Origin: an uncultured Elusimicrobia bacterium
GTDB lineage: Bacteria; Elusimicrobiota; Elusimicrobia; 2-01-FULL-59-12
DNA: 64,000 bases
Direction of reading: 5' to 3'
Assembly (NCBI GenBank): GCA_964441955.1
Contig: CAYTWA010000004.1
Coordinates: forward strand, 82,681 to 146,680
Part shown: piece by piece, positions 1 through 64,000 of the stretch
Layout of the letters: every line of letters begins with the position of its first letter
Position numbering within the stretch: the stretch's first letter is position 1
The notes under the pieces: model-generated
The model's input: only the letters and a program-made list of their open reading frames with translations
Databases searched by the model: none
What the model was told of the DNA's origin: nothing
Translations under genes and position numbers: made by a program

Positions 1-1019
1 CGCCATTTGAGCAGGGCTTCTTTGGCGAGTTGGTCGAGTTCGGGGTAGCCGGAGCTGCGGTCCACGCGCATGTTGGTGCGAATCGAGCCGTCAGGGCGAA
101 CCGTAAAGAATATTTGGACGATGGCCGAAATGCCTTTTTCTTCGGCCCAGTCGGGGTATTCAGGCAAGCGGCGCGCCAGGATTTTTCGGTCGCCGATGGG
201 GCCCCCAATTTCAAACCCTTGACCGGACACCACTTTGCTTCCCTTGCCCGAGGCGCCGCTCATTTCGCCTTCGACCATGATCGGCGCCTTGCTTACACCG
301 AAATACCCGTTCTTATTTTTCCCAACTAAATCGCCGGACCCCGACCCGTCCCCCGGTTTTGAGCGATAACCCTGAACGGTGCGAATCCCTTTGGGCGCCT
401 CTTTTAACATCGTGGCGGCTGGCAAATAGGGTGTTTCTCCTCGTTCTTGACCGATGGGAATGGCCACGAGACGCCCACCCGGAATCAACGTACCTTTATC
501 TTCCAATTTGAAATTAATATCGGCCGCACGAATGCCGCGAGACTTTCCCTTCAAGGGTGCCACAGGCGCTTGAACCATTTTCTGTCGCGCGGGAACGGAA
601 AGCCCAGGCGTCGGTGAAGCAGCAATGATGTCTTCGCTAGTACGCGGGACAAACTTCGGAATCGAAATTTTGGAAATAAAGGGTTTGGGCTGCGGTGGCG
701 CCACTTTTTTCGTGATCGTCATCGGCTTCGGTTTTTGCGTCACGGTGAGGCCGGATTTTTTGGCTTTCTTCGCCACTTCTTTCTTTTTGACTTCGGGCTT
801 TTTTACTTCGGGTTTTGGAATCACCGGCATCGCGTCTTGGTACTTCACCTGCAAAAATTCTTCTTGGGGTTTAAGGTCGCTTTTCATGATGATCGGGTTC
901 CAAACAAACAGGGACATGTGAAACAAGAGGGCCAGGGTGAAGGGCCCCTTCTTGCTGGAGATGAAGGCTTCGTCCCAACTGCGCAGGCGTGCCTGCCTTA
1001 TGGGGCGGGCGGCATTCAT
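1..1019 (-). CDS. tonB: TonB energy transducer (3' partial; continues past window start). Pro/Lys-rich spacer (KPEVKKPEVKKKEV...PQPKP) and C-terminal TonB domain ending GYPELDQLAKEALLKW
   Basis: Translated the minus strand by hand: start ATG at 1019..1017 overlaps the exbD stop (ATGA). KP/EVK repeats and the TonB C-terminal motif are present. Plus-strand ORFs 30..329, 625..921 and 735..1274 are shadow frames of this gene. Confidence 0.8.
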   Translation of the reverse strand, partial: MNAARPIRQARLRSWDEAFISSKKGPFTLALLFHMSLFVWNPIIMKSDLKPQEEFLQVKYQDAMPVIPKPEVKKPEVKKKEVAKKAKKSGLTVTQKPKPMTITKKVAPPQPKPFISKISIPKFVPRTSEDIIAASPTPGLSVPARQKMVQAPVAPLKGKSRGIRAADINFKLEDKGTLIPGGRLVAIPIGQERGETPYLPAATMLKEAPKGIRTVQGYRSKPGDGSGSGDLVGKNKNGYFGVSKAPIMVEGEMSGASGKGSKVVSGQGFEIGGPIGDRKILARRLPEYPDWAEEKGISAIVQIFFTVRPDGSIRTNMRVDRSSGYPELDQLAKEALLKW

Positions 1020-1450
1020 GAAGCGGCTTCCGGGTTCCAACGCACCATGGTGAGGGTTTTGACGCCGTTTCGCTTGATTAAATCCATAATCCAAACCACT
1101 TTGCCGTGCACCACAGCGGGGGAAGCCGTCAAGAGCAGCGACTTATCCTTGCGCTTGGACATAATGTCGCGTAGGCGAGACGTAAATTCGATGTCGGAAC
1201 CCATGACGGTGCCGTTTAATTTAAGGGCGCCAGGCTCGAAGCTTACGATGACGGGGGTTTCGGGGACGTCTTGAACTTCTTCTCGGGTATGCGCGTCGGT
1301 CGCCTGGGCGGCTTGAATTTGAATCAGAGCCTGGCTCACCATGGGGCTTATGACCATCATGACGATCAAAAGCACCAACGACACATCCGCTAAAGGGATG
1401 ACGTTGACTTCGTTTAACGCTTCTTCGTTTGAACTTGTCGGATGAGACAT
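1016..1450 (-). CDS. exbD: ExbD/TolR biopolymer transport protein
   Basis: Single N-terminal TM (VSLVLLIVMMVISPM) followed by a periplasmic ExbD-type domain. The more likely start is ATG 1450 (MSHPTSS), preceded by a G-rich RBS. The track start at 1462 is TTG. No exbB lies upstream. Confidence 0.8.
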   Translation of the reverse strand: MSHPTSSNEEALNEVNVIPLADVSLVLLIVMMVISPMVSQALIQIQAAQATDAHTREEVQDVPETPVIVSFEPGALKLNGTVMGSDIEFTSRLRDIMSKRKDKSLLLTASPAVVHGKVVWIMDLIKRNGVKTLTMVRWNPEAAS

Positions 1451-1622
1451 AAGCCCCCCCAAAATGGATCTCCAACTTTATACCTGTTTTGGGTTACGGG
1501 AGGATGTCGCCCAGGTAAAAAGAAGGTTACTCGTCAACTTCATGTTCTTATCAAGACTTCCGTCGGAAGTAAAGAGGAAATTTAACACGAATTAACAACA
1601 CGTTTAGTTAAAATGGCTGCGC

Positions 1623-1967
1623 ATGGCCGGCACGATTCACCACGAACTAAAACGCCTCGTCAAAGAAGGGTTATTGCCCAAAGGACAGGTCCTTTTGATT
1701 GGCACTGGCGAGGGCCTGGAAGCCGTTCATTTGCTGGAGCATGGCTACGATGTGGTTGGCGTAGACCCGGACAAAGCCACGGTGCTCGCCACGCGAGAAA
1801 CCGTCTCCAGTCAGGGGTTTTTTGGGTATTTTCAAACTGGCGACCCGGCGCAACTTCCGGTGGAGGACCATTATTTTGATGCGGTTTGTGATTTTTTGGG
1901 TGCCCCGGAGTCGGAAGTCCGGCGGGTCCTTAAGCGCGGGGGGCTCTCGGTGAGGCTTATTCGATGA
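1623..1967 (+). CDS. Small class-I SAM-methyltransferase-like protein (fragment-sized, 114 aa)
   Basis: Gly-rich motif LLIGTGEGLEAVHLLEHGYDVVGVDPD resembles a SAM-binding motif I. ATGA overlap with the downstream gene. Confidence 0.35.
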   Translation: MAGTIHHELKRLVKEGLLPKGQVLLIGTGEGLEAVHLLEHGYDVVGVDPDKATVLATRETVSSQGFFGYFQTGDPAQLPVEDHYFDAVCDFLGAPESEVRRVLKRGGLSVRLIR

Positions 1968-3541
1968 AAGCGCTTGGGTGTTTACTATTTTTAGCCGTAC
2001 CGCTTTTCGCCGCACGCGTCGAGATCCGCGAAGGGCAGTTCTATGTTGACCATTCGCTTTTTTATGTTCGCGGCGTAGGGTACTCGCCGCTTCGGCCGCA
2101 TCAAGCGCCGGGCGGGTCTTACACCGGCATTAATTTCGCGCTGATTGATAAAGATTTTGAACGCATCCGCGCCGCGCGCTTTAACACGCTTCGCACCTGG
2201 GAGCCGCTGTCGCGCGAGGAATTGGCGTTGGCTAAAAAACATGGGCTCATGGTGATCCAAGGGTTGCGTCTGGATGGGCGGCAGGATTTCGGCAAACCCG
2301 CCAACCGGGAAAATGCCCTCGCCCAAGCCCGAGTGGCGGCCGAAACCTCGAAAGAATTCGACAACGTATTGGGCTATTTGATCCTGTCAAAACCGCACCC
2401 ATCGGCTATCGTGGACTCCGGCGTCGAACCCACCCTTTCTTTTTTCCGCGACGTCAAAAAAGAGATCCAAACCATTGACCCGCGCCCCGTGTCCATGGAC
2501 AGCTGGCTGCCCGCGGCGTTTATGGACCACCGCGAATTCGATTTCGTCAGTTTCACGTCGTTTGATTTTTGGCCGCGTTCCATTCAAGAAAGCCTGACCT
2601 TTCCAGGAACTTTGCAGTGGCTTAAAAACCGCTTCGCCCCCGACCGTCCCTTTCTGGTGTCGGCCACAGGCGGCTATGCCGTCTCCGAAGCCTCACGAAC
2701 CGCCAACGGCGGCTGGGGCGGCTTAACCGAAGACGAACAAAGCAGCCGCAACCAAGCCATTTTGCGCCAGGCCGTGGAAGGCCATGCCTCAGGCAGTGTT
2801 TTGGTGTCTTGGATCGATTCCTGGGCCGCGGCGGGCGACCCGAATACGCATGACAACGACCCCTGGGAATGGACTGGCGTTCTGGGAATTGAAACCGACA
2901 GCAAGCGCGATAAAACCGGTGTGCCCCGGAAAATTTATGGCGATCTTACGCAGGCCAATGCGGCGGTAGTCTTAGAACCCAAAGACAACCATTTGTACGC
3001 CACCCAAGAACCGCTGCCCATCCGGGCCGTCTCCGCATTGGATGTGATGTCGGCCCGCTACAGCGTAAACGGGGGGGACTGGATGGCCTTAAACGGCTCG
3101 GCTGCAACCGGGTGGTACGGTTTTACCAAGCTTCCTAAAACCGCCAAACGCCGCCAACGCGTTTCGGTGCAGGTCATGGACAAAGACCAAACCGTCATCA
3201 CGCAGCGTGAAGTGTCTTTCGTGGCCGCCATGCTGCCTGAACGCGTGGCCCTTTTAACCGAACGTACCAAAACGGCCGCCGGTTTCTTTCAATTCACCGC
3301 GGATGTCAAAGACGGTCAAGGCCGCGCCTTAGCCAAACGCCCCGTGCAGTTCGGCTGCTTCTTTCCCATAAGCCTCAAAGAATCCAAAGGCACCGTCCTA
3401 ACCGACGCGAGCGGCCTCGCCCGATGGACCTGTGCGACCCTCCCCGCAAAAGATGACCGCTACATGTACATCGCCGCCGGCACTGACTCCCCGGATAAAA
3501 TCCGCACAGGCGATATGCGTATCTTTGAGCTAACCCCCTAA
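1964..3541 (+). CDS. Secreted hypothetical protein, possibly glycoside-hydrolase-like (TIM-barrel-like)
   Basis: Signal peptide MKALGCLLFLAVPLFAA. 525 aa. Motifs FYVRGVGYSP, NTLRTWEP and WIDSWAAAGDP are suggestive of a GH-like fold only. Confidence 0.4.
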   Translation: MKALGCLLFLAVPLFAARVEIREGQFYVDHSLFYVRGVGYSPLRPHQAPGGSYTGINFALIDKDFERIRAARFNTLRTWEPLSREELALAKKHGLMVIQGLRLDGRQDFGKPANRENALAQARVAAETSKEFDNVLGYLILSKPHPSAIVDSGVEPTLSFFRDVKKEIQTIDPRPVSMDSWLPAAFMDHREFDFVSFTSFDFWPRSIQESLTFPGTLQWLKNRFAPDRPFLVSATGGYAVSEASRTANGGWGGLTEDEQSSRNQAILRQAVEGHASGSVLVSWIDSWAAAGDPNTHDNDPWEWTGVLGIETDSKRDKTGVPRKIYGDLTQANAAVVLEPKDNHLYATQEPLPIRAVSALDVMSARYSVNGGDWMALNGSAATGWYGFTKLPKTAKRRQRVSVQVMDKDQTVITQREVSFVAAMLPERVALLTERTKTAAGFFQFTADVKDGQGRALAKRPVQFGCFFPISLKESKGTVLTDASGLARWTCATLPAKDDRYMYIAAGTDSPDKIRTGDMRIFELTP

Positions 3542-3559
3542 AACCTTTCAGACGGTTTT

Positions 3560-6410
3560 TAACAGGCGATGTGTTTGGCTTGCTTAAGCCTATTGAACGG
3601 TAGGCCCATTGCCGATCCCTTTGGTCGAAGGACATCTTTAAGGCCTGATCCATCTCGGGCAGAATAGGACTACGATGCTTGCCTTGCTCGATTTACGGCG
3701 TTCTCTCGCTGGCGTTCTAGCCGGCCTCTTATGTTGACCGTTGTCCACGAATTGGGCATCGTCTTTTGGCCCTCTTTCGCACTCGTGTATTCCTCGGACT
3801 TATAGTGAGCAAGCCCTCATAGCGGCCCTGGGCCAATTTCTTCGGCCATTTTCAAAAAACGGAATTCGCCTTCGGCAGCAAGCAAGCGCGGCAGGAACCC
3901 ATTTTGGAACACGCGCAACGTACGCCAACGAACCCGATTTTTCATTGCCGGATGGCCAAAGAGTCACTTGGGACGAGGCGCATAAATTAATCACGGAGGG
4001 TCTTATCCATGACCCCTCAACGCTCATTTTTGAATGGGCCGCTTCACAACTGGAGATCAAGCAGCCCTCGTCATTAACAGCGACGCAAACCAAGATACGG
4101 GACAAGCTCGAGCGCGCCTTAAAAGAACTCGACCTCGAACGCGATGTTCCGATTCGTATTGTCCTTTTGGACGGAAAGACTAAAACGCAACGCTTTCCAA
4201 CCTTGGGCGACTCCGTGTGGGCGTTATCCAATACCGCGGATGACGCTCATTATTTGGAAGCCGGCGCCATCGGACATGCCTACCCGTCGGTCTACATGAC
4301 CCGCGAGCTGCTCCGCGACATCTCGCACAAAACGCTCGCCGATCGGCTTAAGGAAGAAATCGGTCATGCGTTGGAGAAAGCGAATGGCGTCCGAAAGGAG
4401 GAACACTGGGAAGATGACCCGAGTCGTTCAAATCATCTCTCCGAGATGAGAGGAGACATCCAACAAGCGGAGCGGTACCGCGAGGGGATATTGGTGGAGT
4501 TGGGTCGCGAATCCCAAGCTCCTATCGTATTGTCCAACAGTGTGGAGCAGCACCTTCGCAATCTGCCCCATGAAGACCTTCAGGCGATCTTCGCGCGACG
4601 ATTGAACCTACGGTTTGAGGCCTATCGGCAACTCTTTTTATCGCTCTGGTCAACGAACCCGATCGCAGCGTTTGAATACCTTGGGGCCGGAGTTCTAACC
4701 GATCAAGATGTCGTTGGCTCGATTCGCGAGTTGAGGGTTGTGCAAGTCCCAGACTGGATGAAAGCCTGCGTCCCTGCAGCTATTCTTAAGGGACGTTTCA
4801 TGGTTCAATATCGCTACGCCAAATCACCAACAATACGAATCGAGTGGGCCTATTTTCCCGATTTAAATCAATGGTTACCGGTATCGGCTGTCACGGTCCA
4901 AAACGATAAGCCCGTCTCAGAGAGAAGGCGAATTCGCAGCGTTTTTGTCATGCGAGATGGTTTTCCGGTTTTTCTGAAGTTTTTTCTAACAGGATTAACG
5001 CAAAAGACTTGGCCGAAATTAGCGGCCGCGGGAAATGAATTCCGTATTTATGGCCAAACACCTGCCTCGGGAGCCGTTTCATTGGTTTCGTCATCGCAAG
5101 TTTCGAATGAGAGCAATATGGAAGCACGAACGGCGGGGGTATATGAATTTGCACGCAACCTACTGGAACTCTACGGCGCCACAATCGACTCCGAAGGGTT
5201 CGCCCATCGACTCGATTGGGAAGGTACCGGAGAAGGCGTGCTTTTTATGCATGCGGTAAGTCGCAGCGCCAACGAGCCAGACAAAATCCTGGCAGCCGTC
5301 ATCATGAGGAACCAGTCACTTCTGGAATCGTTATCTACAAAATTTGAAACCTACTGGATAAAAGCAAGGCTACCCCAGGATCATTCCTCGACAGGTCCCT
5401 TTAGCATGAAACTCGGCACATTTAAGAATTTGGGCACGCACACAGCCTTGCCATTTGAAATCCATCTAAATCGCAAGTGGGCCGGTCGTCCAATAGAGAT
5501 CCAGTTGAGGCGAGGAATTCCAGTTTATATTCGAATATTGGATCAGGACACCGGATTTCCCCTGAAACAACATTTCCTGAAGCTTTTAGAGGTTCGAAGC
5601 CGAGATGGTGAAGTGCTTAAGACGATCAGGCCCTACTATTCCTCCACCTATTCCTCTGATTCCGAGCCCGTAAAAACCGCCCTAGCAATAGCTCAAGCAA
5701 GGGGTGGTTACGTCGTAGTGACAAATTTAAACCTTCGTAAAAGTCCCTATTACATTATTGCTCGAGCTTTTGAACAAACAACGAGAATCCCGCGTCGCAA
5801 CGTCCCAGATGATCAGCAAGCCAATGCTGCAGAAATTGTCTTTTCTCCCTCTATTATTTCGGGTCAGCCTGCGCTTAAATTAAACAAATTGCGTGTTGGC
5901 CGCTATAACCATGATGATCCTTTGTCTGCAGATCCGAGATACCTGGTAAACGTGACGGAATGCAAATTAGATATCCCAAGTCGGAAGATCCCTAATGACG
6001 CTATAAAATTATTTGTTGGTTTTCCTATGAATGTGCGCCGCGCGTTTTCGTCGAAAGTAAATCAAAGAAATTGGTCGATATTTATAAACGAATTGCTTTT
6101 CGAATGGCTTCAAACACCACAAGGTTCGACTTTTCTGCCCATTCAAAAAATGACAGAGATACCCAATCATGTGGGTTTTCGTTTCAGAATTCCTCGCGAA
6201 CTATATGCGGCTGTTGAAGATCGTCTTTTGGATTCGCCGTTGGGCGTTACCGATATCATCCGCACTCTGGTGAAAAATTATGTTAACCGACGGCAGCAAC
6301 CGGATCCCTCGTGCCTAACCGCTGCGTAGCACGAAACTTAACCCTGGGGACGCCCCCCCTTACTTTTTGTCCATGGGGGTTCCATAATGAGGCGCAAAAT
6401 GGAAACGATG
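3560..6410 (+). repeat. Segmental duplication copy 1 (upstream leader + paralog gene + downstream 32-bp palindromic element)
   Basis: Near-identical nucleotide blocks shared with 7750..10650, e.g. 3590..3730 vs 7770..7920 and 4010..4230 vs 8190..8410. Identical 32-mer GGTTCCATAATGAGGCGCAAAATGGAAACGAT at 6378..6409 and 10617..10648. Confidence 0.85.
3741..6329 (+). CDS. Large paralogous protein A (862 aa). Signal-peptide region interrupted by an in-frame TGA (3735..3737); possibly a pseudogene or N-terminally truncated
   Basis: Same frame as the upstream ATG 3675 (MLALLDLRRSLAGVLAGLLC*). Copy 2 has TTA where copy 1 has TGA. The first ~500 aa are highly similar to 7856..10510; the C-terminus has two RHH-like motifs. 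Confidence 0.6.
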   Translation: MSTNWASSFGPLSHSCIPRTYSEQALIAALGQFLRPFSKNGIRLRQQASAAGTHFGTRATYANEPDFSLPDGQRVTWDEAHKLITEGLIHDPSTLIFEWAASQLEIKQPSSLTATQTKIRDKLERALKELDLERDVPIRIVLLDGKTKTQRFPTLGDSVWALSNTADDAHYLEAGAIGHAYPSVYMTRELLRDISHKTLADRLKEEIGHALEKANGVRKEEHWEDDPSRSNHLSEMRGDIQQAERYREGILVELGRESQAPIVLSNSVEQHLRNLPHEDLQAIFARRLNLRFEAYRQLFLSLWSTNPIAAFEYLGAGVLTDQDVVGSIRELRVVQVPDWMKACVPAAILKGRFMVQYRYAKSPTIRIEWAYFPDLNQWLPVSAVTVQNDKPVSERRRIRSVFVMRDGFPVFLKFFLTGLTQKTWPKLAAAGNEFRIYGQTPASGAVSLVSSSQVSNESNMEARTAGVYEFARNLLELYGATIDSEGFAHRLDWEGTGEGVLFMHAVSRSANEPDKILAAVIMRNQSLLESLSTKFETYWIKARLPQDHSSTGPFSMKLGTFKNLGTHTALPFEIHLNRKWAGRPIEIQLRRGIPVYIRILDQDTGFPLKQHFLKLLEVRSRDGEVLKTIRPYYSSTYSSDSEPVKTALAIAQARGGYVVVTNLNLRKSPYYIIARAFEQTTRIPRRNVPDDQQANAAEIVFSPSIISGQPALKLNKLRVGRYNHDDPLSADPRYLVNVTECKLDIPSRKIPNDAIKLFVGFPMNVRRAFSSKVNQRNWSIFINELLFEWLQTPQGSTFLPIQKMTEIPNHVGFRFRIPRELYAAVEDRLLDSPLGVTDIIRTLVKNYVNRRQQPDPSCLTAA

Positions 6411-6474
6411 TCGAAAATGGTGCGACTAATCGATGGGATACCTCGTACCTTTATTTTCAGAAAGGGAAACGGGG

Positions 6475-7659
6475 TTAAGCTTCGTAAATGCGGGATACAT
6501 CTTGCCATGGGAGCGCGGTCACGTGGTCGGCTAAACGCATGGCGCGCGGCGCACGACAAATAATAAAAGCCTCCGTGGCTTGAGGATATTCCTTCAGAAA
6601 CGTGATGAGGTGCCGCGCATCCTGCAACGTCACAGACTCTGACCATTTCACTTCGACTGGGATGAGCTTCTCCGAATGACGCAACACCCAGTCGACCTCC
6701 GCTCCAGAGGTATCCTTCCAAAAATGAAGCGTGGTTCGAGGCAAAAAGCGCCGCGTGCTTCGAATCAGTTCCAGTCCTACCCACTGCTCGAACCAGTGAC
6801 CCCAGATCGAAAGCGCCGGTCGAACGCCTTCTTTCGCGGCGAAGCGACGTACACCCAAATCAAAAAAAAGATAACGCTGCGACCGAATGAGTTTTTTACG
6901 CGTGGCGCTTTGCGTCCAAGGCTCCACACGTTCAGTAATTAAGCAATCTTCCAAAATTTGGTAGTAGTCCATGATCGTGGAATGTGAAACACCGATGGTC
7001 TGGGATAATTTCTTAAAGTTCACGATGAGACCCGATTCGGCGGCCGCCAATTCCAAAAAGCGGCCAAAGGTGCCGACGTTTCTAACAATCGCTTCAGATC
7101 GAATTTCTTCCTCTAGGTAACTGGTCACGTAGGAATCCAACTCAGCGTCTTTTTGCGATTTCTCCGGCGTAAGCATGATCTGCGGAAGCGCTCCATAACG
7201 CAGGTGATCTTCGATGCGCGCGTGGGGGTATTCCGCGTGTGTCAGCGGATCCATTCGAAACGAAAGCACCCGTCCTGGGAGCAAATTGACCTGGCCGCGT
7301 TTTAGTTTTCGTGCCGACGAGCCGGTAAGAATAAATCGTGCTTTTTTGTTATCGATGAGATGCTGAACGACGTCCATGATCTGCGGAACTTTTTGGACTT
7401 CATCCAGAATCACGAGAGGGGGTTTGGCCTGTTTGCGCGAAGGTAATGCCGCAATTTCTCCTACAAGCGCTGAGGGGTTCATTTCGTACTTCTGTCGGAT
7501 TTTTGGCAAAAGAAACGACAACGAGAGATCGGCTGACAATGTCCCTAAAAAGGTGGACTTCCCTGTTTGACGAGGCCCTAGGAGTAGAACGCTTTTTCCC
7601 TTTGAGAGCGCTTCGTTTAAATAAGGGTCGATAGCTCGTTTGATTAACATCAGGATCAA
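6475..7659 (-). CDS. AAA+ ATPase (AAA_14 / DUF4143 family)
   Basis: Walker A GPRQTGKST and Walker B LVILDEVQ. C-terminal DUF4143-like region. 394 aa. Confidence 0.85.
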   Translation of the reverse strand: MILMLIKRAIDPYLNEALSKGKSVLLLGPRQTGKSTFLGTLSADLSLSFLLPKIRQKYEMNPSALVGEIAALPSRKQAKPPLVILDEVQKVPQIMDVVQHLIDNKKARFILTGSSARKLKRGQVNLLPGRVLSFRMDPLTHAEYPHARIEDHLRYGALPQIMLTPEKSQKDAELDSYVTSYLEEEIRSEAIVRNVGTFGRFLELAAAESGLIVNFKKLSQTIGVSHSTIMDYYQILEDCLITERVEPWTQSATRKKLIRSQRYLFFDLGVRRFAAKEGVRPALSIWGHWFEQWVGLELIRSTRRFLPRTTLHFWKDTSGAEVDWVLRHSEKLIPVEVKWSESVTLQDARHLITFLKEYPQATEAFIICRAPRAMRLADHVTALPWQDVSRIYEA

Positions 7660-7699
7660 TTTTCAAGGAAATTTGATCCTTTGTCAACAATATTCTATT

Positions 7700-7765
7700 G
7701 GTTATCGAGGTTCGAGGTCTTTAACGCGGTAGGTGGCGGCGGGGTCGTTGACGGTTGGCTCGCTT
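7700..7765 (-). pseudogene. 3'-terminal remnant of a membrane winged-helix regulator gene (...DPAATYRVKDLEPR*)
   Basis: About 30/36 nt identity to the 3' ends of genes 10703..11416 and 36745..37425. The minus-strand translation retains the DPAATY(G/R)VK motif but there is no upstream ORF. Confidence 0.35.
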
Positions 7766-10650
7766 GGGCCTATTGAACGGTAGGCACATTGCGCGGTGGC
7801 TTTGGTCGAAGGACATCTTTAAGGCCTGATCCATCTCGGGCAGAATAGGACTACGATGCTTGCCTTGCTCGATTTACGGCGTTCCCTCGCTGGCTTTCTA
7901 GCCGGCCTCTTATGTTTACCATTGTCCGTGAATGGGGCATCGTTTTTTGACCCTCTTTCTCACCCGCACATTCCTCCAATTTACAGTGAACAAGCTCTCG
8001 CCGCCGCCCTGGGTCAGTTTCTTCAGCCATTTTCAAAAAACGGAATTCGTCTCCGGCAGCAAGAAAGCGCGGCAGGAACCCATTTTGGAACACGCGCAAC
8101 GTACGCCAACGAAGCCGATTTATCGTTACCGGATGGTCAAAGAGTCACGTGGGACGAGACACATAAATTAATCACGGAGGGTCTTATCCATGACCCCTCA
8201 ACGCTCATTTTTGAATGGGCCGCTTCACAACTGGAGATCAAGCAGCCCTCGTCATTAACAGCGACGCAAACCAAGATACGGGACAAGCTCGAGCGCGCCT
8301 TAAAAGAACTCGACCTCGAACGCGATGTTCCGATTCGTATTGTCCTTTTGGACGGAAAGACTAAAACGCAACGCTTTCCAACCTTGGGCGATTCGGTGTG
8401 GGCGTTATCCAATACCGTGGACGACGCTCATTATTTGGAAGCCGGTGCTATCGGACATTCCTACCCGTCCGTTTACATGACCCGCGAGCTGCTCTGCGAC
8501 ATCGCGGACAAGACGCTCGCTGATCGGCTTCAAGAAGAAATCCGTCATGCGCTGGAGAAGGCGAATGGCGTCCGAAAGGCGGAACACTGGGAAGATGACC
8601 CGAATCGGTCAGAGCATCTCTTTACTTTAAGAGGAGACATCCAACAAGCTGAGCGGTACCGAAAGGGAATTTTGGAAGAGTTGGCTCGTCTATCCCAATC
8701 CCCTATCGTATTGTCCGACAGCGTGGAGCAGCAGATTCGCGATCTACCCTATCAAGACCTTCAGGCGATCTTCGCGCGACGCTTGAACCTACGGTTTGAG
8801 GACTATCGGCAACTCTTTTTATCGCTCTGGTCAACGAACCCGATCGCAGCGTTTGAATACCTTGGGGCCGGAGTTCTAACCGATCAAGATGTCGTTGGCT
8901 CGATTCGCGAGTTGCGAGACGTGCATGTTCCTTCCTGGATGAGAAACAACGTGCCTCCACCTATTCTCAAGGGGCGTTTCATGTTTCAATACCAACAGGC
9001 CAAATCACAGACAATCCGAATCGAGTGGGGTTATTTTCCCGATTTAAATCACTGGTTGCCTGTATCGGCTGCCACGGTCCAAAGCGATAAACTCATTACT
9101 ACGATAAATCAAATTCGCAGCGTTTTTGTCATGCGAGACGGTTCTCCGGTTTATCTAAAATATTTTCTAAGAGGCCTAACAAAAAAAGCTTGGTCCAAAT
9201 TGGCAGCCTCGGGGAACAATTACCGTATTTACGGTCAGGTATCGCCCTCGGGGACCGTTTCGCTCGTTACATCGCCGCGACCTGTGGCTGAGGGCAACAA
9301 GCAGGCAAGAGTGACTGGGGGATACATGTTCTCTCGCAACCCACTTGAACTCTATAGCGGTGAAATCGACCCTGAAGGGTTCGCCCACCGACTCGATTGG
9401 GAAGGTACGGGCGAAAGCGTGCCTTTTATGCATGCGATAAAGCGTGTCGTCAACCGGCCCGACCAAATCCTTGCGGCCGCGGTCACCCAGTGGGCCCAAC
9501 AGACGCTTGAGACTCTAACTGAAAAGCACGAGACCTTTTGGATAAGAACACGGCTACCATTAAAGGCCGTTTCGCAGCGTTCATCTATTTCCATGCAACT
9601 TGGGATCTTTAAGAGTTTTGGCATTGATTGGGGATTTCCGCTTGATATCAATGTCCATAATAAATGGGCAAATCATTCAATAGAAGTCAAAATTAAAAAT
9701 GGCTTTCCCGTTTGCATTCAGATTTTGCATTGCGATACGGGAAAAATGCTTGGTTTGTGGTTTTTTAAAATTTTAGAGGTCCGGGACCGCGAAGGAAAAG
9801 TGCTTGCCATGATAAGACCCTATAATTCCGATCTTCAGCCAGAAACGGAGGCTGTTAATATCGCCTCTAAATTGGCTCACGAACTTGGAGCTGAGGTCGT
9901 GGTAACCAATCTGGAACTTTATCGAGAACAAACACATTACAGGGCAGCGGCTTTGGGGCAGACGGCGAAGGTCGGGTTGGACCACGCCCAGTATCACAAG
10001 AAAGCCAAGGACGCAGAATTCGTTTTTGCTCCTATTCGTATAGCCAGACGTTTTGCGCTGAAGCCAATACGTCTGCGTGTCGGCCAATACAACCACCATG
10101 ACCCCCTCTCCAATAACAAAAGGGAACTGCTTGGCGTGACGGAATATCCGTTGGATTTTTCAGAACTTCCCCTTCCGTCCGATCTCATAACAAAAACTGT
10201 AAGATTTCCTGGCGCTCTATTAGATCGGTTTAGGGAAATAATGCCGGTGGGAAAAAGGATGTCGATTGTGATTAACACATTGCTTGCCCAATGGCTTGCA
10301 ACGTCACCTGGCGTGGCAATCAATAAATATGGGTCAACGCCATCGAATCAAAGGTCGACTAGTTTTAAAATTTCCCTCGCACTGCTTCGGGGGGTCGAAA
10401 ACCAAATTCAGGGCTTACCTTATTCCGTTGAAGTTATTATTCGCACGCTGGTGCAAAATTACGTTGACCAACATGGGCAATCCAATCGCGATTGCCTTAC
10501 AGCCTCCTAATCCGAACCTCGCAAGCGGCCTACGAAAATGGGGACGGTCCAAAAAAACGCTGACGTTACTTGTTTAGGACTGAGCGTCCCCATTTACTCT
10601 TGATTTATGACCCTATCGGTTCCATAATGAGGCGCAAAATGGAAACGATA
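7750..10650 (+). repeat. Segmental duplication copy 2
   Basis: See copy 1. Sequence identity is mosaic: perfect blocks alternate with diverged blocks. Confidence 0.85.
7856..10510 (+). CDS. Large paralogous protein B (884 aa), intact N-terminal signal peptide
   Basis: ATG start. Signal peptide MLALLDLRRSLAGFLAGLLCLPLSVNGA. Paralog of 3741..6329. C-terminal tandem RHH-like motifs (VRFPGALLDRFREIMPVGKRMSIVINTLLAQWL; FKISLALLRGVENQIQGLPYSVEVIIRTLVQNYV). Confidence 0.7.
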   Translation: MLALLDLRRSLAGFLAGLLCLPLSVNGASFFDPLSHPHIPPIYSEQALAAALGQFLQPFSKNGIRLRQQESAAGTHFGTRATYANEADLSLPDGQRVTWDETHKLITEGLIHDPSTLIFEWAASQLEIKQPSSLTATQTKIRDKLERALKELDLERDVPIRIVLLDGKTKTQRFPTLGDSVWALSNTVDDAHYLEAGAIGHSYPSVYMTRELLCDIADKTLADRLQEEIRHALEKANGVRKAEHWEDDPNRSEHLFTLRGDIQQAERYRKGILEELARLSQSPIVLSDSVEQQIRDLPYQDLQAIFARRLNLRFEDYRQLFLSLWSTNPIAAFEYLGAGVLTDQDVVGSIRELRDVHVPSWMRNNVPPPILKGRFMFQYQQAKSQTIRIEWGYFPDLNHWLPVSAATVQSDKLITTINQIRSVFVMRDGSPVYLKYFLRGLTKKAWSKLAASGNNYRIYGQVSPSGTVSLVTSPRPVAEGNKQARVTGGYMFSRNPLELYSGEIDPEGFAHRLDWEGTGESVPFMHAIKRVVNRPDQILAAAVTQWAQQTLETLTEKHETFWIRTRLPLKAVSQRSSISMQLGIFKSFGIDWGFPLDINVHNKWANHSIEVKIKNGFPVCIQILHCDTGKMLGLWFFKILEVRDREGKVLAMIRPYNSDLQPETEAVNIASKLAHELGAEVVVTNLELYREQTHYRAAALGQTAKVGLDHAQYHKKAKDAEFVFAPIRIARRFALKPIRLRVGQYNHHDPLSNNKRELLGVTEYPLDFSELPLPSDLITKTVRFPGALLDRFREIMPVGKRMSIVINTLLAQWLATSPGVAINKYGSTPSNQRSTSFKISLALLRGVENQIQGLPYSVEVIIRTLVQNYVDQHGQSNRDCLTAS

Positions 10651-10702
10651 AGGCGATTTTTAAAAACCCCTCTTCGATCCGCCCATGACTGGCTTTTGCA
10701 CC

Positions 10703-11416
10703 TTAAACCGAACCAACCCCTTTAACGCCGTAGGTAGCAGCGGGGTCGCTGGGGGAGGATCCACTGCGAACGAGCTCCCCTTCTTCTAACAATTCAGCCA
10801 GCAAGCGCGTCACGCTGCGGCGGGGAAGCGTTAAGGCTTCTCGAATCGTTTTGGGGGTTGAAGGGCCGTTTTGGCGCAGATAGGCGAGCACGTTTTCTCG
10901 TTCATCTCCGGAGGCGTTCCCGCGCGCTTTTCCACCCACGCGCTTGCGGTATTGGCGCAGGGCATAGGTGCCTAAAAAGAGGGCAATCACCTGCATGGTA
11001 ATCCGGGGAAGTTCGGGCGGCATGGGAATGGTGGGATCAGCAATTCGCCAGGTGACGGCCACCGCCCATAGAAGAAACCACGAGGTGATAAACGGCCCGC
11101 CTTTGCGCAGGCGCTCCGGCCAACCCTCGGGGTCCGGGTCCGCCGGGGCAATCGTTAACCGCTTGATCTCGGGGGCCCCCGCGTAGGCGCCCAGCACAAA
11201 GAGGTACATCTCCGCTAAAGGGTCCTGCGCTTTAAAGTTGCCGCGTGTAAGGATAAAGAGCAGGTTGTAAGCCAGCAAGTAAGCCGTCATTCCAAAGGCA
11301 AAAGGGCGCATGAAGAGGCTGCCGTCCTTCGGGGAGGGGACGCTAGGTTCGTGGGCTTCTGCGGGGTGCGCCATGCGGTGGACTATAGTATTTTTTGGCT
11401 CAGTTAACTGGCTCAC
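10703..11416 (-). CDS. Membrane-tethered winged-helix (MarR/PadR-like) regulator, paralog 1
   Basis: 3-4 predicted TM helices followed by a C-terminal wHTH (LAYLRQNGPSTPKTIREALTLPRRSVTRLLAELLEEGELVR). Conserved N-terminal FMRPF and C-terminal DPAATYGVKG shared with 36745..37425. True start may be an internal Met (11374 or 11311). Confidence 0.6.
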   Translation of the reverse strand: MSQLTEPKNTIVHRMAHPAEAHEPSVPSPKDGSLFMRPFAFGMTAYLLAYNLLFILTRGNFKAQDPLAEMYLFVLGAYAGAPEIKRLTIAPADPDPEGWPERLRKGGPFITSWFLLWAVAVTWRIADPTIPMPPELPRITMQVIALFLGTYALRQYRKRVGGKARGNASGDERENVLAYLRQNGPSTPKTIREALTLPRRSVTRLLAELLEEGELVRSGSSPSDPAATYGVKGVGSV

Positions 11417-11480
11417 TTAAATATCGACGAATGATAGAAACAGTGAGCCACTATGGCCCAGCATACTATAAATAGAATTA

Positions 11481-11498
11481 TATACCCATTCGGGTATA
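11481..11498. promoter_or_regulatory. Perfect palindrome TATACCCATTCGGGTATA (putative HipB operator 1)
   Basis: Read directly from the sequence. Lies in the AT-rich region upstream of hipB. Confidence 0.5.
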
Positions 11499-11550
11499 AA
11501 TCGATTAAAATAAATAATTTAGTCGCTTAAATTAAATATTATCAATTGAA

Positions 11551-11568
11551 TATACCCAATCGGGTATA
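11551..11568. promoter_or_regulatory. Perfect palindrome TATACCCAATCGGGTATA (putative HipB operator 2, overlapping a -10-like TATATAAT 13 nt before the hipB ATG)
   Basis: Second copy 70 bp downstream of the first. This arrangement is typical of autoregulated TA promoters. Confidence 0.5.
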
Positions 11569-11580
11569 TAATGATGCCGC

Positions 11581-11790
11581 ATGAATCCCATTGCTAAATT
11601 TATCAAGGTCCAAAGAAATCTATCTCGGTTGACACAAGTCCAACTCGCCACAAAAGCGGGTGTTGGTTTGCGTTTTATCCGCGATCTAGAACAGGGCAAA
11701 GAATCACTCCGGTCAGATATCTTAAACAAACTCCTTCGCTTTTTTGGGAAACAGCTAGGGCCCGTTGATTTGCCGAGAGATGAAGAATGA
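11581..11790 (+). CDS. hipB: HipB-like XRE-family HTH antitoxin (69 aa)
   Basis: HTH QVQLATKAGVGLRFIRDLEQGK. Stop overlaps the next start (ATGA). Confidence 0.75.
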   Translation: MNPIAKFIKVQRNLSRLTQVQLATKAGVGLRFIRDLEQGKESLRSDILNKLLRFFGKQLGPVDLPRDEE

Positions 11791-12116
11791 AAGCCGGCGT
11801 GTTTTATGGCGATATTTCTGCTGGAATTCTAACGAAGCATGACGGCTCCTATACCTTCTGTTATGAAAAGGCGTATTTAGACCGTCCGGACGCCCAACCC
11901 ATCAGTTTTTCACTTCCGCTTCAAATAGAGCCCTTTGAATGGAAAGAGTTTCCACCTTTCTTCGATGGTTTACTGCCTGAGGGATGGTTGTTGGAGTTGA
12001 GTGCTTCGAAATTCAAAATCGACCCCAAAGATAAGTTTTCAATGTTGTTGGCGATGGGTCATGATGGGATTGGTGCCGTAAGCGTTCAGGCATTGGAGGG
12101 CCCGGGTGCCGGCTAA
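11787..12116 (+). CDS. hipS: HipS-like protein (HipA N-terminal subdomain as a separate 109-aa polypeptide)
   Basis: HipA_N motifs FFDGLLPEGW and GHDGIGAVSV. Overlaps the downstream kinase gene. Confidence 0.7.
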   Translation: MKAGVFYGDISAGILTKHDGSYTFCYEKAYLDRPDAQPISFSLPLQIEPFEWKEFPPFFDGLLPEGWLLELSASKFKIDPKDKFSMLLAMGHDGIGAVSVQALEGPGAG

Positions 12117-13035
12117 CTGTCTGAGCTGTCATCGTCCGATACAGGGAGAAGCCTACCATTCCGCTTGTTTAATGAACCTTTTCGGAGTCGCCCGAGCGCC
12201 GAAGGTGTCCTTTGCGATTCCCGACATCCCCATCAAACTACGAGAGCCCACAGAAAAGATTTCACCCATTTCGGGAGTGCAGATCAAAACCTTTGTGCGA
12301 CTATACCCGCAGACACTTTCGTTGGATATCGCGCCTTCAGGGGGGACACACATTTTAAAACCCGATCCGCCTCAATACCCCGAACTATCGACCCTTGAAA
12401 ATGTATGCATGGCGATGGCAGCTGAATTGGAAATGGACGTTCCGCCGCACGGGTTATTCCCCATGCCAAACGGGATGCTTTGTTACGTGGTACGTCGATT
12501 TGACCGAGAGGCCGATGGCCGAAAAATTTCAAAAGAAGACTTGGCCCAAATCATCGGGGTTCCCTCAGACTCCAAATACCGAAGCTCGCTCGAATCGATC
12601 GGAAAGGCCATCCGGAAACTGGCCACGACGCCAGGGCTTGAGGCGTTGCGTTTTTGGGAACGGGTTTTGTTTTGCTACATGATCGGCAATGGGGACATGC
12701 ATCTTAAAAATTGGTCGTTGTTGAAAACATCGGACGGGCGCGTCCAATTATCACCCTGCTACGACTTCGTTTCTTCGGAAGTTTACTTTCGTGATGAGGA
12801 ATCCGCTCTCACCTTAAACGGCAAGAAGGCTCGCTTAAAACGGCTGGATTTCGATATCCTGGCCGCCTATCTCAAGATTGACCCCAAGGCGGCCTCCAAG
12901 GTGATTCAGATGTTTGAAGCGAAACATCCTGCCCTCATCGAAATGGTTATGGGTTCGCCTTTAACGTTGGACAAGAAAGAGAAGTTACTCGAAACGATGC
13001 AAGCTCGCCTGGCTGTTTTGTCCAAATCATCGTGA
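12106..13035 (+). CDS. hipT: HipT-like Ser/Thr kinase toxin (HipA C-terminal kinase core, 309 aa)
   Basis: Gly-rich loop SPISGVQIK at residues ~53-61. Catalytic motif GNGDMHLKNWS and DFVSS. GTG start. Stop overlaps the mfd start. Confidence 0.75.
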   Translation: MPANCLSCHRPIQGEAYHSACLMNLFGVARAPKVSFAIPDIPIKLREPTEKISPISGVQIKTFVRLYPQTLSLDIAPSGGTHILKPDPPQYPELSTLENVCMAMAAELEMDVPPHGLFPMPNGMLCYVVRRFDREADGRKISKEDLAQIIGVPSDSKYRSSLESIGKAIRKLATTPGLEALRFWERVLFCYMIGNGDMHLKNWSLLKTSDGRVQLSPCYDFVSSEVYFRDEESALTLNGKKARLKRLDFDILAAYLKIDPKAASKVIQMFEAKHPALIEMVMGSPLTLDKKEKLLETMQARLAVLSKSS

Positions 13036-16000
13036 AGCTTGCGGACCTTCCGGGAGGCAGCAAAGGGTATTTTTTGGCCAATTTGGCTTTGCGCGAAACG
13101 CGGCCGCTCGTAGTAATGGCAGGTGAGGACTTGGAAGCTGAGGGCCTATCCGCGGATGTGGAAGCATGGCTTGGTCTAAAGCCCTCTGCTCAAAACCCTC
13201 AACTCATCGTGTATCCGGAGTTCGATGCGCCGGGCCGCCTGGCGGCGCTTGGGCAAATGAAACAGGCCCGGCGGTTCATCGTTTTTGCCTCCAAAGCGGC
13301 CTCGCAATTGCCCACGACATCGCCCGCCCAATTACAAACACAGACCTTAGAACTTCGTCCGGGGCAGCTTTATCCGCGCACCGCCCTATTGGAAACGCTC
13401 GCGCAGGGCGGCTTTGACCGCACCGACATCGTCCAGATGGAAGGGGAAGTGGCCATCCGCGGGGAGGTCATCGACATTTGGCCGGCGGATGCGCAGAAAC
13501 CCTGGCGGCTCGTCTTCGACGGCGATACGCTGGAAACCCTGCGCGATTTTGAGTCCGGCACGCAGCGCTCCGGCGCCTACTTGGAACCGCAGAAGCTTTT
13601 ACCGATGAAAGAAACGAAATCCGACGCGACCCTAAAAGATCACGTTCCAACGGATGCAGTGTGGTTTGAAGATGATCCGCTCGCCGCCGAGACACTGAAT
13701 CCCGGCTTACGACCTGCCGGGGTGACGATAGAGAGTACCGTCGGTTTAACCGGCAGCCTTTCGCGCGCCGCCGAAGCGGCCGGGCGCGCCAAAGCCGAAG
13801 GGAAGAAAGTGATTTTCTTTAGCCACAACGCCGGCGAAAGCGAACGCCTGCAGGAACTATTGGATGAACACATGGGCTCCCGCGGCACAGAAGGGATGAA
13901 TTTTGTGGTGGGGCCGCTGCGTTCGGGGTTCCTGACGTCGTCGCCCCTGCCCACCGGTCAGGCAGGCCCGAATGTCTCTGTCGGGGGCCCATCGATGGAT
14001 CCCCGCCTACGACCTGCGGGGAAAACGGAACAAGGAATGCTCGTCCTCACCAACGCCGAGATCTTTAACCGCGCCCGGCATCGTCCGCGGCTGCCTAAGT
14101 TTAAAGGCGGCGGAGCCATCCAAGAAGTGCATGACGTCAAGCCCGGCGACTACGTGGTGCATGAGCATTACGGCGTTGGGCGCTATAAGGGCCTAGACTT
14201 GCTTCGCGCCGCGGGCCAGGAAGCGGAATATTTAAAACTCGAGTACGCCAAGGGCGATAAGCTCTATGTCCCCTTGTTTGATTTTAAACAGGTCCAGCGT
14301 TATTCGGGGTCGGAAGGGGCGCACCCGCGCTTGTCCTCCCTAGACACCTCCGCCTGGGAGCGCGTGAAAGCGCGCGTCAAAGAAAGCGTTCAAGAGCTGG
14401 CGAAGGATTTACTAAAAGTGCATGCCGCGCGCGCGGCACTCCCCGGACACGCGTTTTCCGCCGACTCCCATTTGGAACAAGAATTTGCGGCTTCATTCCT
14501 CTATGAAGAAACGAGCGACCAGCTTCGCACGATCGAAGAAATTAAACGCGACATGATGTCCACCAAACCGATGGACCGCCTGCTGCTGGGAGACGTTGGA
14601 TACGGCAAAACCGAAGTGGCCATGCGCGCCGCCATGAAAGCGATTGCGGATTCCAAGCAAGTTGCGGTGCTTGTTCCCACCACGATCCTAGCGGAACAGC
14701 ACTTCCGCACGTTCTGTGAACGTTTCGCGGACTACCCCGCCAAAATCGGCATGCTCTCGCGTTTCCAGACCGCCAAAGAAGAAAAAGAGGTGCTCGTGGG
14801 TGCGGCGAGTGGAACACTCGACATGGTGATCGGTACGCACCGGCTGCTGCAAAAAGACGTCCACTTCCACAATTTAGGGCTTTTGGTCATCGATGAAGAA
14901 CACCGTTTCGGCGTCAAAAACAAAGAGCAAATAAAAAAAATGCGCCAACACACAGATGTGCTCACGATGACGGCCACGCCGATCCCTCGAACCCTTTCGT
15001 TTGCATTAGCCGGGATGCGAGACCTTTCCGTCATCGAAACCCCGCCCACGGGCCGATTGCCCATCACCACCCATGTGGGCCCTTACGATGACGCCGTGAT
15101 CAAAGAGGCGATCCAAAAAGAACTGGCCCGCCACGGGCAAGTGTTTTACGTGCATAACCGCGTGCAGTCGCTGCCCACCCGGCTTAAATTTCTTCAGATG
15201 CTCATGCCCGGTATTTCCGTGGGCGTCGTGCATGGCCAAATGTCCGGCCCGGCAATTGAAAAAGTGATGTGGGAATTCGTCCACCAAAAACACCAAATTC
15301 TTTTGGCCACCACCATCATTGAATCGGGCATCGACATTCCAACGGCCAATACGCTCATCGTTGATGAGGCCGAAGAGTTTGGTTTAGCGCAGCTCTATCA
15401 ACTGCGCGGCCGGGTGGGGCGTGAGCGAACCAAGGCCTATTGCTACCTCTTTTTTTCACCCGGGGTGCCGCTGTCGGGGGACGCGCGCGCGCGCCTTGAA
15501 GCGCTTCGGGAATTTACGGCCTTAGGGTCCGGTCAGCGCTTGGCCATGCGGGATATGGAAATTCGAGGAGCGGGAAATCTTTTAGGCCAACAGCAGCACG
15601 GCCATATCGCGGCGGTGGGGTTGGACCTCTACTCCCAAATGCTGCAGGATGAAATCAGCGCCTTACGAGGTGAACCCCCTGCCACGAGCGTCCGTTTCCC
15701 CAGCATGGATTTGTCGCTTCATGCCTATCTTCCGGCGGACTACCTGCCGAGCGAAGAGCTGCGAATTCTTTTCTACAAAAAACTGGTCTCTGCGGAAACT
15801 CAGCAGGCCTTGGAGACCGTCCAAAACGAGCTGAGCGACCGCTTCGGAGCGCTGCCTCCCGAAGCCCAAACCTTGATGCGCGTCTCCCGCTTACGCATCA
15901 TCGCCCGTGATTTAGGGATCGACGGTCTCGTCCAAAAACCATCTTCCTTAGAAATCCGCTTCCTGCAAAACACACCCATCCAGCCCGCCACCATCTTGGA

Positions 16001-16133
16001 GCTCGCCCACACCCGCACCGGGGTTCGCTTCAAACCAGGCCCACCCTTTACGCTAATCATCGAAAAACTCGCCTACGAATCCACCGGAACGCTGCATTAC
16101 CTCGAGTCCCTCTTCACCACCTTAACCGCCTGA
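13032..16133 (+). CDS. mfd: Transcription-repair coupling factor Mfd
   Basis: Superfamily-2 helicase motifs (GDVGYGKTEVA, DEEHRFGV, TATPIPRT, QLRGRVGR). 1033 aa. Confidence 0.95.
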   Translation: MKLADLPGGSKGYFLANLALRETRPLVVMAGEDLEAEGLSADVEAWLGLKPSAQNPQLIVYPEFDAPGRLAALGQMKQARRFIVFASKAASQLPTTSPAQLQTQTLELRPGQLYPRTALLETLAQGGFDRTDIVQMEGEVAIRGEVIDIWPADAQKPWRLVFDGDTLETLRDFESGTQRSGAYLEPQKLLPMKETKSDATLKDHVPTDAVWFEDDPLAAETLNPGLRPAGVTIESTVGLTGSLSRAAEAAGRAKAEGKKVIFFSHNAGESERLQELLDEHMGSRGTEGMNFVVGPLRSGFLTSSPLPTGQAGPNVSVGGPSMDPRLRPAGKTEQGMLVLTNAEIFNRARHRPRLPKFKGGGAIQEVHDVKPGDYVVHEHYGVGRYKGLDLLRAAGQEAEYLKLEYAKGDKLYVPLFDFKQVQRYSGSEGAHPRLSSLDTSAWERVKARVKESVQELAKDLLKVHAARAALPGHAFSADSHLEQEFAASFLYEETSDQLRTIEEIKRDMMSTKPMDRLLLGDVGYGKTEVAMRAAMKAIADSKQVAVLVPTTILAEQHFRTFCERFADYPAKIGMLSRFQTAKEEKEVLVGAASGTLDMVIGTHRLLQKDVHFHNLGLLVIDEEHRFGVKNKEQIKKMRQHTDVLTMTATPIPRTLSFALAGMRDLSVIETPPTGRLPITTHVGPYDDAVIKEAIQKELARHGQVFYVHNRVQSLPTRLKFLQMLMPGISVGVVHGQMSGPAIEKVMWEFVHQKHQILLATTIIESGIDIPTANTLIVDEAEEFGLAQLYQLRGRVGRERTKAYCYLFFSPGVPLSGDARARLEALREFTALGSGQRLAMRDMEIRGAGNLLGQQQHGHIAAVGLDLYSQMLQDEISALRGEPPATSVRFPSMDLSLHAYLPADYLPSEELRILFYKKLVSAETQQALETVQNELSDRFGALPPEAQTLMRVSRLRIIARDLGIDGLVQKPSSLEIRFLQNTPIQPATILELAHTRTGVRFKPGPPFTLIIEKLAYESTGTLHYLESLFTTLTA

Positions 16134-16219
16134 CCCTGGCGCTTAGTCTTCTGGCCGCGGGGCCCAAGGATGAAACTCACCCGGCCTATATCAATTGGGA
16201 CCGCCGGGAGCAAAGAACC

Positions 16220-16765
16220 TTGCTTTTGAGGCACCAGGTCCCAGACGACAAACCCCTCGTCATCTTGGATGAAATTCATAAATACGCCAAGTGGCGCGGG
16301 TTGATTAAAGGACTGCACGATACTCGAAAATCCAAGCAGCGTTTTCTGGTCTCGGGTTCAGCGCGCCTGGACTACTACCGTAAGGGAGGAGATTCGCTTC
16401 AGGGTCGCTACCATTATTACCGGCTACATCCGTTTAGTCTTCGGGAGTTAGACCCTTGCGCATCTTCGTCATCGCTTGCATCGCTTCTGCGGTTCGGTGG
16501 ATTTCCCGTACCAGTCTTGGCGGGAAGCGACCGAGACCACCGCCGCTGGCAAAAAGAACATACGGAACGAATCCTGAACGAAGACCTAAGAGATCTCGAG
16601 CGAGTGCGCGAAATTTCCCTTATCGAACTTTCGATACCTTGGTGCCAGGCACCCGATTCCCCATTCCAATTCGCTCCGCCGAATGGTTTGTTTCATGCGT
16701 GTCTAAAAAATTTGACACCATTTTCAACGAGTTCTGCGGCCAATGGATTCCGTGACCATAAATAA
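16220..16765 (+). pseudogene. 5'-truncated, C-terminally aberrant fragment of an AAA_14/DUF4143 ATPase (paralog of 6475..7659)
   Basis: Begins at the Walker-B region LVILDEIHKY with no Walker A. Only 87 nt separate it from the mfd stop. The C-terminal half diverges from the intact copy. Confidence 0.5.
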
Positions 16766-16841
16766 AAAAGATGTCAAAAACTTCAAGGACGCTAAAAGTG
16801 CGATACCCGGCGTATCAAAAAAGAAGGTGTGAAACGGTGCC

Positions 16842-16856
16842 TGGCACCAGGGTTGC
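16842..16856 (+). promoter_or_regulatory. Candidate sigma-54 promoter TGGCAC-N5-TTGC
   Basis: Exact -24 GG / -12 GC spacing (ctGGCACcagggTTGCc), ~120 nt upstream of the PPIase/surA operon. Confidence 0.3.
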
Positions 16857-16974
16857 CGCTTGTCACGTTTGACAAAGACCTCCTTAAAAACTTCCCCGAC
16901 CTCGCAGTTTCGATGAAGACATACCTCGAAAGCACCTGACGACCCCTACTCATCGATTTGATATAGTCGGCGCC

Positions 16975-17859
16975 GTGAAACGAATGGCGATCGCCGGGTG
17001 GTCTGTCGTTTTGGCGTGCGGTGTTTTTGGCTGCAAGCGCCAAGTGGGGCCGGTTGTGGCCCGGGTGGGGGGGGAAACCATCACTCTGTCGGACATAAAC
17101 GAACGCCTCAAGGCCACTCCGCCTGCTTACCAACCCTACGCGCAAAGCGAACAAGGGCGCAAAGAGTTTGTCGACCTCCTGGTCCGTGAAAAAGTCCTAC
17201 TAGAGGAAGCCCGCAAGGCCGGGTTTGCGCGTGAGGCGGCTTACCGGCAGGCTGTGCGGGAGTTTAAAGCGCAGCAGGTACGCCGCTTAAAGGAATTTGA
17301 AGATACCCTCCTCATCGAAAGCTATCTTCGCAAGCTTCGCACCACCGAACTTTCCGCCACCGATACCGACGTGCAGGCTTATTTCGATGCCCACCGGGCC
17401 GACTTTGACATCCCGCTTGAAATCCAAGTCGCCCACATCCTGGTGGGGTCCCAGGAAGATGCGGGCCGAGCCATGGATCGGGTCAAAAAAGGCGAAGCTT
17501 TCGAAAAAGTAGCCGCAGAAATGTCTAAAGATGCCGCTTCCGCCGCCAAGGGGGGTAAACTTTCGCCTTTTCGCCATGGCATGCTGATGCCCGAATTTGA
17601 AGCGGCTGCCTTTCCCTTGAGCTTAGGGCAGGTTTCGGCCCCCATTCAGACCCAATTTGGATTTCATATCATCAAGAAACTCTCCGAGCGAAAGCTGCCC
17701 GCCCGGAAATTAGCCGATGCCAAAGAAGACATCCGGCGTCGCCTCGAACGAGCGAAGTTTGATGCGTGGGTGAGCAGCAAGGAAAAGGCGGCCGGCGTCA
17801 AAATCGACGAGAAAGCTTTATCGCAGTTGTCAGTGAAAGCAGCGGAGGAAACGCAATGA
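16975..17859 (+). CDS. Parvulin-type peptidyl-prolyl isomerase lipoprotein (PrsA/PpiC-like)
   Basis: Lipoprotein signal VVLACGVFGC. PpiC domain (AHILVGS...FGFHIIKK). Confidence 0.75.
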   Translation: MKRMAIAGWSVVLACGVFGCKRQVGPVVARVGGETITLSDINERLKATPPAYQPYAQSEQGRKEFVDLLVREKVLLEEARKAGFAREAAYRQAVREFKAQQVRRLKEFEDTLLIESYLRKLRTTELSATDTDVQAYFDAHRADFDIPLEIQVAHILVGSQEDAGRAMDRVKKGEAFEKVAAEMSKDAASAAKGGKLSPFRHGMLMPEFEAAAFPLSLGQVSAPIQTQFGFHIIKKLSERKLPARKLADAKEDIRRRLERAKFDAWVSSKEKAAGVKIDEKALSQLSVKAAEETQ

Positions 17860-18896
17860 AACGATTCTTGATTTTGATGCTTACCCTAGCCGGCACCGCG
17901 TCTGCCCGTGTGATGGACCGCACGCTGGCGATGGTCAATAGCGAAGCTATTTTGCTTTCTGAATTCAGCAAAAACGCCGACCCCATTTTGGACCAATTCA
18001 AAAAAGCTAGCCCGCCGGCCGAACAAACGCCGGAACGCGTGAACGACATCAAAAAGCGCATTCTAGACCAAATGATCGACGACCGCCTTTTATCCCAGGA
18101 AGCTAAGAAAAAGAACATTAAAATCAGTCAAATTGAAGTCGATGACGGCATTAAGAAAGTGCGCACGCGCTTTCCCACCGAAGATGAATTTAACAAGGAA
18201 ATGAAAGACCAGGGGATGACGCTTCAAGAATTTCGTGAGCACATCCAAAAACAATTGGCCACCATTAAATTAATCGACACCGAAGTCAAAGCCAAAGTCA
18301 CGCCCCCCACCGACAAAGAAATTGAAGAGCTCTACGGTAAAGTGGAAGCCATCGTTAAGGACAAGCCGCTACCAAGCGGGCTGACGGCGAGCGAAGTCGA
18401 TGAACTAAAAGCACTCTCCCGCGCCATTCAGGGGCGTTTTGGGGAGCGCGCCCGCGCCCGTCATATTTTGATCCGAGTCGCCCCCAGTGCCTCCACGGCG
18501 GACAAAGACGCAGCCATCAAAAAAATCAAAGACATTCAAGCCCGCCTTAAAAAAGGCGACGAATTCGCAGAGCTTGCCCGCAAAAATTCGGAAGATCCCG
18601 GGAGCCGCGACCGCGGGGGAGATTTGGGTTATTTCTCTCGGGGGGACATGGTGCCCTCGTTCGACAAAGTGGCGTTTTCGCTCAACGTAGGCGAGACGTC
18701 GGACATCGTGACCACGGACTTTGGTTACCACATCATTAAAGTGGAAGAGCGTAAGGCCGCCACTAAGATGTCACTCGATGACGTCAAAGACGACATGGCC
18801 GAATACCTTTACCAACAACGCGGTGCCAAAAAGTTCGAATCGTTCGTCAAAGAGCTGCGCAGCAAAGCCGAAATTAAAATCAACAACTTCAACTAA
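17856..18896 (+). CDS. surA: SurA-like periplasmic chaperone/PPIase
   Basis: Signal peptide MKRFLILMLTLAGTASA. SurA N-domain plus parvulin domain (ARHILIRV...DFGYHIIKV). ATGA overlap with the upstream gene; the track start 17766 lies inside the upstream gene. Confidence 0.8.
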   Translation: MKRFLILMLTLAGTASARVMDRTLAMVNSEAILLSEFSKNADPILDQFKKASPPAEQTPERVNDIKKRILDQMIDDRLLSQEAKKKNIKISQIEVDDGIKKVRTRFPTEDEFNKEMKDQGMTLQEFREHIQKQLATIKLIDTEVKAKVTPPTDKEIEELYGKVEAIVKDKPLPSGLTASEVDELKALSRAIQGRFGERARARHILIRVAPSASTADKDAAIKKIKDIQARLKKGDEFAELARKNSEDPGSRDRGGDLGYFSRGDMVPSFDKVAFSLNVGETSDIVTTDFGYHIIKVEERKAATKMSLDDVKDDMAEYLYQQRGAKKFESFVKELRSKAEIKINNFN

Positions 18897-18901
18897 GGTG
18901 T

Positions 18902-19783
18902 GTGAAACTCTCACTCGCCATCACCCGGGGCGACCCAGCCGGCATAGGACCCGAAATTGTCGCCAAAGCCTTAAAAGACCCGCGGGTTAGGCGGGTCTGC
19001 GAGCCCATCGTTTTGGGCGCGACGCAGGGTGTGGCGCCTGGCAAACCCTCGCGGGCGGGCGGGCAATCCGCTATCGCGGCTCTTCATAAAGGCCTCGCAC
19101 TTCTGCGTGCGGGCCACGTTCGTGCGCTCGTCACAGCCCCGGTGTCCAAAGAATCGTTTTCCCGCGCCGATTACGGTTTCCCTGGCCACACTGAATTTTT
19201 AGCCCACGCCGCCCGCGTGAAGGACGTCGGCATGCTCATGGTGGCAGGCCGCATGCGAGCACTCCTCATGACACGCCACATACCGCTTAAAGACGTCTCC
19301 AGACACCTGACTCCCGCTTTGATTGTTCGGTCCTCCGAGCTGGCTTATCGGTTTCTTAAAGGTCATATTCGCAAGAATCCCCGTATGGTCCTTTGTGGGA
19401 TCAACCCGCATGCGGGCGACAACGGTCTCATTGGCCGGGAAGAAAAAACGGTTTTTCGCTCTGCTTTGCGTCTGCTAAAGCCGCAAAGAAGATCGGTATC
19501 GGTGTCGGGGCCTATCGCATCGGACGCGGCGTTTCGCGAAATGGCCCAAGGTCGTTGGGACTTGGCTCTGGCCGCCTACCATGACCAGGGGATGATTCCG
19601 CTAAAAGTTTATGCGGGGCACCGCTTGGTCAACATCACGCTGGGTCTTCCTTATATAAGAACTTCTCCCGGTCACGGCACCGCCTACGACATCGCGGGGA
19701 AAAACAAAGCCGACCCTCGTCCCATGATTGAAGCAATCCTTTTAGCCGCCCGGTACGCCCGTGTCCGCTGGAGTGGAGCGTAG
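18902..19783 (+). CDS. pdxA: 4-hydroxythreonine-4-phosphate dehydrogenase PdxA
   Basis: LAITRGDPAGIGPEI, GINPHAGDNG, TSPGHGTAYDIAGK. Confidence 0.85.
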   Translation: MKLSLAITRGDPAGIGPEIVAKALKDPRVRRVCEPIVLGATQGVAPGKPSRAGGQSAIAALHKGLALLRAGHVRALVTAPVSKESFSRADYGFPGHTEFLAHAARVKDVGMLMVAGRMRALLMTRHIPLKDVSRHLTPALIVRSSELAYRFLKGHIRKNPRMVLCGINPHAGDNGLIGREEKTVFRSALRLLKPQRRSVSVSGPIASDAAFREMAQGRWDLALAAYHDQGMIPLKVYAGHRLVNITLGLPYIRTSPGHGTAYDIAGKNKADPRPMIEAILLAARYARVRWSGA

Positions 19784-19787
19784 GCGG

Positions 19788-20585
19788 ATGCGCCAGCGCC
19801 TGGGTCAGCATTTCTTAAACGATCACGCGGTCATCCAAACGATCCTTTCGGCCTCGGAGCTCTCCGCGGATGACACCGCCCTCGAAATTGGGCCGGGGAA
19901 AGGGGCCTTGACCCGAGAGCTAAAGCCCCGCGTGAAGCGACTCTTGGCCATTGAACTCGATGACGGCCTGGCGCAGTACCTACGAAAGTCCGGATTTGAG
20001 ATCGTTCATGACGATTTCCTCAAAACAAACCTTGATGCGTTAATTTCAAGGGACTTGTGGCCGATTAAAGTTTTGGGGAACTTACCGTATTCCATCACCT
20101 CGCCTATTTTTGAGAAGCTGCTGGCCTGGCCGGGCTGGCGAACGGGTGTTTTTTTAATTCAAAAGGAAGTGGCCGAGCGGATGGTAGCGCCCCATGGGTC
20201 GCGGACCTTCGGCATTTTGTCACTGGCGGTCCAATTGTTCGCGCATGCAGAAATTATCCGGCGCGTCCCGCCGGGTGCGTTCACCCCGCCCCCCGACGTT
20301 GAGTCAGCCGTCATTCGACTCCGGCGCCGCGAAACGCTTCCACTCAAGGAAACAGCCATTACTTCCTACTTTGATTTGGCTCACGCCGCTTTTGCGCACC
20401 GGCGAAAAACCTTAAGCAACAGCATGGCCCTTTATACCGGGATTTCGCGGCCTCTTGTGGTGGATTTTCTAGCTACACAAGGGGTAGATTCGGGCTTTCG
20501 AGCCGAAAATTTGGGTTCTGCCGATTACGCGAAAATGGCCGAACCCTGGTCAATTTTCCGTCGGGAAACAAAGTTGACACCCTAA
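19788..20585 (+). CDS. rsmA: 16S rRNA (adenine1518/1519-N6)-dimethyltransferase RsmA/KsgA
   Basis: GQHFL, EIGPGKGALT, NLPYSITSPI. ATG 19788 immediately follows the pdxA stop. The track ORF starts at 19761 inside pdxA. Confidence 0.9.
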   Translation: MRQRLGQHFLNDHAVIQTILSASELSADDTALEIGPGKGALTRELKPRVKRLLAIELDDGLAQYLRKSGFEIVHDDFLKTNLDALISRDLWPIKVLGNLPYSITSPIFEKLLAWPGWRTGVFLIQKEVAERMVAPHGSRTFGILSLAVQLFAHAEIIRRVPPGAFTPPPDVESAVIRLRRRETLPLKETAITSYFDLAHAAFAHRRKTLSNSMALYTGISRPLVVDFLATQGVDSGFRAENLGSADYAKMAEPWSIFRRETKLTP

Positions 20586-20652
20586 AGGGCAACGTCTAGA
20601 ATACTGGCCGCTTCAAAAATTTTCCCCAACTTTTTTTATCCGCTGGAGTGAT

Positions 20653-22035
20653 GTGATGAATGCAGCCGTTGAGTCCGTTTGGGAAGACGTTTTATCAATT
20701 CTAAGACCCCAGATGAACGATGAATCGTTCGACCTGTGGCTGCGCCCCATCAAAGCCCTCACCTTCGATTCCCAGCGCCTGACACTTCAAGTCCCCAATG
20801 CTTTTTTTGCCGATTGGCTGCGCGACCACTATCAGCCGAAAATTGAACTCATTCTTCGCGAACGCCACGGCGAGCCCATCGGCCTTTCGTTCAACGTGCT
20901 TCGGCCGGTGGAAGACCTTTTGCGAACCCACGAACCCGCCCCCGCGTTGGCCCCAAGGCCCCTGCCGCCTCCTCCACCGGCGAGTGAAACGTTTTTAAAC
21001 CCGCGCTACACGTTTGACAGCTTTGTGGTCGGTCATTCCAACCGGTTTGCTCAGGCCGCGTCTTATGCGGTCGCCAAAGATCCGGGGAAGGCGTATAACC
21101 CCTTGTTTCTATATGGCGGCGTGGGCTTAGGCAAAACCCATTTGATGCATGCCATCGGCAACCATATGCTTCAGTCCAACCCGCGGGCACGCGTGCTTTA
21201 TACGAGTTCTGAAAAATTCATCAATGAATTCATCGATTCGCTGCGTCACGAGAAAATGAACCAGTTCCGTCAAAAATACCGGAACTTAGACTGCCTGTTA
21301 ATCGACGACATCCAATTTTTGGTGAACAAAGAAAGCTCGCAAGAGGAATTCTTTTATACCTTTAACACCCTCTACGATTCCCGAAAACAGATCATCATCT
21401 GCAGCGACCGTCCGCCGAAAGAAATCCCGACTCTGCAGGAGCGTTTAATCACCCGTTTCGAGTGGGGTGTGGTCGCCGACATTCAGGCGCCGGAACTGGA
21501 AATGCGAATCGCCATCTTGAGGGAAAAAGCCGAGCAGGAAAAGCTCTTTGTGCCCGATGACGTCATTTTGTTTCTGGCCAGCCACGTCCGTAAGAATATT
21601 CGAGAGCTCGAAGGCGCGCTGATTCGCGTGGTGGCGCATTCCTCGCTCACCCACGTGCCGTTAACCGTGGATTCGACCCAGGTGGTCATGCGCGATTTAA
21701 TTGCCCGGGAAGAGGCCGCCGCGCCCGTTTCAGTGGACCGGATTCAAGAAATCGTGGCCAAGCATTACCATGTCGACCTTCAGGACATGAAATCCAAGCG
21801 CCGGACCGATGCTATCGCTTTTCCAAGGCAAATTGCCATGTACCTTGTCCGGACGCTGACCGATATGTCGACCACGCAAATCGGCGAATCGTTTGGCGGA
21901 AAAGACCACACTACCGTAATGCATGCGTCCAACAAGATTAAAAACAAACTTGAAACAGACCCATTCTTTACCGCCCTCATCAACAAAATCATCCAAGAAA
22001 TTCGTCAGGGCTCGCCGACCGGACGGCAGGGATAA
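20653..22035 (+). CDS. dnaA: Chromosomal replication initiator DnaA
   Basis: AAA+ motifs GGVGLGKTHL and LLIDDIQF. C-terminal DNA-binding domain. Confidence 0.95.
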   Translation: MMNAAVESVWEDVLSILRPQMNDESFDLWLRPIKALTFDSQRLTLQVPNAFFADWLRDHYQPKIELILRERHGEPIGLSFNVLRPVEDLLRTHEPAPALAPRPLPPPPPASETFLNPRYTFDSFVVGHSNRFAQAASYAVAKDPGKAYNPLFLYGGVGLGKTHLMHAIGNHMLQSNPRARVLYTSSEKFINEFIDSLRHEKMNQFRQKYRNLDCLLIDDIQFLVNKESSQEEFFYTFNTLYDSRKQIIICSDRPPKEIPTLQERLITRFEWGVVADIQAPELEMRIAILREKAEQEKLFVPDDVILFLASHVRKNIRELEGALIRVVAHSSLTHVPLTVDSTQVVMRDLIAREEAAAPVSVDRIQEIVAKHYHVDLQDMKSKRRTDAIAFPRQIAMYLVRTLTDMSTTQIGESFGGKDHTTVMHASNKIKNKLETDPFFTALINKIIQEIRQGSPTGRQG

Positions 22036-22264
22036 AACCGGCATAACCGCCCCGCCTTGTGGGTAAGCCCGCGGCCTGGGGATAGGTGGGATAACCTCAA
22101 CATGTTATTCAGGTTCTGTCCCGATGATGAGAGATGGGAAAAGATGTTGAAATTAAAAGTCTTTGATTGCTCCAAAAATGTTGTGCCTGTTTTCCAATGC
22201 TCTACTACGACTACGGCTGGTTTCTTTATATAGAGAGTTAAATTAGATAGACTGGATAACCTTC
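22036..22264. promoter_or_regulatory. oriC-like dnaA-dnaN spacer: DnaA-box-like 9-mers plus an AT-rich putative DUE
   Basis: GTGGGATAA (22076..22084; 8/9 to TGTGGATAA) and CTGGATAAC (22250..22258; 7/9). AT-rich block 22150..22245. Confidence 0.5.
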
Positions 22265-23370
22265 ATGCAAATCGTTTGTTCGAAGTCTGAACTTCAAAAA
22301 GGCATACAAATTGTTCAGTCGGCCGTGTCGACCAAAAGCACGCTGCCGGTCTTGTCTAACATTTTATTGGAAACGAAATCCAATCAACTAAAGCTGGCCG
22401 CGACGGATTTAGAAGTGGGGGTGCGCTGTCTAATTAAAGCGGAAGTGGTCAAAGAAGGCGCTTTAACGATTCCAGCTAAAACCTTCAGCGATTTCGTAAA
22501 AACCCTTCCGGACAATCAAGAAATTCACTTAAAGGCCGAAGATTCTTCAAAGATTGAAATTCGCGGAGGGAAGGCGCGCTGCGTTCTCTTGGGGTTGCCG
22601 AAAGAGGACTTTCCCGTTTTACCGGATTTTAAAGAAGAAAATGCGTTGGATATCGATTCTAAATTGTTAGTCGAGATGATTAAGAAAACGTCCTTTTCCG
22701 TATCGACCGATGAAACTCGCTACATTTTAAACGGAATTTGCCTAAAGCTGGAAAAGGGAGTCGCGCGAATGGTGGCGACCGACGGCCGCCGTTTGGCTTA
22801 TGTGGCGCGTACGATCAGCGATAAAAAAACGTCCGTATCTGTCATTATTCCTTCCAAAGCCGTACGTGAAATTGAACGGCTGCTAACAGTGGAAGGAAAT
22901 GAAAAGCCCGTCAAATTAAGCATCACAGAAAATCAAGTGGCATTTAAGATCGGCGAAACGGTCATTATTTCTCGCTTAATTGAAGGTAGTTTTCCAAACT
23001 ACGAGCAGGTGATCCCTAAAGCAAGCGACGTGAAAGTCCAAATTTCCACAAAAGATTTCTTGACGATGACGCAGCGCACCGCCTTGGGAAGTGGGGAACG
23101 CGGCGGCGCCGTTCGGTTTATGCTGGAAAAAGGCAAACTAAAAGCCATGGGAACGGCGCAAGGACGCGTGGAAGTGGAAGATGAGCTCCCTGTAGATTTT
23201 TCTGGAAGCAACATTGAAATTGCCTTTAACCCGCAGTTCGTTTTGGATGTGTTGAAAAATACCGATTCGAACCACGTGATGTTGGAGCTGTCAACCGCCT
23301 TAAACCCCGGTGTGATCCGTCCTGTGGGCGATGACCAAATGCTCTCGGTGATCATGCCGATGAGAACCTG

Positions 23371-23371
<1 letters not shown>
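22265..23371 (+). CDS. dnaN: DNA polymerase III beta sliding clamp
   Basis: 368 aa. Typical N-terminal MQIVCSKSEL and three-domain length. Immediately downstream of dnaA. Confidence 0.95.
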
Positions 23372-26130
<2,759 letters not shown>

Positions 26131-26131
<1 letters not shown>

Positions 26132-28638
26132 TGGCCGATACAAAACTACCCATCCCCGAAGAACCCAACGACCGCATCATCGCTCGAAACATCGAGGATG
26201 AAATGAAAACCTCGTACATCGACTACGCGATGAGCGTGATCGTAGGCCGCGCGCTGCCCGATGTCCGGGATGGTTTTAAGCCCGTCCACCGCCGCATTCT
26301 TTTTGCCATGAAAGAAATGGGGCTTACCCACCGCTCGGCCTATAAAAAATCGGCACGCGTCGTCGGGGACGTTCTGGGTAAATTCCACCCGCACGGCGAC
26401 TTGTCGGTCTACGACGCCATGGTGCGCATGGTGCAGGAATTTTCGCTGCGCTACCCCATGATCGACGGCCAGGGGAATTTTGGATCCATCGACGGCGACT
26501 CCCCCGCCGCCATGCGCTACACCGAAGTTCGCTTAGGGGCCATTGCCGACGAGGTGCTGGGCGACATCGATAAAGAAACCGTCGACTTTGGCCCCAACTA
26601 TGATGGCTCGATGGTGGAACCGCTGGTCCTACCCGCGAAGCTCCCGAATCTTTTAGTCAACGGGTCTTCGGGAATCGCCGTGGGCATGGCGACCAACATG
26701 CCGCCGCACAATTTGTCCGAAGTCTGCGATGCGATCATCGCCTACATTGAAAATCCCAACCTCACGACAGCCGAAATCATGAAGATCATGAAAGGGCCCG
26801 ATTTTCCAACCGCCGGCTTTGTTTTGGGCCGCGGCGGAATTAAAGACTATTTCGAAACGGGCCGAGGGTCGGTGGCGGTTCGCGCCAAGACAGAAATCGA
26901 GGATATCCGAAGCGGAAAGCAAGCCATCATCGTGACTGAGATCCCATATCAGGTGAACAAAACCACCCTGATTGAATCCATCGCCGATTTGGTTCGCGAT
27001 AAACGAATCGAGGACATTTCCGACATCCGCGACGAATCCGACCGCGACGGCATCCGCCTCGTCATTGAAATCAAGCGCGAAGGCAACGCCCAAATCGTTT
27101 TAAACCAGCTTTATAAACACACCTCGCTTCAAACCACCTTCGGCGTCATCATGCTGGCTTTAGTCGGCGGCCGGCCGAAAGTGATCCCGATGCGAGACAT
27201 GCTGAAATATTACGTCGAACACCGCCGCGAGGTGGTGATCCGCCGCACGCGTTTCGAGCTCGCCAAGGCCGAAGCCCGCGCTCATATTTTGGAAGGGTTA
27301 AAAATCGCGCTCGACAATTTAGACAAGATCATCAAAACGATCCGCGAATCCAAAGACACCGATACGGCCCGCATGAAGTTGATCGAGAACTTTAAGCTCT
27401 CGCGCATTCAGGCCCAAGCCATTCTAGACATGCGCCTGCAGCAGCTCACCGGGCTAGAGCGCAAAAAAATTGAAGACGAGTACGAAGAGCTCTTGAAGAC
27501 GATTGCCCGATTAAAAGGGATCTTAGCGGACCCCCGGCAGGTGCTTAACATCATTGAAACCGAGCTCTCCGAACTTAAGGAAAAATACGGCGATGAACGC
27601 CGCACCAAAATTACGGCTCCCGCGGAAGATTTGGCCATTGAAGATTTGATCGTGGAAGAAGACGTGGTGGTGACTTTCTCTCACGCCGGCTATGTGAAGC
27701 GACTGCCGGTCACCGCCTACAAAGCGCAAAAGCGCGGCGGCAAGGGCGTGACCGGGATGACCACGCGCGATGAAGATTTTGTCGAACAGTTGTTTGTGAC
27801 CAACACCCATGCTTACTTGCTGGTTTTCACCAATAAAGGCCGCGTGCACTGGACGCGCGTGTTTGAGCTTCCCGAAGCGGGGCGCGCCGCAAAAGGCAAA
27901 TCGATCGCCAATTTCATTCAACTCTCCGGTCAGGATGAAAAGATAACCGCGGCGATCCCAGTCCGGTCTTTTGAAGAAGAAGCCGCGAAAGAAACCCATC
28001 TGTTTATGTGCACCAAAGAAGGCACCGTCAAAAAGACGCCCTTGGCCGAATTCGCCAACCCGCGCCGCGGCGGCATCATTGCCATCAAGCTGGAAGACGG
28101 CGATAGTTTGATCGGCGTCAAACAAACCGACAAAAAAGCCGAAATCATTTTAAGCACCCGTGAAGGCTTGGCCATACGCTTTAAGGGAGAGGATGTGCGC
28201 CCGATTGGCCGTGCGGGCATGGGCGTACGCGGCATTCGGTTGGATAAAGGCGACGTGGTAGTCGGGATGGAAGTAGTGGATAAAAAAGACGTGCTCTTGG
28301 CCGCCACGGAAAACGGTTACGGCAAGCGCACGGAAGTCGAAGAGTACCGCTTGCAGTCCAGAGGCGGCCACGGCGTCATCAACATTAAAACGAGCGACCG
28401 CAACGGTCCCGTAATCGGCGTGCGCAAAGCCAACGATGGCGATGACATCATGCTCATGACCCAAAAAGGCATGTCGATTCGTCTGCCCGCCACGGGCGTT
28501 TCGATCATTGGCCGCAATGCTCAAGGGGTGCGTCTGGTTCGCTTGGAAGAGGGCGATAAACTCTCCGCCGTTACCCCGATGGCCAAAGAAGACGAAGAAG
28601 GCGACGACAAACAAGACGAATTACCGCTTAAGAGGTAG
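26131..28638 (+). CDS. gyrA: DNA gyrase subunit A
   Basis: Active-site region [13 protein letters not shown]-like [16 protein letters not shown]-terminal beta-pinwheel repeats. Confidence 0.97.
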
Positions 28639-28648
28639 TCGCTTAAGT

Positions 28649-28843
28649 TCACCCCGTTTCGATACAAAAATTTCGCTTAAGAAAACCTTTTTGAAGTGCC
28701 TCGTGGCATTCTGGGCAGTCAAGGATCATGTCTAAGTAGGCGCGTTTTAGGTCCTCAGGACAATCGGGGTTGATCCAAACCGGATGGCCTGCCGTTTGCA
28801 GAGTCAGAACAACTTGGCTGAACGTTTCGTTGAAAGTCGACAT
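28649..28843 (-). CDS. Small CxxC-containing hypothetical protein (64 aa)
   Basis: Strong SD (AAGGAGGAG) 6 nt before the ATG. CPEDL...CPEC motifs. Confidence 0.35.
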   Translation of the reverse strand: MSTFNETFSQVVLTLQTAGHPVWINPDCPEDLKRAYLDMILDCPECHEALQKGFLKRNFCIETG

Positions 28844-29080
28844 GGGTTTACTCCTCCTTAATGCGCCTTAGAGGAAAACCCCGAGAATTTATTCCCTTTG
28901 GGAAGGAATTAGCGTCGGGTAAAGCGGGCCGCGCGGGTGTAGCCTAACGCCACAAACCCGATGCCGATCCACATGCCGATGAGTGCGAAGAGAGTCATTT
29001 GCCAAAGAATAGCCGGACCCTGTTACGGCGCGGTGAACGCAATGTAAACTATGCGTGAACTGACATGAGTCAAGCGACCT

Positions 29081-30448
29081 ATGAATGACCAGCCTGATCT
29101 AAAGCGCGCCCTCGGGCTTTTTTCATGCACGATGTTAGTGGTCGGCAACATGATTGGCGTGGGCATCTTCACCACCCCGGGCCGTATCGCCAACCTCCTT
29201 CCAGATGCCACATGGATGATTACGGCTTGGTTGCTGGGTGCACTGCTAGCCATTGCGGGGGCGTTGTCTTACGCGGAGCTGGGTGCCATGTATCCACGTG
29301 CGGGCGGCAACTACGAGTTCCTTCGCGAATCCTACGGGCGCTTCTGGGGTTTCCTGTATGGCTGGTCGGCGGCCTTCATCACACAATCGGGAACGGTCGC
29401 TATCTTGGCCGTGGGCTTTACGAAGTATGCCGGGATCAGCGACCCCCTATGGGTGCAAATCACGGCGGTTGGTTTGATTCTTTTCTTCGGCGGACTCAAT
29501 TATTTAGGGGTGAAAGTCGGCGCCGGAGTGGTGGATGCAATTACCTCGTTGAAGGTGGCCGCCATCGTGGGGTTCGCTTTTTTGGCGACTTTCTTCGGCC
29601 AAGGCAGCTGGGCGAATTTTTTGGAACCCGGAACCACTAACGCCGAGATGGGGCGCTTCACCGCTTTGGCCATGGCTCTTATCCCGATCATGTACACCTA
29701 TAGTGGATGGAACGCGACGGTGTACGTGGGCAGCGAAGTCAAAAACCCCTCGCGCGTCATCCCGTTATCGCTCTTAGGGGGTGTGCTCCTGACGGCCTCG
29801 CTCTACATTTTGCTGAATGTCATGTATCTCTACGCAATGCCTGTCTCCGAAATGCGCGGCGTGATTGCCATTGCCCGCGAGGCGGCGGGGCGGCTGTTTC
29901 TTCCCACCACGGCTCAGCTGGTGACCTTTTTTATCGCATTTTCGGTTTTAGGTTGTTTAAACGCCACACTCCTTACGGCCCCGCGAATTCCGTACGCTAT
30001 GGCCCAGCGCGGCGACCTCTTTCCGATTTTCGGGCGCGTCCATCCGCGCTTCCAAACACCGTCGACGTCCATACTCTTTATCGTTCTGTGGGCCGTTGTG
30101 TTGGCGATTTGGGGGGGGCTGGATCACAAACATTTCTACCGTTTGCTCGATGATTATGTGACGGTGCCAAGCCTTTTAATGAACGCCTTAACGGTAAGCG
30201 CCCTTTTCTATCTGCGGAAATCCAAGCCCGACCTCCCGCGTCCCTATAAAGCGTGGGGTTATCCCGTTTTGCCTTTGGCCTTTATCGCCGTCGTTCTTTT
30301 TATGGTTACGCGTGAATTAACCCATGACCCTATCGCCGCCGCCAGCGGCATCACCATGGTGGCCGCCGGGGCCTTTTTCTATCCGCTTTTTAGGTCCTCA
30401 AGCGGATTGGATCCCCATCGGAAATCCACGCAAGATCGCAGCGACTGA
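29081..30448 (+). CDS. APC-family amino acid permease
   Basis: 12 predicted TM segments. N-terminal GxG motif LFSCTMLVVGNMIGVGIFTTPG. Confidence 0.85.
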   Translation: MNDQPDLKRALGLFSCTMLVVGNMIGVGIFTTPGRIANLLPDATWMITAWLLGALLAIAGALSYAELGAMYPRAGGNYEFLRESYGRFWGFLYGWSAAFITQSGTVAILAVGFTKYAGISDPLWVQITAVGLILFFGGLNYLGVKVGAGVVDAITSLKVAAIVGFAFLATFFGQGSWANFLEPGTTNAEMGRFTALAMALIPIMYTYSGWNATVYVGSEVKNPSRVIPLSLLGGVLLTASLYILLNVMYLYAMPVSEMRGVIAIAREAAGRLFLPTTAQLVTFFIAFSVLGCLNATLLTAPRIPYAMAQRGDLFPIFGRVHPRFQTPSTSILFIVLWAVVLAIWGGLDHKHFYRLLDDYVTVPSLLMNALTVSALFYLRKSKPDLPRPYKAWGYPVLPLAFIAVVLFMVTRELTHDPIAAASGITMVAAGAFFYPLFRSSSGLDPHRKSTQDRSD

Positions 30449-30537
30449 CACCAAGGACAAAATGCTCTGTCCCTTTTGAGCCCCTTCGTTTCTCCGCTGG
30501 GTCAGACCCCAATTTCCAATCGCTATAATTCAGTTCG

Positions 30538-31620
30538 GTGATCCAACTCCCCTTTCATTCGTACGAGAAAATCGCAGAACGAACCGAAGAATGGAAACTA
30601 GACGAAGCAGGATATCGTCTTTTGCATTCTGTCGACTGGGTCGTTACAGAAAAAATTCACGGGGCAAATTTTGTCGTTGCAACGGACGGCAAAAGCGTGC
30701 GTTTCGCAAAACGAAAAGCGTGGCTTGAAAACGAGGAAGAGTTCTTTGGTTATCAACTCTTAAGACCCACCTTGACACCACGAGCGTTGCGCTTGTTTTC
30801 TGATATCCAAAAACAAGATACCGCCGTTCAGGCCGTTTTCATATACGGAGAGTTGTTCGGTGGGTCCTATCCACATCCCGATGTGCCTGCCGACCCACGA
30901 GTGGAAGCCATTCAAACCGGTGTTTATTATAGTCCCACCATACAGTATGCCGTTTTCGATTTGGCGACACTCTCCATTTCCGTTCAGCGTCGATATTTGG
31001 CTTATGAAGAGGTTCGGCGCTGCGCGCAAGAATCTGACTTATTTGTTTTGCCGCCTCTGTACGTTGGGGCTTATTCCAAAGCGATTTCCTACCCGCTGGG
31101 GTTTGAATCGAAGATTCCCTTATGTTTAGGGTATCCTGCGCTCAGAGGACCGAACAAAGCGGAAGGCGTCGTGATCAAGCCCGTCCAGTCGCTGGTGTTG
31201 CCTTCAGGGGAGCGCATCCGTCCGATTTTGAAGCGAAAAATTCCGGAATTTAAAGAAGACACACGGTTCATGGAGGCGCGCAAATGGAAAGCCGTTGCGA
31301 AAACGATTCTCGATGAACAGGCCGCCGCCGGGTTGTTGTTCGATGAACTCGAAGCGTTATTGACACCACAGCGTTTTGCCAATGCGCTTTCAAAAGTCGG
31401 CAGACTCGATCAAAGTGCCGCCCATCGACAACAACTCCAGGACGTGGTGTGGGAGGATGTGTTGAGTGTTTTTAACAGCAACCATGGAGATCTCTGGAAC
31501 ATGATGAGCAGCCCAGCGCGAAGAGAATTGGAATGTTCAGCACGCAAGAAAATTGCTTTCTGGATTTCTCTCACCGATGGGCAAAATGCACCATCTAGAG
31601 AATTTCGAAGTCCACAGTAA
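30538..31620 (+). CDS. ATP-dependent RNA ligase, Rnl2/DraRnl-like nucleotidyltransferase
   Basis: Motif I EKIHGANF (KxHGxN), motif III YGELFGG, motif IV AVFDL, motif V AEGVVIKP. GTG start. Confidence 0.65.
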   Translation: MIQLPFHSYEKIAERTEEWKLDEAGYRLLHSVDWVVTEKIHGANFVVATDGKSVRFAKRKAWLENEEEFFGYQLLRPTLTPRALRLFSDIQKQDTAVQAVFIYGELFGGSYPHPDVPADPRVEAIQTGVYYSPTIQYAVFDLATLSISVQRRYLAYEEVRRCAQESDLFVLPPLYVGAYSKAISYPLGFESKIPLCLGYPALRGPNKAEGVVIKPVQSLVLPSGERIRPILKRKIPEFKEDTRFMEARKWKAVAKTILDEQAAAGLLFDELEALLTPQRFANALSKVGRLDQSAAHRQQLQDVVWEDVLSVFNSNHGDLWNMMSSPARRELECSARKKIAFWISLTDGQNAPSREFRSPQ

Positions 31621-32232
31621 TACAAAGCCAGCGTCATGGAAAATGGATTGGGATAACCCTAGTACTCCGTCAAATAAGTTTTTCGGGCCTTCGATTTATT
31701 GAACCACCACTGGATCGTCGTCTTCTTTTGATTCGTTCTTCGGTTCCACACCCGCGTCTGCTCAAACAGATTTTTGCGATCCCCAATGCGGCCGTCCCCT
31801 AAGCACTGATGCGAATACATCCCGATGGCGCTGACGGACCAGGACGACCCATCTGACGTGCGGCCAACTCTGCGCCTGGCATAGCGTTTCGGCTACCGTA
31901 ATCCCGGGTTCGAGTGTTCCAGTGACTGTCACCAGGGAGGCAGGGCAATTTTCTGCTTTTGCTGTAGTTCATCGGATTTTTTCAAACCGGCTGAAGAGAT
32001 TCTTTACTTTTCGATGATCGGCTTAGAGCAATGAAATGGAATCTGCTTCTTTGCAATGGAATGTTTGATATAGAGTCCTCGTAAACACATTGTGTTTTGA
32101 CCTCAGGCGGCTAACACGTGCATTGGTTCTTCATTTTGCCGCATTCGCTACATTTTTCTTTCGATTGCTTTTTCTTTTTCATGATGATCCTCCTCTTAAC
32201 CGGCTGTACCGTTTTTGGTGATTCGATGTCGT

Positions 32233-32784
32233 TCAACTAACGTATTCTTCAGATTTACTGTCGACCTTTGCTTCTCCTGCTGAAGCGACATCTTTGGCTC
32301 CCGTGTTTTTGAGCAAGTCTTTGGCTCGCATCACCCATTCTGAGTTATCACAATGGACGGAGACGAGAACGTGGCCTTCACGAACCCTGCCCTCATAACG
32401 CTTGGCCTCGTATTCCGGTATCCCGGCTCCAACGAGCGCGCCGACCAAACCGCCTGCCGCTCCTCCTACACCCACACCAGCCAGGGCCGCCATGATGGGC
32501 CCAGCCGCGATGAAGGGCCCGACACCGGGAATGGCCAATATTCCAATCCCCGCCAGCCAGCCCAATGCGCCGCCAATGACGGCTCCAGAGGCGACGCCTG
32601 TGGTCGCGCCCTCGGGTGCTTTGGTGTTTTTCTCGTGTGCGAAGTCTTTGGTGCCTGCCTTGTCCTGGAGCAATACGGAAATGTCGGAATTCCTAAACCC
32701 GGCTGATTTCATCTGATCTACTGCAGATTCAGCGCCGGAACGATCGGAATAAAGCCCGAATACAGCGATGTTTTTTCTTGGCAT
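32233..32784 (-). CDS. Glycine-zipper membrane stress protein (YflT/DUF1269-like)
   Basis: Start at MPRKN, preceded by AAGGAGG. Long Gly/Ala zipper GVASGAVIGGALGWLAGIGILAIPGVGPFIAAGPIMAALAGVGVGGAAGGLVGALVGAG. Confidence 0.5.
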   Translation of the reverse strand: MPRKNIAVFGLYSDRSGAESAVDQMKSAGFRNSDISVLLQDKAGTKDFAHEKNTKAPEGATTGVASGAVIGGALGWLAGIGILAIPGVGPFIAAGPIMAALAGVGVGGAAGGLVGALVGAGIPEYEAKRYEGRVREGHVLVSVHCDNSEWVMRAKDLLKNTGAKDVASAGEAKVDSKSEEYVS

Positions 32785-32794
32785 ATAAGCCTCC

Positions 32795-33229
32795 TTAATT
32801 AATTTGTTTGTCATTATTAATTTCACTGCGTTTTTCTTTGATCGTCATTCGGTCATTCACATGATCCACGCCAGCAATGGCAACCGCCTTAGACAAGACC
32901 GCCTGTTTTTCATCCATTGTTTTGACAGGTCCCTTAAGCGTGACGACGCCATGTCGTGCGATGATTTTTACATTGTGTGCATAGGTAGACAGATTGCCAT
33001 CTTGAACGATGGCCTTGCGAATCTGACTCATGAGCTCACGGTCAGGGGCGTTTTGTTTGGCGTGATCGGCAGTAACGGCCCGATTGTTTTGGTCGCCTCG
33101 GTTCATTTTTGTGTTATCCGCAGACGTACCCGCCGAATACGATTCGGCCAGGCTGCATGGCACCTTGCCGACCGTAAAGAATAAGAATGCGCCTACCGTT
33201 ATCCAAAGATGCTTCATCAATCTCTTCAT
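32795..33229 (-). CDS. BON-domain (OsmY-like) periplasmic protein
   Basis: Signal peptide. BON motif VKIIARHGVVTLKGPVKTMDEKQAVLSKAVAIAGVDHVND. Confidence 0.7.
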   Translation of the reverse strand: MKRLMKHLWITVGAFLFFTVGKVPCSLAESYSAGTSADNTKMNRGDQNNRAVTADHAKQNAPDRELMSQIRKAIVQDGNLSTYAHNVKIIARHGVVTLKGPVKTMDEKQAVLSKAVAIAGVDHVNDRMTIKEKRSEINNDKQIN

Positions 33230-34446
33230 AGAACCTCCGCTCGAACCCTCTCATGGATGCTGGTGTGTAAGATGCTCGGTGGATAGATAAGGTTACAGAT
33301 GGTCTACGGGCCATGCCGGCGGCCGGCGAGAATAAAATCATTTCCACAGAGTCCGCACAGCATGACTTGCCAGCACAGCCTGTAATTTCCGGTAATCTGT
33401 TAGGTGCAGGTCTCGGTGATGGTCTTGCGCTTGAGCGACGAGAAGCAGTAGTCTCTTCTTGTTGTTGAGGTTTTTTATTCAGCGGTAGGGTGGGGTCAGA
33501 ATTAAGAATGTTTTTATGGCATACATAACAATCCCGCCATTAACTTTAAATCACGAACAAAAAAGATCACGCCAATGCGGATTAATTCACGAAGACTTCA
33601 TCCTAAAGGCCCAATAGGGAGAAAGAATATTTTTAAAGTCAACGTATCCTGTTGATATATCTCTCCGATATCTTTCTCCCAGCGTTTTAGTGCCCGGCTT
33701 AGCCGTTTGAAGGGTTGAAATTGTTTTCTTGATTCCTTTCCATGTCTGCTCGCTTTTTTTCATATGACCTCCATCCGCACAGTAGCGCGATTACTTGTTG
33801 ACTCGCGTCGAGGGTGAGACTCGGGGAGAGCGATCAAGGTTACAGGCTTAACCTCCAATACGCGCTTATGTTTCCCTTAAATTCTAAGGAACCCCAAGTT
33901 GGCGTGGAGCCGTTTATACTGGAAGATCCGGCGGCTCGCGGGTTTAGCCTAAAGCAGGTTGCGCGTCTTGAAAATGAAGAGGCCCCCGTTAATCGCATCA
34001 TTTTTAAAATACCTGATCAGATTACTCGTCAGTTAATCGGACCGTTAGGACACGGGTATGCCACTGGCACTCTCATTCATCAAATGTTGACGGTGTATCG
34101 TTATCGACCACCGCCCGACAGCACAAGCCGCCGGACCAACAGCGCCGCCTGAGGGGTCCGGATCGTATGAACTAGATTAAATGGGACGCTCGGTATCTTG
34201 GTAAGTTCTCTTCCACTTGGCACCCCAGCAAGGTTTGGGGGGCCGTTCATGCTCTTGATCCCGATATCGAGTCTCGAAGCTTCCTCGATTCCCAGCCCGA
34301 CACCGGTATCGTACGCGCGGTAGTTTCTTCCAGGTTACTTAGGCGGCGGAAAGGACGTTTGGCCTAGCCCGAATCCGCTTTTCCGTCGTCCGACCGTCTA
34401 GATAAACCTTGAAAACAGAGCAAACGCCCCCTATACCCTGGGGGGC

Positions 34447-34833
34447 ATGGCGCGCATCCTTTTAATCGAAGACGACCCCAATGCGCGCGGCATGCTGCGT
34501 TTTCGCCTGGAAAAAGAACAGCATGAAATATGGGAAGCGGCGGACGGTGAAGAGGGGTGGGACAAAGCGCTCCGCCGTCCCGATCTCATCATCATGGATG
34601 TTCGAATCCCTAAAATCGACGGCTGGCAGTTGTGCAAATTGCTTCGCGACGATGATCGGACAACGCGTATTCCCATTTTGATGTTAACTGGCTGCAGCCA
34701 AAGTGTCCAAGCCGACTACGGCCGCCGGTGCGGTGCGGACGCCTACCTTACCAAACCCTGGGACCCTAACCAATTTATGGAAATCACCCGAAATCTTTTA
34801 AAACACCCCCATTCCAATGACGCTGCCGCTTGA
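34447..34833 (+). CDS. Single-domain response regulator (CheY-like receiver)
   Basis: LLIEDD...D...IIMDVRIP...K receiver pattern. Confidence 0.85.
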   Translation: MARILLIEDDPNARGMLRFRLEKEQHEIWEAADGEEGWDKALRRPDLIIMDVRIPKIDGWQLCKLLRDDDRTTRIPILMLTGCSQSVQADYGRRCGADAYLTKPWDPNQFMEITRNLLKHPHSNDAAA

Positions 34834-36289
34834 AACCATGGCTCGGCTCTTCCGTTTCTCCACGGACCAGGCGCTGGATCCGATGCTTTGGATGGATGCC
34901 GGTGGCACCTTGTACTACGCCAACGAGGCGGCAGGGCGTGTCTTGGGATATGAGCCTCGGGCGATTATGGCGCGCCGTTTCAGTGATTTGGCGGTCGAGA
35001 TGAGCCCTGATTTGTGGCGAGAGTTATGGAAGGAAATTCGTTCCCATGGCCATTTTTCATTTGAATTTGCCCTGCGCGCCGAAGGCAGCCGGAGTATCGA
35101 TGTGGACATGACTATTCATCACACCGAAGCGGAAGGCTGCGAATACGCTTGCGTGTTTTTTCGAGACGTCGGGGAAAAACAGCGTCTTAAACATTTAGAA
35201 CAGGAATTTGTCAGCACGGTATCCCACGAACTGCGTACCCCACTTACCGTTATCCGGGAAGGGGTCTCGCAGGTGGCTGAAGGCCTGCGCGGCGAGATCA
35301 ACGACTTGCAGCGCCGCGCGCTCGATTTGGCGCTGATGGGCATTGAACGGCTGGGCCGCATCATTGACGAACTTTTGGACCTTTCCAAGATCGAAGCCGG
35401 CAAAGTGTCGCTCAACCGTGAGCGCATGGATGCCGCGGTTGTCGCGCGTGAAGTTGTGGCCGAATTTCAGGCAGTGGCCGAAGACCGGCAAATTGATTTG
35501 CGGGTGAGCACCCCCGCAGGGCCTGTGGTTCTTTTTGCCGATCGGGATCGCCTGATTCAAGTGCTTTCCAATCTGCTTCACAATGCCTTCAAATTTACGG
35601 AGAAAGGCCGCATTGAGTTGAGGATCGAAGCGCAAGAAAACGCGGTCTCCTGTTCGGTGACGGACACGGGTGTGGGAATGGGCGCTGAAGAGACGGAACG
35701 CATTTTTGACAAATTCGAGCAGCTGGGCCGTACCACCGTGACCGGTGAAAAAGGGACCGGGCTAGGCCTTTCGATCACACGGGCTTTGGTTGAACTTCAC
35801 AAGGGCCGCATCCGCGCTGAAAGCGCAGGGCCGGGCCAGGGGAGTCGGTTTGTAGTCGAATTGCCGCGACTGGGCGCCCAAGAAGTTTTCCGAGAAAAGA
35901 TAGCGCGCTCGCTTCAAGAAGTCGCGGTTCGTGGAGGAAGCCTGTCGGTTGTAATTTTCGATATTGAAGTGCTGGGGCGTGAGCCTTTGGAAGAAGCATG
36001 TATCGCCTCCGCCTTGGATGGCCTTGAAGACATGGTGCGAAAAAACAGCGGACGCCGCACCGACATCTTGGTGAAAGGCAAACGGACGGTGTATGTGGCG
36101 CTTCCCAGCACGGTCAAGCGCGAAGCCAACCGTGTGGTGGAGCGAATTCTGCGAACGTTTGACGAGAACATCGTGCGTATGCGGTTATCCGGCCGGCTGC
36201 GGATGCACTACACGCTGACCGGATATCCCGATGATGCGGCAGACGATGAATTGTTCTTAGAAAAAACGTTTCCTGCGGAGGCCGCCTAA
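34817..36289 (+). CDS. PAS-domain sensor histidine kinase with an extra C-terminal ~140-aa domain
   Basis: H-box VSHELRTPL. N and G boxes (LLHNAFKFT, GTGLGLSI). The C-terminal tail has no recognisable motif. Confidence 0.85.
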   Translation: MTLPLETMARLFRFSTDQALDPMLWMDAGGTLYYANEAAGRVLGYEPRAIMARRFSDLAVEMSPDLWRELWKEIRSHGHFSFEFALRAEGSRSIDVDMTIHHTEAEGCEYACVFFRDVGEKQRLKHLEQEFVSTVSHELRTPLTVIREGVSQVAEGLRGEINDLQRRALDLALMGIERLGRIIDELLDLSKIEAGKVSLNRERMDAAVVAREVVAEFQAVAEDRQIDLRVSTPAGPVVLFADRDRLIQVLSNLLHNAFKFTEKGRIELRIEAQENAVSCSVTDTGVGMGAEETERIFDKFEQLGRTTVTGEKGTGLGLSITRALVELHKGRIRAESAGPGQGSRFVVELPRLGAQEVFREKIARSLQEVAVRGGSLSVVIFDIEVLGREPLEEACIASALDGLEDMVRKNSGRRTDILVKGKRTVYVALPSTVKREANRVVERILRTFDENIVRMRLSGRLRMHYTLTGYPDDAADDELFLEKTFPAEAA

Positions 36290-36666
36290 TGTGGAAAATC
36301 CTCGTGGTCGATGACGACGCGTTGATTGTGGAGCTGCTGAGCCTGCGGTTAAAAGCGCAGGGGTATGAGGTCGCTACGGCGACCGATGGCGGCAAGGCCT
36401 ACGATGTGTTCAAAACGTTTTCGCCGCATGCGGTGCTCTGCGATGTGGTGATGCCGCACGTGGACGGCCCCACATTTTGCCGGCGCCTTCGCGCCGAAAA
36501 AAATAAGGTGCCCTTTTTATTCCTTACCGCCAAAGGCCAGGCCCGCGACAAAGTAGAAGCGCTCTCCGATGGCGCCGATGACTACCTCGTCAAACCCTTC
36601 GACCCGGGCGAACTCTTCGCCCGCCTCCAAGCCATCCTGCGCCGCTACTACCCCCAAGCGGCTTAG
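36289..36666 (+). CDS. Single-domain response regulator
   Basis: ILVVDDD...D...LCDVVMP...K. ATGA overlap with the kinase gene. Confidence 0.85.
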   Translation: MWKILVVDDDALIVELLSLRLKAQGYEVATATDGGKAYDVFKTFSPHAVLCDVVMPHVDGPTFCRRLRAEKNKVPFLFLTAKGQARDKVEALSDGADDYLVKPFDPGELFARLQAILRRYYPQAA

Positions 36667-36744
36667 ACGAGACTTTGAATTATCATGATAAACCAAAGCA
36701 TCGTTTGGCATGTTCATGCGATGCGTTAAAAAAAAGCGGCGTAA

Positions 36745-37425
36745 TTACGGTTTTAAGCCGTAGGTGGCAGAGGGGTCAAAGGGGCCGCCGTGGCGGACGA
36801 GGGCGCCGGATTGAACTAGATTTTTTAGGAGGCGCGCTACGCTGCGCCGGGGAATTCCGGTGGCGTCTGAAAGGGCTTTAGGTGTTTGCGAGTTTTGGCG
36901 GCGGAGTTCTTCCATCAAGCGTGCCGCATCCGCATCAAGCAGAATGTTTGCCGCACCTGTGGCCGCTTCGGACCGGGGTTGTCTCGCCCGGCGGTATTGG
37001 CGAAGGGTGTAACTCCCAAAGAAAACCCCCACCACTTTGATGGCTGTTTCCTTAAGTTCGGGCGGCATAGAGCAGGCAGGGTCGGCCATACGCCAAATGC
37101 CGGCCGCCAGCAGCATTCCAAGCCACAAGGTGACGAGCGGACCGCCTTTGCGAATTTGCTCTTGCCAGCCGATTTCATCGGAATCCTTGCGTTTTAGCAG
37201 CTGAGTAATTTCGGCCCCGCCGGCATAAGCCACCAAGATCAACAAATACACATCGCTCCAGCGGTCGGGTGAACTGATGGCGCCATGCGTGGCCATGAAC
37301 AAAATGTTTTGCATGGTCAAAAATACGGTTCCAACCAACACAAAGGGCCGCATAAACGAACTCACGTGACTATTCGGAAGGGGGGTGGATGTTTCCATGA
37401 CCATGCCAACTATACAATAACCCAT
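36745..37425 (-). CDS. Membrane-tethered winged-helix regulator, paralog 2
   Basis: Same architecture as 10703..11416 (FMRPF..., TM helices, wHTH, ...DPSATYGLKP). Divergent from the large + strand cluster. Confidence 0.6.
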   Translation of the reverse strand: MGYCIVGMVMETSTPLPNSHVSSFMRPFVLVGTVFLTMQNILFMATHGAISSPDRWSDVYLLILVAYAGGAEITQLLKRKDSDEIGWQEQIRKGGPLVTLWLGMLLAAGIWRMADPACSMPPELKETAIKVVGVFFGSYTLRQYRRARQPRSEAATGAANILLDADAARLMEELRRQNSQTPKALSDATGIPRRSVARLLKNLVQSGALVRHGGPFDPSATYGLKP

Positions 37426-37449
37426 GTCTTGATTGGCAGTGTTAGGTTA

Positions 37450-37833
37450 ATGACGGAAAGGCCAATGATTTTGGCATGGTTCCGGAACATTTTGGCACGG
37501 TTATGGCAGGGTCGAGCCTTTGAATGGTTGGCCTCAGGGAGCATTGTTCAAGATTACGCGCGTGTGTTGGCGTACCCCAAGTTTGCCCTGTCGGAATCCT
37601 ACATTCATGAACTCTTAAACGAAGACATTCTTCCCTCCGTGGTTCCCGTTCCACTCATCGATGTGCCCGCCGTGATCCTGGAAGATCCCTCCGACGACCC
37701 GTTCCTCGCCTGCGCCACCCAAGACCAAGCCGACACACTCGTCAGCGGCAACCGCCATCTGCTCGATTTAAAAACCAACAAAACCATTTTAATTATCAAC
37801 CTAAAATCGTTTTTTCTCGAAATCCAGACGTAA
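37450..37833 (+). CDS. Degenerate PIN-family (TIGR00305-like) protein lacking catalytic acidic residues
   Basis: Aligns with intact PIN 62851..63255 (LWQGRAFEWL...ILEDPSDDPFLACA...LVSGNRHLL), but the N-terminal DTNV is missing and GDKD-equivalent is SGNRH. Confidence 0.45.
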   Translation: MTERPMILAWFRNILARLWQGRAFEWLASGSIVQDYARVLAYPKFALSESYIHELLNEDILPSVVPVPLIDVPAVILEDPSDDPFLACATQDQADTLVSGNRHLLDLKTNKTILIINLKSFFLEIQT

Positions 37834-37945
37834 ATTCCGCGGTTTTTTTGCGACTTGCGTTAAGTGGGTCTTTCGAGACCCGAAACATGGACTTTCTGAC
37901 CATGGTTTATTGTCGATAACTGTTAAAAAATAAACGTAACTCCCA

Positions 37946-39316
37946 ATGACCAGATCACTCTATCGGTGTTTCTCCTTCGCGCTCACCTTTCTGTTGGTTT
38001 TTGAAGCCAATCGTGTAGCCTTTGCGGTGCCATGTCCGGGCTCGGCCATTCATGCTTTTCAACCACCGTCTGCCGTTTTCAGCGAACAAGCGCTTCAGGC
38101 GGGCTACGTACTGGCCTTTCACCGAGAAGTGGTGCCTGTGGCAGCACGAATACGTCAAAGTCTTGGCCATGTTTGGCTTGATATTGGTGGAAAGTGGAGT
38201 GCCTTGCCGCGACCTTTGCGATGGAGACTTCAGGCCGCCGGAGGTGCGGCGGGAATGGTGTTATGGAAACTCCTATCTGACAATGTGACGAGTCATCCCA
38301 CTGCAATGGTAGGGATGGTAATCGATCCCACCCAGTGGCTGACGGTAGCTCTTTCTGCAAAACACTTGCTGACCCCAATTCTAAGAACAAAGAAATTAAC
38401 CCAACGACAGCAGAATGTGTTGCTCGATCTTTTAACGGCAGGCATGGACCCGAATTTCCTCGCCAAGTCCGCGAGCTGGTTGTTTATTATCAACGCTACC
38501 GAAGACGGAGAAGATCGTCCCGTCTTTGCGAGAGTAAGGGCTTTGAGATCGGTGACGACCGATTTCGATGATTACATCCGTTCTCCTCTTGCCGAAGGCG
38601 AAAAGAAGCCAAATTGGATGATCCTCGATTTCAATCTAACCAATGTAAGGACGAAGGTGGCAATGATTCGCCGCATTAACGGCCGCGACGAGCAAGTGCC
38701 GTCCCAGGTGCTTAGAGAATTTCTCCGGGTCGATGTCAAACTGTGGGAGGCCATTCTCCTGATGGGAGATCAGATGAGCGTGAAAGTGCAAAATGCGTCT
38801 GAGCTTCTTTCTATATACGCCAAAATGGCGACATACCCAAGCTATGTGAATCAATGGAAAGCCGTCATCGGAAACTCGATGAGCAAAAGGCATTTGCCTT
38901 TGATGGCTAGAGCCTTTGATGCCGATCCTCAAACAACAACCGAGATCATGAAAGTGATTTATCGTGAAATTAAAAGCGATCAAATTCTAAATGAGGATGA
39001 ACGCGCAGAAGGCGCATTAGATCAGGATCCCTCGCGGCCCGCTCGTGTCGAGAGTTATAACGCGAACTTATCGATTGTTGGTCTTCGTCGTAACCAGTGG
39101 TACGCAAAAGAAGTGTTTCGAAATTTAAGAGAAGTTTTGGGGGCGGGGCTTGAGGCTACTCGCCAACGAGTGGCGTTACGAGAACTCGAGCAGCTGTCGG
39201 GCTCAATCGCGAGGCAGTTAAAGAAGTTTTTCCTGAAATACGAAAGACTCGAACGCACCTGGCAAGAGGTTGAGCCCATGGGGAGCCCCTATCGCCTGTT
39301 TAAGGCTTCCTCCTAG
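37946..39316 (+). CDS. Secreted hypothetical protein (456 aa)
   Basis: Signal peptide FSFALTFLLVFEANRVAFA. No recognisable domain. Lower GC than housekeeping genes (by eye). Confidence 0.55.
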   Translation: MTRSLYRCFSFALTFLLVFEANRVAFAVPCPGSAIHAFQPPSAVFSEQALQAGYVLAFHREVVPVAARIRQSLGHVWLDIGGKWSALPRPLRWRLQAAGGAAGMVLWKLLSDNVTSHPTAMVGMVIDPTQWLTVALSAKHLLTPILRTKKLTQRQQNVLLDLLTAGMDPNFLAKSASWLFIINATEDGEDRPVFARVRALRSVTTDFDDYIRSPLAEGEKKPNWMILDFNLTNVRTKVAMIRRINGRDEQVPSQVLREFLRVDVKLWEAILLMGDQMSVKVQNASELLSIYAKMATYPSYVNQWKAVIGNSMSKRHLPLMARAFDADPQTTTEIMKVIYREIKSDQILNEDERAEGALDQDPSRPARVESYNANLSIVGLRRNQWYAKEVFRNLREVLGAGLEATRQRVALRELEQLSGSIARQLKKFFLKYERLERTWQEVEPMGSPYRLFKASS

Positions 39317-39331
39317 CGGAACGGTGCCTGT

Positions 39332-40360
39332 ATGCGCCCATCATTTGCCATTTTGGTTTCCCTGTGTCTCTTTCTTCAACCGAGTTTTCGAGAGCGTCCC
39401 ATTTCTGACGAACGTTTCCGTATCGGAGAGTTTCCGGTCTTTTCTGCTTGTGCCTTGGCGGTTATTAGCCCATGGAGTTCAAACCATCGTCATTTTCATG
39501 TTTTCTCTTCGGGTGTTAAGTTTGCTCGCGCGTTAGCATCAGGGATTTCGCAGTCGTCGTTGCCGTTATCGTACGTCACACCACTACTCATCATGCTGGT
39601 CAACACTACGCTCCCGCCCGAGAGTGTAGTTTTGTTGGCAGCCACAATCCCCCCAAAATCGCCCAAACGAACAAGGCCTCACGCACCTGATAACCCTGAT
39701 ATGGGAACGGTCGGACGATATATTGAAATTGTGAGCCAAGGGGGAGACAACGTAGAGTTGAAACGAAAGCTCCGAGCTTATTCGACAACCACGGGTAAAT
39801 CGACGAACAGTGAAACGTCCTCATTTCCGCTGGGCAGGGCGTACGCCCAGCCTGTGCAAATAGATCTGCCCCTTGTTCCGGTCGGTACGTCTGTTCAGTG
39901 TACTCCTGTAAAAACCCTTTCAGGGCGATATTACTTTCGCTTGGAGGCTCCCCAATCAAAACCCTTTCTCATTCGAATCGCGCACTCTTCGCCTTACGTT
40001 GAGATTATTCCGAGCGTTGAAGTGGGCCTGATTGCCGATCACATCGAAGCGTTGGTGGGAGGACTCTCATCGGCTGGCTTGACGAGAGACCTCGACCATT
40101 TGACCTTTACGATGAATGGAACAAAAACGACAAAGGGATCGGAATTCGCTTTCGGTCCCTATGCGATGGTGTTAGCTGGGGCCAGCGCACAGGGTGATTT
40201 CACGATCCATGTGGTTCGCGAGGAAACTGGTTCTTTGAGTATTCAAGTGACCGATCAACAGGGCTCATTGTGGCATAGAGCTCTCATCGGTTATGCCCCT
40301 TATTTCGTGCCCACGGAAAAGCGACGAAGAACACGCGAATTAACAGGTCGGGCGGCCTAA
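39332..40360 (+). CDS. Secreted hypothetical protein (342 aa)
   Basis: N-terminal hydrophobic segment AILVSLCLFLQPS. 16-nt gap from the upstream gene. Confidence 0.5.
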   Translation: MRPSFAILVSLCLFLQPSFRERPISDERFRIGEFPVFSACALAVISPWSSNHRHFHVFSSGVKFARALASGISQSSLPLSYVTPLLIMLVNTTLPPESVVLLAATIPPKSPKRTRPHAPDNPDMGTVGRYIEIVSQGGDNVELKRKLRAYSTTTGKSTNSETSSFPLGRAYAQPVQIDLPLVPVGTSVQCTPVKTLSGRYYFRLEAPQSKPFLIRIAHSSPYVEIIPSVEVGLIADHIEALVGGLSSAGLTRDLDHLTFTMNGTKTTKGSEFAFGPYAMVLAGASAQGDFTIHVVREETGSLSIQVTDQQGSLWHRALIGYAPYFVPTEKRRRTRELTGRAA

Positions 40361-40454
40361 AAATAGGCCATACGGCTTATATTTTCAGCAATACGTAATA
40401 GAGACGTTACTTTGATCGGTTATGCCTAATTAGAGAGATTTAAACGATTTAGCT

Positions 40455-43400
40455 ATGCGAAAAACACCCTTTCGGTCGTGGTTGTCCGCAGTTCTTGTCA
40501 GCGCCCTGCTGATCGATCCCCATTGGGCCCAGGCGATGAGGCCTCCGGCGCGCCTCGCTGCGCCCTTGGTCATGGCTCCCTTCGAACAATGCGCGCTGAA
40601 GGAGCGTGCCTTTTATTTCAACGCTTTTGATCACCTGTTCGAGCAGTGGCCGCGGCTTCGCTCCAAAGTGTTTCGTCGTGTCTCCCCCATATCTCGTCTC
40701 GAGCGCACCTGGCCATGGGTTTTGGCGGCGGCTGCGACGCTTTATGGGCTCAAAACGGCCTTTTATCCAGACAGTTTTGTTTCCGATATTGGGACAAATT
40801 CCGTTGGGCTTGCGAGTTTTATTGGCTTCTTGGCCATCAAAGTAGAAACGCTTTTGCTCTTTCGTCATCCAAAAATCCCCGTGTCGCTCCTCTACGAAAA
40901 TCCGGAATCTGATGAATTTCATGCCATGAGCCGGCGCCTTGAAACCGAAGTTAAAGAGGCTCTTGAGCTGGTCAAAATTCAACATCCTGAGATGGAAGAC
41001 GACGAAGCCATAGCGATGTCGGTGGGGATGAGAAATGTTCTGGAAGATTCTCGAGTCATTTATCGATCCACATTTTCTGAAGGGGAAGAAGATAGCTACC
41101 CTGCAATTTTTTGGATCAACCCGCCGGAGGGTCTCGAATTTTTTATGGAGGGGGGGCGTGCCTCCTGTCTGCACTTTGATCCCAATGCAGGGGTCGCCTA
41201 CCTGTCGCTACCGCTTTACCAGGCACTTGCCTCGACACCTATCAACCCCAAAACATACGTTGAGGTGATATCGCAGTACTTGTTCTTGCGTATGAGCGGA
41301 GATTCCCACGAAGGAGCTCTCCAGTTACTAGATCCAGCACTACTAGCCCAGATCGACCAATTCCTTGAAAATCGCTTGGTCGCGCAATTAGAGGCTGAGC
41401 GCCAAGCAAAAGAAGCTGAAGACGTTAAGCTCAGCGCGCAAGCGAAGAGGGAACTTGTGAAGCTTGTCAAAGCGCATGGGGTGGAATTGATGTCGTCGAA
41501 CCAAGACGAATGGCTGGGTCAAGACTGGTTTCTACAAAAAGAGAAACGAGATCCCGCGGGCTGGGTCGATCGCTTGCAGAGAAGAGTGATAGCGTTAAGT
41601 GAAACGGCGGAGGGAACCCCGCTCTCCTACGAAGAAGCATTGAAAGAGTGGGTTCCGCAATACAGTTTCTATCCCCATGCCACAGGCAAAACGTATTTTG
41701 GACATCTCATCTCGGAGGGATATCACCTCATCAATAAACGTGCGGGAAAACGACTCACGCTGGGAAACACGGTCATTACCAAGGGCGAGTTTGCCGACAT
41801 CGGGATTACTCCGGCCAAATGGGAAAAAGCAAAAGAATCGTATGAAACCAAAATGCGCGAAGCCAATGAGGTGTGGGAGTATTGGGCGCGACCTCTTTCT
41901 ATTTTGAGAGATATCGATACCGTCAAAGTCCTCCTGGAGAAAGCCGGCTTGAGTGACGAAGATCAAAAACAGTTGTTGGGTTTTGTTCTTGTGGCCGCGG
42001 AGCAAACTTGGGCCTCGGATTTCGATGTGTCGCAACTGCTGCTACGTGCGGGCGAAAAACCTTTTTCGTTAAGTGAAGAAGCGTTAGCCCGGATTATTGA
42101 AGCCGCCGATCGACTCGCTTTGGACGCCGAGTTAACCTCTCTAGCACAAAAACGTCTTCTCTCGCCTGCCGCTCGCATGCGCGGGCCGGTGGGGCTTGCT
42201 TCTGAAAAAGCGAAAGAAGGACCTTCGGGTAATCCCCTGTTTTGGAACCGCTGGGCGGAGGCCTACACCAAAATCTTCAAACAGTTTGCCGCCTATCCCA
42301 TCAAAATCTTTGCGGTGGGAAGAGCACTGGTGTGGATGGAGCGCCAAGACCTTCCTTATGCACTCAAAGCCAGCCAAATCAAGACGGTGCTTGCCGGTGG
42401 TTCAGGTCCCATGATTCTTCTCCATGCGCTGGCTGAAATTAGAGAGCTCCTGGTTCGTTTAGGGATTGCGGTCGCACGGATGCGAGTCATCAGTTTGGAT
42501 TTCGCGTTCAATATGTTGGTCCATGGGAAAAACGCTGCTTCACGGGTTCCAATCGCGAGCGACGCTGTAGCGGCCAATTTGACTGAGATTCTGCCGTTTA
42601 AAGATGGGTCGATCGATTTTTATGAGTCGGGAATATTCGGAACAATCGGTGATGACGTCAACAGAGAAGGGGTATCCAAAAAAATCCATTTTCTCCTCGA
42701 AGCCAATCGCGTTCTCCATGGACCAGAACAGAAAGACTCTGACCCCAAGCGAGAAGGGCGCGGGGGGTTACTCGTTTTGACCGTAAAAAACAAACCGATT
42801 CCCGAGAACCTTCAAGAGGTGCTTGCGCAATTTGGATTTGAAATCGTTTCAGAAAAGCGTCCTCGTGTCTCCCTTTTAGGCGGACTGCTTTGCAAACTCA
42901 CACACGGAGAGCATGCACGGGATAAAGCGTCGCATTTGAAAACGCAAGTGGGAGGGGCCTCGATGCTTTTTGCCGTCAAGCGACGGACGCTTTCGCCAAC
43001 CGAGATCCAACGTCTTCGCGCATCATCCACAGAACCGCATATCGTTGCGCTACGAGTGGCCCTGACTTATGATGATTCGCTTAAGACCCAAGAAAAGCAT
43101 CACCCGACACCTCGGCATTGGAACGGTCATGCGCGCCGGCCTGGCCTCGAGCGGCTTGAGTGGAAAGACGTGCAACCCGAAGAGCTTCTTCCGCCAATCA
43201 TTAAGCGCACCGACATCCTCATTCGGCATCCGGATTTCATTAAGGCGTTCGATCATTTGGAAGTCTGTCGTTTCCACAATTTGCTAAGTGTCGATCACGA
43301 CCAGCGGTTCGATGATTTTCAACGCGGCTGGGATAACCCGGCGATCGTGGAGTTTGAAGTCGAAGAAGTGGAATGGATTTTAAAGCGCGTGCAGGAGCGC

Positions 43401-46400
43401 CGAGGGTACAAAGGGCGCGGCCGCACCCGGCCGACGCCGTCCGCAAAAGAGCCTCCCAGTGCATCCCCTCAGGGGACAAAACCCAAAGCATCTAAACCTC
43501 CAACCCTTTGGGAGTTGGCTGAACGGCTGAATCGAGAATCCATTGAAAACGGAAAAGGAGAAATCTTTAACCGTGAACGCTCCGCTTCCGAGCTTCTTCG
43601 TTTGTCCGCGATTCACAATGCCCGGTTCATGCTTTCCGTGGAAGATGCGCTCGAGCAGCTGGGGCGGCTTTTTCCAGGAGCGTCATTGGCCGCTTTCACC
43701 GTAGAATTTCTCTTAGAGTGGGCCCTTCGTGCCCCAGCGGACCGGTCATGGCATGAAATAAATACGCTCTTTACAAATACAGGACTTCGTTTAGAGGGCG
43801 ATGTGATTCAAGCTGTATGCCGCGTCTTCGGTATTCCCGTTTTTGAAACAACAAGAGATGAAACTTCTCCGGTCAAAAATACCCGCAACGAAGCCATAAA
43901 GCGAGCGCTGGGTGAATTGCAAGCCAAAAATACGAACCCTGCGGCAGGGGTTCGATTCAAACCTGTGTTAATTATCGATTTGATTTTTGCAGTGAAAAAC
44001 GCGCGCGATGAGGTCGACCGAAATCGCCGAATCAATCAAATTCTCAAGGAGCGTCGGCCGTCCATCATGGATGTTGAGCCTGATGATGTCTATTCCGTAT
44101 TGCTTACCGAGAAATTGATTGCTGCTCCGGATCCTGTCGCTGTACCGGAAACATCCCCAGAACTCGTTCAAACCCCGGGGGTCCCCGTTTTAGGGGAACC
44201 AGCCGGTGCTCAGCCAAGTCCCGCCGCAAACGACCCCGAGAAAGGCAGCACGCCACTCGTCATCGCTTTGCCCCAAATCCCTCCTTCTGCAATTGAAGCT
44301 GCCGCAGCAGAGTTAAGAGCGCTCATTCATTCAAAGGGGGGAAGACAAGCGCCTAAAGCCACGAATGCTTCGGTGCTAGCCTTTCTCGATAAGGAATCTG
44401 ATCCTGGAAAGATTACCAGTAAAATCAATCACCAATTCGGGGTCAGTTTACGAAGGGATGAAGTCGAACCCATTCTTAGAAAGCATGGCCTCTGGCCTGT
44501 CACTCAAGATCAGGTCAATGGGGAGAACAGACAGCTGGACGACAAAGCCATAGCTCACCTCAGGGAATGGGTTTTGGAAACCTTTGAAGGAAAGAAGATT
44601 AATAAAGAGACCTTTGTCCCTACATGGGAAGAGCTCGTACCAGAAGGGACGCCATATCGACAAGAAGTGATCTCGCATGTCGAACAATACGCCTCAAAGG
44701 AGTTTGGCGTAAACCAGAGAGATCAATATCGAACGCTTTATAGCCTTGTGGGTTTGATCAATCGTGTAATCGGACCACAGGGGGCTCTCCTGCAAGCGTA
44801 TTTTCATCCACAAGAAAAAAAGTGGGAGATATTCCATATCCGTACAAAGCCAGCTCTCGACAACACATATCACATCGATGGAGATGAAATTCGTGCCTAT
44901 GAGTTTTTGGGGCTTCCCAAAGATTACACAGTGAGGTTCCCCGGTGAACAATATGGCATCGGTTGGAATCATCTAAAGAAAACAGCGGAGTTTTTTCTCA
45001 AAGAAAAAGGCGACACCCCCATGCAAAAAGCCTTTGTCGCCCAAATGAAGCAAGTGGATGCAACCGTTGATCGGCTGGCTCGCACAATGGATCTGCAAAA
45101 GTTGTATTCCCAATTGGCCCTTGCGGCGGCGTGCAATACGTCCAATCGCTTGCACCAAGAAGCCAGTGATCGAGAAAAAATACTTTATGAGCGTGAGACG
45201 CCATTACAAGAGACTCTTCCATGGGTGGTTTTTGCGCAAAAGCTTCTCAGAAAAAAGGGACCTATGGGTCGGTTGTATATCGATTTAACCTCCGAGCTTC
45301 GTGGAGACAAAAAGCAGCCGCGTTTTGATGTGGCCGAAGGAGTATCAATGGCTTATGGAGCCCTCGTGAGTATGGCTCGGCTCGAAAATCCTCTTATTGG
45401 CACCGTAAACATATTCGCTCAGGATCATAATGACCGCATGATGACTGTCGACGCTCTTATGCTTCTTTACGCTTTTTCGGAGCAACTTGGGATGAGTGTA
45501 GAGCTAAAGGATTTGATTATCGAAAGAGACGCCATCTACGAACGACTTATAAAAATGACACCTGCGGAACTTAAAATGCTGGCTCAAGAAGTCTTGAGAG
45601 ACAATTTCCTTCTCGAACTAGATATGACGGACATCCGCCACATCAAAACAAAAGTGGTGGAGCAAGAAGCGACTGACCCTGCTATTACGGAGTCCAAAAC
45701 AAAAGAAGAAGCCGTCGCTCAATTAAAAGGAACCTTAGAGCAATCCTGGAAAGAGGGGCATTTGTTGGAGTCGTGGTCATCGACAAAAACTATGCTTGAG
45801 AGCACTCTGGGTGAAATGCCAGAGGAAGTTAAGCGTGCGGAGCGGCTGGCGCTGGACTCCACCATCGCCAATCGTTTTGAACGAGCGATTCGCTTTACGG
45901 AGTTCTTGGCTGCGCTCAATCGCCATTATTTAAATGGACATGGCTATTTCATCGCGATTGATGAAAATCAACGCATGGTAATTGAAGAAATTGAAAAGGC
46001 CAAAGAAACGTTCCGCGTCAATCCAACAAACGAGGAAATGACAGTCTATCCTCTCAAACGCATTCCTATGGATACCGAAGTTGTCACTTTTCACCAAATT
46101 GCAGGTGCGGCAACAGCCTTCCCCAAAACGTATGGCATCCGATGTGCGAACGGGTTGTCGGCCATGGCTTCTGAAGTTCGGAGAAAAGAGCCGCCTTCGA
46201 TGAAAGGGATAGGAAATAGTCTGAACCAATGGTTAGAAAAAGCGTTTGGGGCACCATTACAAATCGAAAATATTATCTCTCCGATTGAAGGCATACGGAC
46301 CGAACAAGCGTTAGCCAATATGACCGCGCGGCTCCTAGGAAGAAATGCCTACCGGAATTCAACAGTAGAGAAGCCGTTGTTGGAGCAGCATGTCTCTCCA

Positions 46401-49400
46401 CAGGCAGTGGAAGCCCGCTCGTTTATTCTCGCCTATTTCAAGCCCAAGAGCAGTTTAAGGAATTTTTATGAGCACAACGTCAGTTGTCAGAAAGATGCAG
46501 ACACTCAGAACAATATGGCCCATGCGATGCTGTGGGTTTACAGCTTTTTAAATGGTCTCGCCACACATGAAAAGCCATCCCACGTTCTAGCCAACACATT
46601 AACGGTTGTCGCTAGCGAATTTAGGAAATCGTCGCAAAAGAACTTCACCCATGCGCTGGAGCTAAGTGCTCTTATAGTTCATGTCTTTCCAGATCTTGCA
46701 TCGCAGATTTCCGAAAACAAGAACCTTATGTCTCTCTATACGCCGAACAATGTGGCGAGGCTGACTCACACGCTTCTCACATACTCTGAAGATCAGCTTA
46801 GAGATTTGGCTATACAGGTGATGCGTGACCAATTTACCGCCCAAATAAACATATCGAAGGGTCTCATCGAAATTGATTATTTCGACGCAAAGACAAAGGA
46901 TGTTAGCGACGAGCTTCTTGAAGAGGCCCAGATGATATTGACGGAGCTAAAGGAGGCATTTCCTGTAGAGGCTTTAGGGCTCACATTGCAGCTGGCTATG
47001 GAATTTGTCCAAAACCAAACGGTGGAAGGTGCGCTTAAACTCTTAAAAGCCATTGGCGCCGCACTCGATGGTGGCCTGGCAGCGGCGCTTTTGGATGCGG
47101 TGGGTTCAAGCCTTGAAGCCTTATACGACAAAATCTGGGCTCCGATGACATTAACACCTGTACAGATTACGGCTTTAAGTGGCGACATTGACCGCGTGCT
47201 GCTTCCGATGCTGGCCGATAAGCGCTTAACCCCCGAGCGAATGGATGCGCTTCTAGGAGTGTTTGAGACGCATTTTAAAGTGCCTGTGAAAGAATCGCTT
47301 CGCCACGACGTTCGCCTTCTCGCTTTAGCATCAGGCGACGGAGCTTCGAAAGAGTCTCATCGTTCCGCCGTCTTTTTAAAGCTCAACGAAGACTACTTAA
47401 AACCTTTGGGATATTTAATCGATCCGTCGCAAATCAGCTATTCGAGCAAGTCGTTAAGATCAGTGCCAATCTACCGAATACTTGAGGCACCCATTGTTTA
47501 TCAATCGGCCGATAAGGCAATCTCGTTTTATCGCTACACAATTCAAGTCGTGAGTTCATCCGAGTTTTCCGGCCAAACGTATCATCTGCCTTATTTTTAT
47601 TCTGCGGCGATCGGCGTTTTAGTAAACAGCGAGGCAGTCATGAAGGAGGCGGAAGCTCGAATCCAAAATATGCCTCAGTTAAAGACCCAAGCGAGAATAC
47701 TTCAAACCGGCTCGCGGGACCAAAAGACGGTCTTCCGTTATGTGTCACAGGTTATAAAGTGGGATGCTAAAGCCTTTCCTAAGAATGTCAAGTTACATGA
47801 CTTGGCTAAGGCCAGGGAAGGGGCGCTTCTTGAACGAATTCTTGTTGAAACAGCCGCTATTAAATGGGCTCAAGCGAGTCTCAATGCGCATAAAGATTAT
47901 CCATTAATCAATGGGTTTCATTGGCAAGACGAAATGAATTCATCTCTCGACATTGCGCGAACGGCCTTTGCGATAGACGGCGCATATGAATTCGTCGAAA
48001 CCATGACAAACCTGGCTCGCTTACAGGCGACGTCGCTTGGACAGGTCCGGCAATTTAGCTCGATATTCTCTCATCGATTTGCTTATCTTCATGCCATGCG
48101 GCGTTCGCCTTCCGGATTTCTAGCGAATCGGTTCGATTACTATTTTGTTCCAAAAATTAGTGGTGTTAAACCAGAGCAATTAGGCGCTCGCCTTGGGGCG
48201 GCGGACATCCAGTTTTTTACTGATTTAGCTAGCCACGTGTTAAACAAATCCTACATCGGAACAATAGCCCCAAATGAATTTGAGAGCATGATGCTGAAGC
48301 TCAGTGATGCACTATTGACATGGGATGAGGCTCGATTGACCGACCTTGCCGATCAAATGCTTAGAAAAACCTACCGAATCACTGTCAACCTTCGCGAAGA
48401 CGGGCAAATAGAGATCGTGCCAATGGAAAAAATTGATAAACCTGTTAACGCGCGTGCGCCTCAGCAACTGACGACACCGACTCTCCAAAACATGTTAAGT
48501 CTCATTATCGAGCCTATCTTTAAGGCCGGATTAATGAACGACGATCAGGCAGATAAGCTTCGGGCTGTCTTAGCGATTTTCGTGGATGGTCTTCCGTCAG
48601 AGGTCCAAGAGGCGCTGAATCATGCGGCTACCTTTACCGCATCGAGTCAGGAGTCTTACGACGCGCTGCATGAGTTTCTACGCGCCCTCAACACCTATTT
48701 TCTAAAGCCGGGTGGATTTTTAATTGATGTTAATCCGGTAGGTAGCTCGAACAAAGGAGATATTCCCGATTTTCATCTTAGGGCCTATAAAATCGATAAC
48801 ACTCAAAGCCAGGTCTATCGTATTGACGGCACCGATTTAAATGTGCCGTACAACGTGGCTGAAGAAAGCACACCAGCCGATCCGACTATGCCGATGTGGG
48901 CATCACGCCACTATGGTTTACGCCTTCTAAATCCAACAGTCTCTGCCCTCGTCAACAATAGTTTGCCGTTCTTGCTTTTGTGCAGAAAAAACACGGCTCT
49001 CTACAACAAAAGCCCTGGTCAGTTTTTTCCACAGGATCGTGGACGCATTCGTGCTCAGCGCGAGGTCGCCCGTTGGCTCGATGCGGCGCTTGGAGAAGCG
49101 CCCACACAATTAAATGTGACGAATTTATTCGGAGAAACCGATAAAGAAAAATATTTAAGTATCGTATCCGCTCTTGAAATCGCCCGACACAGGCTTATGT
49201 CAGATCCAACTAAGAAGTCCGAACTCTCGGCTAGCGGCATACCATGGGCAGAATACGACCACCGCGCTTTTGCCGATTATTATGTTCGTAAGGGTTCTCT
49301 GGCAGAAACGCTATTGTTTGAAACTATGCACGATTCTGAATCTGTCGATTGGGAAGGCCACGAGCGACAGCAAAACGCAAGTTTTATTTCGCATCTTTTC

Positions 49401-52400
49401 GGCTTCTTACATGCGATGCGAGATGATGAACGGCCAAAATCACTTGCCGCTGATTTCATTCATTGGTTTGGATGGCTCGGTACTAACAAAAAAGGGTCTA
49501 AAATCGGATTTCAGGCCGGGACAAGACTTTATGTTCTAGCGCACTATCTAAATCTGGCGGGTCAATTAACGGTTAAAGATTTCGCCGAGCTCACGCCTCT
49601 GGCGATCGAGCAAATGAATAAAGTAAGCCAGGCTCTTCGTGACATGTCGCCCTCCGATCGCAAAGCCCTGGCCTCAAAAATCCTTGAAGATAACTTTACG
49701 CTTTCCTTTGATTTTCTTCCTGACCAGCGGATCATCATGCACGACAGTTCTAGGGAATCGATATCATCCCAAAATGCATCGGATTCGGCATTGGACGATG
49801 AGGATCTAGCGAGCATCGCGAAAGTCATTATGGATCAGCTCATTAAGAGTTTTGGTCAGTCCATTAGTACGTTGACGCAAGAGATGATCTTGTCGATTCT
49901 TCGCCGCGCAGACCCTGATCATACGCACGCGGTGCTTCAGCAAGCAGAGCTGACGAAAATCCCAGGACTTAAAGAATGGCTTACCCAAACCGTCTCGGAT
50001 ATTTTGAATATTCAGAAAGGAATGAAACTCCCCGTTACCCCTGAGATTCTCAAAAATACTCTTCAAGTAATATTTGGTGATGCCTTTAATAGGGGTTACC
50101 TGAGCGAGGGTGATCATGAGCGGTTTCTTTTTCTCCCAAACGCTTATTTCGACGAACCTCTACCAAGGACATTCAAGGACGCGGCCAAGCATGCGCTCAC
50201 GTTTACGAGCGCCACTCCAGAAAGTAGGCAGTCGCTCGAAAAAGTGGTGTTGTCGTTGAATGACTACCTAAGACCTAACGGGTATCAATTTTCGGTTGAT
50301 CCCGTTTGGTCTGAAGGAAAAATAAATTGGGTGATCGACGTGATTCATATTTCTTCGAAACCTCGCGCGACTTATACGGTCGAGGGATTCTCGGATCTCA
50401 TTCATGTGCATGAGGGGATTGTGCTGGCTTCGGGAAAAGCCATAGAACATAGTGCGTCTTCCAAGTTTTATGGCATTACGGTGTGGCCTTCGATTGCGGA
50501 ACAAAATGCGAAGCGCTGTTTGAAGAATATCGAAGCGTCGAGAGTGAATACGTCTCCAAAAGCCGCTTCAAAATCAAAACGATCCCCATTGTCGCTTTCG
50601 GCAGAAAGAGAGATGGTTAAATGGTCGGATAAAGTATTCGGTCGTAACGTGGAGCATGGGCAGATTTTCCAGGCCTTTTTGGATGATGTGGCGGCTTTGG
50701 TAGGGGAACATGCGGCCTATGTGTGGGCTAACCACAACGTCTTAGGCTCCGCCCCTCAAGATGAAGCCTTTATTGAAGAATATCTTCGACAGGGGTCCTA
50801 CTTATGGCATTTGTATCGGGAGCCCAGTGATAGGGAATCCCTATTTTCCAGTGAAGAAATTAAAAGTGCCTATAAGGCCCACCGCTTTGTTCGGCTTTTT
50901 GGCTCTCTCCAAAAGCTCAGGCAGCCGAAGGCCATGGAATATTTAGCGTTGCTAATGTTTAAGCAATTGACCACGATTTCGGGTAAACACACTTTGGATG
51001 TGGACTATCAGGAGGCGATATGCTTTTCCCTGCTGGCGCGTGCGTGTGATATGCCGGCAGACTGGAAAGATTTCATTAAGCAGGATTTAGAGGCTGTAAA
51101 GCTCTTCGAACGTCTTAGTGCGCGCCTGCTTCAGATGGACAACAAGCAATTGAGGGCGTTAAGTGAACGGATCATTGAAGAAAATTTCAAGATTTATTTA
51201 GAGTTCATGCCGGACAACCATATTGTTCTGCAACCTACCTCCAAACCGAACAACACACCAGCAGATCCTAAAGAGGTGCATTCATTGATAAAAGATCGTC
51301 TGATTCCGGCATTTGAAGACGGTTTTGTTCCAGAGGGATGGTTGCAGGATTTTCTAAAGAATCTTTCGAGACAGTTAGCGGAAAATGCCCCGATTTCCGT
51401 GACGCAGGCCGCTAAGGAGGCAGAAGCCGTCCATGAAGGAGGCCCCACTTGTTATCGCGCTTTGAATCATTTTGTTAAATCCCTGAATTCGGATTGGCTG
51501 GAACGGCGAGGTGTTGTCATTGCACTTGTGCCAAAAAACAACGAGACTAAACCCGGGTGGCACGTTGAAGTTTATCGTGTAGACCCTAAACGCAGCCGCC
51601 GTTATATTTTCGAAGGAAAAGATTATGAGCCGCTGTTATGGAACGTCGGAGAATTAACGCGTCTTGATGGTTCGATCGCTCCCTTCGAAGCACAATTCGA
51701 CCGACACCCTCACTCCGGTATTGTTTTTTTCGAAAAAGTGTCCCATGTATTCAACGCAAAAAGATTGAACACATTGGCTTTTGCAATCAGGGCCCAGCAG
51801 GTACTGAATACTGATTTTCCATTTACGCAACACGAGAAAGCCGTCTCCGATTGGTTTAGGGTCTTTGTTGATGATGATGCAATCCCAGAAAGGATCTCTC
51901 AGGCAATGCATGAGGTGGACCGTGATGCCGCCTTGGTTGAATTAGCCGCTGTCGAGAATGGTCATTCGCTTTTTCGAGAAGGCTTAAATAAGCAAAAGGC
52001 TGATCAATTTTTGCGCGATGGATCGATGGCGAGACGAGCCTATTACGAATCTCTGAATCGTGCACCCCATAATTTATTCGCTGCAGACGTCCTGCTGCGT
52101 GAATTTCTCGTGGTTTATGGATGGTTGCACGCCATGAGAAAGCCGATGCTTGCTCGGCGCACGCTGGCTCGTCGCGCCCTGCTATTTGCGATTATTCTTG
52201 CAGAGAAATTCAATCAAAAGGATTTGAAAATTCTACCTGAAGAAGCACGGCTTCTTTCCTTATTAGGAGATGCCCTTATGGGTGAAAAGGCGCCTCAAGC
52301 AAGCGCCTTGTTTGGAGAAAAGGGTGTCGTTTATGCCGCTCAGGTTTGCGACGCGCTGAAGGAGCTCCCCGATGTTAAGCTGGCGGCGCTCGCCGACCGA

Positions 52401-59183: not shown

Positions 59184-59547
59184 GCCGCCCATATTTGGGC
59201 GCCTGCGCCGGGTCCCAGCGGCCATAGCCTTCCCGCACGACTTCTTCCGATAAATTATGCCCGCCAATAAATTTAACCCAGGCCAGACGGCTTCCCGACC
59301 CATCGGGGCGAATCGGCCGGACATAAACCGCCCGCGCTTCGGTTAAGCGTTGTAGGTACTGGCGGGATGCCGCGGAGGCCTCCCCCGCAGGGCAGGCAAC
59401 ACCATATAGACGAATATGTTCCGGGCGGCCGTTATACATCACCTCTAAACGGTTTCCCGCATCCACTTTAACGACCCGACCAAGGAATTCTTCGGCATGC
59501 GAATAAAGCGGCCAAAGCGATAGCAATGTCACGATCCAAGCACGCAT
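59038..59547 (-). CDS. Secreted thermonuclease (SNase-like) family protein
   Basis: Signal peptide. SNase pattern GRVVKVDAGNRLEVMY...IRLYGVACPAGEA...GLW. The C-terminal ~40 aa overlap the convergent sensor ORF and may be spurious. Confidence 0.7.
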   Translation of the reverse strand: MRAWIVTLLSLWPLYSHAEEFLGRVVKVDAGNRLEVMYNGRPEHIRLYGVACPAGEASAASRQYLQRLTEARAVYVRPIRPDGSGSRLAWVKFIGGHNLSEEVVREGYGRWDPAQAPKYGRLKWLESQARRARRGLWVTKEAFQVPPRKETRRSLSSSSQTRRPLVQTH

Positions 59548-59594
59548 ACTAAAAACGTAGAGGGAGAGGGAGTGGGAGTCAAGGTTTTCCTTAA

Positions 59595-60140
59595 TTAGCG
59601 TTTGGCGATGCGTTTTAGGAAGCTTTCGTCTTCGGTGGGGTAAATAGATTCCGTGTTATAGGCGGTCACATCCGGTGTGCCGCGGCAGGAAAATTCGCAT
59701 ACGACCGTAATAGCGGGGCAGACCGCGCGGTAATTGCAAAGCGACCCTTCAAACATATTACTACCCACCTCCGGCTGCGCTTGCATGCAATAGGTTTCAT
59801 CCGTCGGTTCAACAAATCGCGGGTCTGCAAAGGCGATGTTGCCGCCCTTGGCATGGCAGGCGGCGGTGGCCTCGGAGAGTTTGCTGTACCAGGCCCGGTA
59901 CGCTTGAAGTCGCGTGACCTGGCCATCGGGACCGCAGACACTTTTTACGCGCTGGTCCTGCATGCAGGCCACTTTGACGCCTTCGTCGCTCATGTATCCG
60001 ATGTCGACGCCGCCGGAAGGGAAGCATTTCACTTCCGATTCGACCACCGTCTTCTGCTCTGGACCGCACAGGGCCCCCGCGCGAAGCGGAAGAGCGGCCC
60101 CCACCCACGCCAACCCACCCATCAAGATGGCCCATTTCAT
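59595..60140 (-). CDS. Secreted cysteine-rich hypothetical protein (14 Cys)
   Basis: Signal peptide MKWAILMGGLAWVGAALPLRAGA. Cys are spaced throughout. Confidence 0.5.
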   Translation of the reverse strand: MKWAILMGGLAWVGAALPLRAGALCGPEQKTVVESEVKCFPSGGVDIGYMSDEGVKVACMQDQRVKSVCGPDGQVTRLQAYRAWYSKLSEATAACHAKGGNIAFADPRFVEPTDETYCMQAQPEVGSNMFEGSLCNYRAVCPAITVVCEFSCRGTPDVTAYNTESIYPTEDESFLKRIAKR

Positions 60141-60220
60141 GCACCAGGTGTACCGCCGCAGCGGGCAGAGGGCAAGAGAAGACTTTTGACGTAAACGACT
60201 GTAAACGAGCGATTCGTATA

Positions 60221-60676
60221 ATGCTTAAAATGCATCGAAAAATAGAGCCTAAAAAAAGCTATAGCGCCGGCGGTGTGGTGGTCAATGCGCAAGGACAAGT
60301 CTTGGTCGTCAACCAGCGGGGAAACAGCTGGTCGCTGCCCAAGGGGCATTTGGACCCGGGGGAAAATGCCCGCCAAGCGGCAGAACGCGAAATCTACGAG
60401 GAATCGGGCGTGCGCGAGCTAACTTACGTCCGTGACTTGGGTTCCTATGAGCGACCGCGCATCGCCAAAGGGGGAAAAGGCGATGATGCTGTTGAGGTCA
60501 AGCACCTAACGTTTTTCCTATACAGGACGACCCAAACCACGCTAAAACCCATCGACCCGCACAACCCCGAAGCCCGCTGGGTCGCCCCAGCCGAAGTCGC
60601 TAGGCTCCTCACCCACCCGCTGGACAAAGCCTTTTTCTTAAGCGTTCTCTCCTCGTTCATCCACGAAGAAAAGTGA
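60221..60676 (+). CDS. NUDIX hydrolase
   Basis: Nudix box GHLDPGENARQAAEREIYEESGV. Confidence 0.85.
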   Translation: MLKMHRKIEPKKSYSAGGVVVNAQGQVLVVNQRGNSWSLPKGHLDPGENARQAAEREIYEESGVRELTYVRDLGSYERPRIAKGGKGDDAVEVKHLTFFLYRTTQTTLKPIDPHNPEARWVAPAEVARLLTHPLDKAFFLSVLSSFIHEEK

Positions 60677-60785
60677 GTCTGCCGCTTTTTTAAGAATTAG
60701 TGATTTTAGTGCCGGGACATAGCAGTAACCTTCATGGGGGTGATAGAATCCAACCCGTTAAAAGTTCTTCCTAGGAGGCCACACC

Positions 60786-61373
60786 ATGCCATATGCCCCA
60801 CAGAATTTCGACCGTTTGATCGGGACGCCCGGGTTTTCGGATACGCTGCTTAAGAATCATTTCACGCTTTATCAAGGGTACGTGACCAACACCAATAAGC
60901 TTTCCGATAAACTCTCCGCGCTTTCCAAAGAAGGTAAGGGCGCAGAGCCAGAGTTTGCCGAGATGCGCCGGCGCTTTGGATGGGAATACAACGGCATGAA
61001 GCTGCACGAGATCTATTTCAGCAACATGAGCAAAGCGCCGGCGGCTAAACCCACCGATACGCCGCTCGCCAAAAAGCTCGCGGAAGAATTCGGTTCGTTT
61101 GAAGCGTGGGAAAAAGATTTCAAAGCAACCGGCGCCATGCGCGGTATTGGTTGGGCGCTCCTTTATTACGACAAAGCGGCGGGGCGGATGTTTAACACCT
61201 GGGTCAACGAACACGATGCCGGGCACCTCGCCGGAAGCACCCCCCTCCTCATCATGGACGTCTTCGAACACGCCTTCATGATCGATTACGGCTTAAAGCG
61301 CGCGGACTATATTGAAGCGTTCTGGAAGTCGATTGATTGGGGCGTTTTGGCAGACCGGTTCAACTCGAAGTAA
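60786..61373 (+). CDS. Fe/Mn-family superoxide dismutase
   Basis: C-terminal DVFEHAFMIDYG (the DxWEH motif). Length 195 aa. Confidence 0.8.
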   Translation: MPYAPQNFDRLIGTPGFSDTLLKNHFTLYQGYVTNTNKLSDKLSALSKEGKGAEPEFAEMRRRFGWEYNGMKLHEIYFSNMSKAPAAKPTDTPLAKKLAEEFGSFEAWEKDFKATGAMRGIGWALLYYDKAAGRMFNTWVNEHDAGHLAGSTPLLIMDVFEHAFMIDYGLKRADYIEAFWKSIDWGVLADRFNSK

Positions 61374-61376
61374 GAC

Positions 61377-62861
61377 TTAAGGGGTCACACGAATGAGATT
61401 TCCGCCCGGAAGTTTGACCTCTTTGTCGCCCGAATAGACGTGAATTAAATAATCGCCGGCGGCCACGTGCGAAGCCGCATGAATATCGGCCGCCAGGCGA
61501 GTAGCATCCAACCACCGAAGCGGCGCTACGCGCAGGCCAGGCTCATCGACTTCTAAGCGCAGCGTCGCGGCGTAGGTGGATGAAAGGTCGCGACCGGTGA
61601 CGTTTACGCTCGAGGCGCCGCCGGGTTTAAGCGGCGAGGCCAACTTGGCTGATGAAAGCCAGTTCGGTGGAACCACGACAAAGGCCGTCTTTTTTTCAAA
61701 CAACAGTTTTCCGCTGGACTGAATGCGCATTCCGTAAATAGCGGGCACGGCGGAGGCAGGGATGTGGACCAGCGCATTCAAATGGCCCGGCGACACATAA
61801 GCCACGGTCGACTCGACGACTTGAAGCGTTGGGACGTCCAGTTGAAGGGTCGCCGCGTCGCGTGCGGTAAAGCCGCTGCCGCGAATGACCAAAGAAACGC
61901 GGTCGAGCGGCCGGACCGCGGGCGACACCGCCACGACATCTTCGATCGAACCTGTCTTCCCGAGGGTGGGTTTGACCACTTCCACCAGAGGGATCTTTTT
62001 AAAAATGTCGCGCGATCCCTGCATCACCGAGAGTCCGTAAGACCCCGCCGAAACCATCTCGCCGATTTGCACGGTCCCATCGACATAAAAAGGCAGCCGG
62101 GTTTTGATGTTGCCGACTTCGAGTTTGGGGGTCGAGGGGACAATTTTGAGCCGATTCCACCCTTCATAGCTGACGTTGGTGATCAAGCGAAATTGCCCAT
62201 GTTGGCCGGTTTCATCGATGGACGTCATCTGAATGTCCAGCACCTCGCCGCGACGCACGACACCGAAAGGCTCCGGGGCCTTAAAAACCGGTTGTCCCCG
62301 AATATAAATCAACGGTTTGACCCATGCGGTGAGGGCCGCCTCGCCCACGCTCATCTGCCCATGAATTTGATTCGCGGTGACAAGCTGAAGATTGGCGATC
62401 TGGATATCGATCGTATCCGCGTCGATGGAAATCATGCGATAAAAGGTGTCGTCAAACCCCGTTCCATGAACGTCAAAACCAAAGGTCGTCCCCGGCGCGA
62501 CCACGTCTTGCTGAAAACGCATCCCAACCACCGAAATCCCGCGCGGGATTAAATGCCGCGCCATCCCTTCCTGGCCATCGGGAACGGCGAAGGTGACTGT
62601 TGGCGGTGGGGCGAGGGGCGCAAGAGGGACAAGAGGAGGAGGGGAGGGAATGGGCAGGGGTGCTGGGCGTGGTGTTTTCTTCATGATGTCATTCTTCGTT
62701 GTTGCCGGAGGGGAATCCACAGTCTTCTTTCCGGGGATAAGACCGGGCGCGCGCCATTTTGAGTGAGACATAGAAAGCCTCGATCGATTCCAAAACCACC
62801 CGGTCATGGAGATGAGAAAGTACAGGAGAAGAAGTAGACCTAAATACGCCTTATTTTTCAC
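61377..62861 (-). CDS. Membrane-anchored or secreted Pro-rich hypothetical protein with beta-rich repeats
   Basis: N-terminal TM. PAPLPIPSPPPLVPLAPLAPPP linker. Start uncertain. Confidence 0.45.
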   Translation of the reverse strand: MKNKAYLGLLLLLYFLISMTGWFWNRSRLSMSHSKWRAPGLIPGKKTVDSPPATTKNDIMKKTPRPAPLPIPSPPPLVPLAPLAPPPTVTFAVPDGQEGMARHLIPRGISVVGMRFQQDVVAPGTTFGFDVHGTGFDDTFYRMISIDADTIDIQIANLQLVTANQIHGQMSVGEAALTAWVKPLIYIRGQPVFKAPEPFGVVRRGEVLDIQMTSIDETGQHGQFRLITNVSYEGWNRLKIVPSTPKLEVGNIKTRLPFYVDGTVQIGEMVSAGSYGLSVMQGSRDIFKKIPLVEVVKPTLGKTGSIEDVVAVSPAVRPLDRVSLVIRGSGFTARDAATLQLDVPTLQVVESTVAYVSPGHLNALVHIPASAVPAIYGMRIQSSGKLLFEKKTAFVVVPPNWLSSAKLASPLKPGGASSVNVTGRDLSSTYAATLRLEVDEPGLRVAPLRWLDATRLAADIHAASHVAAGDYLIHVYSGDKEVKLPGGNLIRVTP

Positions 62862-63255
62862 GGAGTGTTTTTAGGAAATCAGACGGGCTTAAGACAACGG
62901 CACCTTGCCGCATGGTGGGGGGGTAGTCGCGAGTATTTCCGGTGATCAGTGGGACACCGGCCGCTAACGCCACCCCTAAAAAAACTTCATCATCCGGGTC
63001 TGGTAATGAATTTCTGAGCGTGATCGCCGGAATAATAATGCCACGTTCTTGGACGAAAAGAAGAAATGTCTCCGCATCCTCATCTTTAAGTTTTAATTCG
63101 GGCCGATGCAGCACTTCTGTGTATTCCTGAAGGATTCTGGGTTCAAAGATCAATTGAATCTCGTTGTGAAGAAACCGATAAATAATTTGTCCCGGTGTTC
63201 CCGCAGGATTTATGAGGGCAGACACCGCGACGTTGGTGTCTAGGACAATTTTCAC
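62851..63255 (-). CDS. PIN-domain toxin (TIGR00305/VapC-like)
   Basis: N-terminal KIVLDTNV. DPDDE. ITGNTRD. 4-nt overlap with the upstream antitoxin. Confidence 0.8.
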   Translation of the reverse strand: MKIVLDTNVAVSALINPAGTPGQIIYRFLHNEIQLIFEPRILQEYTEVLHRPELKLKDEDAETFLLFVQERGIIIPAITLRNSLPDPDDEVFLGVALAAGVPLITGNTRDYPPTMRQGAVVLSPSDFLKTLREK

Positions 63256-63548
63256 GGATTGCGTTTACGTCGTTCTTTGCGTACGGTATTGATTACACGG
63301 TCGATTTCTTCCATCGTCATCTTATCCGTGCCTTTTCGGACGGAGTCCATCTGCAATCGCATCACCGCCATCATGGCCCGAGCCTGGCGCACGGTGGCCA
63401 ATGACTGCTCCAGCGTATCTTCGGTCGCGGCCGACAAGATGCCCACCGGTTTGCCGTTCGACGTGACCACGAAATCTTGTTCTTTTTTCAGATCCTCCCA
63501 GATTTGAGCCGACTTAGACCGCAAATCGCGTACGCTAATCATTTTCAT
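63252..63548 (-). CDS. Phd/YefM-family antitoxin
   Basis: 98 aa. N-terminal MKMISVRDLRSKSAQIWEDL...FVVTSNGKPVGIL is typical of Phd/YefM. Confidence 0.75.
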   Translation of the reverse strand: MKMISVRDLRSKSAQIWEDLKKEQDFVVTSNGKPVGILSAATEDTLEQSLATVRQARAMMAVMRLQMDSVRKGTDKMTMEEIDRVINTVRKERRKRNP

Positions 63549-63644
63549 AAAAAGACTCCCTTGGCATCCATTTGTGTCTTATTCGTGTGACAAAAGTGTA
63601 CACGAAGATGTGACATCAGGCAAGGGACTAAATGACCTTGCGCG

Positions 63645-64000
63645 TCATCGCCCGAACACAAACCCTTTCTTGGCGGCCTGGTCGCGGACGGTTTTTTGAA
63701 CGGCCGCATCCAAGCTTTCGGTTTTGGAATCTTTTTGCTGCTTGGAGAGAAAGCCGGCGCGTTGGCTTTGAAGTTTGGTTAAGCGCGTTTGCAATCCTTG
63801 CCGTTTCTTAGTCTGCTCGTCCAAATAACTTTTTAGCTCCTCCTTGGACTTGTTCTGAAGTTCAACCGGCAAGTCTTGCGGGGCCACGGTGTCCAACGCT
63901 TCCGGACTGGCGGCGACCACGGACGCCAAATCGCTGGGGGCCGCACTCCATTCATACTGCTTGCTGGCTTTATAGAGGCTGCGTTCCGCTAACGCGCCTG
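63645..64000 (-). CDS. Hypothetical coiled-coil protein, 5' end beyond window
   Basis: The minus-strand frame stays open through position 64000. K/Q-rich helical sequence. Confidence 0.35.
   Translation of the reverse strand, partial: GALAERSLYKASKQYEWSAAPSDLASVVAASPEALDTVAPQDLPVELQNKSKEELKSYLDEQTKKRQGLQTRLTKLQSQRAGFLSKQQKDSKTESLDAAVQKTVRDQAAKKGFVFGR

Follow-up and report, generated by a model that had tools for sequence, protein, structure and literature searches.

A tandem pair of paralogous genes with mosaic identity suggestive of gene conversion in an uncultured Elusimicrobia-type lineage

Partial concerted evolution by gene conversion has been described for the babA and babB genes of Helicobacter pylori (PMC3444412, PMC4552749), long-lasting cases of gene conversion have been catalogued in prokaryotes (PMC6053082), and conversion between paralogues is known from the antigen families of Mycobacterium tuberculosis (PMC13061034). 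The locus described here resembles these systems in that two full-length paralogues share a genome and display identity tracts alternating with diverged blocks. For those systems, recombination between copies is accepted as the cause and, as here, the genes concerned look exported or surface-located. A further likeness is to the tandem lpl cluster of Staphylococcus aureus, where the unit of evolution differs from the ORF (PMC2568036); in the present case the unit takes in everything from the leader to the 3′ end of the gene that follows.

We examined this locus within a 64,000-nt stretch of DNA, hereafter the window. Our analysis makes it probable that it arose by tandem duplication followed by conversion between the copies, which homogenized parts of the 5′ half, and that the ATPase gene now found between the copies lies outside the duplicated unit. 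The locus would thus provide a statistically supported, clean example of partial homogenization of tandem paralogues from a bacterial lineage that has hardly been sampled, with a history legible from small relics, namely the junction of the duplication and the start of a dead gene.

Layout of the paired units and their junction

Two direct paralogous units were identified at 3575–6409 and 7755–10649, each composed of a leader, an ORF and a common 3′ element, as anticipated by a preliminary description of two such units with ORFs of ~870 aa. Blastn and a repeat search recovered direct repeats at 3575–5298 and 7755–9479 (86.3 % identity over 1732 nt), along with a second, exact repeat of 32 nt (6378–6409 = 10618–10649) situated inside a 51-nt match at 84 %. 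The two homologous genes lie close together on one replicon, in direct orientation on the same strand, with a start-to-start distance of 4181 nt. The copy 1 leader (3575–3674, + strand) forms the left end of the duplicated unit and takes in the start of an 85-nt perfect tract (3619–3703) that spans a Shine–Dalgarno-like AGGA and the ATG at 3675; its counterpart in copy 2, defined by repeat comparison, occupies 7755–7855 (+ strand). No sigma-70-like promoter was detected in the shared leader, and as RNA neither the leaders nor the 3′ elements folded better than shuffled sequences.

According to the ORF list, copy 2 (P0001; 7856–10510, + strand) encodes 884 aa. Copy 1 (3741–6329, + strand) encodes 862 aa when read from TTG 3741, as supported by the ORF list and alignment, and its public annotation (P0002, 794 aa) matches a start at TTG 3945. 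The two proteins are 64 % identical in amino acid sequence over their full length and collinear to the last residue. The ATG at 3675 in copy 1 is homologous to the copy 2 start, but its frame is closed by a TGA at 3735–3737 where copy 2 has TTA, leaving a signal-peptide-like N-terminal remnant, MLALLDLRRSLAGVLAGLLC* (3675–3737, + strand). This TGA sits 32 nt past the end of a perfect tract. Recoding of TGA was ruled out because it is an ordinary stop codon in this genome, terminating 6 of the 27 long ORFs.

A remnant consisting of the last 16 codons and the stop of a gene (7702–7752, − strand) immediately precedes the left end of copy 2; it derives from a paralogue of the gene that follows copy 2. 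The latter gene (10703–11416, − strand) was found by domain search to encode a membrane protein with a C-terminal MarR-like winged helix (hereafter the wHTH gene), and its 3′ end appears to have been co-duplicated. In frame, the remnant encodes the wHTH protein C-terminus (NDPAATYRVKDLEPR versus SDPAATYGVKGVGSV), with the stop at the same offset, and marks a recognizable duplication junction at approximately 7752/7755. Identity between 7719–7750 and 10720–10751 is 87.5 % (E 4e-6 within the window), with the remnant core given as ~82 %. Support for the junction is moderate, since the remnant is short (51 nt, of which 34 are identical overall). These data nevertheless favour simple tandem duplication, with part of the gene that follows copy 2 left behind at the junction. 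Domain and repeat searches of positions 2500–12500 revealed no transposase, terminal inverted repeat or target-site duplication, in agreement with the earlier report of neither transposase nor IS ends, and a composite transposon or IS-mediated duplication was rejected on these grounds. Neither a long inverted repeat nor a flanking direct repeat was found around the units, no tRNA gene was present in the window, and no Rfam family was detected in the window or over the ATPase leaders considered below.

Between the copies, on the opposite strand as previously noted, lies an intact ATPase gene (6475–7659, − strand; 394 aa from the listed TTG) carrying both AAA_14 (80.6 bits, cut-off 27) and DUF4143 (104.9 bits, cut-off 28.1) domains, each scoring above the Pfam gathering threshold. 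DUF4143 is listed in the PD-(D/E)XK superfamily (PMC3424549). The gene also matched the PADLOC candidate PDC-S01 (E 2e-62) and is preceded by a promoter-like site, TTGACA-17-GAAAAT (7659–7687, − strand), which is overlapped by an inverted repeat, GGATCAA-N12-TTGATCC, found by reading the sequence. This ATPase is outside the duplicated unit: it occupies a 1.3-kb segment on the side of copy 1 where the equivalent position of copy 2 holds ~50 nt, and no repeats beyond chance flank the segment. The idea of cassettes flanking an ATPase holds as far as paralogy is concerned, but the implied functional or mobile module found no support in what looks like plain tandem duplication.

The common downstream element had been described as shared by the two units. 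It is indeed present after both copies, but it is not specific to them, being the 5′ UTR and start codon that characterize one subfamily of DUF4143 ATPases, whose members also occur in unrelated metagenome contigs. After copy 1, the relic (6359–6409, + strand) comprises the 5′ UTR, start codon and four codons of a lost DUF4143 ATPase gene, with a 25-nt core, TTCCATAATGAGGCGCAAAATGGAA, at 6380–6404. After copy 2, a relic of the same gene (10599–10671, + strand) retains the leader, the start and ~11 codons, reading METIRRFLKTP (compare MEMIDRYFKPP in contig L089). An exact-match search located the 25-nt core in six metagenome contigs, upstream of genes for AAA_14/DUF4143 ATPases, the longest of 391 aa (190 aa in the case of L085, a short contig). 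The core is unchanged in these contigs, although their ATPases share only 57–80 % protein identity. The relic frames run for 58 and 32 codons and are unrelated past codon 7. Judged from these comparisons, the common element is the 5′ UTR and start of another, now lost, DUF4143 ATPase gene. The relics and the intact gene between the copies all belong to the AAA_14/DUF4143 ATPases (COG1373, PDC-S01), albeit to different subfamilies (35–40 % identity). Unlike components of a system, however, they are neighbours of the duplicated gene, and no DUF4143 ATPase neighbour was seen at the loci examined for its homologues elsewhere. As a separate observation, a strongly conserved promoter and 5′ UTR architecture fronts a very large DUF4143 ATPase subfamily; that this leader architecture persists even after the gene body has been lost is a by-product of the analysis that may prove the more useful.

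Proteins encoded by the two copies

Copy 2 begins with a signal-peptide-like N-terminus, followed by module A (approximately aa 70–290), a helical region, a beta-rich module B extending to approximately aa 770, and a tandem ribbon–helix–helix (RHH)-like fold at aa 777–873. Signal-peptide-like N-termini were also read by eye from the sequences of eight distant homologues, and we infer that the protein is probably exported. Conservation within the family is highest in module A and at the start of module B, and module A was also found within giant multidomain proteins. No structural match was obtained for module B. The C-terminus was modelled as a TraY-like tandem RHH, with two beta-alpha-alpha units forming a pseudo-dimer, and the predicted fold resembles TraY of the F plasmid (PDB 9f0x_E), a single-chain tandem RHH protein. 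This model derives from an alignment that is very shallow in the region, with block-mean pLDDT mostly ~76–86 over aa 777–873 and lower values in the inter-unit linker. A single-sequence AF2 model was uninformative (pLDDT 34), and no Pfam model matched the RHH region even at E≤10.

The family is sparsely represented. Only 16 distant relatives besides its own paralogue were found among 1.8 billion cluster representatives, and P0001 and P0002 were the only members found in 5.8 billion clusters. The search for further copies that had been proposed as a check on the duplication thus yielded no third copy, and homologue loci elsewhere carried one copy each, with no conserved neighbourhood among the distant homologues. 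Word-indexed protein searches, whether queried with one sequence or with the family alignment, recovered the two window proteins and nothing else, an exact look-up of P0001 yielded no recorded contig, and no relatives of the gene were found in genome, metagenome and viral contig collections. Neither copy matched Pfam, NCBIfam, PADLOC or PHROGs, isolated C-terminal and module-A pieces gave nothing meaningful against Pfam at E≤10, and PDB sequence searches with the family and module-A profiles had no match. The protein family defined by the duplicated gene is almost unsampled and, given the presence of module A in giant proteins, the unmatched beta-rich module and the predicted TraY-like tail, is a candidate for structural or functional work.

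Mosaic identity between the copies

The sliding identity comparison recommended by the preliminary description revealed far from uniform divergence, ranging from 100 % identity down to 54.3 %. Penalized-likelihood segmentation resolved six segments in four divergence classes, with identities of 88.9, 100, 85.6, 98.8, 75.2 and 54.3 %. The longest perfect tract, recovered by both the run test and segmentation, was 230 nt (3981–4210 = 8162–8391, + strand). A block at 4010–4230 previously singled out as identical falls mostly within this run but overshoots it by 20 nt. A second, near-perfect tract of 161 nt (4573–4733, + strand; two mismatches, 98.8 %), likewise supported by the run test and segmentation, contains an exact 112-nt run (4622–4733 = 8803–8914). 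Perfect runs thus measured 230, 112 and 85 nt, compared with a longest run of 104 nt in 5000 permutations of the same differences.

Synonymous sites displayed the same pattern, bearing out the earlier suggestion that the alternation of identical and diverged blocks reflects gene conversion. The longest run without a silent change was 77 codons, a length reached in none of 10 000 permutations (P<1e-4), where the largest permuted silent runs were 42 codons for the whole gene and 67 codons for the 5′ half alone. The second silent run was 42 codons (P=0.011 within the 5′ half). Sliding dS was ~0 in the tracts, 0.2–0.5 in the rest of the 5′ half and ~0.9 at 4935–5170, before exceeding 1 (saturation) from ~5235 onward. 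Because silent sites show the same mosaic, protein constraint does not explain it, whereas recombination between the copies can. Silent-site heterogeneity combined with tracts longer than chance supports gene conversion, for which it is the expected signature, and the 230-nt tract is read as a recent conversion tract. The analysis is based on two sequences, copy 1 and copy 2, and no orthologue or close relative of the gene pair was present in any collection searched. The source is probably a metagenome-assembled genome, and since an assembler can homogenize near-identical repeats, the tracts may in reality be slightly less perfect.

In contrast to the 5′ half, the 3′ part of copy 1 (5299–6326, + strand) was just 54 % identical to 9480–10507, with saturated dS, in line with the earlier remark that the 3′ halves are much more diverged. 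The Ts/Tv ratio fell from 1.41 in the 5′ half to 0.79 in the 3′ half. The 3′ UTRs (29 and 88 nt) are impossible to align between copies, and identity then leaps from <40 % to 84–100 % exactly at the ATPase relic. The left flank is 89 % identical between copies and the 32-nt relic 100 %. The family motifs FLKxxEVR, VVVTNL and RVGxYNHxDPL are present in the 3′ parts of both copies. GC3 was 0.50 in both copies, versus 0.64–0.68 in housekeeping genes, and the 3′ halves were alike in their low GC content (0.45–0.47).

Taken together, these results are consistent with the following history. A segment of ~3 kb would have been duplicated in tandem. It would have contained a promoter-leader, the gene whose large product, of an uncharacterized family, looks exported, the defunct 5′ end of a DUF4143 ATPase gene and, from the convergent wHTH gene, the final 16 codons. 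Non-reciprocal gene conversion between the direct repeats, presumably of the RecA type, would later have repeatedly overwritten parts of the 5′ 1.7 kb. The outcome would be nested tracts of differing ages (0–1, 11–14 and 25 % divergence) beside a saturated 3′ 1 kb, with the signal-peptide-like start of copy 1 apparently lost through the TGA. Since both copies keep the family motifs, two isoforms would result, nearly common in their N-terminal part and different in their C-terminal parts.

Alternative readings and comparison with known systems

Old duplication with conversion limited to the 5′ part does not explain why a well-kept right flank adjoins 3′ halves that are 54 % identical, unless constraint or another event is added. 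Whilst the identical tracts are explained by conversion, the extreme divergence of the 3′ kb could equally reflect replacement by a foreign allele. We therefore entertain, tentatively, a fairly young duplication (~11–14 % neutral divergence) after which the 3′ kb and 3′ UTR of one copy were replaced by a divergent foreign allele, with conversion between copies retained as the source of the perfect tracts. The replaced stretch would be ~5299–6358 or 9480–10598, anchored by the conserved 5′ half and the ATPase leader. Far more similar DNA lies on either side of the divergent block, with the abrupt rise in identity at the relic, the 89 % identical left flank and the 82 % identical core of the wHTH remnant; that remnant, at 34/51 overall, is compatible with an old duplication as well. 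The 25-nt leader core could act as a homology anchor, as it is constant across ATPases of only 57–80 % identity, but on the left side identity drops stepwise (99, 86, 75 and 54 %) with no single sharp breakpoint. The low GC3 of both copies relative to housekeeping genes would fit foreign ancestry, yet the equally low GC content of the 3′ halves means that neither looks more foreign, and no donor-like sequence was present in any collection searched.

The remaining readings are considerably weaker. A speculative one, which we think improbable, is that the pair forms a functional two-state system built on a novel type of secreted protein: copy 2 would be exported and, through its TraY-like tail, act on foreign or host DNA as an effector, and copy 1 would stay cytoplasmic because of its TGA. 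Conversion could toggle the TGA, as it lies only 32 nt beyond a conversion tract. Separately, and equally speculatively, the 32-nt ATPase leader after each gene might be a live regulatory or binding site rather than a relic. The stop of copy 1, within the signal segment, and the putative signal peptide shared with eight distant homologues might also suggest programmed variation, whereby an expressed, exported copy 2 and a reservoir copy 1 lacking a signal peptide swap segments in the manner of pilE/pilS or babA/babB. This is very unlikely: there are only two copies, both full length with the same leader, and the exchanged tracts lie in the conserved part, whilst the variable 3′ halves are devoid of any common tract. 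As the tracts are confined to the conserved part, the observed recombination homogenizes rather than diversifies. Antigenic variation between an expression site and silent cassettes was rejected on the same evidence, both copies having an identical leader and start and 3′ halves that share no tract. A diversity-generating retroelement target was also rejected, given a substitution spectrum symmetric across bases with no adenine bias; no reverse-transcriptase domain was found among the ORFs scanned.

An assembly artefact, in which the assembler joined two strain variants of a single gene in tandem or expanded a repeat, is of similarly low probability. A metagenome assembly is the probable origin of the sequence (it is publicly recorded as a 216.5-kb contig, and its GyrB is closest to sequences from MAGs), and the 230-nt exact repeat exceeds common k-mer sizes. 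However, divergence between the copies is 14 % in one half and 46 % in the other, their ORF lengths, 3′ UTRs and flanks are unlike, a unique 1.3-kb segment with an intact gene lies between them, the junction holds a specific downstream-gene remnant, as a real tandem duplication would produce, and saturation-level difference over half a gene is not expected of strain variants. Least credible is stronger purifying selection on the 5′ half, through protein, codon use or mRNA structure and with no recombination: family conservation is indeed best in module A and at the start of module B, but synonymous sites escape protein constraint, 77 consecutive codons are silent-identical where silent sites elsewhere in the pair are saturated, and 100 % blocks alternate with 86 % blocks within one domain.

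Under tandem duplication followed by conversion, the locus is a clear but ordinary instance of bacterial gene-family evolution, and it offers no mechanistic novelty, since conversion between paralogues is familiar in bacteria. What is new here is the tandem nature of the pair with its junction remnant, the position of the ATPase outside the unit and the recognition of the downstream element as the 5′ UTR and start of a lost ATPase gene. Unlike babA/babB-type cases, the copies are adjacent direct repeats with identical tracts in the 5′ part only, and the comparison concerns an uncharacterized family in one genome of an uncultured lineage, with a GyrB closest to those of Elusimicrobia-type genomes. 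Compared with the lpl cluster, there are just two copies in one genome, with an unrelated gene between them. Polymorphic toxin loci (Rhs, CDI) have a conserved N-terminal part, a variable C-terminal part and orphan C-terminal cassettes in tandem arrangement. The present pair is similar in its tandem organization and in combining a conserved N-terminal with a variable C-terminal part, but assignment to such loci was rejected, as no demarcation motif and no Rhs, haemagglutinin or toxin domain (Pfam, NCBIfam) was found; directly downstream of either copy there is no immunity gene, only the ATPase relic. Moreover, the C-terminal halves are collinear homologues that retain the family motifs rather than unrelated toxin domains. 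With respect to TraY, finally, the RHH-like fold predicted here ends an 880-aa protein with a signal-peptide-like start, which makes it a candidate DNA-binding tail.

Layout and mosaic identity of the repeat pair

Two direct repeats were identified in the window (3575-6409 and 7755-10649), each comprising a leader and one long ORF. The copy 1 ORF (3741-6329, plus strand) starts with TTG and encodes 862 aa, the copy 2 ORF (7856-10510, plus strand) starts with ATG and encodes 884 aa, and the two proteins display 64 % identity aligned end to end. The stop codon of each is followed by a shared 51-nt element (84 % identity) that includes a perfectly matching 32-mer (6378-6409 and 10618-10649), and an intact AAA_14 and DUF4143 ATPase gene (6475-7659, minus strand) is located between the copies. 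The preliminary description had placed two paralogous units around an opposite-strand DUF4143 ATPase; both were confirmed, with its coordinates right to within about 20 nt. An assembly artefact is an unlikely source of the pair, as the flanks and lengths of the copies differ, the 1.3-kb spacer is unique and a remnant is present at the junction.

Penalised-likelihood segmentation divided the alignment of the copies into blocks of 88.9 % (3613-3980), 100 % (3981-4210), 85.6 % (4211-4572), 98.8 % (4573-4733), 75.2 % (4734-5298) and 54.3 % identity (5299-6326). Sliding dS along the codon alignment was ~0 at 3975-4200 and 4575-4690 and 0.2-0.5 in the rest of the 5′ half, rising to ~0.9 at 4935-5170 and to saturation (>1) from ~5235 onward. 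Divergence was thus not uniform, and the 3′ halves were indeed much more diverged, as initially noted. Exact identical runs measured 230, 112 and 85 nt, whereas permuting the same differences 5000 times gave a longest run of only 104 nt. When only codons for the same amino acid were counted, the longest stretch free of silent change spanned 77 codons, a length reached in 0/10000 permutations in both whole-gene and 5′-half-only tests; the second such run was 42 codons (P=0.011, permutation within the 5′ half). The Ts/Tv ratio was 1.41 for the 5′ half, as expected for young divergence, and 0.79 for the 3′ half, as expected for saturation. The mosaic therefore exceeds both chance and protein constraint. 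Since selection acting on the protein cannot leave synonymous sites unchanged block by block, recombination between copies 1 and 2 is the reasonable cause of the identical tracts, and the earlier suggestion of gene conversion is borne out by synonymous-site heterogeneity and permutation alike.

Other variation systems were considered and rejected. Silent-cassette antigenic variation does not suit two full-length copies with identical leaders, whose exchanged tracts lie in the conserved rather than the variable part. A polymorphic-toxin locus is contradicted by homologous C-termini, with no immunity gene and no toxin or delivery domains, and a diversity-generating retroelement by the lack of adenine bias and of a reverse transcriptase among the ORFs scanned.

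The duplication junction and the divergent 3′ kilobase

Directly left of copy 2 lies a 51-nt gene 3′-end remnant (7702-7752, minus strand), of which 7719-7750 matches 10720-10751 at 87.5 % identity (E 4e-6 within the window). Translated in frame, the remnant gives NDPAATYRVKDLEPR and the C-terminus of the winged-helix (wHTH) membrane protein encoded downstream of copy 2 (10703-11416, minus strand) gives SDPAATYGVKGVGSV, each followed by a stop codon at equal offset. A third wHTH paralogue is found at 36745-37425 (minus strand, 42 % identity), so that the family is represented in the window by two intact genes and the 51-nt remnant; its members combine hydrophobic, membrane-like segments with a C-terminal MarR-like winged helix ending DP(A/S)ATYG(V/L)K. 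Copy 2 thus has the wHTH gene downstream and a fragment of that gene directly at its left end, as expected after tandem duplication of a unit starting at 3575 and including 16 codons of the wHTH gene.

In copy 2, the distance from the shared 32-nt element to the wHTH stop codon is ~50 nt, whereas the equivalent copy 1 interval (6410-7701) is 1.3 kb and contains the ATPase gene, placing the ATPase outside the duplicated unit. Most simply, this minus-strand gene, which has its own promoter-like site (TTGACA-17-GAAAAT), is a later insertion between the copies. No terminal repeats or target duplication were found flanking the ATPase segment. A transposon origin was rejected: no transposase, terminal inverted repeats or target-site duplication were found at the locus, in agreement with the reported absence of transposase and IS ends.

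The unit flanks are far more similar (left flank 89 %, shared downstream element 84-100 %, wHTH-remnant core 82 %) than the 3′ kilobase (54 %), beside which the 3′ UTRs (29 vs 88 nt) are not alignable. Two histories fit. The duplication may be old, the 5′ part having anchored repeated conversion and the 32-nt element being under some constraint, in favour of which identity drops stepwise on the left side of the divergent block (99, 86, 75 and 54 %). Alternatively, it may be younger, with the 3′ block of one copy subsequently replaced by a divergent allele for which the 5′ half and the conserved leader of the ATPase served as anchors, in favour of which the right boundary of the divergent block is sharp and the 32-nt element perfectly identical between copies. 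With 34/51 identical positions overall, the wHTH remnant is not long enough for dating the duplication, and no orthologous locus of the repeat pair was present in the collections searched. Under both histories the perfect tracts represent recent exchange between the two copies.

The shared downstream element and the DUF4143 ATPase leader

A 25-nt core of the element, TTCCATAATGAGGCGCAAAATGGAA, occurs without mismatch at six places in the metagenome collection, and at five of these it immediately precedes and runs into an AAA_14/DUF4143 ATPase gene (381-391 aa when complete, 190 aa on L085, a short contig). Their products have the sequence MRRK-ME(I/L/M/A)I(D/T)R...FFL(F/L)GPRGTGKST, with gene callers mostly placing the start at the second ATG (387 aa). 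As the core adjoins and enters these genes, it is a 5′ UTR with a GAGG ribosome-binding site, then the start codon. These ATPases, chosen by exact match to the core, share 57-80 % protein identity and 51-70 % DNA identity over the first 300 nt, and the 60 nt upstream are unrelated among loci. Six further family members, unselected for the core, displayed this architecture as well, in somewhat varied form: TTGAC (-35), 17 nt, a TAAAAT-like -10, GGAA, ~7 nt, TTCCAT, (T/A)(T/A)TGAG(G/A)C(G/A)CA(A/T)(A/T) and ATGGAA. It was located on contigs L085-L096 (e.g. L087 1230-1330; L092 310-410) and in the window at 6359-6409 and 10599-10671.

No ATPase gene follows the element at either copy in the window. 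Approximately 11 ATPase codons remain recognizable in copy 2 (METIRRFLKTP) and only four in copy 1, and both share an ACG third codon absent from the other ATPases compared. The element is therefore a relic, the remains of a single DUF4143 ATPase gene that was once situated on the plus strand 3′ of the ancestral gene. The relic and the intact minus-strand ATPase belong to different subfamilies (35-40 % identity).

On metagenome contig L090 (3040-3200), the full promoter and leader are also kept and the ATPase body is gone right after ATGGAA; loss of the body with retention of the leader may be recurrent. Directly after mfd, a truncated 181-aa AAA_14 fragment without the DUF4143 part (16220-16765, plus strand) constitutes a second decayed DUF4143-type ATPase within the same 13 kb. 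At this locus, members of the family are evidently gained and lost over time.

The leader, in short form TTGAC, 17 nt, TAAAAT, GGAA, ~7 nt, TTCCAT, 13 nt with GAGG/GAGA and the ATGGAA start, is common to a very large subfamily, typically of 387 aa, for which at least 8000 clusters, the ceiling on candidates scored, reach E<=1e-30. Its central TTCCAT is complementary to both the upstream GGAA(A/T) and the start-codon ATGGAA, and it resembles an operator or a hairpin that sequesters the start codon. Rfam contains no matching family.

The duplicated protein, its genomic setting and known systems

The duplicated protein had no family match in Pfam, NCBIfam, PADLOC or PHROG, and exhaustive phmmer against 1.84 billion cluster representatives returned the paralogue and 16 distant matches. 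Module A (~residues 70-290), an undescribed domain, carries the motifs GTHxGT[RK]xTY, YxEAGAGG, S[VI]Y[LM]T[QR]E and EExxHA. It is also contained in giant multidomain proteins (1540-3663 aa) with methyltransferase, GNAT, HEAT, TPR or glycosyltransferase partner domains. In P0003, P0008, P0010, P0014 and P0018, which are giant proteins of this type, it spans ~200 aa, starting with the sharply conserved GTHxGT[RK]xTY and containing EExxHA; by eye, P0008 has a ParB-like part beside it. Module B (~residues 290-770) is also found in proteins of 500-900 aa that lack Pfam domains; read by eye, their N-termini appear hydrophobic and signal-peptide-like. The genomic neighbourhoods of homologues are mutually unrelated, with a single copy at each.

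The copy 2 N-terminus, MLALLDLRRSLAGFLAGLLCLPLSVNG/A, likewise looks signal-peptide-like. A TGA (3735-3737) interrupts the corresponding segment of copy 1 where copy 2 has TTA, a single-base difference. As TGA is a normal stop in this genome, copy 1 product can arise only from a downstream start, without the signal-like segment. The TGA sits 32 nt downstream of the 85-nt perfect tract, with a TTG 3 nt past the stop.

The window represents bacterial chromosome around replication genes (mfd, two surA, pdxA, ksgA, dnaA, dnaN, gyrB and gyrA). The closest GyrB sequences among species representatives, from which the source's own genome is absent, came from three MAGs, one unclassified (64 %), one of Endomicrobium (62 %) and one of Elusimicrobia (61 %), placing the source in an uncultured lineage nearest to Elusimicrobia-type genomes. 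GC3 was 0.50 in the copies and 0.55 in the ATPase gene, lower than in housekeeping genes (0.64-0.68). Between the divergent wHTH and hipA genes, a 96-nt imperfect palindrome (11477-11572) with two TATACCCnnnnGGGTATA boxes resembles paired operators. HipA is divided between two overlapping plus-strand ORFs (11787-13035), Couple_hipA N-terminal domain (11787-12116) and HipA_C (12106-13035), the latter overlapping the mfd start at 13032. A 4593-aa ORF (40455-54236, plus strand), followed by TPR and HEAT-repeat proteins, had zero Pfam matches at E<=1e-4.

The phenomenon itself is ordinary, and the value of the locus lies in its orphan protein architecture and in the by-product concerning the DUF4143 ATPase leader. 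The protein family is new and the lineage poorly known. The locus works like known partial concerted evolution of bacterial paralogues, as in babA/babB of H. pylori (PMC3444412, PMC4552749) and in the lpl tandem cluster of S. aureus, in which the unit that evolves has other limits than the ORF (PMC2568036), and as surveyed for prokaryotic concerted evolution (PMC6053082).

Follow-up and report, generated by a model that had tools for sequence, protein, structure and literature searches.

Two paralogous genes lie on the forward strand of the 64-kb window (the whole stretch of DNA that was analysed), and one of them, copy 1, is interrupted early by an in-frame TGA. From its ATG (3675-3677), copy 1 runs to a TGA at codon 21 (3735-3737), inside the signal-peptide codons, as the first-pass annotation had claimed. 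Codons 18-23 read CTC TTA TGT TGA CCG TTG, with the TTG at 3741-3743, whereas copy 2, which starts at ATG 7856 and has the translation MLALLDLRRSLAGFLAGLLCLPLSV, reads CTC TTA TGT TTA CCA TTG; both readings had been quoted correctly. The frame of copy 1 was also said to continue past the stop, and it does so for 862 more codons, to TAG 6327-6329. An open frame of this length beyond a TGA far exceeds chance, and copy 1 is therefore a gene that has been interrupted, not an ORF that arose at random. The two reading frames are of equal length, exactly 2655 nt (885 codons) each, and at codon 21 they differ by one base, G in copy 1 versus T in copy 2, at position 3736. The features of the locus are the following.

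3574-3674, + strand: upstream region common to both copies, probable promoter and 5′ UTR; aligns with 7755-7855
3675-3737, + strand: signal-peptide coding remnant of copy 1, 20 codons MLALLDLRRSLAGVLAGLLC then TGA (read from the sequence)
3735-3737, + strand: in-frame TGA at codon 21, next base C; TTA in copy 2 (from comparison of the copies)
3741-6329, + strand: intact 862-codon body of copy 1, TTG to TAG, starting 3 nt past the TGA
3945-6329, + strand: copy 1 as called in a public protein collection, 794 aa from TTG 3945
6475-7650, − strand: AAA_14/DUF4143 ATPase gene between the two copies, outside the repeat
7856-10510, + strand: copy 2, the intact paralog, 884 aa
7916-7918, + strand: TTA (Leu21) of copy 2, counterpart of the copy 1 TGA

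Upstream of the genes, the copies are identical from 3619 on, and the perfect tract extends to 3703 (85 nt). It includes a Shine-Dalgarno-like AGGA motif at 3666-3669, 5 nt ahead of ATG 3675. The product predicted from TTG 3741 starts MSTNWASSFGPLSH and has no hydrophobic leader, and the public call begins further downstream, 207 nt past the TGA. The neighbourhood of copy 1 is accessory-looking, with a toxin-antitoxin module, ATPase fragments, and a truncated glycoside-hydrolase-like gene.

The probable export signal and the gene family

Copy 2 consists of a putative signal peptide, module A (residues ~70-290), module B (~300-775), and a C-terminal tail. In its arrangement of charge and hydrophobicity, the N-terminus looks like a Sec signal: a positively charged n-region (Arg8 and Arg9 within MLALLDLRRS) is followed by an uncharged run of 22 residues from residue 10, and the maximum 9-residue Kyte-Doolittle mean is 2.39, compared with 2.3-3.7 for the leaders of homologs. 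By inspection only, V25-N26-G27 followed by A28 forms a candidate cleavage site, in agreement with the rule of small neutral residues at −3 and −1; copy 1 has T-N-W at the same positions, and an alternative site there, also by inspection, is A28-S29-S30|F31. A hydrophobic N-terminal leader is present in 7 of the 8 remote module-B homologs, the eighth being an N-terminally partial sequence. The earlier description of this segment as a signal peptide is thus upheld in the sense that it is signal-peptide-like, by its arginine pair, its uncharged stretch, and its leader-bearing homologs.

The gene family is undescribed; it combines an export signal with two conserved modules that have no match in Pfam, NCBIfam, or the PDB. 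Searches for a function gave no match in Pfam, NCBIfam, PADLOC, or the PDB sequences, and an AlphaFold2 model built on a two-sequence alignment reached a mean pLDDT of 31. No close ortholog that could polarise codon 21 was found: a word-indexed search returned the two copies only, whether it was run with one query sequence or with the family alignment, an exhaustive HMMER search returned only relatives at 35% identity or less, and the genomes of the GTDB species representatives, scanned at the protein level, gave no match. Members of the family are known from a handful of uncultured bacteria only.

Constraint, gene conversion, and age of the lesion

Apart from the TGA, no damage is seen in copy 1. 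The dN/dS between the copies is ~0.3-0.4 whichever region is compared, the numbers of derived changes are balanced in a relative-rate test with outgroups (69 versus 66), residues conserved in the outgroups are kept alike (37 versus 36 of 58), and all module-A motifs are kept in copy 1. No further stop occurs in the 862 codons of its body. Within the 2586 nt of this body, 4.5% of single substitutions create a stop, which corresponds to 1.16 stops expected per 1% of neutral divergence; the lack of new stops therefore limits the neutral divergence since any inactivation to less than ~2.6%. If copy 1 is dead, its death is very recent, within that divergence, and the combination of unrelaxed constraint with an absence of extra lesions is compatible with a pseudogene only if it is very recent.

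Sequence is exchanged between the copies by gene conversion, with shared perfect tracts of 85, 230, and 78+ nt and a dS that ranges from 0.03 to >2. This makes it plausible that one copy carries a fresh lesion, which conversion could also revert. As for the position of the lesion, only 2.6% of all nonsense changes that could arise would hit the signal peptide, and only 1.1% would do so with a canonical start within three codons.

Explanations for the in-frame TGA

The first-pass annotation had considered TGA recoding and judged it unlikely on the grounds that TGA terminates many genes, and this judgement stands: 9 of the 32 long ORFs end in TGA, including mfd and dnaN, where the Pfam match extends to residue 367 of 368, so that the domain runs up to the stop. 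No TGA-split pairs of long ORFs were found elsewhere in the window, and code reassignment is effectively refuted. Programmed recoding of the UGA, as selenocysteine or under a reassigned code in which UGA means Gly or Trp, is thus most improbable. The in-frame UGA adjoins a Cys codon and, as in genes with selenocysteine insertion, lies within a long ORF, but nothing further speaks for recoding. Indeed, the paralog has Leu (TTA) at codon 21, not Cys, and the UGA of copy 1 falls in a signal peptide that would be cleaved off, so that a catalytic selenocysteine at this place would be senseless. Copy 1 also has neither a match to a SECIS family nor a stable hairpin 3′ of the UGA: the one Rfam match with E ≤ 1 was to an unrelated sRNA (13 bits), and folding of the sequence 3′ of the UGA gave no significant structure (z = 0.25). 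No tRNA was found within the 64-kb window.

Two options had been offered in the first-pass annotation, a pseudogene or reinitiation at TTG 3741; both hold as candidates. Low-level UGA-C readthrough and an assembly error or strain variant, to which the annotation had not given full weight, are added here as two further candidates. We give a probability of roughly 0.5 to the reading that a single, very recent lesion has made copy 1 of this duplicated secreted-protein gene a pseudogene or null allele. A very young dead or crippled gene copy is the most likely explanation, and such copies are ordinary in bacterial genomes. The stop exists, TGA is a genuine stop in this genome, and the rest of the gene is undamaged. 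Codon 21, a Leu codon (TTA) within the hydrophobic signal-peptide core, would have become TGA by a T-to-G change, with the result that ribosomes starting at the conserved ATG 3675 would release a 20-residue peptide and the exported full-length protein would no longer be made from copy 1. TTA is probably the ancestral state, since both the intact copy and the homologs with leaders point to an ancestor whose frame was open. The lesion is probably recent. Any residual expression, by a restart at UUG 3741 or by UGA-C readthrough, would then presumably be incidental and not a selected function. Copy 1 resembles young single-lesion bacterial pseudogenes in having one disabling substitution relative to an intact copy, no other decay, and an accessory-looking neighbourhood. 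It differs from them in that the lesion strikes the export signal, no more than 2.4% into the gene, and in that a canonical start 3 nt downstream makes loss of the product less certain. Two observations count against a pseudogene, namely, that the body of copy 1 shows no sign of decay and that the position of the lesion is unusual for a random nonsense hit.

These same observations speak for the rival reading of copy 1 as a functional signal-less paralog, in which ribosomes would translate the 20-codon remnant, terminate at UGA 3735 and restart at UUG 3741 to give an 862-residue cytoplasmic version, while copy 2 supplies the exported one. We consider this unlikely. Restart after an early nonsense codon is known from classical cases such as lacI and T4 rIIB, and the geometry of copy 1 is a match, as a UUG in frame follows the stop after a spacer of 3 nt. 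The spacing (TGA, CCG, TTG; +3 nt) is compatible with termination-reinitiation, as in E. coli a spacer of +2 nt keeps 30-95% of native termination-reinitiation, whereas one of 38 nt largely abolishes it (PMC10666635); in the same study, a distance of about +2 nt is tolerated, and restarts have failed once it reaches about 20-38 nt. Within 200 nt of the stop, no canonical start other than TTG 3741 lies in frame, and overlapping or abutting stop-start pairs are common in the window (for example, gyrB/gyrA at 26129-26133 and the ATG at 1964 over the stop at 1967). The body is intact and conserved as well as that of copy 2, although a very recent pseudogene predicts an intact body equally, and the 1.1% given above is the joint chance that a random nonsense hit strikes the signal peptide and has a start no more than three codons away. 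Module A also occurs in giant proteins with methyltransferase, GNAT, and glycosyltransferase domains, and these cytoplasmic-type contexts make it plausible that the module works inside the cell. Nevertheless, almost all module-B homologs bear a leader, which would make a cytoplasmic form atypical, and no second genome with the same arrangement, nor any close relative, was found in the collections searched. The TTG is present in copy 2 too and was thus not created for a restart. There is no Shine-Dalgarno support for either downstream canonical start (TTG 3741 and TTG 3945), the best anti-SD duplex before TTG 3741 being −1.7 kcal/mol. However, many bona fide genes of the window score equally poorly, including dnaN, gyrB, and the giant ORF, and since the genes of this organism mostly lack the motif, such scoring is uninformative on start choice. 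Copy 1 differs from known restarts in having no Shine-Dalgarno motif before the restart codon and in that the restart would remove a targeting signal and not merely a dispensable N-terminus. Quite unlikely, in our view, is the more specific proposal of a one-step relocalisation, in which a nonsense mutation in the signal core, together with a pre-existing UUG, would have turned one of two gene-converting paralogs from an exported into a cytoplasmic protein, reinitiated behind a 20-codon leader that stems from the former signal peptide. Leaky termination is improbable as the main explanation: a few ribosomes would insert Trp at the stop and make a full-length protein with LLCWPL, giving low-level export from copy 1. 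The stop has the context UGA-C, the tetranucleotide of known leaky stops with Trp insertion, and UGA-C was reportedly described by Poole, Brown and Tate in 1995 as the least efficient termination signal in E. coli. Trp at this position would keep the hydrophobic stretch (maximum Kyte-Doolittle mean 2.47), and native E. coli genes are known to undergo UGA readthrough (PMC10570021). However, the usual level of readthrough is about a percent or less, and copy 1 differs from the documented cases in having no stimulatory structure 3′ of the stop.

It is also possible, though on balance unlikely, that the TGA is not fixed in the organism. As the genome is metagenome-assembled and the two paralogs are nearly identical, the TGA could be a mistake in the assembly or consensus, or else a variant of a minority strain. 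The organism is uncultured; its best GyrB match is to an unclassified MAG (64% identity), and MAGs of Endomicrobium and Elusimicrobia match at 61-62%. ENA and Logan contigs from the same population were found through the flanking methyltransferase and ATPase genes; their coverage in these other assemblies is 4.5-4.9x, and all independent contigs end ~30 nt into the 85-nt perfect repeat, which indicates that the region is hard to assemble. Compared with the window over 3647 nt, one of these assemblies shows a G/T difference, at 2262 (Gly versus Val), of the same type as that at 3736. Against an error, the window is 100% identical to four Logan contigs and one ENA contig over ~12 kb elsewhere, and with a discordance of ~1e-4 per base, an error at a given site would be rare. 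Furthermore, copy-specific bases lie close by, at 3714 (G in copy 1) and 3740 (G), with others at 3747-3748 (AC), and a chimeric join to copy 2 would carry TTA at this codon instead of TGA. No independent sequence spanning 3736 was found in exact-protein look-ups of copy 2, of copy 1 (as 794 aa and as 862 aa), and of the upstream GH2-like gene, and JGI metagenomes gave no match to the DNA pattern across 3736 and none in a protein scan.

Consequences for annotation and for the family

From the perspective of annotation, copy 1 should be flagged as interrupted, and the call of a 794-aa protein from TTG 3945 should not be used. If it is a pseudogene, or if the TGA is an assembly variant, the stop matters for annotation only. 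If the signal-less product is made and used, the pair would offer a clean case from nature in which a duplicate changes compartment through one base change and a translational restart. For the family as a whole, functional information of any kind would be new.

The stop codon and the reading frames of the two paralogs

The stop codon lies in one of two related genes that share an orientation and start 4181 nt from each other:
3675-6329, copy 1, the gene frame with an in-frame TGA at codon 21
7856-10510, same orientation, copy 2, the intact paralog
6475-7650, strand opposite to the copies, an AAA_14/DUF4143 ATPase gene between them

Copy 1 begins with ATG at 3675, and its codons 18-23 read CTC TTA TGT TGA CCG TTG, with the TGA at 3735-3737 and the last TTG at 3741-3743. 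Past the TGA, 862 further codons are open in the same frame, ending with TAG at 6327-6329. The equivalent codons of copy 2 (ATG at 7856) read CTC TTA TGT TTA CCA TTG, and its unbroken product has 884 residues with the N-terminus MLALLDLRRSLAGFLAGLLCLPLSV. Both frames span exactly 2655 nt, protein identity is 64%, and the TGA differs from the sense codon of copy 2 by a single base, G versus T at 3736. Re-reading of the sequence thus confirmed the first-pass annotation, which had described the TGA in copy 1, the TTA in copy 2 and the continuation of the frame downstream.

TGA terminates 9 of the 32 long ORFs in the window (TAA 18, TAG 5), including mfd and dnaN, where it stands one residue past the end of the Pfam match. 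No long ORF pairs split by TGA were found elsewhere in the window. The sole Rfam match in 3400-4100 at E ≤ 1 was an unrelated sRNA model (13 bits), and the fold of the 86 nt from 3725 was no better than that of shuffled sequence (z = 0.25). Selenocysteine sites usually align with cysteine in homologs; the residue of copy 2 aligned with the TGA is leucine. Recoding of UGA was therefore set aside as extremely unlikely, and the earlier argument against it, that TGA ends many genes here, is borne out. Two same-frame pairs of long ORFs are separated by a single TAG, 37946-39316 and 39332-40360 (TAG at 39314-39316) and 55122-55679 and 55686-57089 (TAG at 55677-55679); they could be coincidental, with a one-in-three likelihood for each pair, or be further interrupted genes.

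Protein family and genomic setting

The N-terminus of copy 2 contains Arg8-Arg9, 22 uncharged residues (maximum 9-residue hydropathy 2.39) and V-N-G preceding Ala28. The signal-peptide call is based on this residue layout and on the N-termini of relatives. HMMER, run exhaustively against 1.84 billion representative proteins, retrieved only copy 1 and 17 remote relatives of ≤35% identity, and these 17 divide the protein into two conserved parts:
Module A, residues ~70-290, motifs GTHxGTxxTY, FDExH, LFxGxxK, YxEAGxGG and EHAxxK
Module B, residues ~300-775, motifs RRFNL, EWAW...WLP, FLKxLEIR, VVVTNL, AEVVYDPS and IRLGxYxHxDPL

Module A also occurs within giant multidomain proteins, alongside methyltransferase, GNAT, HEAT or glycosyltransferase domains, and module B in proteins of 500-900 residues. 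Because seven of the eight module-B proteins start with a hydrophobic leader, the remaining one being N-terminally partial, the family appears to be typically exported. The layout of copy 2 and the leaders of its relatives make the first-pass annotation of the interrupted segment as signal-peptide codons a well-founded one; the putative product from TTG 3741 (MSTNWASSFGPLSH...) has no hydrophobic N-terminus. One module-B protein is annotated to a Candidatus Omnitrophota MAG, and every named one is a "hypothetical protein". Pfam, NCBIfam, PADLOC and the sequences in the PDB gave no match for the family, and a structure model, at a mean pLDDT of 31, was too poor to use. Judged by sequence, the paralogs belong to an undescribed family composed of a signal peptide and modules A and B.

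The window is bacterial chromosome adjoining the replication origin (G+C 52%), with mfd, two surA-like genes, pdxA, ksgA, dnaA, dnaN, gyrB and gyrA. The best GyrB matches among species-representative genomes are only 64% (an unclassified MAG) and 61-62% (Endomicrobium and Elusimicrobia MAGs), so the organism is an uncultured, deep-branching bacterium; the sequence almost certainly comes from a metagenome-assembled genome. In PADLOC, the ATPase between the copies hits PDC-S01, a candidate defence family (E = 6e-62). The ORF at 16220-16765, whose AAA_14 match is confined to the last 70 positions of the domain and which is 34% identical to residues 78-137 of that ATPase, appears to be the remnant of a second DUF4143-type ATPase, truncated at the N-terminus. 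At 1623-3541, a 114-aa methyltransferase ORF overlaps a 525-aa ORF by 4 nt; the glycoside-hydrolase-2 TIM-barrel match of the latter begins at residue 19, so this ORF lacks the customary N-terminal domains. Methyltransferase domains also adjoin module A in remote relatives. Consecutive ORFs at 11581-13035 encode an HTH_3 protein (69 aa), a HipA N-terminal-domain protein (Couple_hipA, 109 aa) and a HipA_C kinase (309 aa), a layout that we take to be of the tripartite HipB-HipS-HipT toxin-antitoxin type rather than a frameshifted hipA. Paralogous minus-strand genes at 10703-11416 and 36745-37425 (42% protein identity, C-terminal MarR-like winged helix) adjoin accessory genes, the HipBST-like module and a PIN-domain ORF, respectively. 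The 4593-residue ORF at 40455-54236 has a signal-like stretch at its N-terminus (MRKTPFRSWLSAVLVSALLIDPHWAQA), lacks any Pfam domain and is related neither to the paralogs nor to their giant-protein relatives.

Divergence, base call and possible translation of copy 1

Similarity between the copies begins ~100 nt 5′ of the ATG and includes an AGGA 5 nt ahead of the start codon. Divergence along the gene is a mosaic, with synonymous values from 0.03 (codons 101-150 and 301-350) up to saturation in the last third, and tracts of perfect identity cover 85 nt (3619-3703), 230 nt (3981-4210) and at least 78 nt (4622-4699). Mosaic and tracts indicate what is probably repeated, ongoing gene conversion, in the 5′ half only. 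The TGA lies 32 nt past the end of the 85-nt tract, and synonymous divergence around it is 0.34. As a chimera with copy 2 would give TTA, and copy-specific bases at 3714 and 3740 bracket the site, the TGA must derive from reads, be they many or few.

Same-population contigs (ENA assembly ERZ3430527; Logan assemblies of SRR7369911, SRR7369912 and SRR7369924) show 100% identity with the window across ~12 kb, with an ENA coverage of only 4.5-4.9x. One ENA contig has a single G/T difference from the window in 3647 nt, at 2262 (Gly versus Val at codon 100 of the upstream ORF 1964-3541), where two Logan contigs side with the window. All contigs approaching the paralogs end ~30 nt inside the perfect 85-nt repeat, and none spans 3736. 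At a discordance of about 1e-4 per base, and with a stop resulting from 4.5% of changes, the risk of an artefactual premature stop somewhere in the 64 kb is not negligible, roughly 0.3 per window.

No sign of decay was found in the body of copy 1, the frame downstream of the TGA, in dN/dS, derived sites, conserved columns, motifs or stops. The dN/dS between the copies is 0.42 for the full alignment; four regions taken separately each give 0.31-0.35. With eight module-B homologs as outgroups, derived-state sites number 69 in copy 1 and 66 in copy 2 (p = 0.86), and 37 and 36, respectively, of the 58 near-invariant columns are retained, as are the module-A motifs in both. Of all single substitutions possible in the 2586-nt body, 4.5% create a stop, so that each 1% of neutral divergence is expected to bring 1.16 new stops, indels uncounted; zero extra stops therefore limit the time since any loss of constraint to ~2.6% divergence or less (5% level). 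Either the TGA arose very recently or selection still acts on the body.

The only canonical in-frame starts within 130 codons after the TGA are TTG 3741 and TTG 3945, the first ATG coming at about codon 208. Neither TTG has a Shine-Dalgarno motif, a criterion that discriminates little between starts because pairing is weak for most window genes. TTG 3945, from which the public protein collection entry for copy 1 runs (794 residues), is 207 nt from the stop, and TTG 3741 is 3 nt from it. In E. coli reporters, a +2 nt spacer kept 30-95% of native termination-reinitiation and 38 nt cut it by 80-100% (PMC10666635). Abutting or overlapping stop/start pairs are common in the window, as in gyrB/gyrA. 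By analogy with these data and pairs, a restart at 3741 would be mechanistically reasonable, whereas one at 3945 would not.

Explanations for the stop codon

The first-pass alternative, a pseudogene or a restart at TTG 3741 giving a signal-less protein, is supported on sequence grounds as a two-way alternative. Our default, at a probability of about 0.5, is a real stop without selected function, that is, a young single-lesion pseudogene or null allele in which any restart or readthrough is incidental. It requires nothing beyond what is seen, and the accessory-looking neighbourhood fits. However, the position of the lesion counts against it as the whole story: under a uniform model, calculated post hoc, only 2.6% of possible nonsense substitutions in the gene fall in the signal peptide, 14.5% have a canonical start within three codons, and 1.1% do both. 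This joint share keeps alive a functional signal-less paralog made by termination-reinitiation, which we nevertheless consider unlikely. An assembly error or strain variant is rather unlikely. Export maintained by readthrough is very unlikely: the base after the TGA is C, termination in E. coli was reportedly found by Poole, Brown and Tate in 1995 to be weakest at UGA-C, and Trp at position 21 leaves the hydrophobic core intact, but such readthrough usually amounts to about a percent or less.

Nonsense pseudogenes, restarts after early nonsense codons, translational coupling and leaky UGA are all textbook mechanisms, and the TGA in copy 1 is a fresh instance of mechanisms already known. The novelty rests with the gene family.

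Follow-up and report, generated by a model that had tools for sequence, protein, structure and literature searches.

Two 18-bp inverted repeats in front of a hipB gene, TATACCCATTCGGGTATA at positions 11481-11498 and TATACCCAATCGGGTATA at positions 11551-11568, are very probably operators through which HipB would repress the expression of its own hipBST operon. Both lie in the window (the whole 64-kb stretch of DNA analysed here), and neither is assigned to a strand. The initial annotation had likewise seen in them likely HipB operators that serve autoregulation, and this reading has gained strength: the motif is conserved upstream of hipB (22 sites against 0 elsewhere in the related loci), it leads back to hipB in 64 of 80 loci found by a search that ignored genes, and it covaries with the recognition helix of HipB, all of which argues for binding by this protein.

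The two sites and the predicted hipB promoter

The distal site reads TATACCC-ATTC-GGGTATA and the proximal site TATACCC-AATC-GGGTATA; both match the motif exactly and are predicted operators. They had been described as two perfect 18-bp palindromes 70 bp apart. Positions and spacing (70 bp from start to start) stand as given, but the word perfect is loose, since in each site 7-bp complementary arms flank a 4-nt centre (ATTC in the distal site, AATC in the proximal one) that is itself non-palindromic. The proximal site can also be read with 8-bp arms, ATATACCC and GGGTATAT, in which case it spans 11550-11569. The centres of the half-sites TATACC and GGTATA are 12 bp apart, i.e. about one helical turn.

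These are the only exact matches to the 18-bp motif in the 64-kb window. At up to two mismatches the window holds 3 matches against 0.08 expected, a count that none of 100 shuffled sequences reached, and a scan with the 6-bp-arm core gave the same picture. At this threshold, no further sites were found in the 64 kb besides two unrelated near-matches, and a third operator one period upstream (11411-11428), as in Legionella, is absent.

Such figures bear on whether the sites could be a chance repeat, or a dispersed REP/MITE-like element without regulatory role. The spacer in which they lie is indeed AT-rich, and the pair falls within a 45-nt imperfect inverted repeat (11477-11521 and 11528-11572) that includes both sites. 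Yet chance does not generate the observed count in the shuffles, a dispersed element would have to make do with just two copies in 64 kb, the related loci L002-L004 have no conserved counterpart of the larger inverted repeat, and the position of the sites relative to hipB is kept across dozens of lineages. We give this explanation almost no credence.

The very AT-rich leader noted in the initial annotation is confirmed by composition, the GC content of 11400-11599 being 0.32 against 0.55-0.66 in the flanks. The spacer between hipB and the divergently oriented gene is 206 bp long, and the whole of it is base-for-base identical in a separately assembled contig of the same organism (L205). An assembly artefact is excluded because this second contig is independent. 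The left half of the spacer also holds other repeats, namely TGGCTCA(G/C)TTAA twice and an inverted GTGAGCCA.

The region across both sites folds at -32 kcal/mol (z=-4.9), and the equivalent regions of L002-L004 fold as separate hairpins. A large cruciform or long hairpin over both sites was considered and set aside, since two palindromes that are nearly identical and lie in AT-rich DNA would yield such a fold as a by-product.

The proximal site runs directly into what we read from the sequence as the -10 element of the hipB promoter, the hexamer TATAAT at 11567-11572 on the + strand. This hexamer is part of TATATAAT (11565-11572) and begins with the final two bases of the proximal operator. 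An overlap between the second palindrome and a -10-like hexamer had been noted before and holds true, with two bases shared; the distance of 13 nt to the ATG given at the time is approximately right, as the palindrome ends 12 nt, and TATAAT 8 nt, before the hipB ATG at 11581. The remainder of the promoter is less clear. A -35-like hexamer, TTGAAT at 11546-11551 on the + strand, can be read 15 nt upstream of the -10, which makes for a weak assignment, and a consensus scan for promoters of at least 9/12 returned none on the + strand. On the - strand, a possible mirror-image -10 (TATAAT, 11477-11482) abuts the distal operator and faces the divergent 223-aa gene; this assignment is speculative, and the element is present in L002 and absent in L003 and L004.

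In the related loci the -10 at the proximal site takes the form TATATT (L002), TATAAT (L003, as in the window) or TATACT (L004). The hexamers that follow the distal site lack the final T throughout (TATAAA in the window and L002, TATAAC in L003, TATAGA in L004). The -35 is acceptable in L002 (TTGAAT-17-TATATT) and L004 (TTAAAA-17) and poor in the window. In many other Elusimicrobia relatives the strongest promoter (TTGACA-17-TATAAT or TATACT) encloses the upstream site, and the start-proximal site abuts the start codon. Which site is the operator of the promoter varies by lineage, and its assignment in the window is uncertain.

No Shine-Dalgarno sequence is visible upstream of hipB, either in the window or in L002-L004, and in all of these loci the start codon lies 4-8 nt past the -10. 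With its ATG 8 nt past the -10 and no Shine-Dalgarno sequence, the hipB mRNA of the window may plausibly be leaderless or nearly so. This reading is weakened by L001, because the start codon of the homologous hipB there is GTG.

A tripartite hipB-hipS-hipT operon

The genes behind the two sites form a tripartite hipB-hipS-hipT operon and not a classic hipBA operon. The three open reading frames all lie on the + strand, with overlaps of 4 and 11 nt, and their order is common to the related loci L001-L022. The first, hipB (11581-11790, +), encodes a 69-aa Xre-type helix-turn-helix protein, the predicted repressor. It matches Pfam HTH_3 (E=1e-7, 32.3 bits against a cut-off of 23 bits) and the family model TIGR03070, couple_hipB, at E=3e-17, with a score of 62 bits that is below the cut-off of 71.65. 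Its best solved relative is HipB of Legionella pneumophila, HipB(Lp) (8EZT, E=1.6e-6). Its recognition helix is GVGLRFIRDLEQG; a single-sequence AlphaFold model (pLDDT 56) was too poor to place helix boundaries.

The second gene, hipS (11787-12116, +), has a start codon that overlaps the stop codon of hipB (ATGA) and encodes a protein of 109 aa that resembles N-subdomain 1 of HipA. It matches Pfam Couple_hipA (E=3e-27), TIGR03071 (101 bits against a cut-off of 27.8 bits) and HipS(Lp) (7VKB_B, E=3e-19). The third, hipT (12106-13035, +), encodes a HipA-type kinase core of 309 aa (Pfam HipA_C, E=2e-45), which is matched much more closely by HipT(Lp) (8EZR, E=4e-40) than by HipT of E. coli O127 (7AB3, E=4e-18). 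HipT thus corresponds to the kinase core of HipA without N-subdomain 1, and its catalytic and Mg-binding motifs are intact. Its GNGDMHLKN and YDF motifs line up with the GNEDMHLKN and YDL motifs of HipT(Lp), in which lie the residues changed by the D197Q and D219Q mutations of the Legionella study (PMC10653801, Table S3). Two aspartates of the window's protein, D197 (in GNGDMHLKN) and D220 (in YDF), do not vary among 32 homologues.

The Gly-rich loop of HipT reads S53-P54-I55-S56 where 27 of 32 relatives have S-I-S, so that the second serine is kept and the first is replaced by proline, with an extra serine before it. Autophosphorylation loops have been grouped into S-psi-S, T[IV][TP] and SIQ types (PMC10627512), and the S-P-I-S variant is not among the groups listed there.

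Published work on tripartite systems has HipS as the antitoxin and HipB as the transcriptional regulator (PMC8262856, PMC10627512). By this precedent, HipB of the window would be a repressor and not an antitoxin, HipS would be the antitoxin and HipT the toxin.

Conservation and covariation with the recognition helix

All of the closest HipT homologues, at 59-75% identity, are encoded on metagenome contigs; among genomes, scanned at one per species, the nearest by HipT alignment are Elusimicrobia MAGs. In L002, L003 and L004, whose HipT proteins are 59-68% identical to that of the window, two TATACC(C/T)-N4-(G/A)GGTATA sites each lie upstream of hipB, 81-82 bp apart, and the proximal one precedes the hipB start by 8-9 nt (12 nt in the window). 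Two of these loci, L003 and L004, are orthologous and have the downstream mfd gene in common (67-72% identity). When the upstream regions of the window and L002-L004 are aligned, the palindrome arms are the sole invariant blocks. The same holds on a larger scale: in 21 loci chosen through HipT, with a HipB like that of the window, we counted sites with at most one mismatch in the 12 core positions and found 22 within the 5,055 bp upstream of hipB (no more than 260 bp from it), against 0 in the other 103,606 bp.

The reverse search ignored genes altogether. Metagenomes were scanned for two TATACC-N6-GGTATA sites 63-88 bp apart, which gave at least 120 stretches, of which 80 were fetched. In 64 of the 80 a HipB homologue reads away from the palindrome pair. 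For 62 this was found directly, the HipB homologue being 45-66% identical, with an inferred start generally no more than about 120 bp from the pair and, in most cases, HipS and HipT behind it; a profile search added HipB in L117 and L141. Three more of the 80 loci end at a contig edge on the relevant side, and the remaining ones are low-complexity or very AT-rich contigs. The exception is L130, in which a same-looking pair sits between two heavy-metal P-type ATPase genes.

L130 brings to mind the CsoR family of metal or persulfide sensors, to which the palindromes of the window might belong as operators. Indeed, the Streptomyces CsoR consensus, ATATACCCCTNAGGGGTATAT, has ATACCC...GGGTAT in common with them (PMC3902906). 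The geometry differs, however: ATACCC and GGGTAT are 4 nt apart in the window and 5 nt apart in the consensus, and CsoR operators have longer G/C tracts, stand beside copper-efflux genes and are bound by a four-helix-bundle tetramer. No copper-efflux gene adjoins the sites in the window, where the neighbours are hipB and a gene for a membrane/winged-helix protein, and 64 of the 80 pairs from the scan adjoin hipB. A tblastn search of the window with two CsoR sequences found no CsoR-like protein (best E about 1), which is a weak test. Taken as a whole, an origin of the sites in a CsoR-type system is very unlikely.

Across the family, the core of the motif is TATACC-N6-GGTATA, that is, 6-bp arms around a 6-nt centre, and the perfect 7-8 bp arms of the window are a special case. 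The centre is partly conserved: of 42 sites, 34 have T at position 10 and 22 have C at position 11. The innermost pair of the arms (positions 7 and 12) is most often C/A. Where sites depart from the arm consensus, 32 departures break a pair and 16 are of the G-T type, against 5 that are compensated. Because departures in the arms are mostly uncompensated, the motif is better understood as a protein-binding site than as a stem.

The same observation weighs on the notion that the palindromes act as hairpins in RNA or DNA, be it to terminate transcription (intrinsic terminators) or to control translation (stem-loops in the 5'-UTR). Each site can form a hairpin of 7-8 bp (-8.7 kcal/mol, z=-2.3), a terminator scan flags 11498-11481 on the - strand (the sole reading that passes), and several Elusimicrobia relatives have their start-proximal copy 2-5 nt ahead of the start codon, within the inferred 5'-UTR. 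However, it is the sequence of the arms that is kept and not just their pairing, deviations being almost never compensated and the inner pair usually C/A. As terminators, the sites would have no gene to terminate, since no gene converges on either of them and both flanking genes read away; the stems have just 3 G-C pairs and no consistent T-run follows. Moreover, with the promoter at the proximal TATAAT, + strand transcripts would contain neither site. Rfam gave no matches over the whole window. It is thus hard to credit that the sites work as hairpins, and binding by HipB remains the preferred reading.

The number and spacing of the sites vary among relatives, which carry 2-4 copies at 31, 40-42, 70-73 or 80-83 bp. 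Most have 3-4 sites at 40-42 bp, whereas the window has 2 at 70 bp, which comes near the 70-72 bp of the Legionella type. The spacings group around multiples of about 10.3 bp, with an inexact fit for the window (70 bp) and for L019 and L020 (76-77 bp). The clustering suggests that the sites would be bound on the same face of the helix, with the proviso that the metagenome set was itself selected on spacing.

The motif changes together with the recognition helix of HipB. Upstream of HipBs with the helix GVGLRF[IV]R[DE]LE (the window and L001-L022), 15 of 22 loci have TATACC-N6-GGTATA and none of the 22, the window included, has TTACYG-N6-CRGTAA; the 7 that lack the first motif have half-palindromes and no full palindrome at up to two mismatches. 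HipBs with the helix GVGKTV[IV][WHY]D[IL]E present the opposite picture, TTACYG-N6-CRGTAA being found in 11 of 11 loci and TATACC-N6-GGTATA in 0 of 11, and most of these loci have two or three sites spaced by about 70-72 bp. In a small sample, a third type of helix (SF[ST]F) seems to pair with ATATCG...CGATAT. This covariation is the strongest argument that HipB would be the protein that binds the sites. The helix of Legionella HipB, VGKTVIYDIEKG, is of the GKTV type. Because the GKTV helix is that of Legionella, whose operators have been demonstrated by EMSA, the window motif would be the counterpart, for another recognition helix, of a proven operator class.

Covariation with the HipB helix also speaks against assigning the palindromes to the divergent gene (10703-11374, - strand), whose 223-aa membrane protein could in principle bind them to regulate itself or hipBST. 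This gene and hipB have the one 206-bp spacer in common, and the distal palindrome is followed by TATAAT on the - strand. The C-terminus of the protein has weak MarR_2 and MarR matches (E=4e-5 and 3e-3, below the Pfam cut-offs) that suggest a winged-helix-like fold. By tblastn, however, the gene has no homologue in the related loci, yet the palindromes persist there with hipB, and the TGGCTCA(G/C)TTAA repeats in the left half of the spacer are better candidates for its product. We therefore regard the divergent gene as a highly improbable source of the binding protein.

Proposed mechanism and relation to known systems

With HipB as the binding protein, we propose that a dimer would contact the two half-sites, TATACC and GGTATA, with one helix-turn-helix each. 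As the proximal operator occupies the spacer of the predicted hipB promoter and reaches into the -10, HipB bound there would exclude RNA polymerase and lead to self-repression. HipT, or HipS and HipT together, may strengthen DNA binding when associated with HipB, by precedent. The distal operator, 70 bp further up, would most likely hold a second HipB dimer that steadies repression; alternatively or additionally, it may gate the divergent promoter.

The precedent that the initial annotation had invoked, the TATCC-N8-GGATA operator of E. coli K-12 hipBA (consensus quoted in PMC3376134), does not fit, as both sequence and spacing mismatch. The likeness is a general one: AT-rich inverted repeats, an Xre-type HipB dimer, several copies in the promoter of its own operon and autorepression. 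The K-12 sites have 5-bp arms, an 8-nt spacer and another sequence, four of them are closely spaced, and HipB doubles there as the antitoxin of a bipartite system.

A better precedent is provided by the HipBST system of Legionella pneumophila, all three proteins of which are the closest solved relatives of HipB, HipS and HipT in the window. Three operators, O1-O3, were demonstrated there by EMSA (Lin et al., mBio 2023, PMC10653801); O1 is TTACTGCTATAACAGTAA, and O2 and O3 are variants of it. HipB alone binds them, HipS and HipT alone do not, and the gaps between them are 53 bp (PMC10653801). According to the authors these were the first operators to be described in a HipBST system, and the operator motifs of HipBA are absent from hipBST promoters (PMC10653801). 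The architecture is shared with the family of the window: the operators are 18 nt long, with 6-nt arms around a partly conserved 6-nt centre (6-6-6), they recur with a period of 71 bp (70 bp in the window), and the promoter-proximal operator is directly followed by TATATAAT, as in the window. The sequence is not, being TTACTG-N6-CAGTAA in Legionella and TATACC-N6-GGTATA in the window, and the recognition helices differ as well (GKTVIYD and GLRFIRD, respectively). Legionella moreover has three sites where the window has two, and its O1 ends 24 nt before the start codon, compared with 12 nt for the proximal site of the window.

A functional precedent for HipB as the regulator of a tripartite system comes from E. 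coli O127:H6, in which a hipBST lacZ fusion revealed that HipB is necessary and sufficient for repression and that with HipBST or HipBT repression is reached at lower levels of expression (Baerentsen et al., eLife 2023, PMC10627512); that study defines no operator sequence. A full-text literature search for hipB together with GGTATA returned nothing relevant.

From these comparisons, we predict that TATACC-N6-GGTATA represents a second class of HipBST operator, for a second type of HipB helix. The class rests on the window and about 80 related loci, with the same 18-bp geometry as the first class and an LRFxR helix in place of KTVx[Y/W/H]. Together, the two classes would amount to a natural specificity-swap experiment for the recognition of DNA by HipB. 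They would also supply a simple rule by which hipBST promoters can be annotated in uncultured lineages, Elusimicrobiota among them. The implications for the window are routine: the proposal accounts for its AT-rich spacer, and the toxin-antitoxin operon is predicted to repress itself.

A more far-reaching scheme, which we consider doubtful, would make the pair of HipB sites a bidirectional switch that represses both a leaderless hipBST and the divergent membrane winged-helix gene and, in addition, sets read-through into mfd. Such a switch would be in keeping with the spacer, which is a near mirror image with an operator and a TATAAT facing each way. HipB occupancy would set mfd read-through because the stop codon of hipT overlaps the start of mfd, and the same hipBST-mfd junction is found in L001, L003 and L004. 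If true, a persistence-type kinase module would be linked to transcription-coupled repair. The arrangement in front of mfd is variable among relatives. L206 and L207, whose Mfd proteins are 68-77% identical, have no hip module at that spot, and L208 carries a bipartite hipBA with palindromes of its own at the same spot before mfd. The Mfd of the window is itself 65% identical to that of an Elusimicrobia bacterium.

A shared junction between hipBST and mfd

The hipBST operon runs directly into a full-length mfd gene (13032-16133, + strand; TIGR00580, 963 bits), whose GTG start overlaps the hipT stop codon at 13032-13035. The same hipBST-mfd junction is found in three related loci, L001, L003 and L004, and in the latter two Mfd is 67-72% identical to that of the window. 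Given this overlap and its recurrence, we propose that mfd may be co-transcribed with hipBST and hence controlled by the predicted HipB operators.

The content of the site directly 5' of mfd differs between relatives in the window's lineage. Two loci with related Mfd proteins, L206 and L207 (77% and 68% identical, respectively), have no hip module at this site; they carry an unrelated gene of ~530 aa (L206:1924-3504, L207:1873-3504). A third, L208 (Mfd 69% identical), has a bipartite hipBA there (2016-3441), composed of a 79-aa HTH protein and a 397-aa HipA that is a fused HipS-HipT-like protein. This hipBA has palindromes of its own, TATTACCGATCGGTAATA and ATTCCCGATCGGGAAT.

Layout of the hipB spacer and of related operator regions

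Both operators lie within an imperfect 45-nt inverted repeat, 71% complementary (11477-11521 / 11528-11572). Because TATAAT also follows the distal operator when it is read on the - strand, the spacer looks, at the sequence level, like two mirror-image operator-promoter units. This - strand TATAAT is also present in L002 and is absent in L003 and L004, all three being loci with a HipT close to the window's. The left half of the spacer contains repeats distinct from the operator palindromes: TGGCTCAGTTAA / TGGCTCACTTAA in tandem, together with GTGAGCCA in inverted orientation (11396-11420 and 11444-11451). These repeats may regulate the divergent gene for a 223-aa membrane/wHTH protein (10703-11374 on the - strand), whose ATG is placed at 11374 following the gene call in L205, an independent contig of the same organism. 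Neither this gene, which gave only weak MarR-like matches, nor the 884-aa ORF at 7856-10510 (+ strand) belongs to a Pfam or NCBIfam family, and neither has homologues in the related loci examined.

Operator regions vary among related Elusimicrobia loci. In L008-L012 and L014-L017, the region upstream of hipB carries half-palindromes, (A)GGCnnTATCGGGTATA, in place of full palindromes. These occur as direct repeats, then inverted (TATACCCGATnnnGCC), and surround a TTGACA-17-TATAAT promoter, a distinct putative operator arrangement with an unchanged HipB recognition helix. Caution comes from L130, a locus retrieved by a gene-blind palindrome-pair scan of metagenomes: its pair TATACCCATAGGGGTATA / TATACCCCTAATGGTATA (784-869) resembles the window's operators in appearance and is flanked by two heavy-metal P-type ATPase genes that are divergently oriented. 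The L130 pair is probably an operator of the CsoR type, so the palindrome motif by itself is insufficient to call a HipB site.

The HipT N-terminus and Gly-rich loop

HipT residues 5-21 (12118-12168) contain C5-x2-C8 ... H18-x2-C21, a pattern whose conservation in 32 of 32 homologues suggests a possible N-terminal zinc knuckle. Legionella HipT lacks CxxC at its N-terminus, judging from primer JL-P7 (MKHCPIT...).

The Gly-rich loop (residues 53-56; 12262-12273) reads S-P-I-S in the window's HipT and its two closest homologues, placing Pro at the first phosphoserine position and an extra Ser just before it; 27 of 32 relatives have S-I-S here. S-P-I-S falls outside the S-psi-S, T[IV][TP] and SIQ groups given in PMC10627512, where E. 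coli HipT mutated to A-I-S is non-toxic.

What the first reader, a model, noticed from the sequence alone, without database searches (positions are those of the whole stretch)
11581..13035. Tripartite hipB-hipS-hipT toxin-antitoxin module (split HipA) directly overlapping the mfd start
Three overlapping ORFs are present: a 69-aa XRE HTH protein; a 109-aa HipA_N-only protein (FFDGLLPEGW, GHDGIGAV); and a 309-aa HipA kinase core (Gly-rich loop SPISGVQIK near residue 55, GNGDMHLKNWS catalytic motif, DFVSS). Gene order and sizes match the HipBST systems described in E. coli O127, where HipS is the antitoxin and HipT autophosphorylates on Ser in the Gly-rich loop. The hipT stop overlaps the annotated GTG start of mfd (13032), so the TA module could be co-transcribed with mfd.
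Basis: partly seen in the sequence, partly recalled or inferred. Interest (0 to 1): 0.65.

Follow-up and report, generated by a model that had tools for sequence, protein, structure and literature searches.

The report
HipBST toxin-antitoxin module abutting mfd
This is an intact three-gene HipBST kinase toxin-antitoxin cassette, a known kind of system, sitting in an Elusimicrobia chromosome directly in front of the DNA-repair gene mfd, which it probably now helps to transcribe; it is an ordinary family member with an unusual, recurrent genomic position.

Summary
Three overlapping ORFs encode an Xre-type HTH protein (HipB, 69 aa), a HipA-N-subdomain protein (HipS, 109 aa) and a HipA core kinase (HipT, 309 aa). 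All pass the Pfam thresholds, and each finds its Legionella HipBST counterpart as best solved structure. The catalytic residues, the RxDR motif and the HipS Glu/Trp plug are intact, and the genes are under purifying selection.

- The system is closer to the Legionella type than to E. coli O127.
- The canonical autophosphorylation serine is a proline here (S-P-I-S), a derived state seen in 3 of 120 relatives. Only the second site survives.
- Two perfect TATACCC-N4-GGGTATA palindromes upstream of hipB are conserved across the family. They are the likely HipB operators, and the proximal one overlaps a -10 box.

The hipT stop does overlap the mfd GTG start, and that start aligns with the ATG of a relative that lacks hipBST. 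The hipBST-mfd adjacency recurs in 6 of 8 informative clade loci. Relatives with empty sites, and loci carrying extra TA modules there, show that the mfd-upstream junction is an insertion hot spot.

Verdict: a new member of a known kind, of modest interest.

The parts
11481..11498 (.). Distal candidate HipB operator, perfect 18-bp palindrome TATACCCATTCGGGTATA
   Evidence: only two exact matches in 64 kb (0.08 expected even with 2 mismatches); the same palindrome lies about 100-120 nt upstream of hipB in related loci.
11551..11568 (.). Proximal candidate HipB operator TATACCCAATCGGGTATA, 70 bp from the distal copy, 12 nt before the hipB ATG
   Evidence: conserved at -20 to -40 in relatives. 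It sits between a -35-like TTGAAT (11546-11551) and overlaps a -10-like TATAAT (11567-11572).
11546..11572 (+). Putative hipBST promoter: TTGAAT, 15-nt spacer, TATAAT. The -10 ends 8 nt before the ATG, so the hipB mRNA would be leaderless or nearly so (inferred).
   Evidence: Read from the sequence. Equivalent TTGAAT/TTGAAA ... TATAAT/TATACT/TATATT elements flank the proximal operator in L002, L003, L004 and L006. The consensus scan did not report it because its spacer range is 16-18.
11581..11790 (+). hipB: 69-aa Xre-type HTH repressor
   Evidence: HTH_3 1e-7. TIGR03070 couple_hipB 62.2 bits, below its 71.65 cut-off; best PDB hit HipB(Lp) 8ezt, 1.6e-6.
11787..12116 (+). hipS: 109-aa homologue of HipA N-subdomain 1, the predicted antitoxin. 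E65 and W67 (TGG 11985-11987) correspond to HipS-Ec E63 and W65.
   Evidence: Couple_hipA 3e-27. HipS(Lp) 3e-19, HI_0666 4.5e-11, HipS-Ec 1.6e-7. PEGW in all close relatives.
12095..12099 (+). Shine-Dalgarno GGAGG, 6 nt before the hipT GTG start
   Evidence: The start is also supported by the invariant M1, C5 and C8 in the clade alignment.
12106..13035 (+). hipT: 309-aa HipA-type Ser/Thr kinase core, the predicted toxin. Gly-rich loop S53-P54-I55-S56-G57-V58-Q59-I60-K61 (nt 12262-12288); RxDR R131/R134; catalytic GNGDMHLKN with D197/H199/K201/N202 (nt 12685-12711); Mg-binding D220; N-terminal C5xxC8...H18xxC21.
   Evidence: HipA_C 2e-45. HipT(Lp) 4e-40, HipT-Ec 4e-18, HipA 4e-11; motif survey and invariant columns; dN 0.17 against saturated dS.
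13032..16133 (+). mfd (transcription-repair coupling factor, 1033 aa). Its GTG start overlaps the hipT stop (GTGA). No Shine-Dalgarno, no terminator and no gap.
   Evidence: all Mfd domains. TIGR00580 963 bits; 100% identical NCBI protein; the start aligns with the ATG of L117; no terminator-like site on the + strand between hipT and mfd.
3542..13031 (.). Accessory insert of about 9.5 kb between the conserved 525-aa gene (1964-3541) and mfd; hipBST is its mfd-proximal end
   Evidence: the 525-aa ORF is 64% identical to the gene whose stop overlaps the mfd start in L117, L118 and L119; hipBST GC is 0.39-0.51, against 0.57-0.62 for mfd.

Best explanation
The locus is a functional, chromosomally fixed HipBST type II toxin-antitoxin operon of the Legionella-like subtype, inserted immediately upstream of mfd in an Elusimicrobia lineage.

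Proposed mechanism. Steps marked [shown] rest on sequence tests done here. Steps marked [inferred] rest on the characterised E. coli O127 and L. pneumophila systems.
1. HipB dimers bind two 18-bp palindromes, TATACCC-N4-GGGTATA, 70 bp apart. The proximal one lies in the -35/-10 spacer and overlaps the -10, so HipB represses the operon. [Operators shown by conservation; binding inferred.]
2. HipS binds HipT next to the Gly-rich loop. Its conserved Glu65/Trp67 plug holds the loop in the ejected, ATP-incompetent state. [Residues shown; mechanism inferred.]
3. Free HipT (catalytic D197, Mg-binding D220, RxDR R131/R134 all present) phosphorylates a cellular target and arrests growth. That target is TrpS in E. 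coli O127 and unknown in Legionella. [Inferred.]
4. Because the main autophosphorylation serine is Pro54, self-regulation can only use S56 (equivalent to Ec S59) or the newly adjacent S53. [Substitution shown; consequence inferred.]
5. mfd is most likely transcribed as a fourth cistron from the HipB-controlled promoter and translated by coupling to hipT. It follows with a 4-nt overlap and has no Shine-Dalgarno, no terminator and no recognisable internal promoter, and the gene upstream of hipB is on the opposite strand. hipT has taken over the coupling role that a conserved ~530-aa gene plays in relatives without the cassette. [Inferred.]
For: - ORFs and overlaps.
- Pfam and NCBIfam assignments.
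- Best PDB hits are HipT, HipS and HipB of L. pneumophila, then E. coli O127 and H. influenzae.
- Catalytic and regulatory motifs are invariant in the clade alignment and present in 119-121 of 122 family members.
- HipS PEGW is conserved.
- dN is 0.16-0.25 while dS is saturated.
- The hipB-hipS-hipT order holds in about 60 related metagenomic loci.
- Operators: only two exact copies in 64 kb (0.08 expected). Counting matches with up to 3 mismatches, 49 fall in 10.9 kb of hipB-upstream DNA against 2 in 300 kb of background.
- Published functions: HipB_Lp binds its promoter and HipS_Lp neutralises HipT_Lp; D197Q and D219Q abolish toxicity (bioRxiv 10.1101/2022.11.26.518041). The HipS Trp65 plug is described in PMC10627512.
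- mfd coupling: the GTGA overlap and the start aligned to L117; no terminator; no Shine-Dalgarno and no consistent internal promoter.
- hipBST-mfd adjacency occurs in L003, L004/L005, L006, L120 and L121/L122 as well as the window.
- HipT and Mfd groupings are congruent.
Against: - No experiment exists for this module. Toxicity, neutralisation, DNA binding and the target are all by analogy.
- The principal phospho-serine is lost (Pro54), so regulation may differ from both model systems.
- HipB scores below the TIGR03070 cut-off (62.2 against 71.65 bits).
- The putative promoter has a 15-nt spacer and was not picked up by the consensus scan, and Elusimicrobia promoter rules are unknown.
- Co-transcription with mfd is not shown. 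L004 has a 30-nt gap with an AAGG element before mfd, L121/L122 have a hipBA module between hipBST and mfd, and two clade members (L002, L123) carry the cassette elsewhere. Direct hipT-mfd coupling is therefore not obligatory.
Confidence: 0.82

Rival explanations
1. Passenger at an insertion hot spot. The cassette is a working TA module, but its position next to mfd has no regulatory meaning. mfd is expressed from its own promoter inside hipT, and the adjacency exists only because the junction between the ~530-aa gene and mfd is a permissive integration site near oriC.
For: - Empty sites in L117, L118 and L119 show the ancestral state.
- The same site holds vapBC plus hipBST in L003, hipBST plus hipBA in L121/L122, and a 9.5-kb insert with a PDC-S01 candidate defence gene in the window.
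- L002 and L123 carry the cassette away from mfd.
- hipBST GC is 5-10 points below mfd in all four loci measured.
Against: - No sigma-70-like promoter recurs in the last 400 nt of hipT.
- The 4-nt overlap without a Shine-Dalgarno occurs in the window, L003 and L120.
- In the window the next upstream gene is on the opposite strand, so read-through from anywhere other than the hipBST promoter is unlikely.
- The hot-spot idea and co-transcription are not mutually exclusive.
Confidence: 0.3
2. Primary role in phage defence. HipT is an abortive-infection kinase released on infection, and the module is part of a small defence island rather than a persistence or stabilisation module.
For: - The insert contains an AAA_14/DUF4143 ATPase matching the PADLOC candidate system PDC-S01 at 2e-62, with a second truncated copy after mfd.
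- HipT itself weakly matches the candidate defence family PDC-M03A (4.5e-9).
- TA modules commonly act in phage defence (general knowledge; stated in the abstract of PMC8262856).
Against: - The PADLOC matches of HipT are weak and partial.
- No phage-defence phenotype was found in the HipBST papers read here.
- The module is vertically retained next to a housekeeping gene over Mfd divergence of 60-70%, which is unusual for fast-turnover defence genes.
- Nothing related was found in phage genomes.
Confidence: 0.2
3. Decaying or domesticated remnant. The kinase is inactive, for example because of the Pro54 substitution, and the cassette survives only as a promoter and leader for mfd.
For: - Loss of the canonical phospho-serine.
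- mfd appears to depend on the upstream ORF for translational coupling.
Against: - All three ORFs are intact in every clade member.
- All catalytic and HipS-interface residues are invariant.
- dN is far below the saturated dS for hipB, hipS and hipT.
- Pro54 is conserved in three orthologues that are 68-75% identical, which argues for a selected variant.
- Known active HipT groups also lack a Ser at one of the two sites (PMC10627512).
Confidence: 0.05
4. Direct functional link. HipT acts on Mfd or on the transcription machinery, or HipBST senses transcription stress, which would explain the conserved neighbourhood.
For: - Adjacency in 6 of 8 informative clade loci.
- The target of the closest characterised homologue, HipT_Lp, is unknown and differs from TrpS and GltX (bioRxiv 10.1101/2022.11.26.518041).
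Against: - None of about 40 broader-family loci with enough downstream DNA has mfd nearby.
- A hipBA module can sit between hipBST and mfd.
- The cassette also occurs at unrelated loci.
- The adjacency is fully explained by one old insertion plus vertical descent.
Confidence: 0.04

Closest known systems
HipBST of Legionella pneumophila (Lpg2368-Lpg2370; PDB 7VKB, 7WCF, 8EZR, 8EZT)
   Same: - Same three-gene order, and each protein is the best solved-structure match (HipT 4e-40, HipS 3e-19, HipB 1.6e-6).
- Similar sizes (solved chains of about 76, 102 and 312 aa against 69, 109 and 309 aa here).
- Catalytic D197 and H199 have identical numbering; the Mg-binding Asp (D219 in Lp, D220 here) and RxDR (R131/R134) are conserved.
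   Different: - The Lp loop is M-S54-V-Q56-G, phosphorylated on S54. Here it is S53-P54-I-S56-G, so the Lp phospho-site is a proline and the Lp Gln is a serine.
- Lp HipS has Ile where this HipS has Trp67.
- The Lp module lies in accessory effector clusters, not next to mfd.
HipBST of enteropathogenic E. coli O127:H6 (PDB 7AB3-7AB5)
   Same: - Split HipA architecture.
- The HipS Glu/Trp plug (E63/W65 against E65/W67 here).
- The second loop serine (S59 against S56 here).
- RxDR and the catalytic and Mg-binding aspartates.
   Different: - More distant (HipT 4e-18, HipS 1.6e-7).
- O127 HipB is 107 aa and HipT is 335 aa.
- The O127 loop is S57-I-S59 with both sites phosphorylated, and S57 is the more important one (PMC10627512). 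Here S57 is replaced by Pro.
- O127 HipT lacks the N-terminal CxxC...HxxC motif (alignment).
- The TrpS target is known only for O127.
HipBA of E. coli K-12
   Same: Homologous kinase core and N-subdomain (E about 1e-10 and 1e-6). An HTH repressor binds multiple palindromic operators in the promoter.
   Different: - HipA is a single 440-aa chain, and HipB rather than the N-subdomain is the antitoxin.
- The operator is TATCC-N8-GGATA (my recollection, not checked here) rather than TATACCC-N4-GGGTATA.
- The target is GltX.
Environmental M-S-I-S HipT family (about 305 aa, Elusimicrobia, Anaerolineales and Actinobacteria MAGs)
   Same: - 45-52% identical HipT with the same hipB-hipS-hipT order.
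- The same operator palindrome in many members, the same N-terminal Cys/His motif and the same PEGW in HipS.
   Different: Nearly all have the canonical S-I-S loop (116 of 120), and none of those examined is next to mfd.

Membership tests
HipBST tripartite toxin-antitoxin (Hip kinase clade III, Gerdes et al. 2021) | Three-gene operon in the order hipB-hipS-hipT, closely spaced or overlapping | tested here: met
   4-nt and 11-nt overlaps; the same order in related loci.
HipBST tripartite toxin-antitoxin (Hip kinase clade III, Gerdes et al. 2021) | HipT is a HipA-like core kinase lacking the ~100-aa N-subdomain 1 | tested here: met
   only HipA_C (2e-45) in a 309-aa protein; aligns to HipT(Lp) residues 54-305 and to HipA residues 134-368.
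HipBST tripartite toxin-antitoxin (Hip kinase clade III, Gerdes et al. 2021) | HipS is a ~100-aa protein homologous to HipA N-subdomain 1, encoded just upstream of hipT | tested here: met
   Couple_hipA 95 bits, TIGR03071 101 bits. HipS(Lp) 3e-19, HipA residues 13-103 at 1e-6.
HipBST tripartite toxin-antitoxin (Hip kinase clade III, Gerdes et al. 2021) | HipB is an HTH protein encoded first | tested here: met
   HTH_3 32.3 bits, above the cut-off of 23. HipB(Lp) is the best PDB hit. The specific NCBIfam model TIGR03070 scores 62.2, below its cut-off of 71.65.
HipBST tripartite toxin-antitoxin (Hip kinase clade III, Gerdes et al. 2021) | [quoted passage not shown] | tested here: met
   G57-x-Q59-x-K61, GNGDMHLKN (D197) and YD220F are present and invariant in the clade. 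RxDR R131/R134 is present.
HipBST tripartite toxin-antitoxin (Hip kinase clade III, Gerdes et al. 2021) | Ser/Thr at the first autophosphorylation position beside the Gly-rich loop (HipA S150, HipT-Ec S57, HipT-Lp S54) | tested here: not met
   Pro54 aligns with that position; 116 of 120 relatives have Ser there, and only the window, P0001 and P0002 have Pro. The second site (S56, equivalent to Ec S59) and an adjacent S53 are present. Published HipT groups such as psi-psi-T also lack the first Ser/Thr (PMC10627512), so this is a variable feature and not a strict criterion.
HipBST tripartite toxin-antitoxin (Hip kinase clade III, Gerdes et al. 2021) | HipS Trp (Ec W65) and Glu (E63) that plug the HipT active site | tested here: met
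   alignment: E65 and W67. PEGW in all close relatives. [quoted passage not shown]
HipBST tripartite toxin-antitoxin (Hip kinase clade III, Gerdes et al. 2021) | HipB autoregulates by binding the operon's promoter | tested here: inconclusive
   Conserved paired palindromes overlap a -10-like box, which is strong comparative support. Binding itself cannot be tested in silico.
HipBST tripartite toxin-antitoxin (Hip kinase clade III, Gerdes et al. 2021) | HipT is growth-inhibitory through kinase activity and is neutralised by HipS, not by HipB | not testable with these tools
   Needs expression and rescue assays. Known for the Ec and Lp systems (PMC6581861; PMC9325769; bioRxiv 10.1101/2022.11.26.518041).
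HipBST tripartite toxin-antitoxin (Hip kinase clade III, Gerdes et al. 2021) | Target is tryptophanyl-tRNA synthetase (E. coli O127 type) | not testable with these tools
   The target of the closer Legionella homologue is unknown and differs from TrpS and GltX.
Canonical HipBA | Single-chain HipA (~440 aa) with the N-subdomain fused to the kinase core | tested here: not met
   the N-subdomain and the core are separate ORFs with separate start codons and an 11-nt overlap in different frames. The split is conserved in all relatives, so it is not a frameshift artefact.
Mfd / TRCF (downstream gene) | UvrB-homology module, RNAP-interacting domain, SF2 translocase and C-terminal TRCF domain; equivalog HMM above its cut-off | tested here: met
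   UvrB_inter, CarD_TRCF_RID, DEAD, Helicase_C and TRCF. TIGR00580 963 bits against a cut-off of 800.

The most novel reading that the evidence does not exclude
In one Elusimicrobia lineage, mfd has become the fourth cistron of a HipB-repressed toxin-antitoxin operon. Conditions that de-repress hipBST (antitoxin or repressor turnover under stress) would then raise Mfd at the same time as HipT arrests translation. That would be a hard-wired link between kinase-induced dormancy and transcription-coupled repair or mutagenesis. It has been conserved since before the split of two subclades whose Mfd proteins are only about 60% identical.
Probability: 0.2. Interest if true: 0.55.

Novelty: new member of a known kind. 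Interest (0 to 1): 0.3.

Why it matters
HipBST is an established toxin-antitoxin family, so the module adds little on its own. Three things are worth keeping.
1. A defined 18-bp operator consensus (TATACCC-N4-GGGTATA, in 2-4 copies) for a large environmental HipBST family. I found no operator sequence for any HipBST system in the papers I read.
2. A natural S-to-P replacement at the phospho-site that the E. coli work regards as the more important one, with an evolutionary intermediate (S-S-I-S). This offers a test of how loop phosphorylation regulates HipT.
3. A housekeeping repair gene, mfd, that has apparently been captured behind a TA promoter and kept there across considerable divergence, at a junction that repeatedly acquires TA and defence-like genes. 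If mfd expression really depends on the HipB-controlled promoter, it would show how selfish cassettes can rewire the regulation of a core gene.

Tried and rejected
- The exact-sequence look-up of the window's HipT found nothing. In the near-identical contig L001 the gene caller used an internal ATG (208 aa). The GTG start is preferred because of the GGAGG Shine-Dalgarno and the conserved N-terminus.
- The single genome-contig scan, spent on Mfd, returned only relatives of 49% identity or less from Clostridia and Campylobacterales. It was useless for taxonomy or synteny. The taxon (Elusimicrobiota) came instead from named Mfd homologues.
- The metagenome scan with the clade alignment yielded only one more close relative, cut off inside hipT (L037).
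- Rfam and tRNA scans of the window found nothing, so there is no tRNA-type integration site.
- Phage genomes hold essentially no relative, and plasmids hold only Bacteroidota and other homologues of 39.5% identity or less. There is no evidence that this cassette is currently on a known mobile element.
- A search for a conserved sigma-70-like promoter in the 3' part of hipT gave nothing consistent.
- dN/dS could not be quantified properly because dS is saturated. Only the qualitative conclusion (dN far below dS) is used.
- A downstream ATG (13117) as the mfd start was considered and rejected. The conserved LPGGSKG segment lies upstream of it, and L117 starts at the position of the window's GTG.
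- Structure prediction was not run, because the sequence matches to solved HipBST chains were already decisive.
Full report
**1. The observation.**
The three ORFs exist exactly where stated: 11581-11790 (69 aa), 11787-12116 (109 aa) and 12106-13035 (309 aa, GTG start). They overlap by 4 nt (ATGA) and 11 nt. A GGAGG sits 6 nt before the hipT GTG.

Pfam gives HTH_3 (1e-7, 32 bits against a cut-off of 23), Couple_hipA (3e-27) and HipA_C (2e-45). NCBIfam gives TIGR03071 for ORF2. For ORF1 it gives TIGR03070 'couple_hipB' at 62 bits, just under its cut-off of 71.65.

The next ORF (13032-16133, 1033 aa) carries every Mfd domain and scores 963 bits on the mfd equivalog, whose cut-off is 800. Its GTG overlaps the hipT TGA (GTGA).

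**2. What the proteins are.**
Each ORF's best hit among solved structures is the matching chain of the Legionella pneumophila HipBST system:
- HipT(Lp): 4e-40
- HipS(Lp): 3e-19
- HipB(Lp): 1.6e-6

E. coli O127 HipT and HipS and H. influenzae HI_0666 come next, and then K-12 HipA.

HipT retains K85, the RxDR motif (R131/R134), the catalytic GNGDMHLKN (D197, H199, K201, N202) and the Mg-binding YD220F. These motifs are invariant in the closest clade and present in 119-121 of 122 family members. In Legionella, D197Q, D219Q and H199A abolish activity or toxicity.

HipS keeps E65 and W67. These are the counterparts of E63 and W65 of E. coli HipS, where the Trp wedges into the pocket formed by the ejected Gly-rich loop (PMC10627512). 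PEGW is conserved in all close relatives.

Between orthologues dN is 0.16-0.25 while dS is saturated, so all three genes are under purifying selection.

**3. The Gly-rich loop is a derived variant.**
The loop reads S53-P54-I55-S56-G57-V58-Q59-I60-K61. Alignments to HipT(Lp) and to the S57A and S59A crystal variants of E. coli HipT place the residues as follows:
- P54 sits on Lp S54, Ec S57 and HipA S150.
- S56 sits on Lp Q56 and Ec S59.

Of 120 family members with a recognisable loop, 116 are S-x-S (105 of them M-S-I-S). Only the window and its two nearest relatives (75% and 68% identical) are S-P-I-S. The next relative is S-S-I-S, a plausible intermediate.

[quoted passage not shown] That paper finds the first site to be the more conserved and the more important for neutralisation by HipS. 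P-psi-S is not among the listed groups.

This does not remove the protein from the family, because other groups also lack one site. It does mean that autophosphorylation control must differ from both model systems.

**4. Regulatory DNA.**
Two perfect 18-bp palindromes, TATACCCATTCGGGTATA (11481-11498) and TATACCCAATCGGGTATA (11551-11568), lie 70 bp apart upstream of hipB. They are the only exact matches in the 64-kb window, where 0.08 matches are expected even when 2 mismatches are allowed.

The same palindrome occurs in the same two positions in all five close loci examined. Across 39 related loci it gives 49 matches in 10.9 kb of hipB-upstream DNA, against 2 in 300 kb of background. Loci whose HipB is at least 55% identical usually have 2-4 copies.

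The proximal copy lies between a -35-like TTGAAT and a -10-like TATAAT, and it overlaps the -10. The -10 ends 4-8 nt before the hipB ATG in the five loci. This suggests a leaderless or near-leaderless hipB message, which is an inference.

HipB_Lp is known to shift its own promoter DNA. I found no operator sequence for any HipBST system in the papers read.

**5. Genomic setting.**
The window's Mfd is identical to an NCBI protein on a 216-kb contig. It belongs to a tight clade of about 50 Mfd sequences (64-79% identical) that includes named Elusimicrobia MAGs, and the next relatives are at 47%. A second contig (L001) is 99.9% identical to the window.

In clade members without the cassette (L117, L118 and L119) the gene order is:
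- a methyltransferase
- a ~530-aa gene with no Pfam domain
- mfd
- two SurA-like genes
- pdxA
- ksgA
- dnaA

In these loci the ~530-aa gene's stop overlaps the mfd start, or directly abuts it in L119. The window has the downstream series as well, with dnaA at 20653 and dnaN at 22265. It also has the ~530-aa orthologue at 1964-3541, 64% identical to L117's.

So 3542-13031 is a 9.5-kb accessory insert. It contains:
- two paralogous ORFs of about 870 aa that arose by duplication
- an AAA_14/DUF4143 ATPase matching the PADLOC candidate PDC-S01 at 2e-62
- a MarR-like membrane protein on the minus strand
- hipBST, next to mfd

hipBST GC is 0.39-0.51, against 0.57-0.62 for mfd. A similar offset of 5-10 points is seen in the three other loci measured.

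**6. The mfd junction.**
The window's GTG aligns base-for-base with the ATG of L117 (tcGTGAAGCTT against cgATGAAGCTC; MKLADLPGGSKG against MKLTGLPGGSKG). The start call is therefore sound, and a 4-nt overlap with whatever lies upstream is ancestral to mfd.

mfd has no Shine-Dalgarno in most clade members, and no terminator-like site or consistent promoter precedes it. In the window the gene upstream of hipB is on the other strand. The simplest reading is that mfd is transcribed from the hipB promoter and translated by coupling to hipT.

**7. How general the linkage is.**
Within the HipT clade (at least 59% identical), hipBST lies directly upstream of mfd in these loci:
- the window
- L120 (GTGA overlap)
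- L003 (ATGA overlap)
- L006 (10-nt gap)
- L004/L005 (30-nt gap)
- L121/L122, where a canonical hipBA module sits between hipBST and mfd

It lies elsewhere in L002 and L123. None of about 40 broader-family loci with enough downstream DNA has mfd nearby.

HipT and Mfd give the same two groupings: {window, L003, L117} and {L004, L006, L118}. This fits one old insertion inherited with mfd and later lost in some lines. The vapBC in L003, the hipBA in L121 and the large insert in the window show that the junction is also a hot spot for accessory genes. No paper in the searchable library links hipBST with mfd.

**8. Verdict.**
This is a bona fide, apparently functional HipBST module, closest to the Legionella type. 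It has a derived P-I-S loop, a well-defined operator pair and a recurrent position as the immediate upstream neighbour of mfd, with which it is probably co-transcribed.

It is a new member of a known kind. The regulatory capture of mfd is the only aspect with more than routine interest, and it remains to be shown.

Noticed in passing
window 12118-12171 (HipT residues 5-21): An N-terminal C5-x2-C8 ... H18-x2-C21 motif, zinc-knuckle-like, is conserved in 119 of 122 HipT family members but absent from E. coli O127 HipT. Residues 4-28 of Legionella HipT were once likened to the RING ligase FANCL (PMC9325769). No metal site is discussed in the papers read.
   Followed up: partly
window 3575-6409 and 7755-10649: A segmental duplication. 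Two paralogous large ORFs (862 aa at 3741-6329 and 884 aa at 7856-10510) have no Pfam or PADLOC match. Their 5' regions are about 90% identical over 300 nt (3619-3918 against 7800-8099), and a 51-nt repeat follows each (6359-6409 and 10599-10649; the last 32 nt are identical).
   Followed up: partly
window 6475-7659 (-) and 16220-16765 (+): An AAA_14/DUF4143 ATPase strongly matches the PADLOC candidate defence gene PDC-S01 (2e-62). A second, N-terminally truncated copy lies between mfd and the SurA-like genes, where relatives have no gene. mfd is therefore flanked by defence-like accessory DNA.
   Followed up: partly
L121 1527-3051 and L122 1545-3027: A canonical hipB-hipA module (HTH protein of 93 aa in L121 and 79 aa in L122, plus a full-length 416-aa HipA) sits between hipBST and mfd. 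It has its own, different palindrome (TTCCCGATCGGGAA) upstream. Two Hip-type modules are stacked at the same junction.
   Followed up: partly
L003 157-841: An RHH/PIN (vapBC-like) toxin-antitoxin pair lies between the end of the ~530-aa gene and hipBST. This is a further accessory module at the mfd-upstream hot spot.
   Followed up: no
window 20653-23371: dnaA and dnaN lie about 7.5 kb downstream of hipBST, so the cassette and the accessory insert sit close to the presumed chromosomal replication origin.
   Followed up: no
window 40455-54236: A giant ORF of 4593 aa on the + strand. It was not examined.
   Followed up: no
window 10703-11416 (-): A 237-aa protein transcribed divergently from hipB. 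It has a hydrophobic N-terminal half and a weak MarR-like winged helix at the C-terminus (sub-threshold Pfam hits). Its GC is about 0.60-0.63, unlike the neighbouring hipBST.
   Followed up: no
L123 1790-1910: Two tandem copies of GAAATTGGGACGGTCCTAACTAAATAACTAT lie immediately after hipT in a clade member that is not linked to mfd. This may be a scar or an att-like repeat.
   Followed up: no

Follow-up and report, generated by a model that had tools for sequence, protein, structure and literature searches.

Few regions of sequence space are as poorly understood as the giant genes of uncultivated bacteria. The giant proteins of Omnitrophota exceed 30,000 aa, have many transmembrane segments, and bear SecA-DEAD domains, glycosyl hydrolases or transferases, peptidases and dockerin/discoidin domains; methyltransferase-type domains have also been reported among their parts (bioRxiv 10.1101/2023.11.21.568195). 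On the side of protein folds, the DUF6421 family is characterized by a conserved H(E/D)xxH-X(21-23)-E metal site (PMC12614342). The window, that is, the whole stretch of 64,000 nucleotides analysed here, contains a 13.8-kb gene that resolves into a clean family of ~410-aa domains, which could be modelled confidently and which sequence methods could not place.

The giant gene and its homologues

The gene is the following:

40455..54236, + strand: whole giant gene, a single open frame of 4,593 codons plus stop with an ATG start

The preliminary description of this locus had reported one uninterrupted frame, and we agree that this is a real gene. The position of the start codon is backed by an N-terminal alignment with the homologue P0003 (MRKT.../MRKN...). 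The GC3 of the giant gene is 0.50; housekeeping genes nearby have 0.61-0.68. The dnaN of this organism occurs in ERZ3430527, SRR7369924 and SRR7369911. Scans for promoters and terminators near the gene gave nothing better than shuffles, Rfam and tRNA scans of the window gave no match, a search of the literature by sample accession returned nothing, and an exact look-up in a gene-position collection showed that the protein is not on record there. Tandem Repeats Finder detected no DNA-level repeats in the gene, and the earlier statement that its repeats are conserved at the protein level only is therefore correct.

A word-index homologue search seems to be blind to the family, whereas an exhaustive phmmer scan, covering 1.84 billion (1.84e9) cluster representatives, detected relatives. 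Of its five matches, two are giant homologues (5,538 and 5,586 aa) and the other three are fragments. The homologues share the order of parts, with a head, 9 or ~11 modules and a hydrophobic C-terminus. For P0003, an ENA and a JGI assembly each list a gene call of 5,589 aa, and the same version was recovered in a second, separately assembled record with 99.99% identity over 14.7 kb, which argues against an artefact. A tblastn search against plasmids and phages gave no match, a BFVD fold search gave nothing significant, and comparison with PADLOC, PHROGs, phages and plasmids did not identify an anti-phage defence or phage protein. Judged from these searches, the family is new, extremely rare and undescribed. 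It is tiny, with two full-length relatives in 1.84 billion clusters, yet its architecture is fixed across three genomes.

The module array

A module HMM finds seven modules of ~410-510 aa, the number and size first proposed:

44307..45677, + strand: module 1, aa 1285-1741, long form with a small helical insert (module HMM)
45678..46904, + strand: module 2, aa 1742-2150, short form (module HMM)
46905..48443, + strand: module 3, aa 2151-2663, long form (module HMM)
48444..49766, + strand: module 4, aa 2664-3104, short form, the one modelled
49767..51257, + strand: module 5, aa 3105-3601, long form (module HMM)
51258..52487, + strand: module 6, aa 3602-4011, short form (module HMM)
52488..54014, + strand: module 7, aa 4012-4520, long form, its terminal hairpin abutting the membrane anchor (module HMM)

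Comparison of the protein with itself agrees with this. When 200-aa chunks were compared with the full-length protein by BLAST, 28 off-diagonal matches appeared (E 1e-2 to 9e-13, 21-46% identity) between aa ~1627 and 4513, with offsets of ~410-510 aa and multiples of these. The NF-motif spacings (409, 513, 441, 497, 410 and 509 aa) reproduce the alternation of ~1235 and ~1500 nt noted before. Between genomes, module 1 is 36% identical to module 6 of P0003 and module 2 is 38% identical to module 5 of P0003.

Other details of the preliminary description need to be revised. The LAxxILxxNF ('ENF') motif had been taken as the first element of a module; it is the last, and together with a beta-hairpin it closes each module. 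Module 1 therefore starts at aa ~1285. In the correct phase the array covers aa 1285-4520 with all seven modules complete, and the supposedly unique N-terminal region of ~1700 aa is reduced to a unique head of ~1,285 aa. The suggested two-module super-repeat, present three times plus one extra module, was not recovered: core similarity has no i/i+2 pattern, and the closest core pairs are Q4-Q5 and Q2-Q7. We thus reject a recent duplication of a two-module unit. The alternation in length is due to the presence or absence of an extra N-terminal helical insert of ~80-100 aa, borne by the four odd-numbered modules. As for the (F/Y)xx(L/W)HAMR motif, its His occurs in only 4 of 25 aligned family modules; the conserved pattern is hydrophobic, F..L..(M/L).

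No significant match was found when the whole protein was searched against Pfam, NCBIfam, PADLOC and PHROGs, and the 25 modules searched singly against the same collections gave no significant or consistent match. PDB sequence and profile searches with the giant protein or its parts gave nothing at E < 0.05, and a word-index protein homologue search with two modules gave no match.

Structure prediction gave a confident model of one module, module 4. In brief, the predicted fold combines a six-stranded beta core with four helices and a large helical lobe, and a beta-hairpin closes it. Among solved structures it comes closest to the two-lobed zinc peptidase DPP III (M49) and to PolE, an oxidase of the DUF6421 type, and on this model the module distantly resembles the DPP III/DUF6421 fold. 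The fold hints at a derivative of the DPP III clamshell that has lost its catalytic function. It should be noted that a Foldseek search of the modelled structure against PDB and BFVD gave no significant match, so the DPP III likeness was not confirmed there. The modules had been called previously unrecognisable. This holds for sequence methods (Pfam, NCBIfam, PDB), but the predicted fold seems to have a distant DPP III/DUF6421 relative. That nearest fold is not that of an adhesin or toxin repeat, and thus the modules do not fall into a known repeat family of either kind.

The head region

Upstream of the array we found a conserved head and two linkers:

40860..43835, + strand: conserved head, aa 136-1127 (homologue alignments)
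42300..43040, + strand: class-I SAM-methyltransferase-like segment, aa 616-862 (sub-threshold profile matches and motifs)
43407..43490, + strand: Pro/Lys-rich linker 1, aa ~985-1012 (sequence)
44130..44306, + strand: Pro-rich linker 2, aa ~1226-1284, directly before module 1 (sequence)

The head is 40-42% identical to that of P0003 and 25-27% identical to two ORFs upstream of P0001, which are one 1,278-aa ORF in a second assembly. A head of ~1,130 aa is kept in all three homologues. It gave no significant match against PDB and Pfam, no match as query in the word-index protein search, and a metagenome scan with a head profile returned only the two organisms already known.

The Pfam model Methyltransf_11 matches aa 616-862 with E 0.008 and 17.2 bits, and the head homologue at the P0001 locus with E 0.0012 and 19.9 bits, in both cases against a cut-off of 21.2 bits. 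The best PDB profile match of the segment is a SAM-dependent methyltransferase (8k76, E 0.079). The segment contains, in order, a G-rich loop, LDFAxxML, LPFxDGSxDF and RVL...GG. AGGSGP and SLD, sought as the SAM loop and the acidic residue after strand 2, are visible in the head alignment. A protein search with the methyltransferase-like profile returned only the known ORF at the P0001 locus, and an AF2 model of the segment from a two-row alignment (pLDDT 36.6) was unusable for fold comparison. These signals are consistent, if sub-threshold, and suggest that the head includes a degenerate class-I methyltransferase-like segment.

The window itself also encodes a KsgA methyltransferase.

Gene neighbourhood

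Two genes directly upstream deserve mention:

39332..40360, + strand: upstream partner gene, 342 aa, adjoining the giant gene here and in a second genome
37946..39316, + strand: orphan ORF, 456 aa, with a look-alike leader (VFSEQAL) and equally low GC3

The conserved neighbourhood is limited to the upstream partner, found in two of the three genomes. The partner is similar to the N-terminal part of a 2,205-aa protein encoded directly upstream of P0003 (29% identity over 218 aa, E 1e-20); the first ~87 aa are 32% identical (E 1e-4). The 2,205-aa protein also bears SNF2-rel_dom and Helicase_C domains. A contig scan of genomes using ORF 39332 as query gave no relative. The orphan ORF at 37946 had no family match in Pfam, NCBIfam, PADLOC or PHROGs and is possibly part of the giant gene's set.

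Termini and membrane topology

Both ends of the giant protein contain hydrophobic segments:

40455..40535, + strand: signal-peptide-like N-terminus, aa 1-27, MRKTPFRSWLSAVLVSALLIDPHWAQA, followed by M (sequence inspection)
40578..40598, + strand: PFEQCAL motif, aa 42-48, identical in P0003
40713..40859, + strand: N-terminal membrane anchor, aa 87-105 and 117-135, one or two spans (hydropathy)
54015..54233, + strand: C-terminal two-helix membrane hairpin (aa 4523-4541 and 4557-4579) and basic tail RNNPETPRRFKAAA (hydropathy)

By inspection, the signal-like segment has an n-region of charge +3 and an 11-residue h-region with a mean hydropathy of 2.74, and its AQA end fits the -3/-1 rule. The DPHxAQA end is kept in P0003 and is similar in P0008. 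The N-terminus thus looks like a cleavable Sec signal peptide, which counts against a protein facing the cytoplasm. The 59 residues that follow the signal-like segment are net basic (11 K/R vs 5 D/E) and therefore a poor fit to a periplasmic loop. The signal-like start was noted in the preliminary description, but the hydrophobic segments at aa 87-105 and 117-135 had been missed. Their mean hydropathy is 0.79 and 1.89, respectively; the loop between aa 105 and 117 is acidic, and the flank behind both segments is RHPK. In the homologues the first of the two segments is the stronger one, as we read the alignments.

At the other end, a 15-aa uncharged loop parts the two hydrophobic segments, and the hairpin is flanked by positive charge, with 4 K/R per side. 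P0003 shows a matching hairpin and a ...RRAA tail. No family model matches the C-terminus, so no secretion or sorting signal was recognised there. The hydrophobic character described before, and the lack of such a signal, thus hold, but the C-terminus forms a hairpin of two segments rather than a single one.

In P0001, four hydrophobic segments are followed by an AlkB-like 2OG-FeII_Oxy_2 domain in our reading of the sequence, an order that would place the modules and a cofactor-dependent enzyme on one side of the membrane. In the relative of the upstream partner, a comparable N-terminus precedes a hydrophobic segment, behind which the SNF2 ATPase lies, an order that likewise supports a cytoplasmic topology. 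So does the helical, cytosol-like composition of the giant protein (L 11.2, A 9.9, E 7.7%; rich in Leu, Ala, Glu, Arg and Lys), which is unlike that of beta-rich surface adhesins. Taken together, hairpin charges, the order of parts in P0001 and composition favour a bulk that faces the cytoplasm. The claim that the protein is secreted is doubtful in view of the hairpin flanks, the composition and the cofactor-dependent domains in relatives.

Proposed function and alternatives

Based on these observations, the reading that we prefer, and to which we give about an even chance, is that an intact gene of a very rare family encodes a giant protein anchored in the membrane by both ends, with the module array serving as a scaffold on the cytoplasmic side. 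The bulk would face the cytoplasm, tethered to the inner membrane through both ends. The catalytically dead clamshell modules would offer extended peptides, or other ligands, a series of sites to bind to, and this series would form a membrane-proximal scaffold. Any chemistry would be supplied by the head and by accessory enzymes of the relatives, namely the AlkB-like dioxygenase fused to one homologue and the SNF2 ATPase fused to the partner in another genome. We infer ligand binding by the modules purely from the DPP III fold. If the scaffold reading is true, bacteria would have a new means of assembling a platform close to the membrane.

The protein might alternatively be exported, with the signal peptide cleaved and the array tethered outside as a giant surface or periplasmic protein for adhesion or organisation of the cell envelope. 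We consider this unlikely. Outside the cell, the methyltransferase-like head, the AlkB-like tail and the SNF2 domain would be without SAM, 2-oxoglutarate and ATP. Export would explain the signal-like N-terminus with its AQA, which is kept in homologues, and the bulk would indeed lie outside if both of the next two hydrophobic segments span the membrane. The basic flanks of the C-terminal hairpin, the helical, cytosol-like composition and the absence of an adhesin-type domain (Pfam, NCBIfam) speak against such a location, although predictions for giant proteins of uncultivated bacteria often place them largely outside the cell (bioRxiv 10.1101/2023.11.21.568195).

Motifs resembling PFEQCAL, of the form (F/Y)x(E/Q)(Q/E)AL, occur at equal distance from the start in ORFs 37946, 39332, 7856 and 3741 and also in neighbour genes of the homologues. 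Homology of this leader, whether across genomes or between the giants and the ORFs next to them, was rejected when HMM cross-validation gave no significant result, and the similarity is a visual lead only. A speculative and rather improbable extension is that the giant belongs to an undescribed class of very large, helical, cytosol-type proteins, found in islands of atypical composition in a few uncultivated bacteria, that share a leader composed of a signal-like segment, the (F/Y)x(E/Q)(Q/E)AL motif and a hydrophobic span. Such a leader would act as a new signal for sorting or anchoring, either for a membrane super-complex or for effector delivery. Members would be the pseudo-DPP III arrays, the methyltransferase-like head, the AlkB-like dioxygenase and the SNF2 ATPase, and effectors of this class, delivered to another cell, would act on nucleic acids or proteins.

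Somewhat harder still to accept is that the giant and the look-alike orphan proteins are translocated effectors that enter a host or prey cell, where the hydrophobic hairpins would enter a target membrane and the enzyme-like domains would use the cofactors of that cell. The paired hydrophobic segments at both ends are reminiscent of chlamydial inclusion-membrane proteins, which have bilobed hydrophobic domains, and the AlkB-like and SNF2 domains in relatives are of a nucleic-acid type. The GC3 of ~0.50, found in the giant gene as well as in four orphan ORFs whose leaders look similar, against 0.61-0.68 around them, fits an accessory gene class. Endomicrobium, a lineage that includes intracellular symbionts, is among the nearest GyrB matches; GyrB leans towards Elusimicrobiota, with an identity of only 61-64%. 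On the other hand, the window ORFs scanned against Pfam include no secretion-system component, and the shared leader is without statistical support across genomes. The effector reading, if true, points to a new delivery signal.

The predicted fold, with its similarity to DPP III and to PolE, an Fe/pterin oxidase, also raises the idea of an array of active enzymes, with modules acting as DPP III- or DUF6421-type peptidases or oxidases with a diverged active site. This is very improbable, and already disfavoured by the motif and conservation results. HExxH, HExxGH and EExxAE or EEx(R/K)A(E/D) do not occur anywhere in the 4,593 aa. Across the 25 aligned modules, none of the columns is conserved as His, Glu, Asp or Cys, the near-invariant residues being only Leu, Gly and Phe, and the H(E/D)xxH-X(21-23)-E metal site is absent. 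We also rejected a catalytic role for the 'HAMR' histidine, found in 4 of 25 modules and in no zinc-type motif.

That the ORF is an assembly artefact or a decaying pseudogene is hardly credible: the window does derive from a metagenome-type assembly, the exact protein is missing from the gene-position collection, and homologue P0001 is broken by an in-frame TAA, with a frameshift added in one assembly, but 4,593 open codons in ~49% GC DNA have a negligible chance origin because about 3/64 random codons are stops, there are no DNA-level repeats able to mislead an assembler, and the order of parts is collinear with independent homologues from start codon through C-terminal tail.

Comparison with known systems

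The family offers a tractable start, with a defined module, a head domain and a conserved partner gene. The head shares its ordered motifs with class I SAM-dependent methyltransferases (Methyltransf_11/25), which are also its best weak Pfam and PDB matches. Its scores stay under the Pfam cut-off, one homologue has a degenerate G-rich loop, and P0003 carries a ~115-aa insertion between the last two motifs.

Compared to DPP III (M49; e.g. Corallococcus DPP III, PDB 5zum), the modules show 12% identity and no sequence-level signal, Peptidase_M49 included, and they are missing the zinc-binding HExx(G)H and EExxAE. A module has ~410 aa, whereas DPP III has 537-737 aa. DPP III is soluble and single-copy; the modules occur in tandem (7-12 copies) in a membrane-anchored giant. 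We know of no described tandem array of DPP III-type pseudo-enzymes. [quoted passage not shown] DUF6421 proteins, which are single-domain and mostly actinobacterial, keep the conserved metal site, whereas the modules are without conserved metal ligands.

The 'Archaeovorin' and 'Dockerin-type' giants of Omnitrophota resemble the protein described here in being very long, in having transmembrane segments, in coming from uncultivated lineages and in being poorly annotatable by HMMs; methyltransferase-type domains among their parts are a further likeness. Their SecA-DEAD, glycosyl hydrolase or transferase, peptidase and dockerin/discoidin domains were not found here with Pfam, and phmmer gave no sequence relationship.

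Size and tandem-repeat layout are shared with classical giant adhesins and polymorphic toxins. The whole protein has no Pfam or NCBIfam match, and thus no RTX, Ig/Big, cadherin, YadA or Rhs/YD domain, as had been noted from the sequence; in the absence of any such eponymous repeat domain we concur that it is neither a classical giant adhesin nor a polymorphic toxin. Classical giant adhesins are built from ~100-aa beta domains, whereas the modules are ~410 aa and mostly helical, and, unlike adhesins and polymorphic toxins, the giant protein ends in a transmembrane hairpin.

The open frame and its modules

A single open frame with an ATG start and 4,593 codons occupies window 40455-54236 on the forward strand, a length beyond chance in DNA of about 49% GC. 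The encoded giant protein was split into 200-aa pieces, each of which was compared by BLAST with the whole protein. This gave 28 off-diagonal matches (E 1e-2 to 9e-13, 21-46% identity) in the range aa ~1627 to ~4513, offset by ~410-510 aa and multiples of this. There are seven 'ENF' motifs, spaced 409, 513, 441, 497, 410 and 509 aa apart. The preliminary description of one ORF with seven internal repeats is thus borne out. So is its statement that they exist at the protein level only, as Tandem Repeats Finder saw no DNA-level repeats in the gene. Protein-level matches without a DNA repeat show that the repeats are real and old.

Repeat units were aligned in alternative phases. A module ends, rather than starts, with the LAxxILxxNF motif and the beta-hairpin that follows. 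In this phase all seven modules are complete, a module HMM matches every homologue copy as one piece, and module 7 passes directly into the C-terminal hydrophobic region.

Modules of the giant protein, from the phase alignment
Module 1: aa 1285-1741
Module 2: aa 1742-2150
Module 3: aa 2151-2663
Module 4: aa 2664-3104
Module 5: aa 3105-3601
Module 6: aa 3602-4011
Module 7: aa 4012-4520

With module 1 starting at aa 1285, the unique head shrinks from the ~1,700 aa first described to ~1,285 aa. Modules 1, 3, 5 and 7 have an additional N-terminal insert of ~80-100 aa, which in module 1 and in the homologues reads by eye as a small helical unit, x(I/V)xxL...G...V..IL...GL. The alternating motif spacing reported earlier is real and has no other basis than the presence or absence of this insert, but the two-module super-repeat proposed with it finds no support, since the seven module cores show no i/i+2 relationship. 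The best pairs by core similarity within the protein are 4-5 (85 bits), 4-6 and 2-7, which leaves a recently duplicated super-repeat unsupported.

Across 25 aligned modules of the family, L87, G158, F276 and F418 (module 4 numbering) are near-invariant, followed in conservation by N83, W211 and N417. These conserved residues are structural in kind. The histidine of 'HAMR', put forward as a module signature, is kept in only 4 of the 25.

Homologues and module evolution

The giant protein has no significant family match in Pfam, NCBIfam, PADLOC or PHROGs, and neither it nor its modules match PDB sequences and profiles significantly. A tblastn search against plasmids and phages gave no match, and three attempts at a word-indexed protein search gave no new relative. 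Exhaustive phmmer over 1.84 billion cluster representatives found five proteins:

P0001: 5,538 aa, JGI 3300020926
P0003: 5,586 aa, Logan SRR6962291
Three further relatives: fragments of 106-163 aa

Starting at its N-terminus (MRKN...DPHLAQA...PFEQCAL), P0003 runs collinear with the query, and in the head the identity is 40-42%. It has nine modules by the module HMM, and its C-terminal end, read by eye, is a query-like hairpin with a ...RRAA tail. A JGI record that was assembled separately also contains the gene, matching over 14.7 kb at 99.99% identity, and a gene call of 5,589 aa is on record in an ENA assembly.

P0001 has ~11 modules, then four hydrophobic segments (read by eye) and a C-terminal 2OG-FeII_Oxy_2 (AlkB-like) domain. 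Its head lies immediately upstream: the JGI assembly splits it into two ORFs, and a Logan assembly has a single 1,278-aa ORF for it. In both assemblies the head terminates at a single in-frame TAA inside a module (L085 9857-9859; L088 13838-13849, DNA records of this locus); an additional frameshift within the head occurs in the JGI assembly only. The TAA could be a nonsense mutation, read-through or genuine gene fission.

Query modules 1 and 2 (window 44307-46904) are orthologous to P0003 modules 6 (36% identity) and 5 (38% identity), respectively, the P0003 pair lying at 11495-13945 of its record L084. The order is swapped and the array position different, indicating module shuffling within the gene. 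P0001 contains a four-module block duplication (B1~B5, B2~B6, B3~B7). Together, orthologue order and block duplication indicate that the arrays evolve by both routes.

Module fold and head

An AlphaFold2 model of module 4, made with a 25-row alignment of modules from three proteins, has a pLDDT of 87.5 and a pTM of 0.88. It combines four helices and a beta core of six strands with about thirteen more helices, and a beta-hairpin closes it. In DPP III, helices flank a beta core of five strands in the lower domain, and the upper domain is helical and bears the zinc site (PMC9820243); PolE/DUF6421 is DPP III-like with the metal site replaced (PMC12614342). Foldseek left the DPP III match of the model unconfirmed (5yfb_B ranked second, E 0.19), so a DPP III-type fold is probable, not certain. 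The whole giant protein lacks HExxH, HExxGH and EEx(R/K)A(E/D), and the 25 modules have no conserved His, Glu, Asp or Cys column; for these reasons we rejected membership in M49 or DUF6421. At most, the modules may be catalytically dead descendants or analogues of the DPP III/DUF6421 fold.

Within the head, aa 616-862 contain an ordered class I SAM methyltransferase pattern (VLAGGSGP, SLDFAFNML, LPFKDGSIDF, RVLH...GRGGLLVLTV), conserved in an alignment of all three homologues. Pfam Methyltransf_11 is the best weak match both of the query head (E 0.008, 17.2 bits) and of the P0001-locus head (E 0.0012, 19.9 bits), each below the 21.2-bit cut-off. The best PDB profile match, at the same motifs, is the SAM-dependent methyltransferase 8k76 (E 0.079); the AF2 model of aa 616-862 is unusable (pLDDT 36.6). 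The segment appears methyltransferase-like, an unproven assignment. Elsewhere in the head, aa 136-615 and 863-1127 are conserved and match no family or structure.

Genomic surroundings and host

The window comes from around the replication origin of a diderm bacterium.

Genes of the window
Housekeeping genes: mfd, two surA-like genes, pdxA, ksgA, dnaA, dnaN, gyrB, gyrA
20653-28638: origin cluster dnaA-dnaN-gyrB-gyrA
Upstream of the giant gene: histidine kinase and response regulator, PIN-domain gene, orphan ORFs 37946-39316 and 39332-40360
Downstream of the giant gene: TPR protein, Pro-rich 185-aa protein, HEAT-repeat protein, HAMP-PAS protein

Among GTDB species representatives, GyrB is closest to one MAG (64%), followed by MAGs of Endomicrobium (62%) and Elusimicrobia (61%), identities which suggest that the host is probably a deep relative of Elusimicrobiota. 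An identical dnaN product was found in ERZ3430527, SRR7369924 and SRR7369911. The matching ENA contig carries a 98-aa DciA gene call overlapping the dnaN end and gyrB start (window ~23371-23667). The housekeeping region also includes genes for a T4 Rnl2-like RNA ligase (RNA_ligase and T4_Rnl2_C, 30538-31620) and a HipA_C kinase (12106-13035).

The only conserved neighbour of the giant gene is ORF 39332-40360. Directly upstream of P0003, a 2,205-aa protein is encoded whose first ~470 aa are homologous to the product of this ORF (29% over 218 aa, E 1e-20, and 32% over the first ~87 aa). The 2,205-aa protein (3222-9839 of L090, a record of the P0003 locus) also has SNF2-rel_dom (39 bits) and Helicase_C (31 bits) domains. 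It is unusual for an SNF2 ATPase to follow a signal-peptide-like N-terminus and a hydrophobic segment. Downstream of P0003 is a Bat-type operon, MoxR-DUF58-BatA-VWA-TPR-BatD-TPR (L089/L090 26881-35286); nothing comparable lies downstream of the giant gene in the window.

The giant gene and orphan ORFs 37946, 39332, 7856 and 3741 have a GC3 of 0.49-0.52; the gyrA, gyrB, mfd, dnaA, histidine kinase, TPR, HEAT and HAMP-PAS genes have 0.61-0.68, with dnaN (0.52) the exception among the housekeeping genes. Window regions 37946-54236 and 3741-10510 look like compositionally distinct islands.

Orphan proteins with a common leader

Large orphan proteins encoded beside or near the giant genes, at least nine of them across the three genomes, share an N-terminal layout: a signal-peptide-like segment, ~15-25 aa later (F/Y)x(E/Q)(Q/E/C)(A)AL, and usually then a hydrophobic span.

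Leader sites
Window: 40578-40598; 38078 region (ORF 37946); ORF 39332; 7982 region (ORF 7856); 3801 region (ORF 3741)
P0001 locus: L085 26750-27298; L088 6598 downwards (-)
P0003 locus: L090 3222-9839

In the six-frame window translation, the expression [FY].?EQ[AC]L matches at three such N-termini only. Cross-validation of a leader HMM, giants versus others and between genomes, was not significant. It is doubtful that the giant protein marks a categorically new class defined by this leader.

ORFs 3741-6329 (862 aa) and 7856-10510 (884 aa) are paralogues that share 64% identity and match no family, and an AAA_14/DUF4143 ATPase gene lies between them on the opposite strand. A six-frame reading of the 3741 copy has an in-frame stop within the signal-like segment (...LAGLLC*PLS), and thus this copy may be truncated or decaying. 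Near P0001, a second very large orphan protein is encoded divergently (2,310 aa by gene call, L088 1-6598, -). It has the leader ...TTFQQEAL, then a hydrophobic span, and no Pfam match.

Topology and possible function

The giant protein begins with a signal-peptide-like segment (MRKTPFRSW-LSAVLVSALLI-DPHWAQA), followed by a net basic stretch containing PFEQCAL and by hydrophobic segments at aa 87-105 (mean hydropathy 0.79) and 117-135 (1.89). At the C-terminus, hydrophobic segments at aa 4523-4541 and 4557-4579 enclose an uncharged 15-aa loop, and the hairpin they form has a basic flank on either side, each with 4 K/R. In P0003, too, the hairpin has basic flanks and a neutral loop.

The architecture of the protein, the rarity of its family, the fold prediction for the module and the missing catalytic motifs are direct results. 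As the simplest model, we suggest that the signal-like segment, cleaved or uncleaved, would be followed by a short stretch outside the membrane and one N-terminal membrane span, and that the bulk of ~4,400 aa would be cytoplasmic, the C-terminal hairpin re-attaching it to the membrane. We infer this topology from the hairpin flank charges, from P0001, whose AlkB-like domain comes after four hydrophobic segments (read by eye), an even number, the central loop between them being strongly basic, from the relative of partner ORF 39332, in which an SNF2 ATPase follows a similar N-terminus, and from the helical composition, rich in Leu, Ala, Glu, Arg and Lys. Its weak points are that aa 28-86 are basic and that aa 87-105 and 117-135 possibly both span the membrane. 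We regard the combined description and topology as evenly balanced between right and wrong.

The reading as an exported surface protein, close to the secreted protein of the preliminary description, can draw on the signal-like N-terminus and the two hydrophobic segments after it; it conflicts with the hairpin charges and the SNF2 fusion and is unlikely. A translocated effector is a little less likely again. That the DPP III-like modules form an array of active enzymes is very improbable, given the missing catalytic motifs and conserved columns. The least credible reading, an artefact or pseudogene, is countered by recovery of the P0003 gene in a separate assembly and by the absence of DNA repeats.

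For the membrane-attached, cytoplasmic protein that we prefer, the lobes of DPP III offer a model: they close on a peptide in extended form, which pairs with the beta core (PMC9820243). By analogy with this clamp, seven clamshells without catalytic residues would most simply act as a multivalent binding scaffold at the membrane. The head would supply the enzymology, together with the AlkB-like and SNF2 domains that are fused or encoded nearby in relatives. Taken alone, the specific peptide-binding function is at best a tentative proposal, well below even odds.

Comparison with known systems

No system described in detail works like the giant protein. Tests for membership placed it with neither the adhesins nor the polymorphic toxins. 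The nearest kind is formed by giant membrane proteins from uncultivated phyla, which are hard to annotate; their size and domain content differ. By fold, the nearest are the DPP III/DUF6421-fold proteins, which are single-domain enzymes, unlike the giant module array. We regard it as a giant repeat protein whose modules form a new family, probably one of pseudo-enzymes. As protein dark matter it is a clean case and open to test, with its function as yet inferred.
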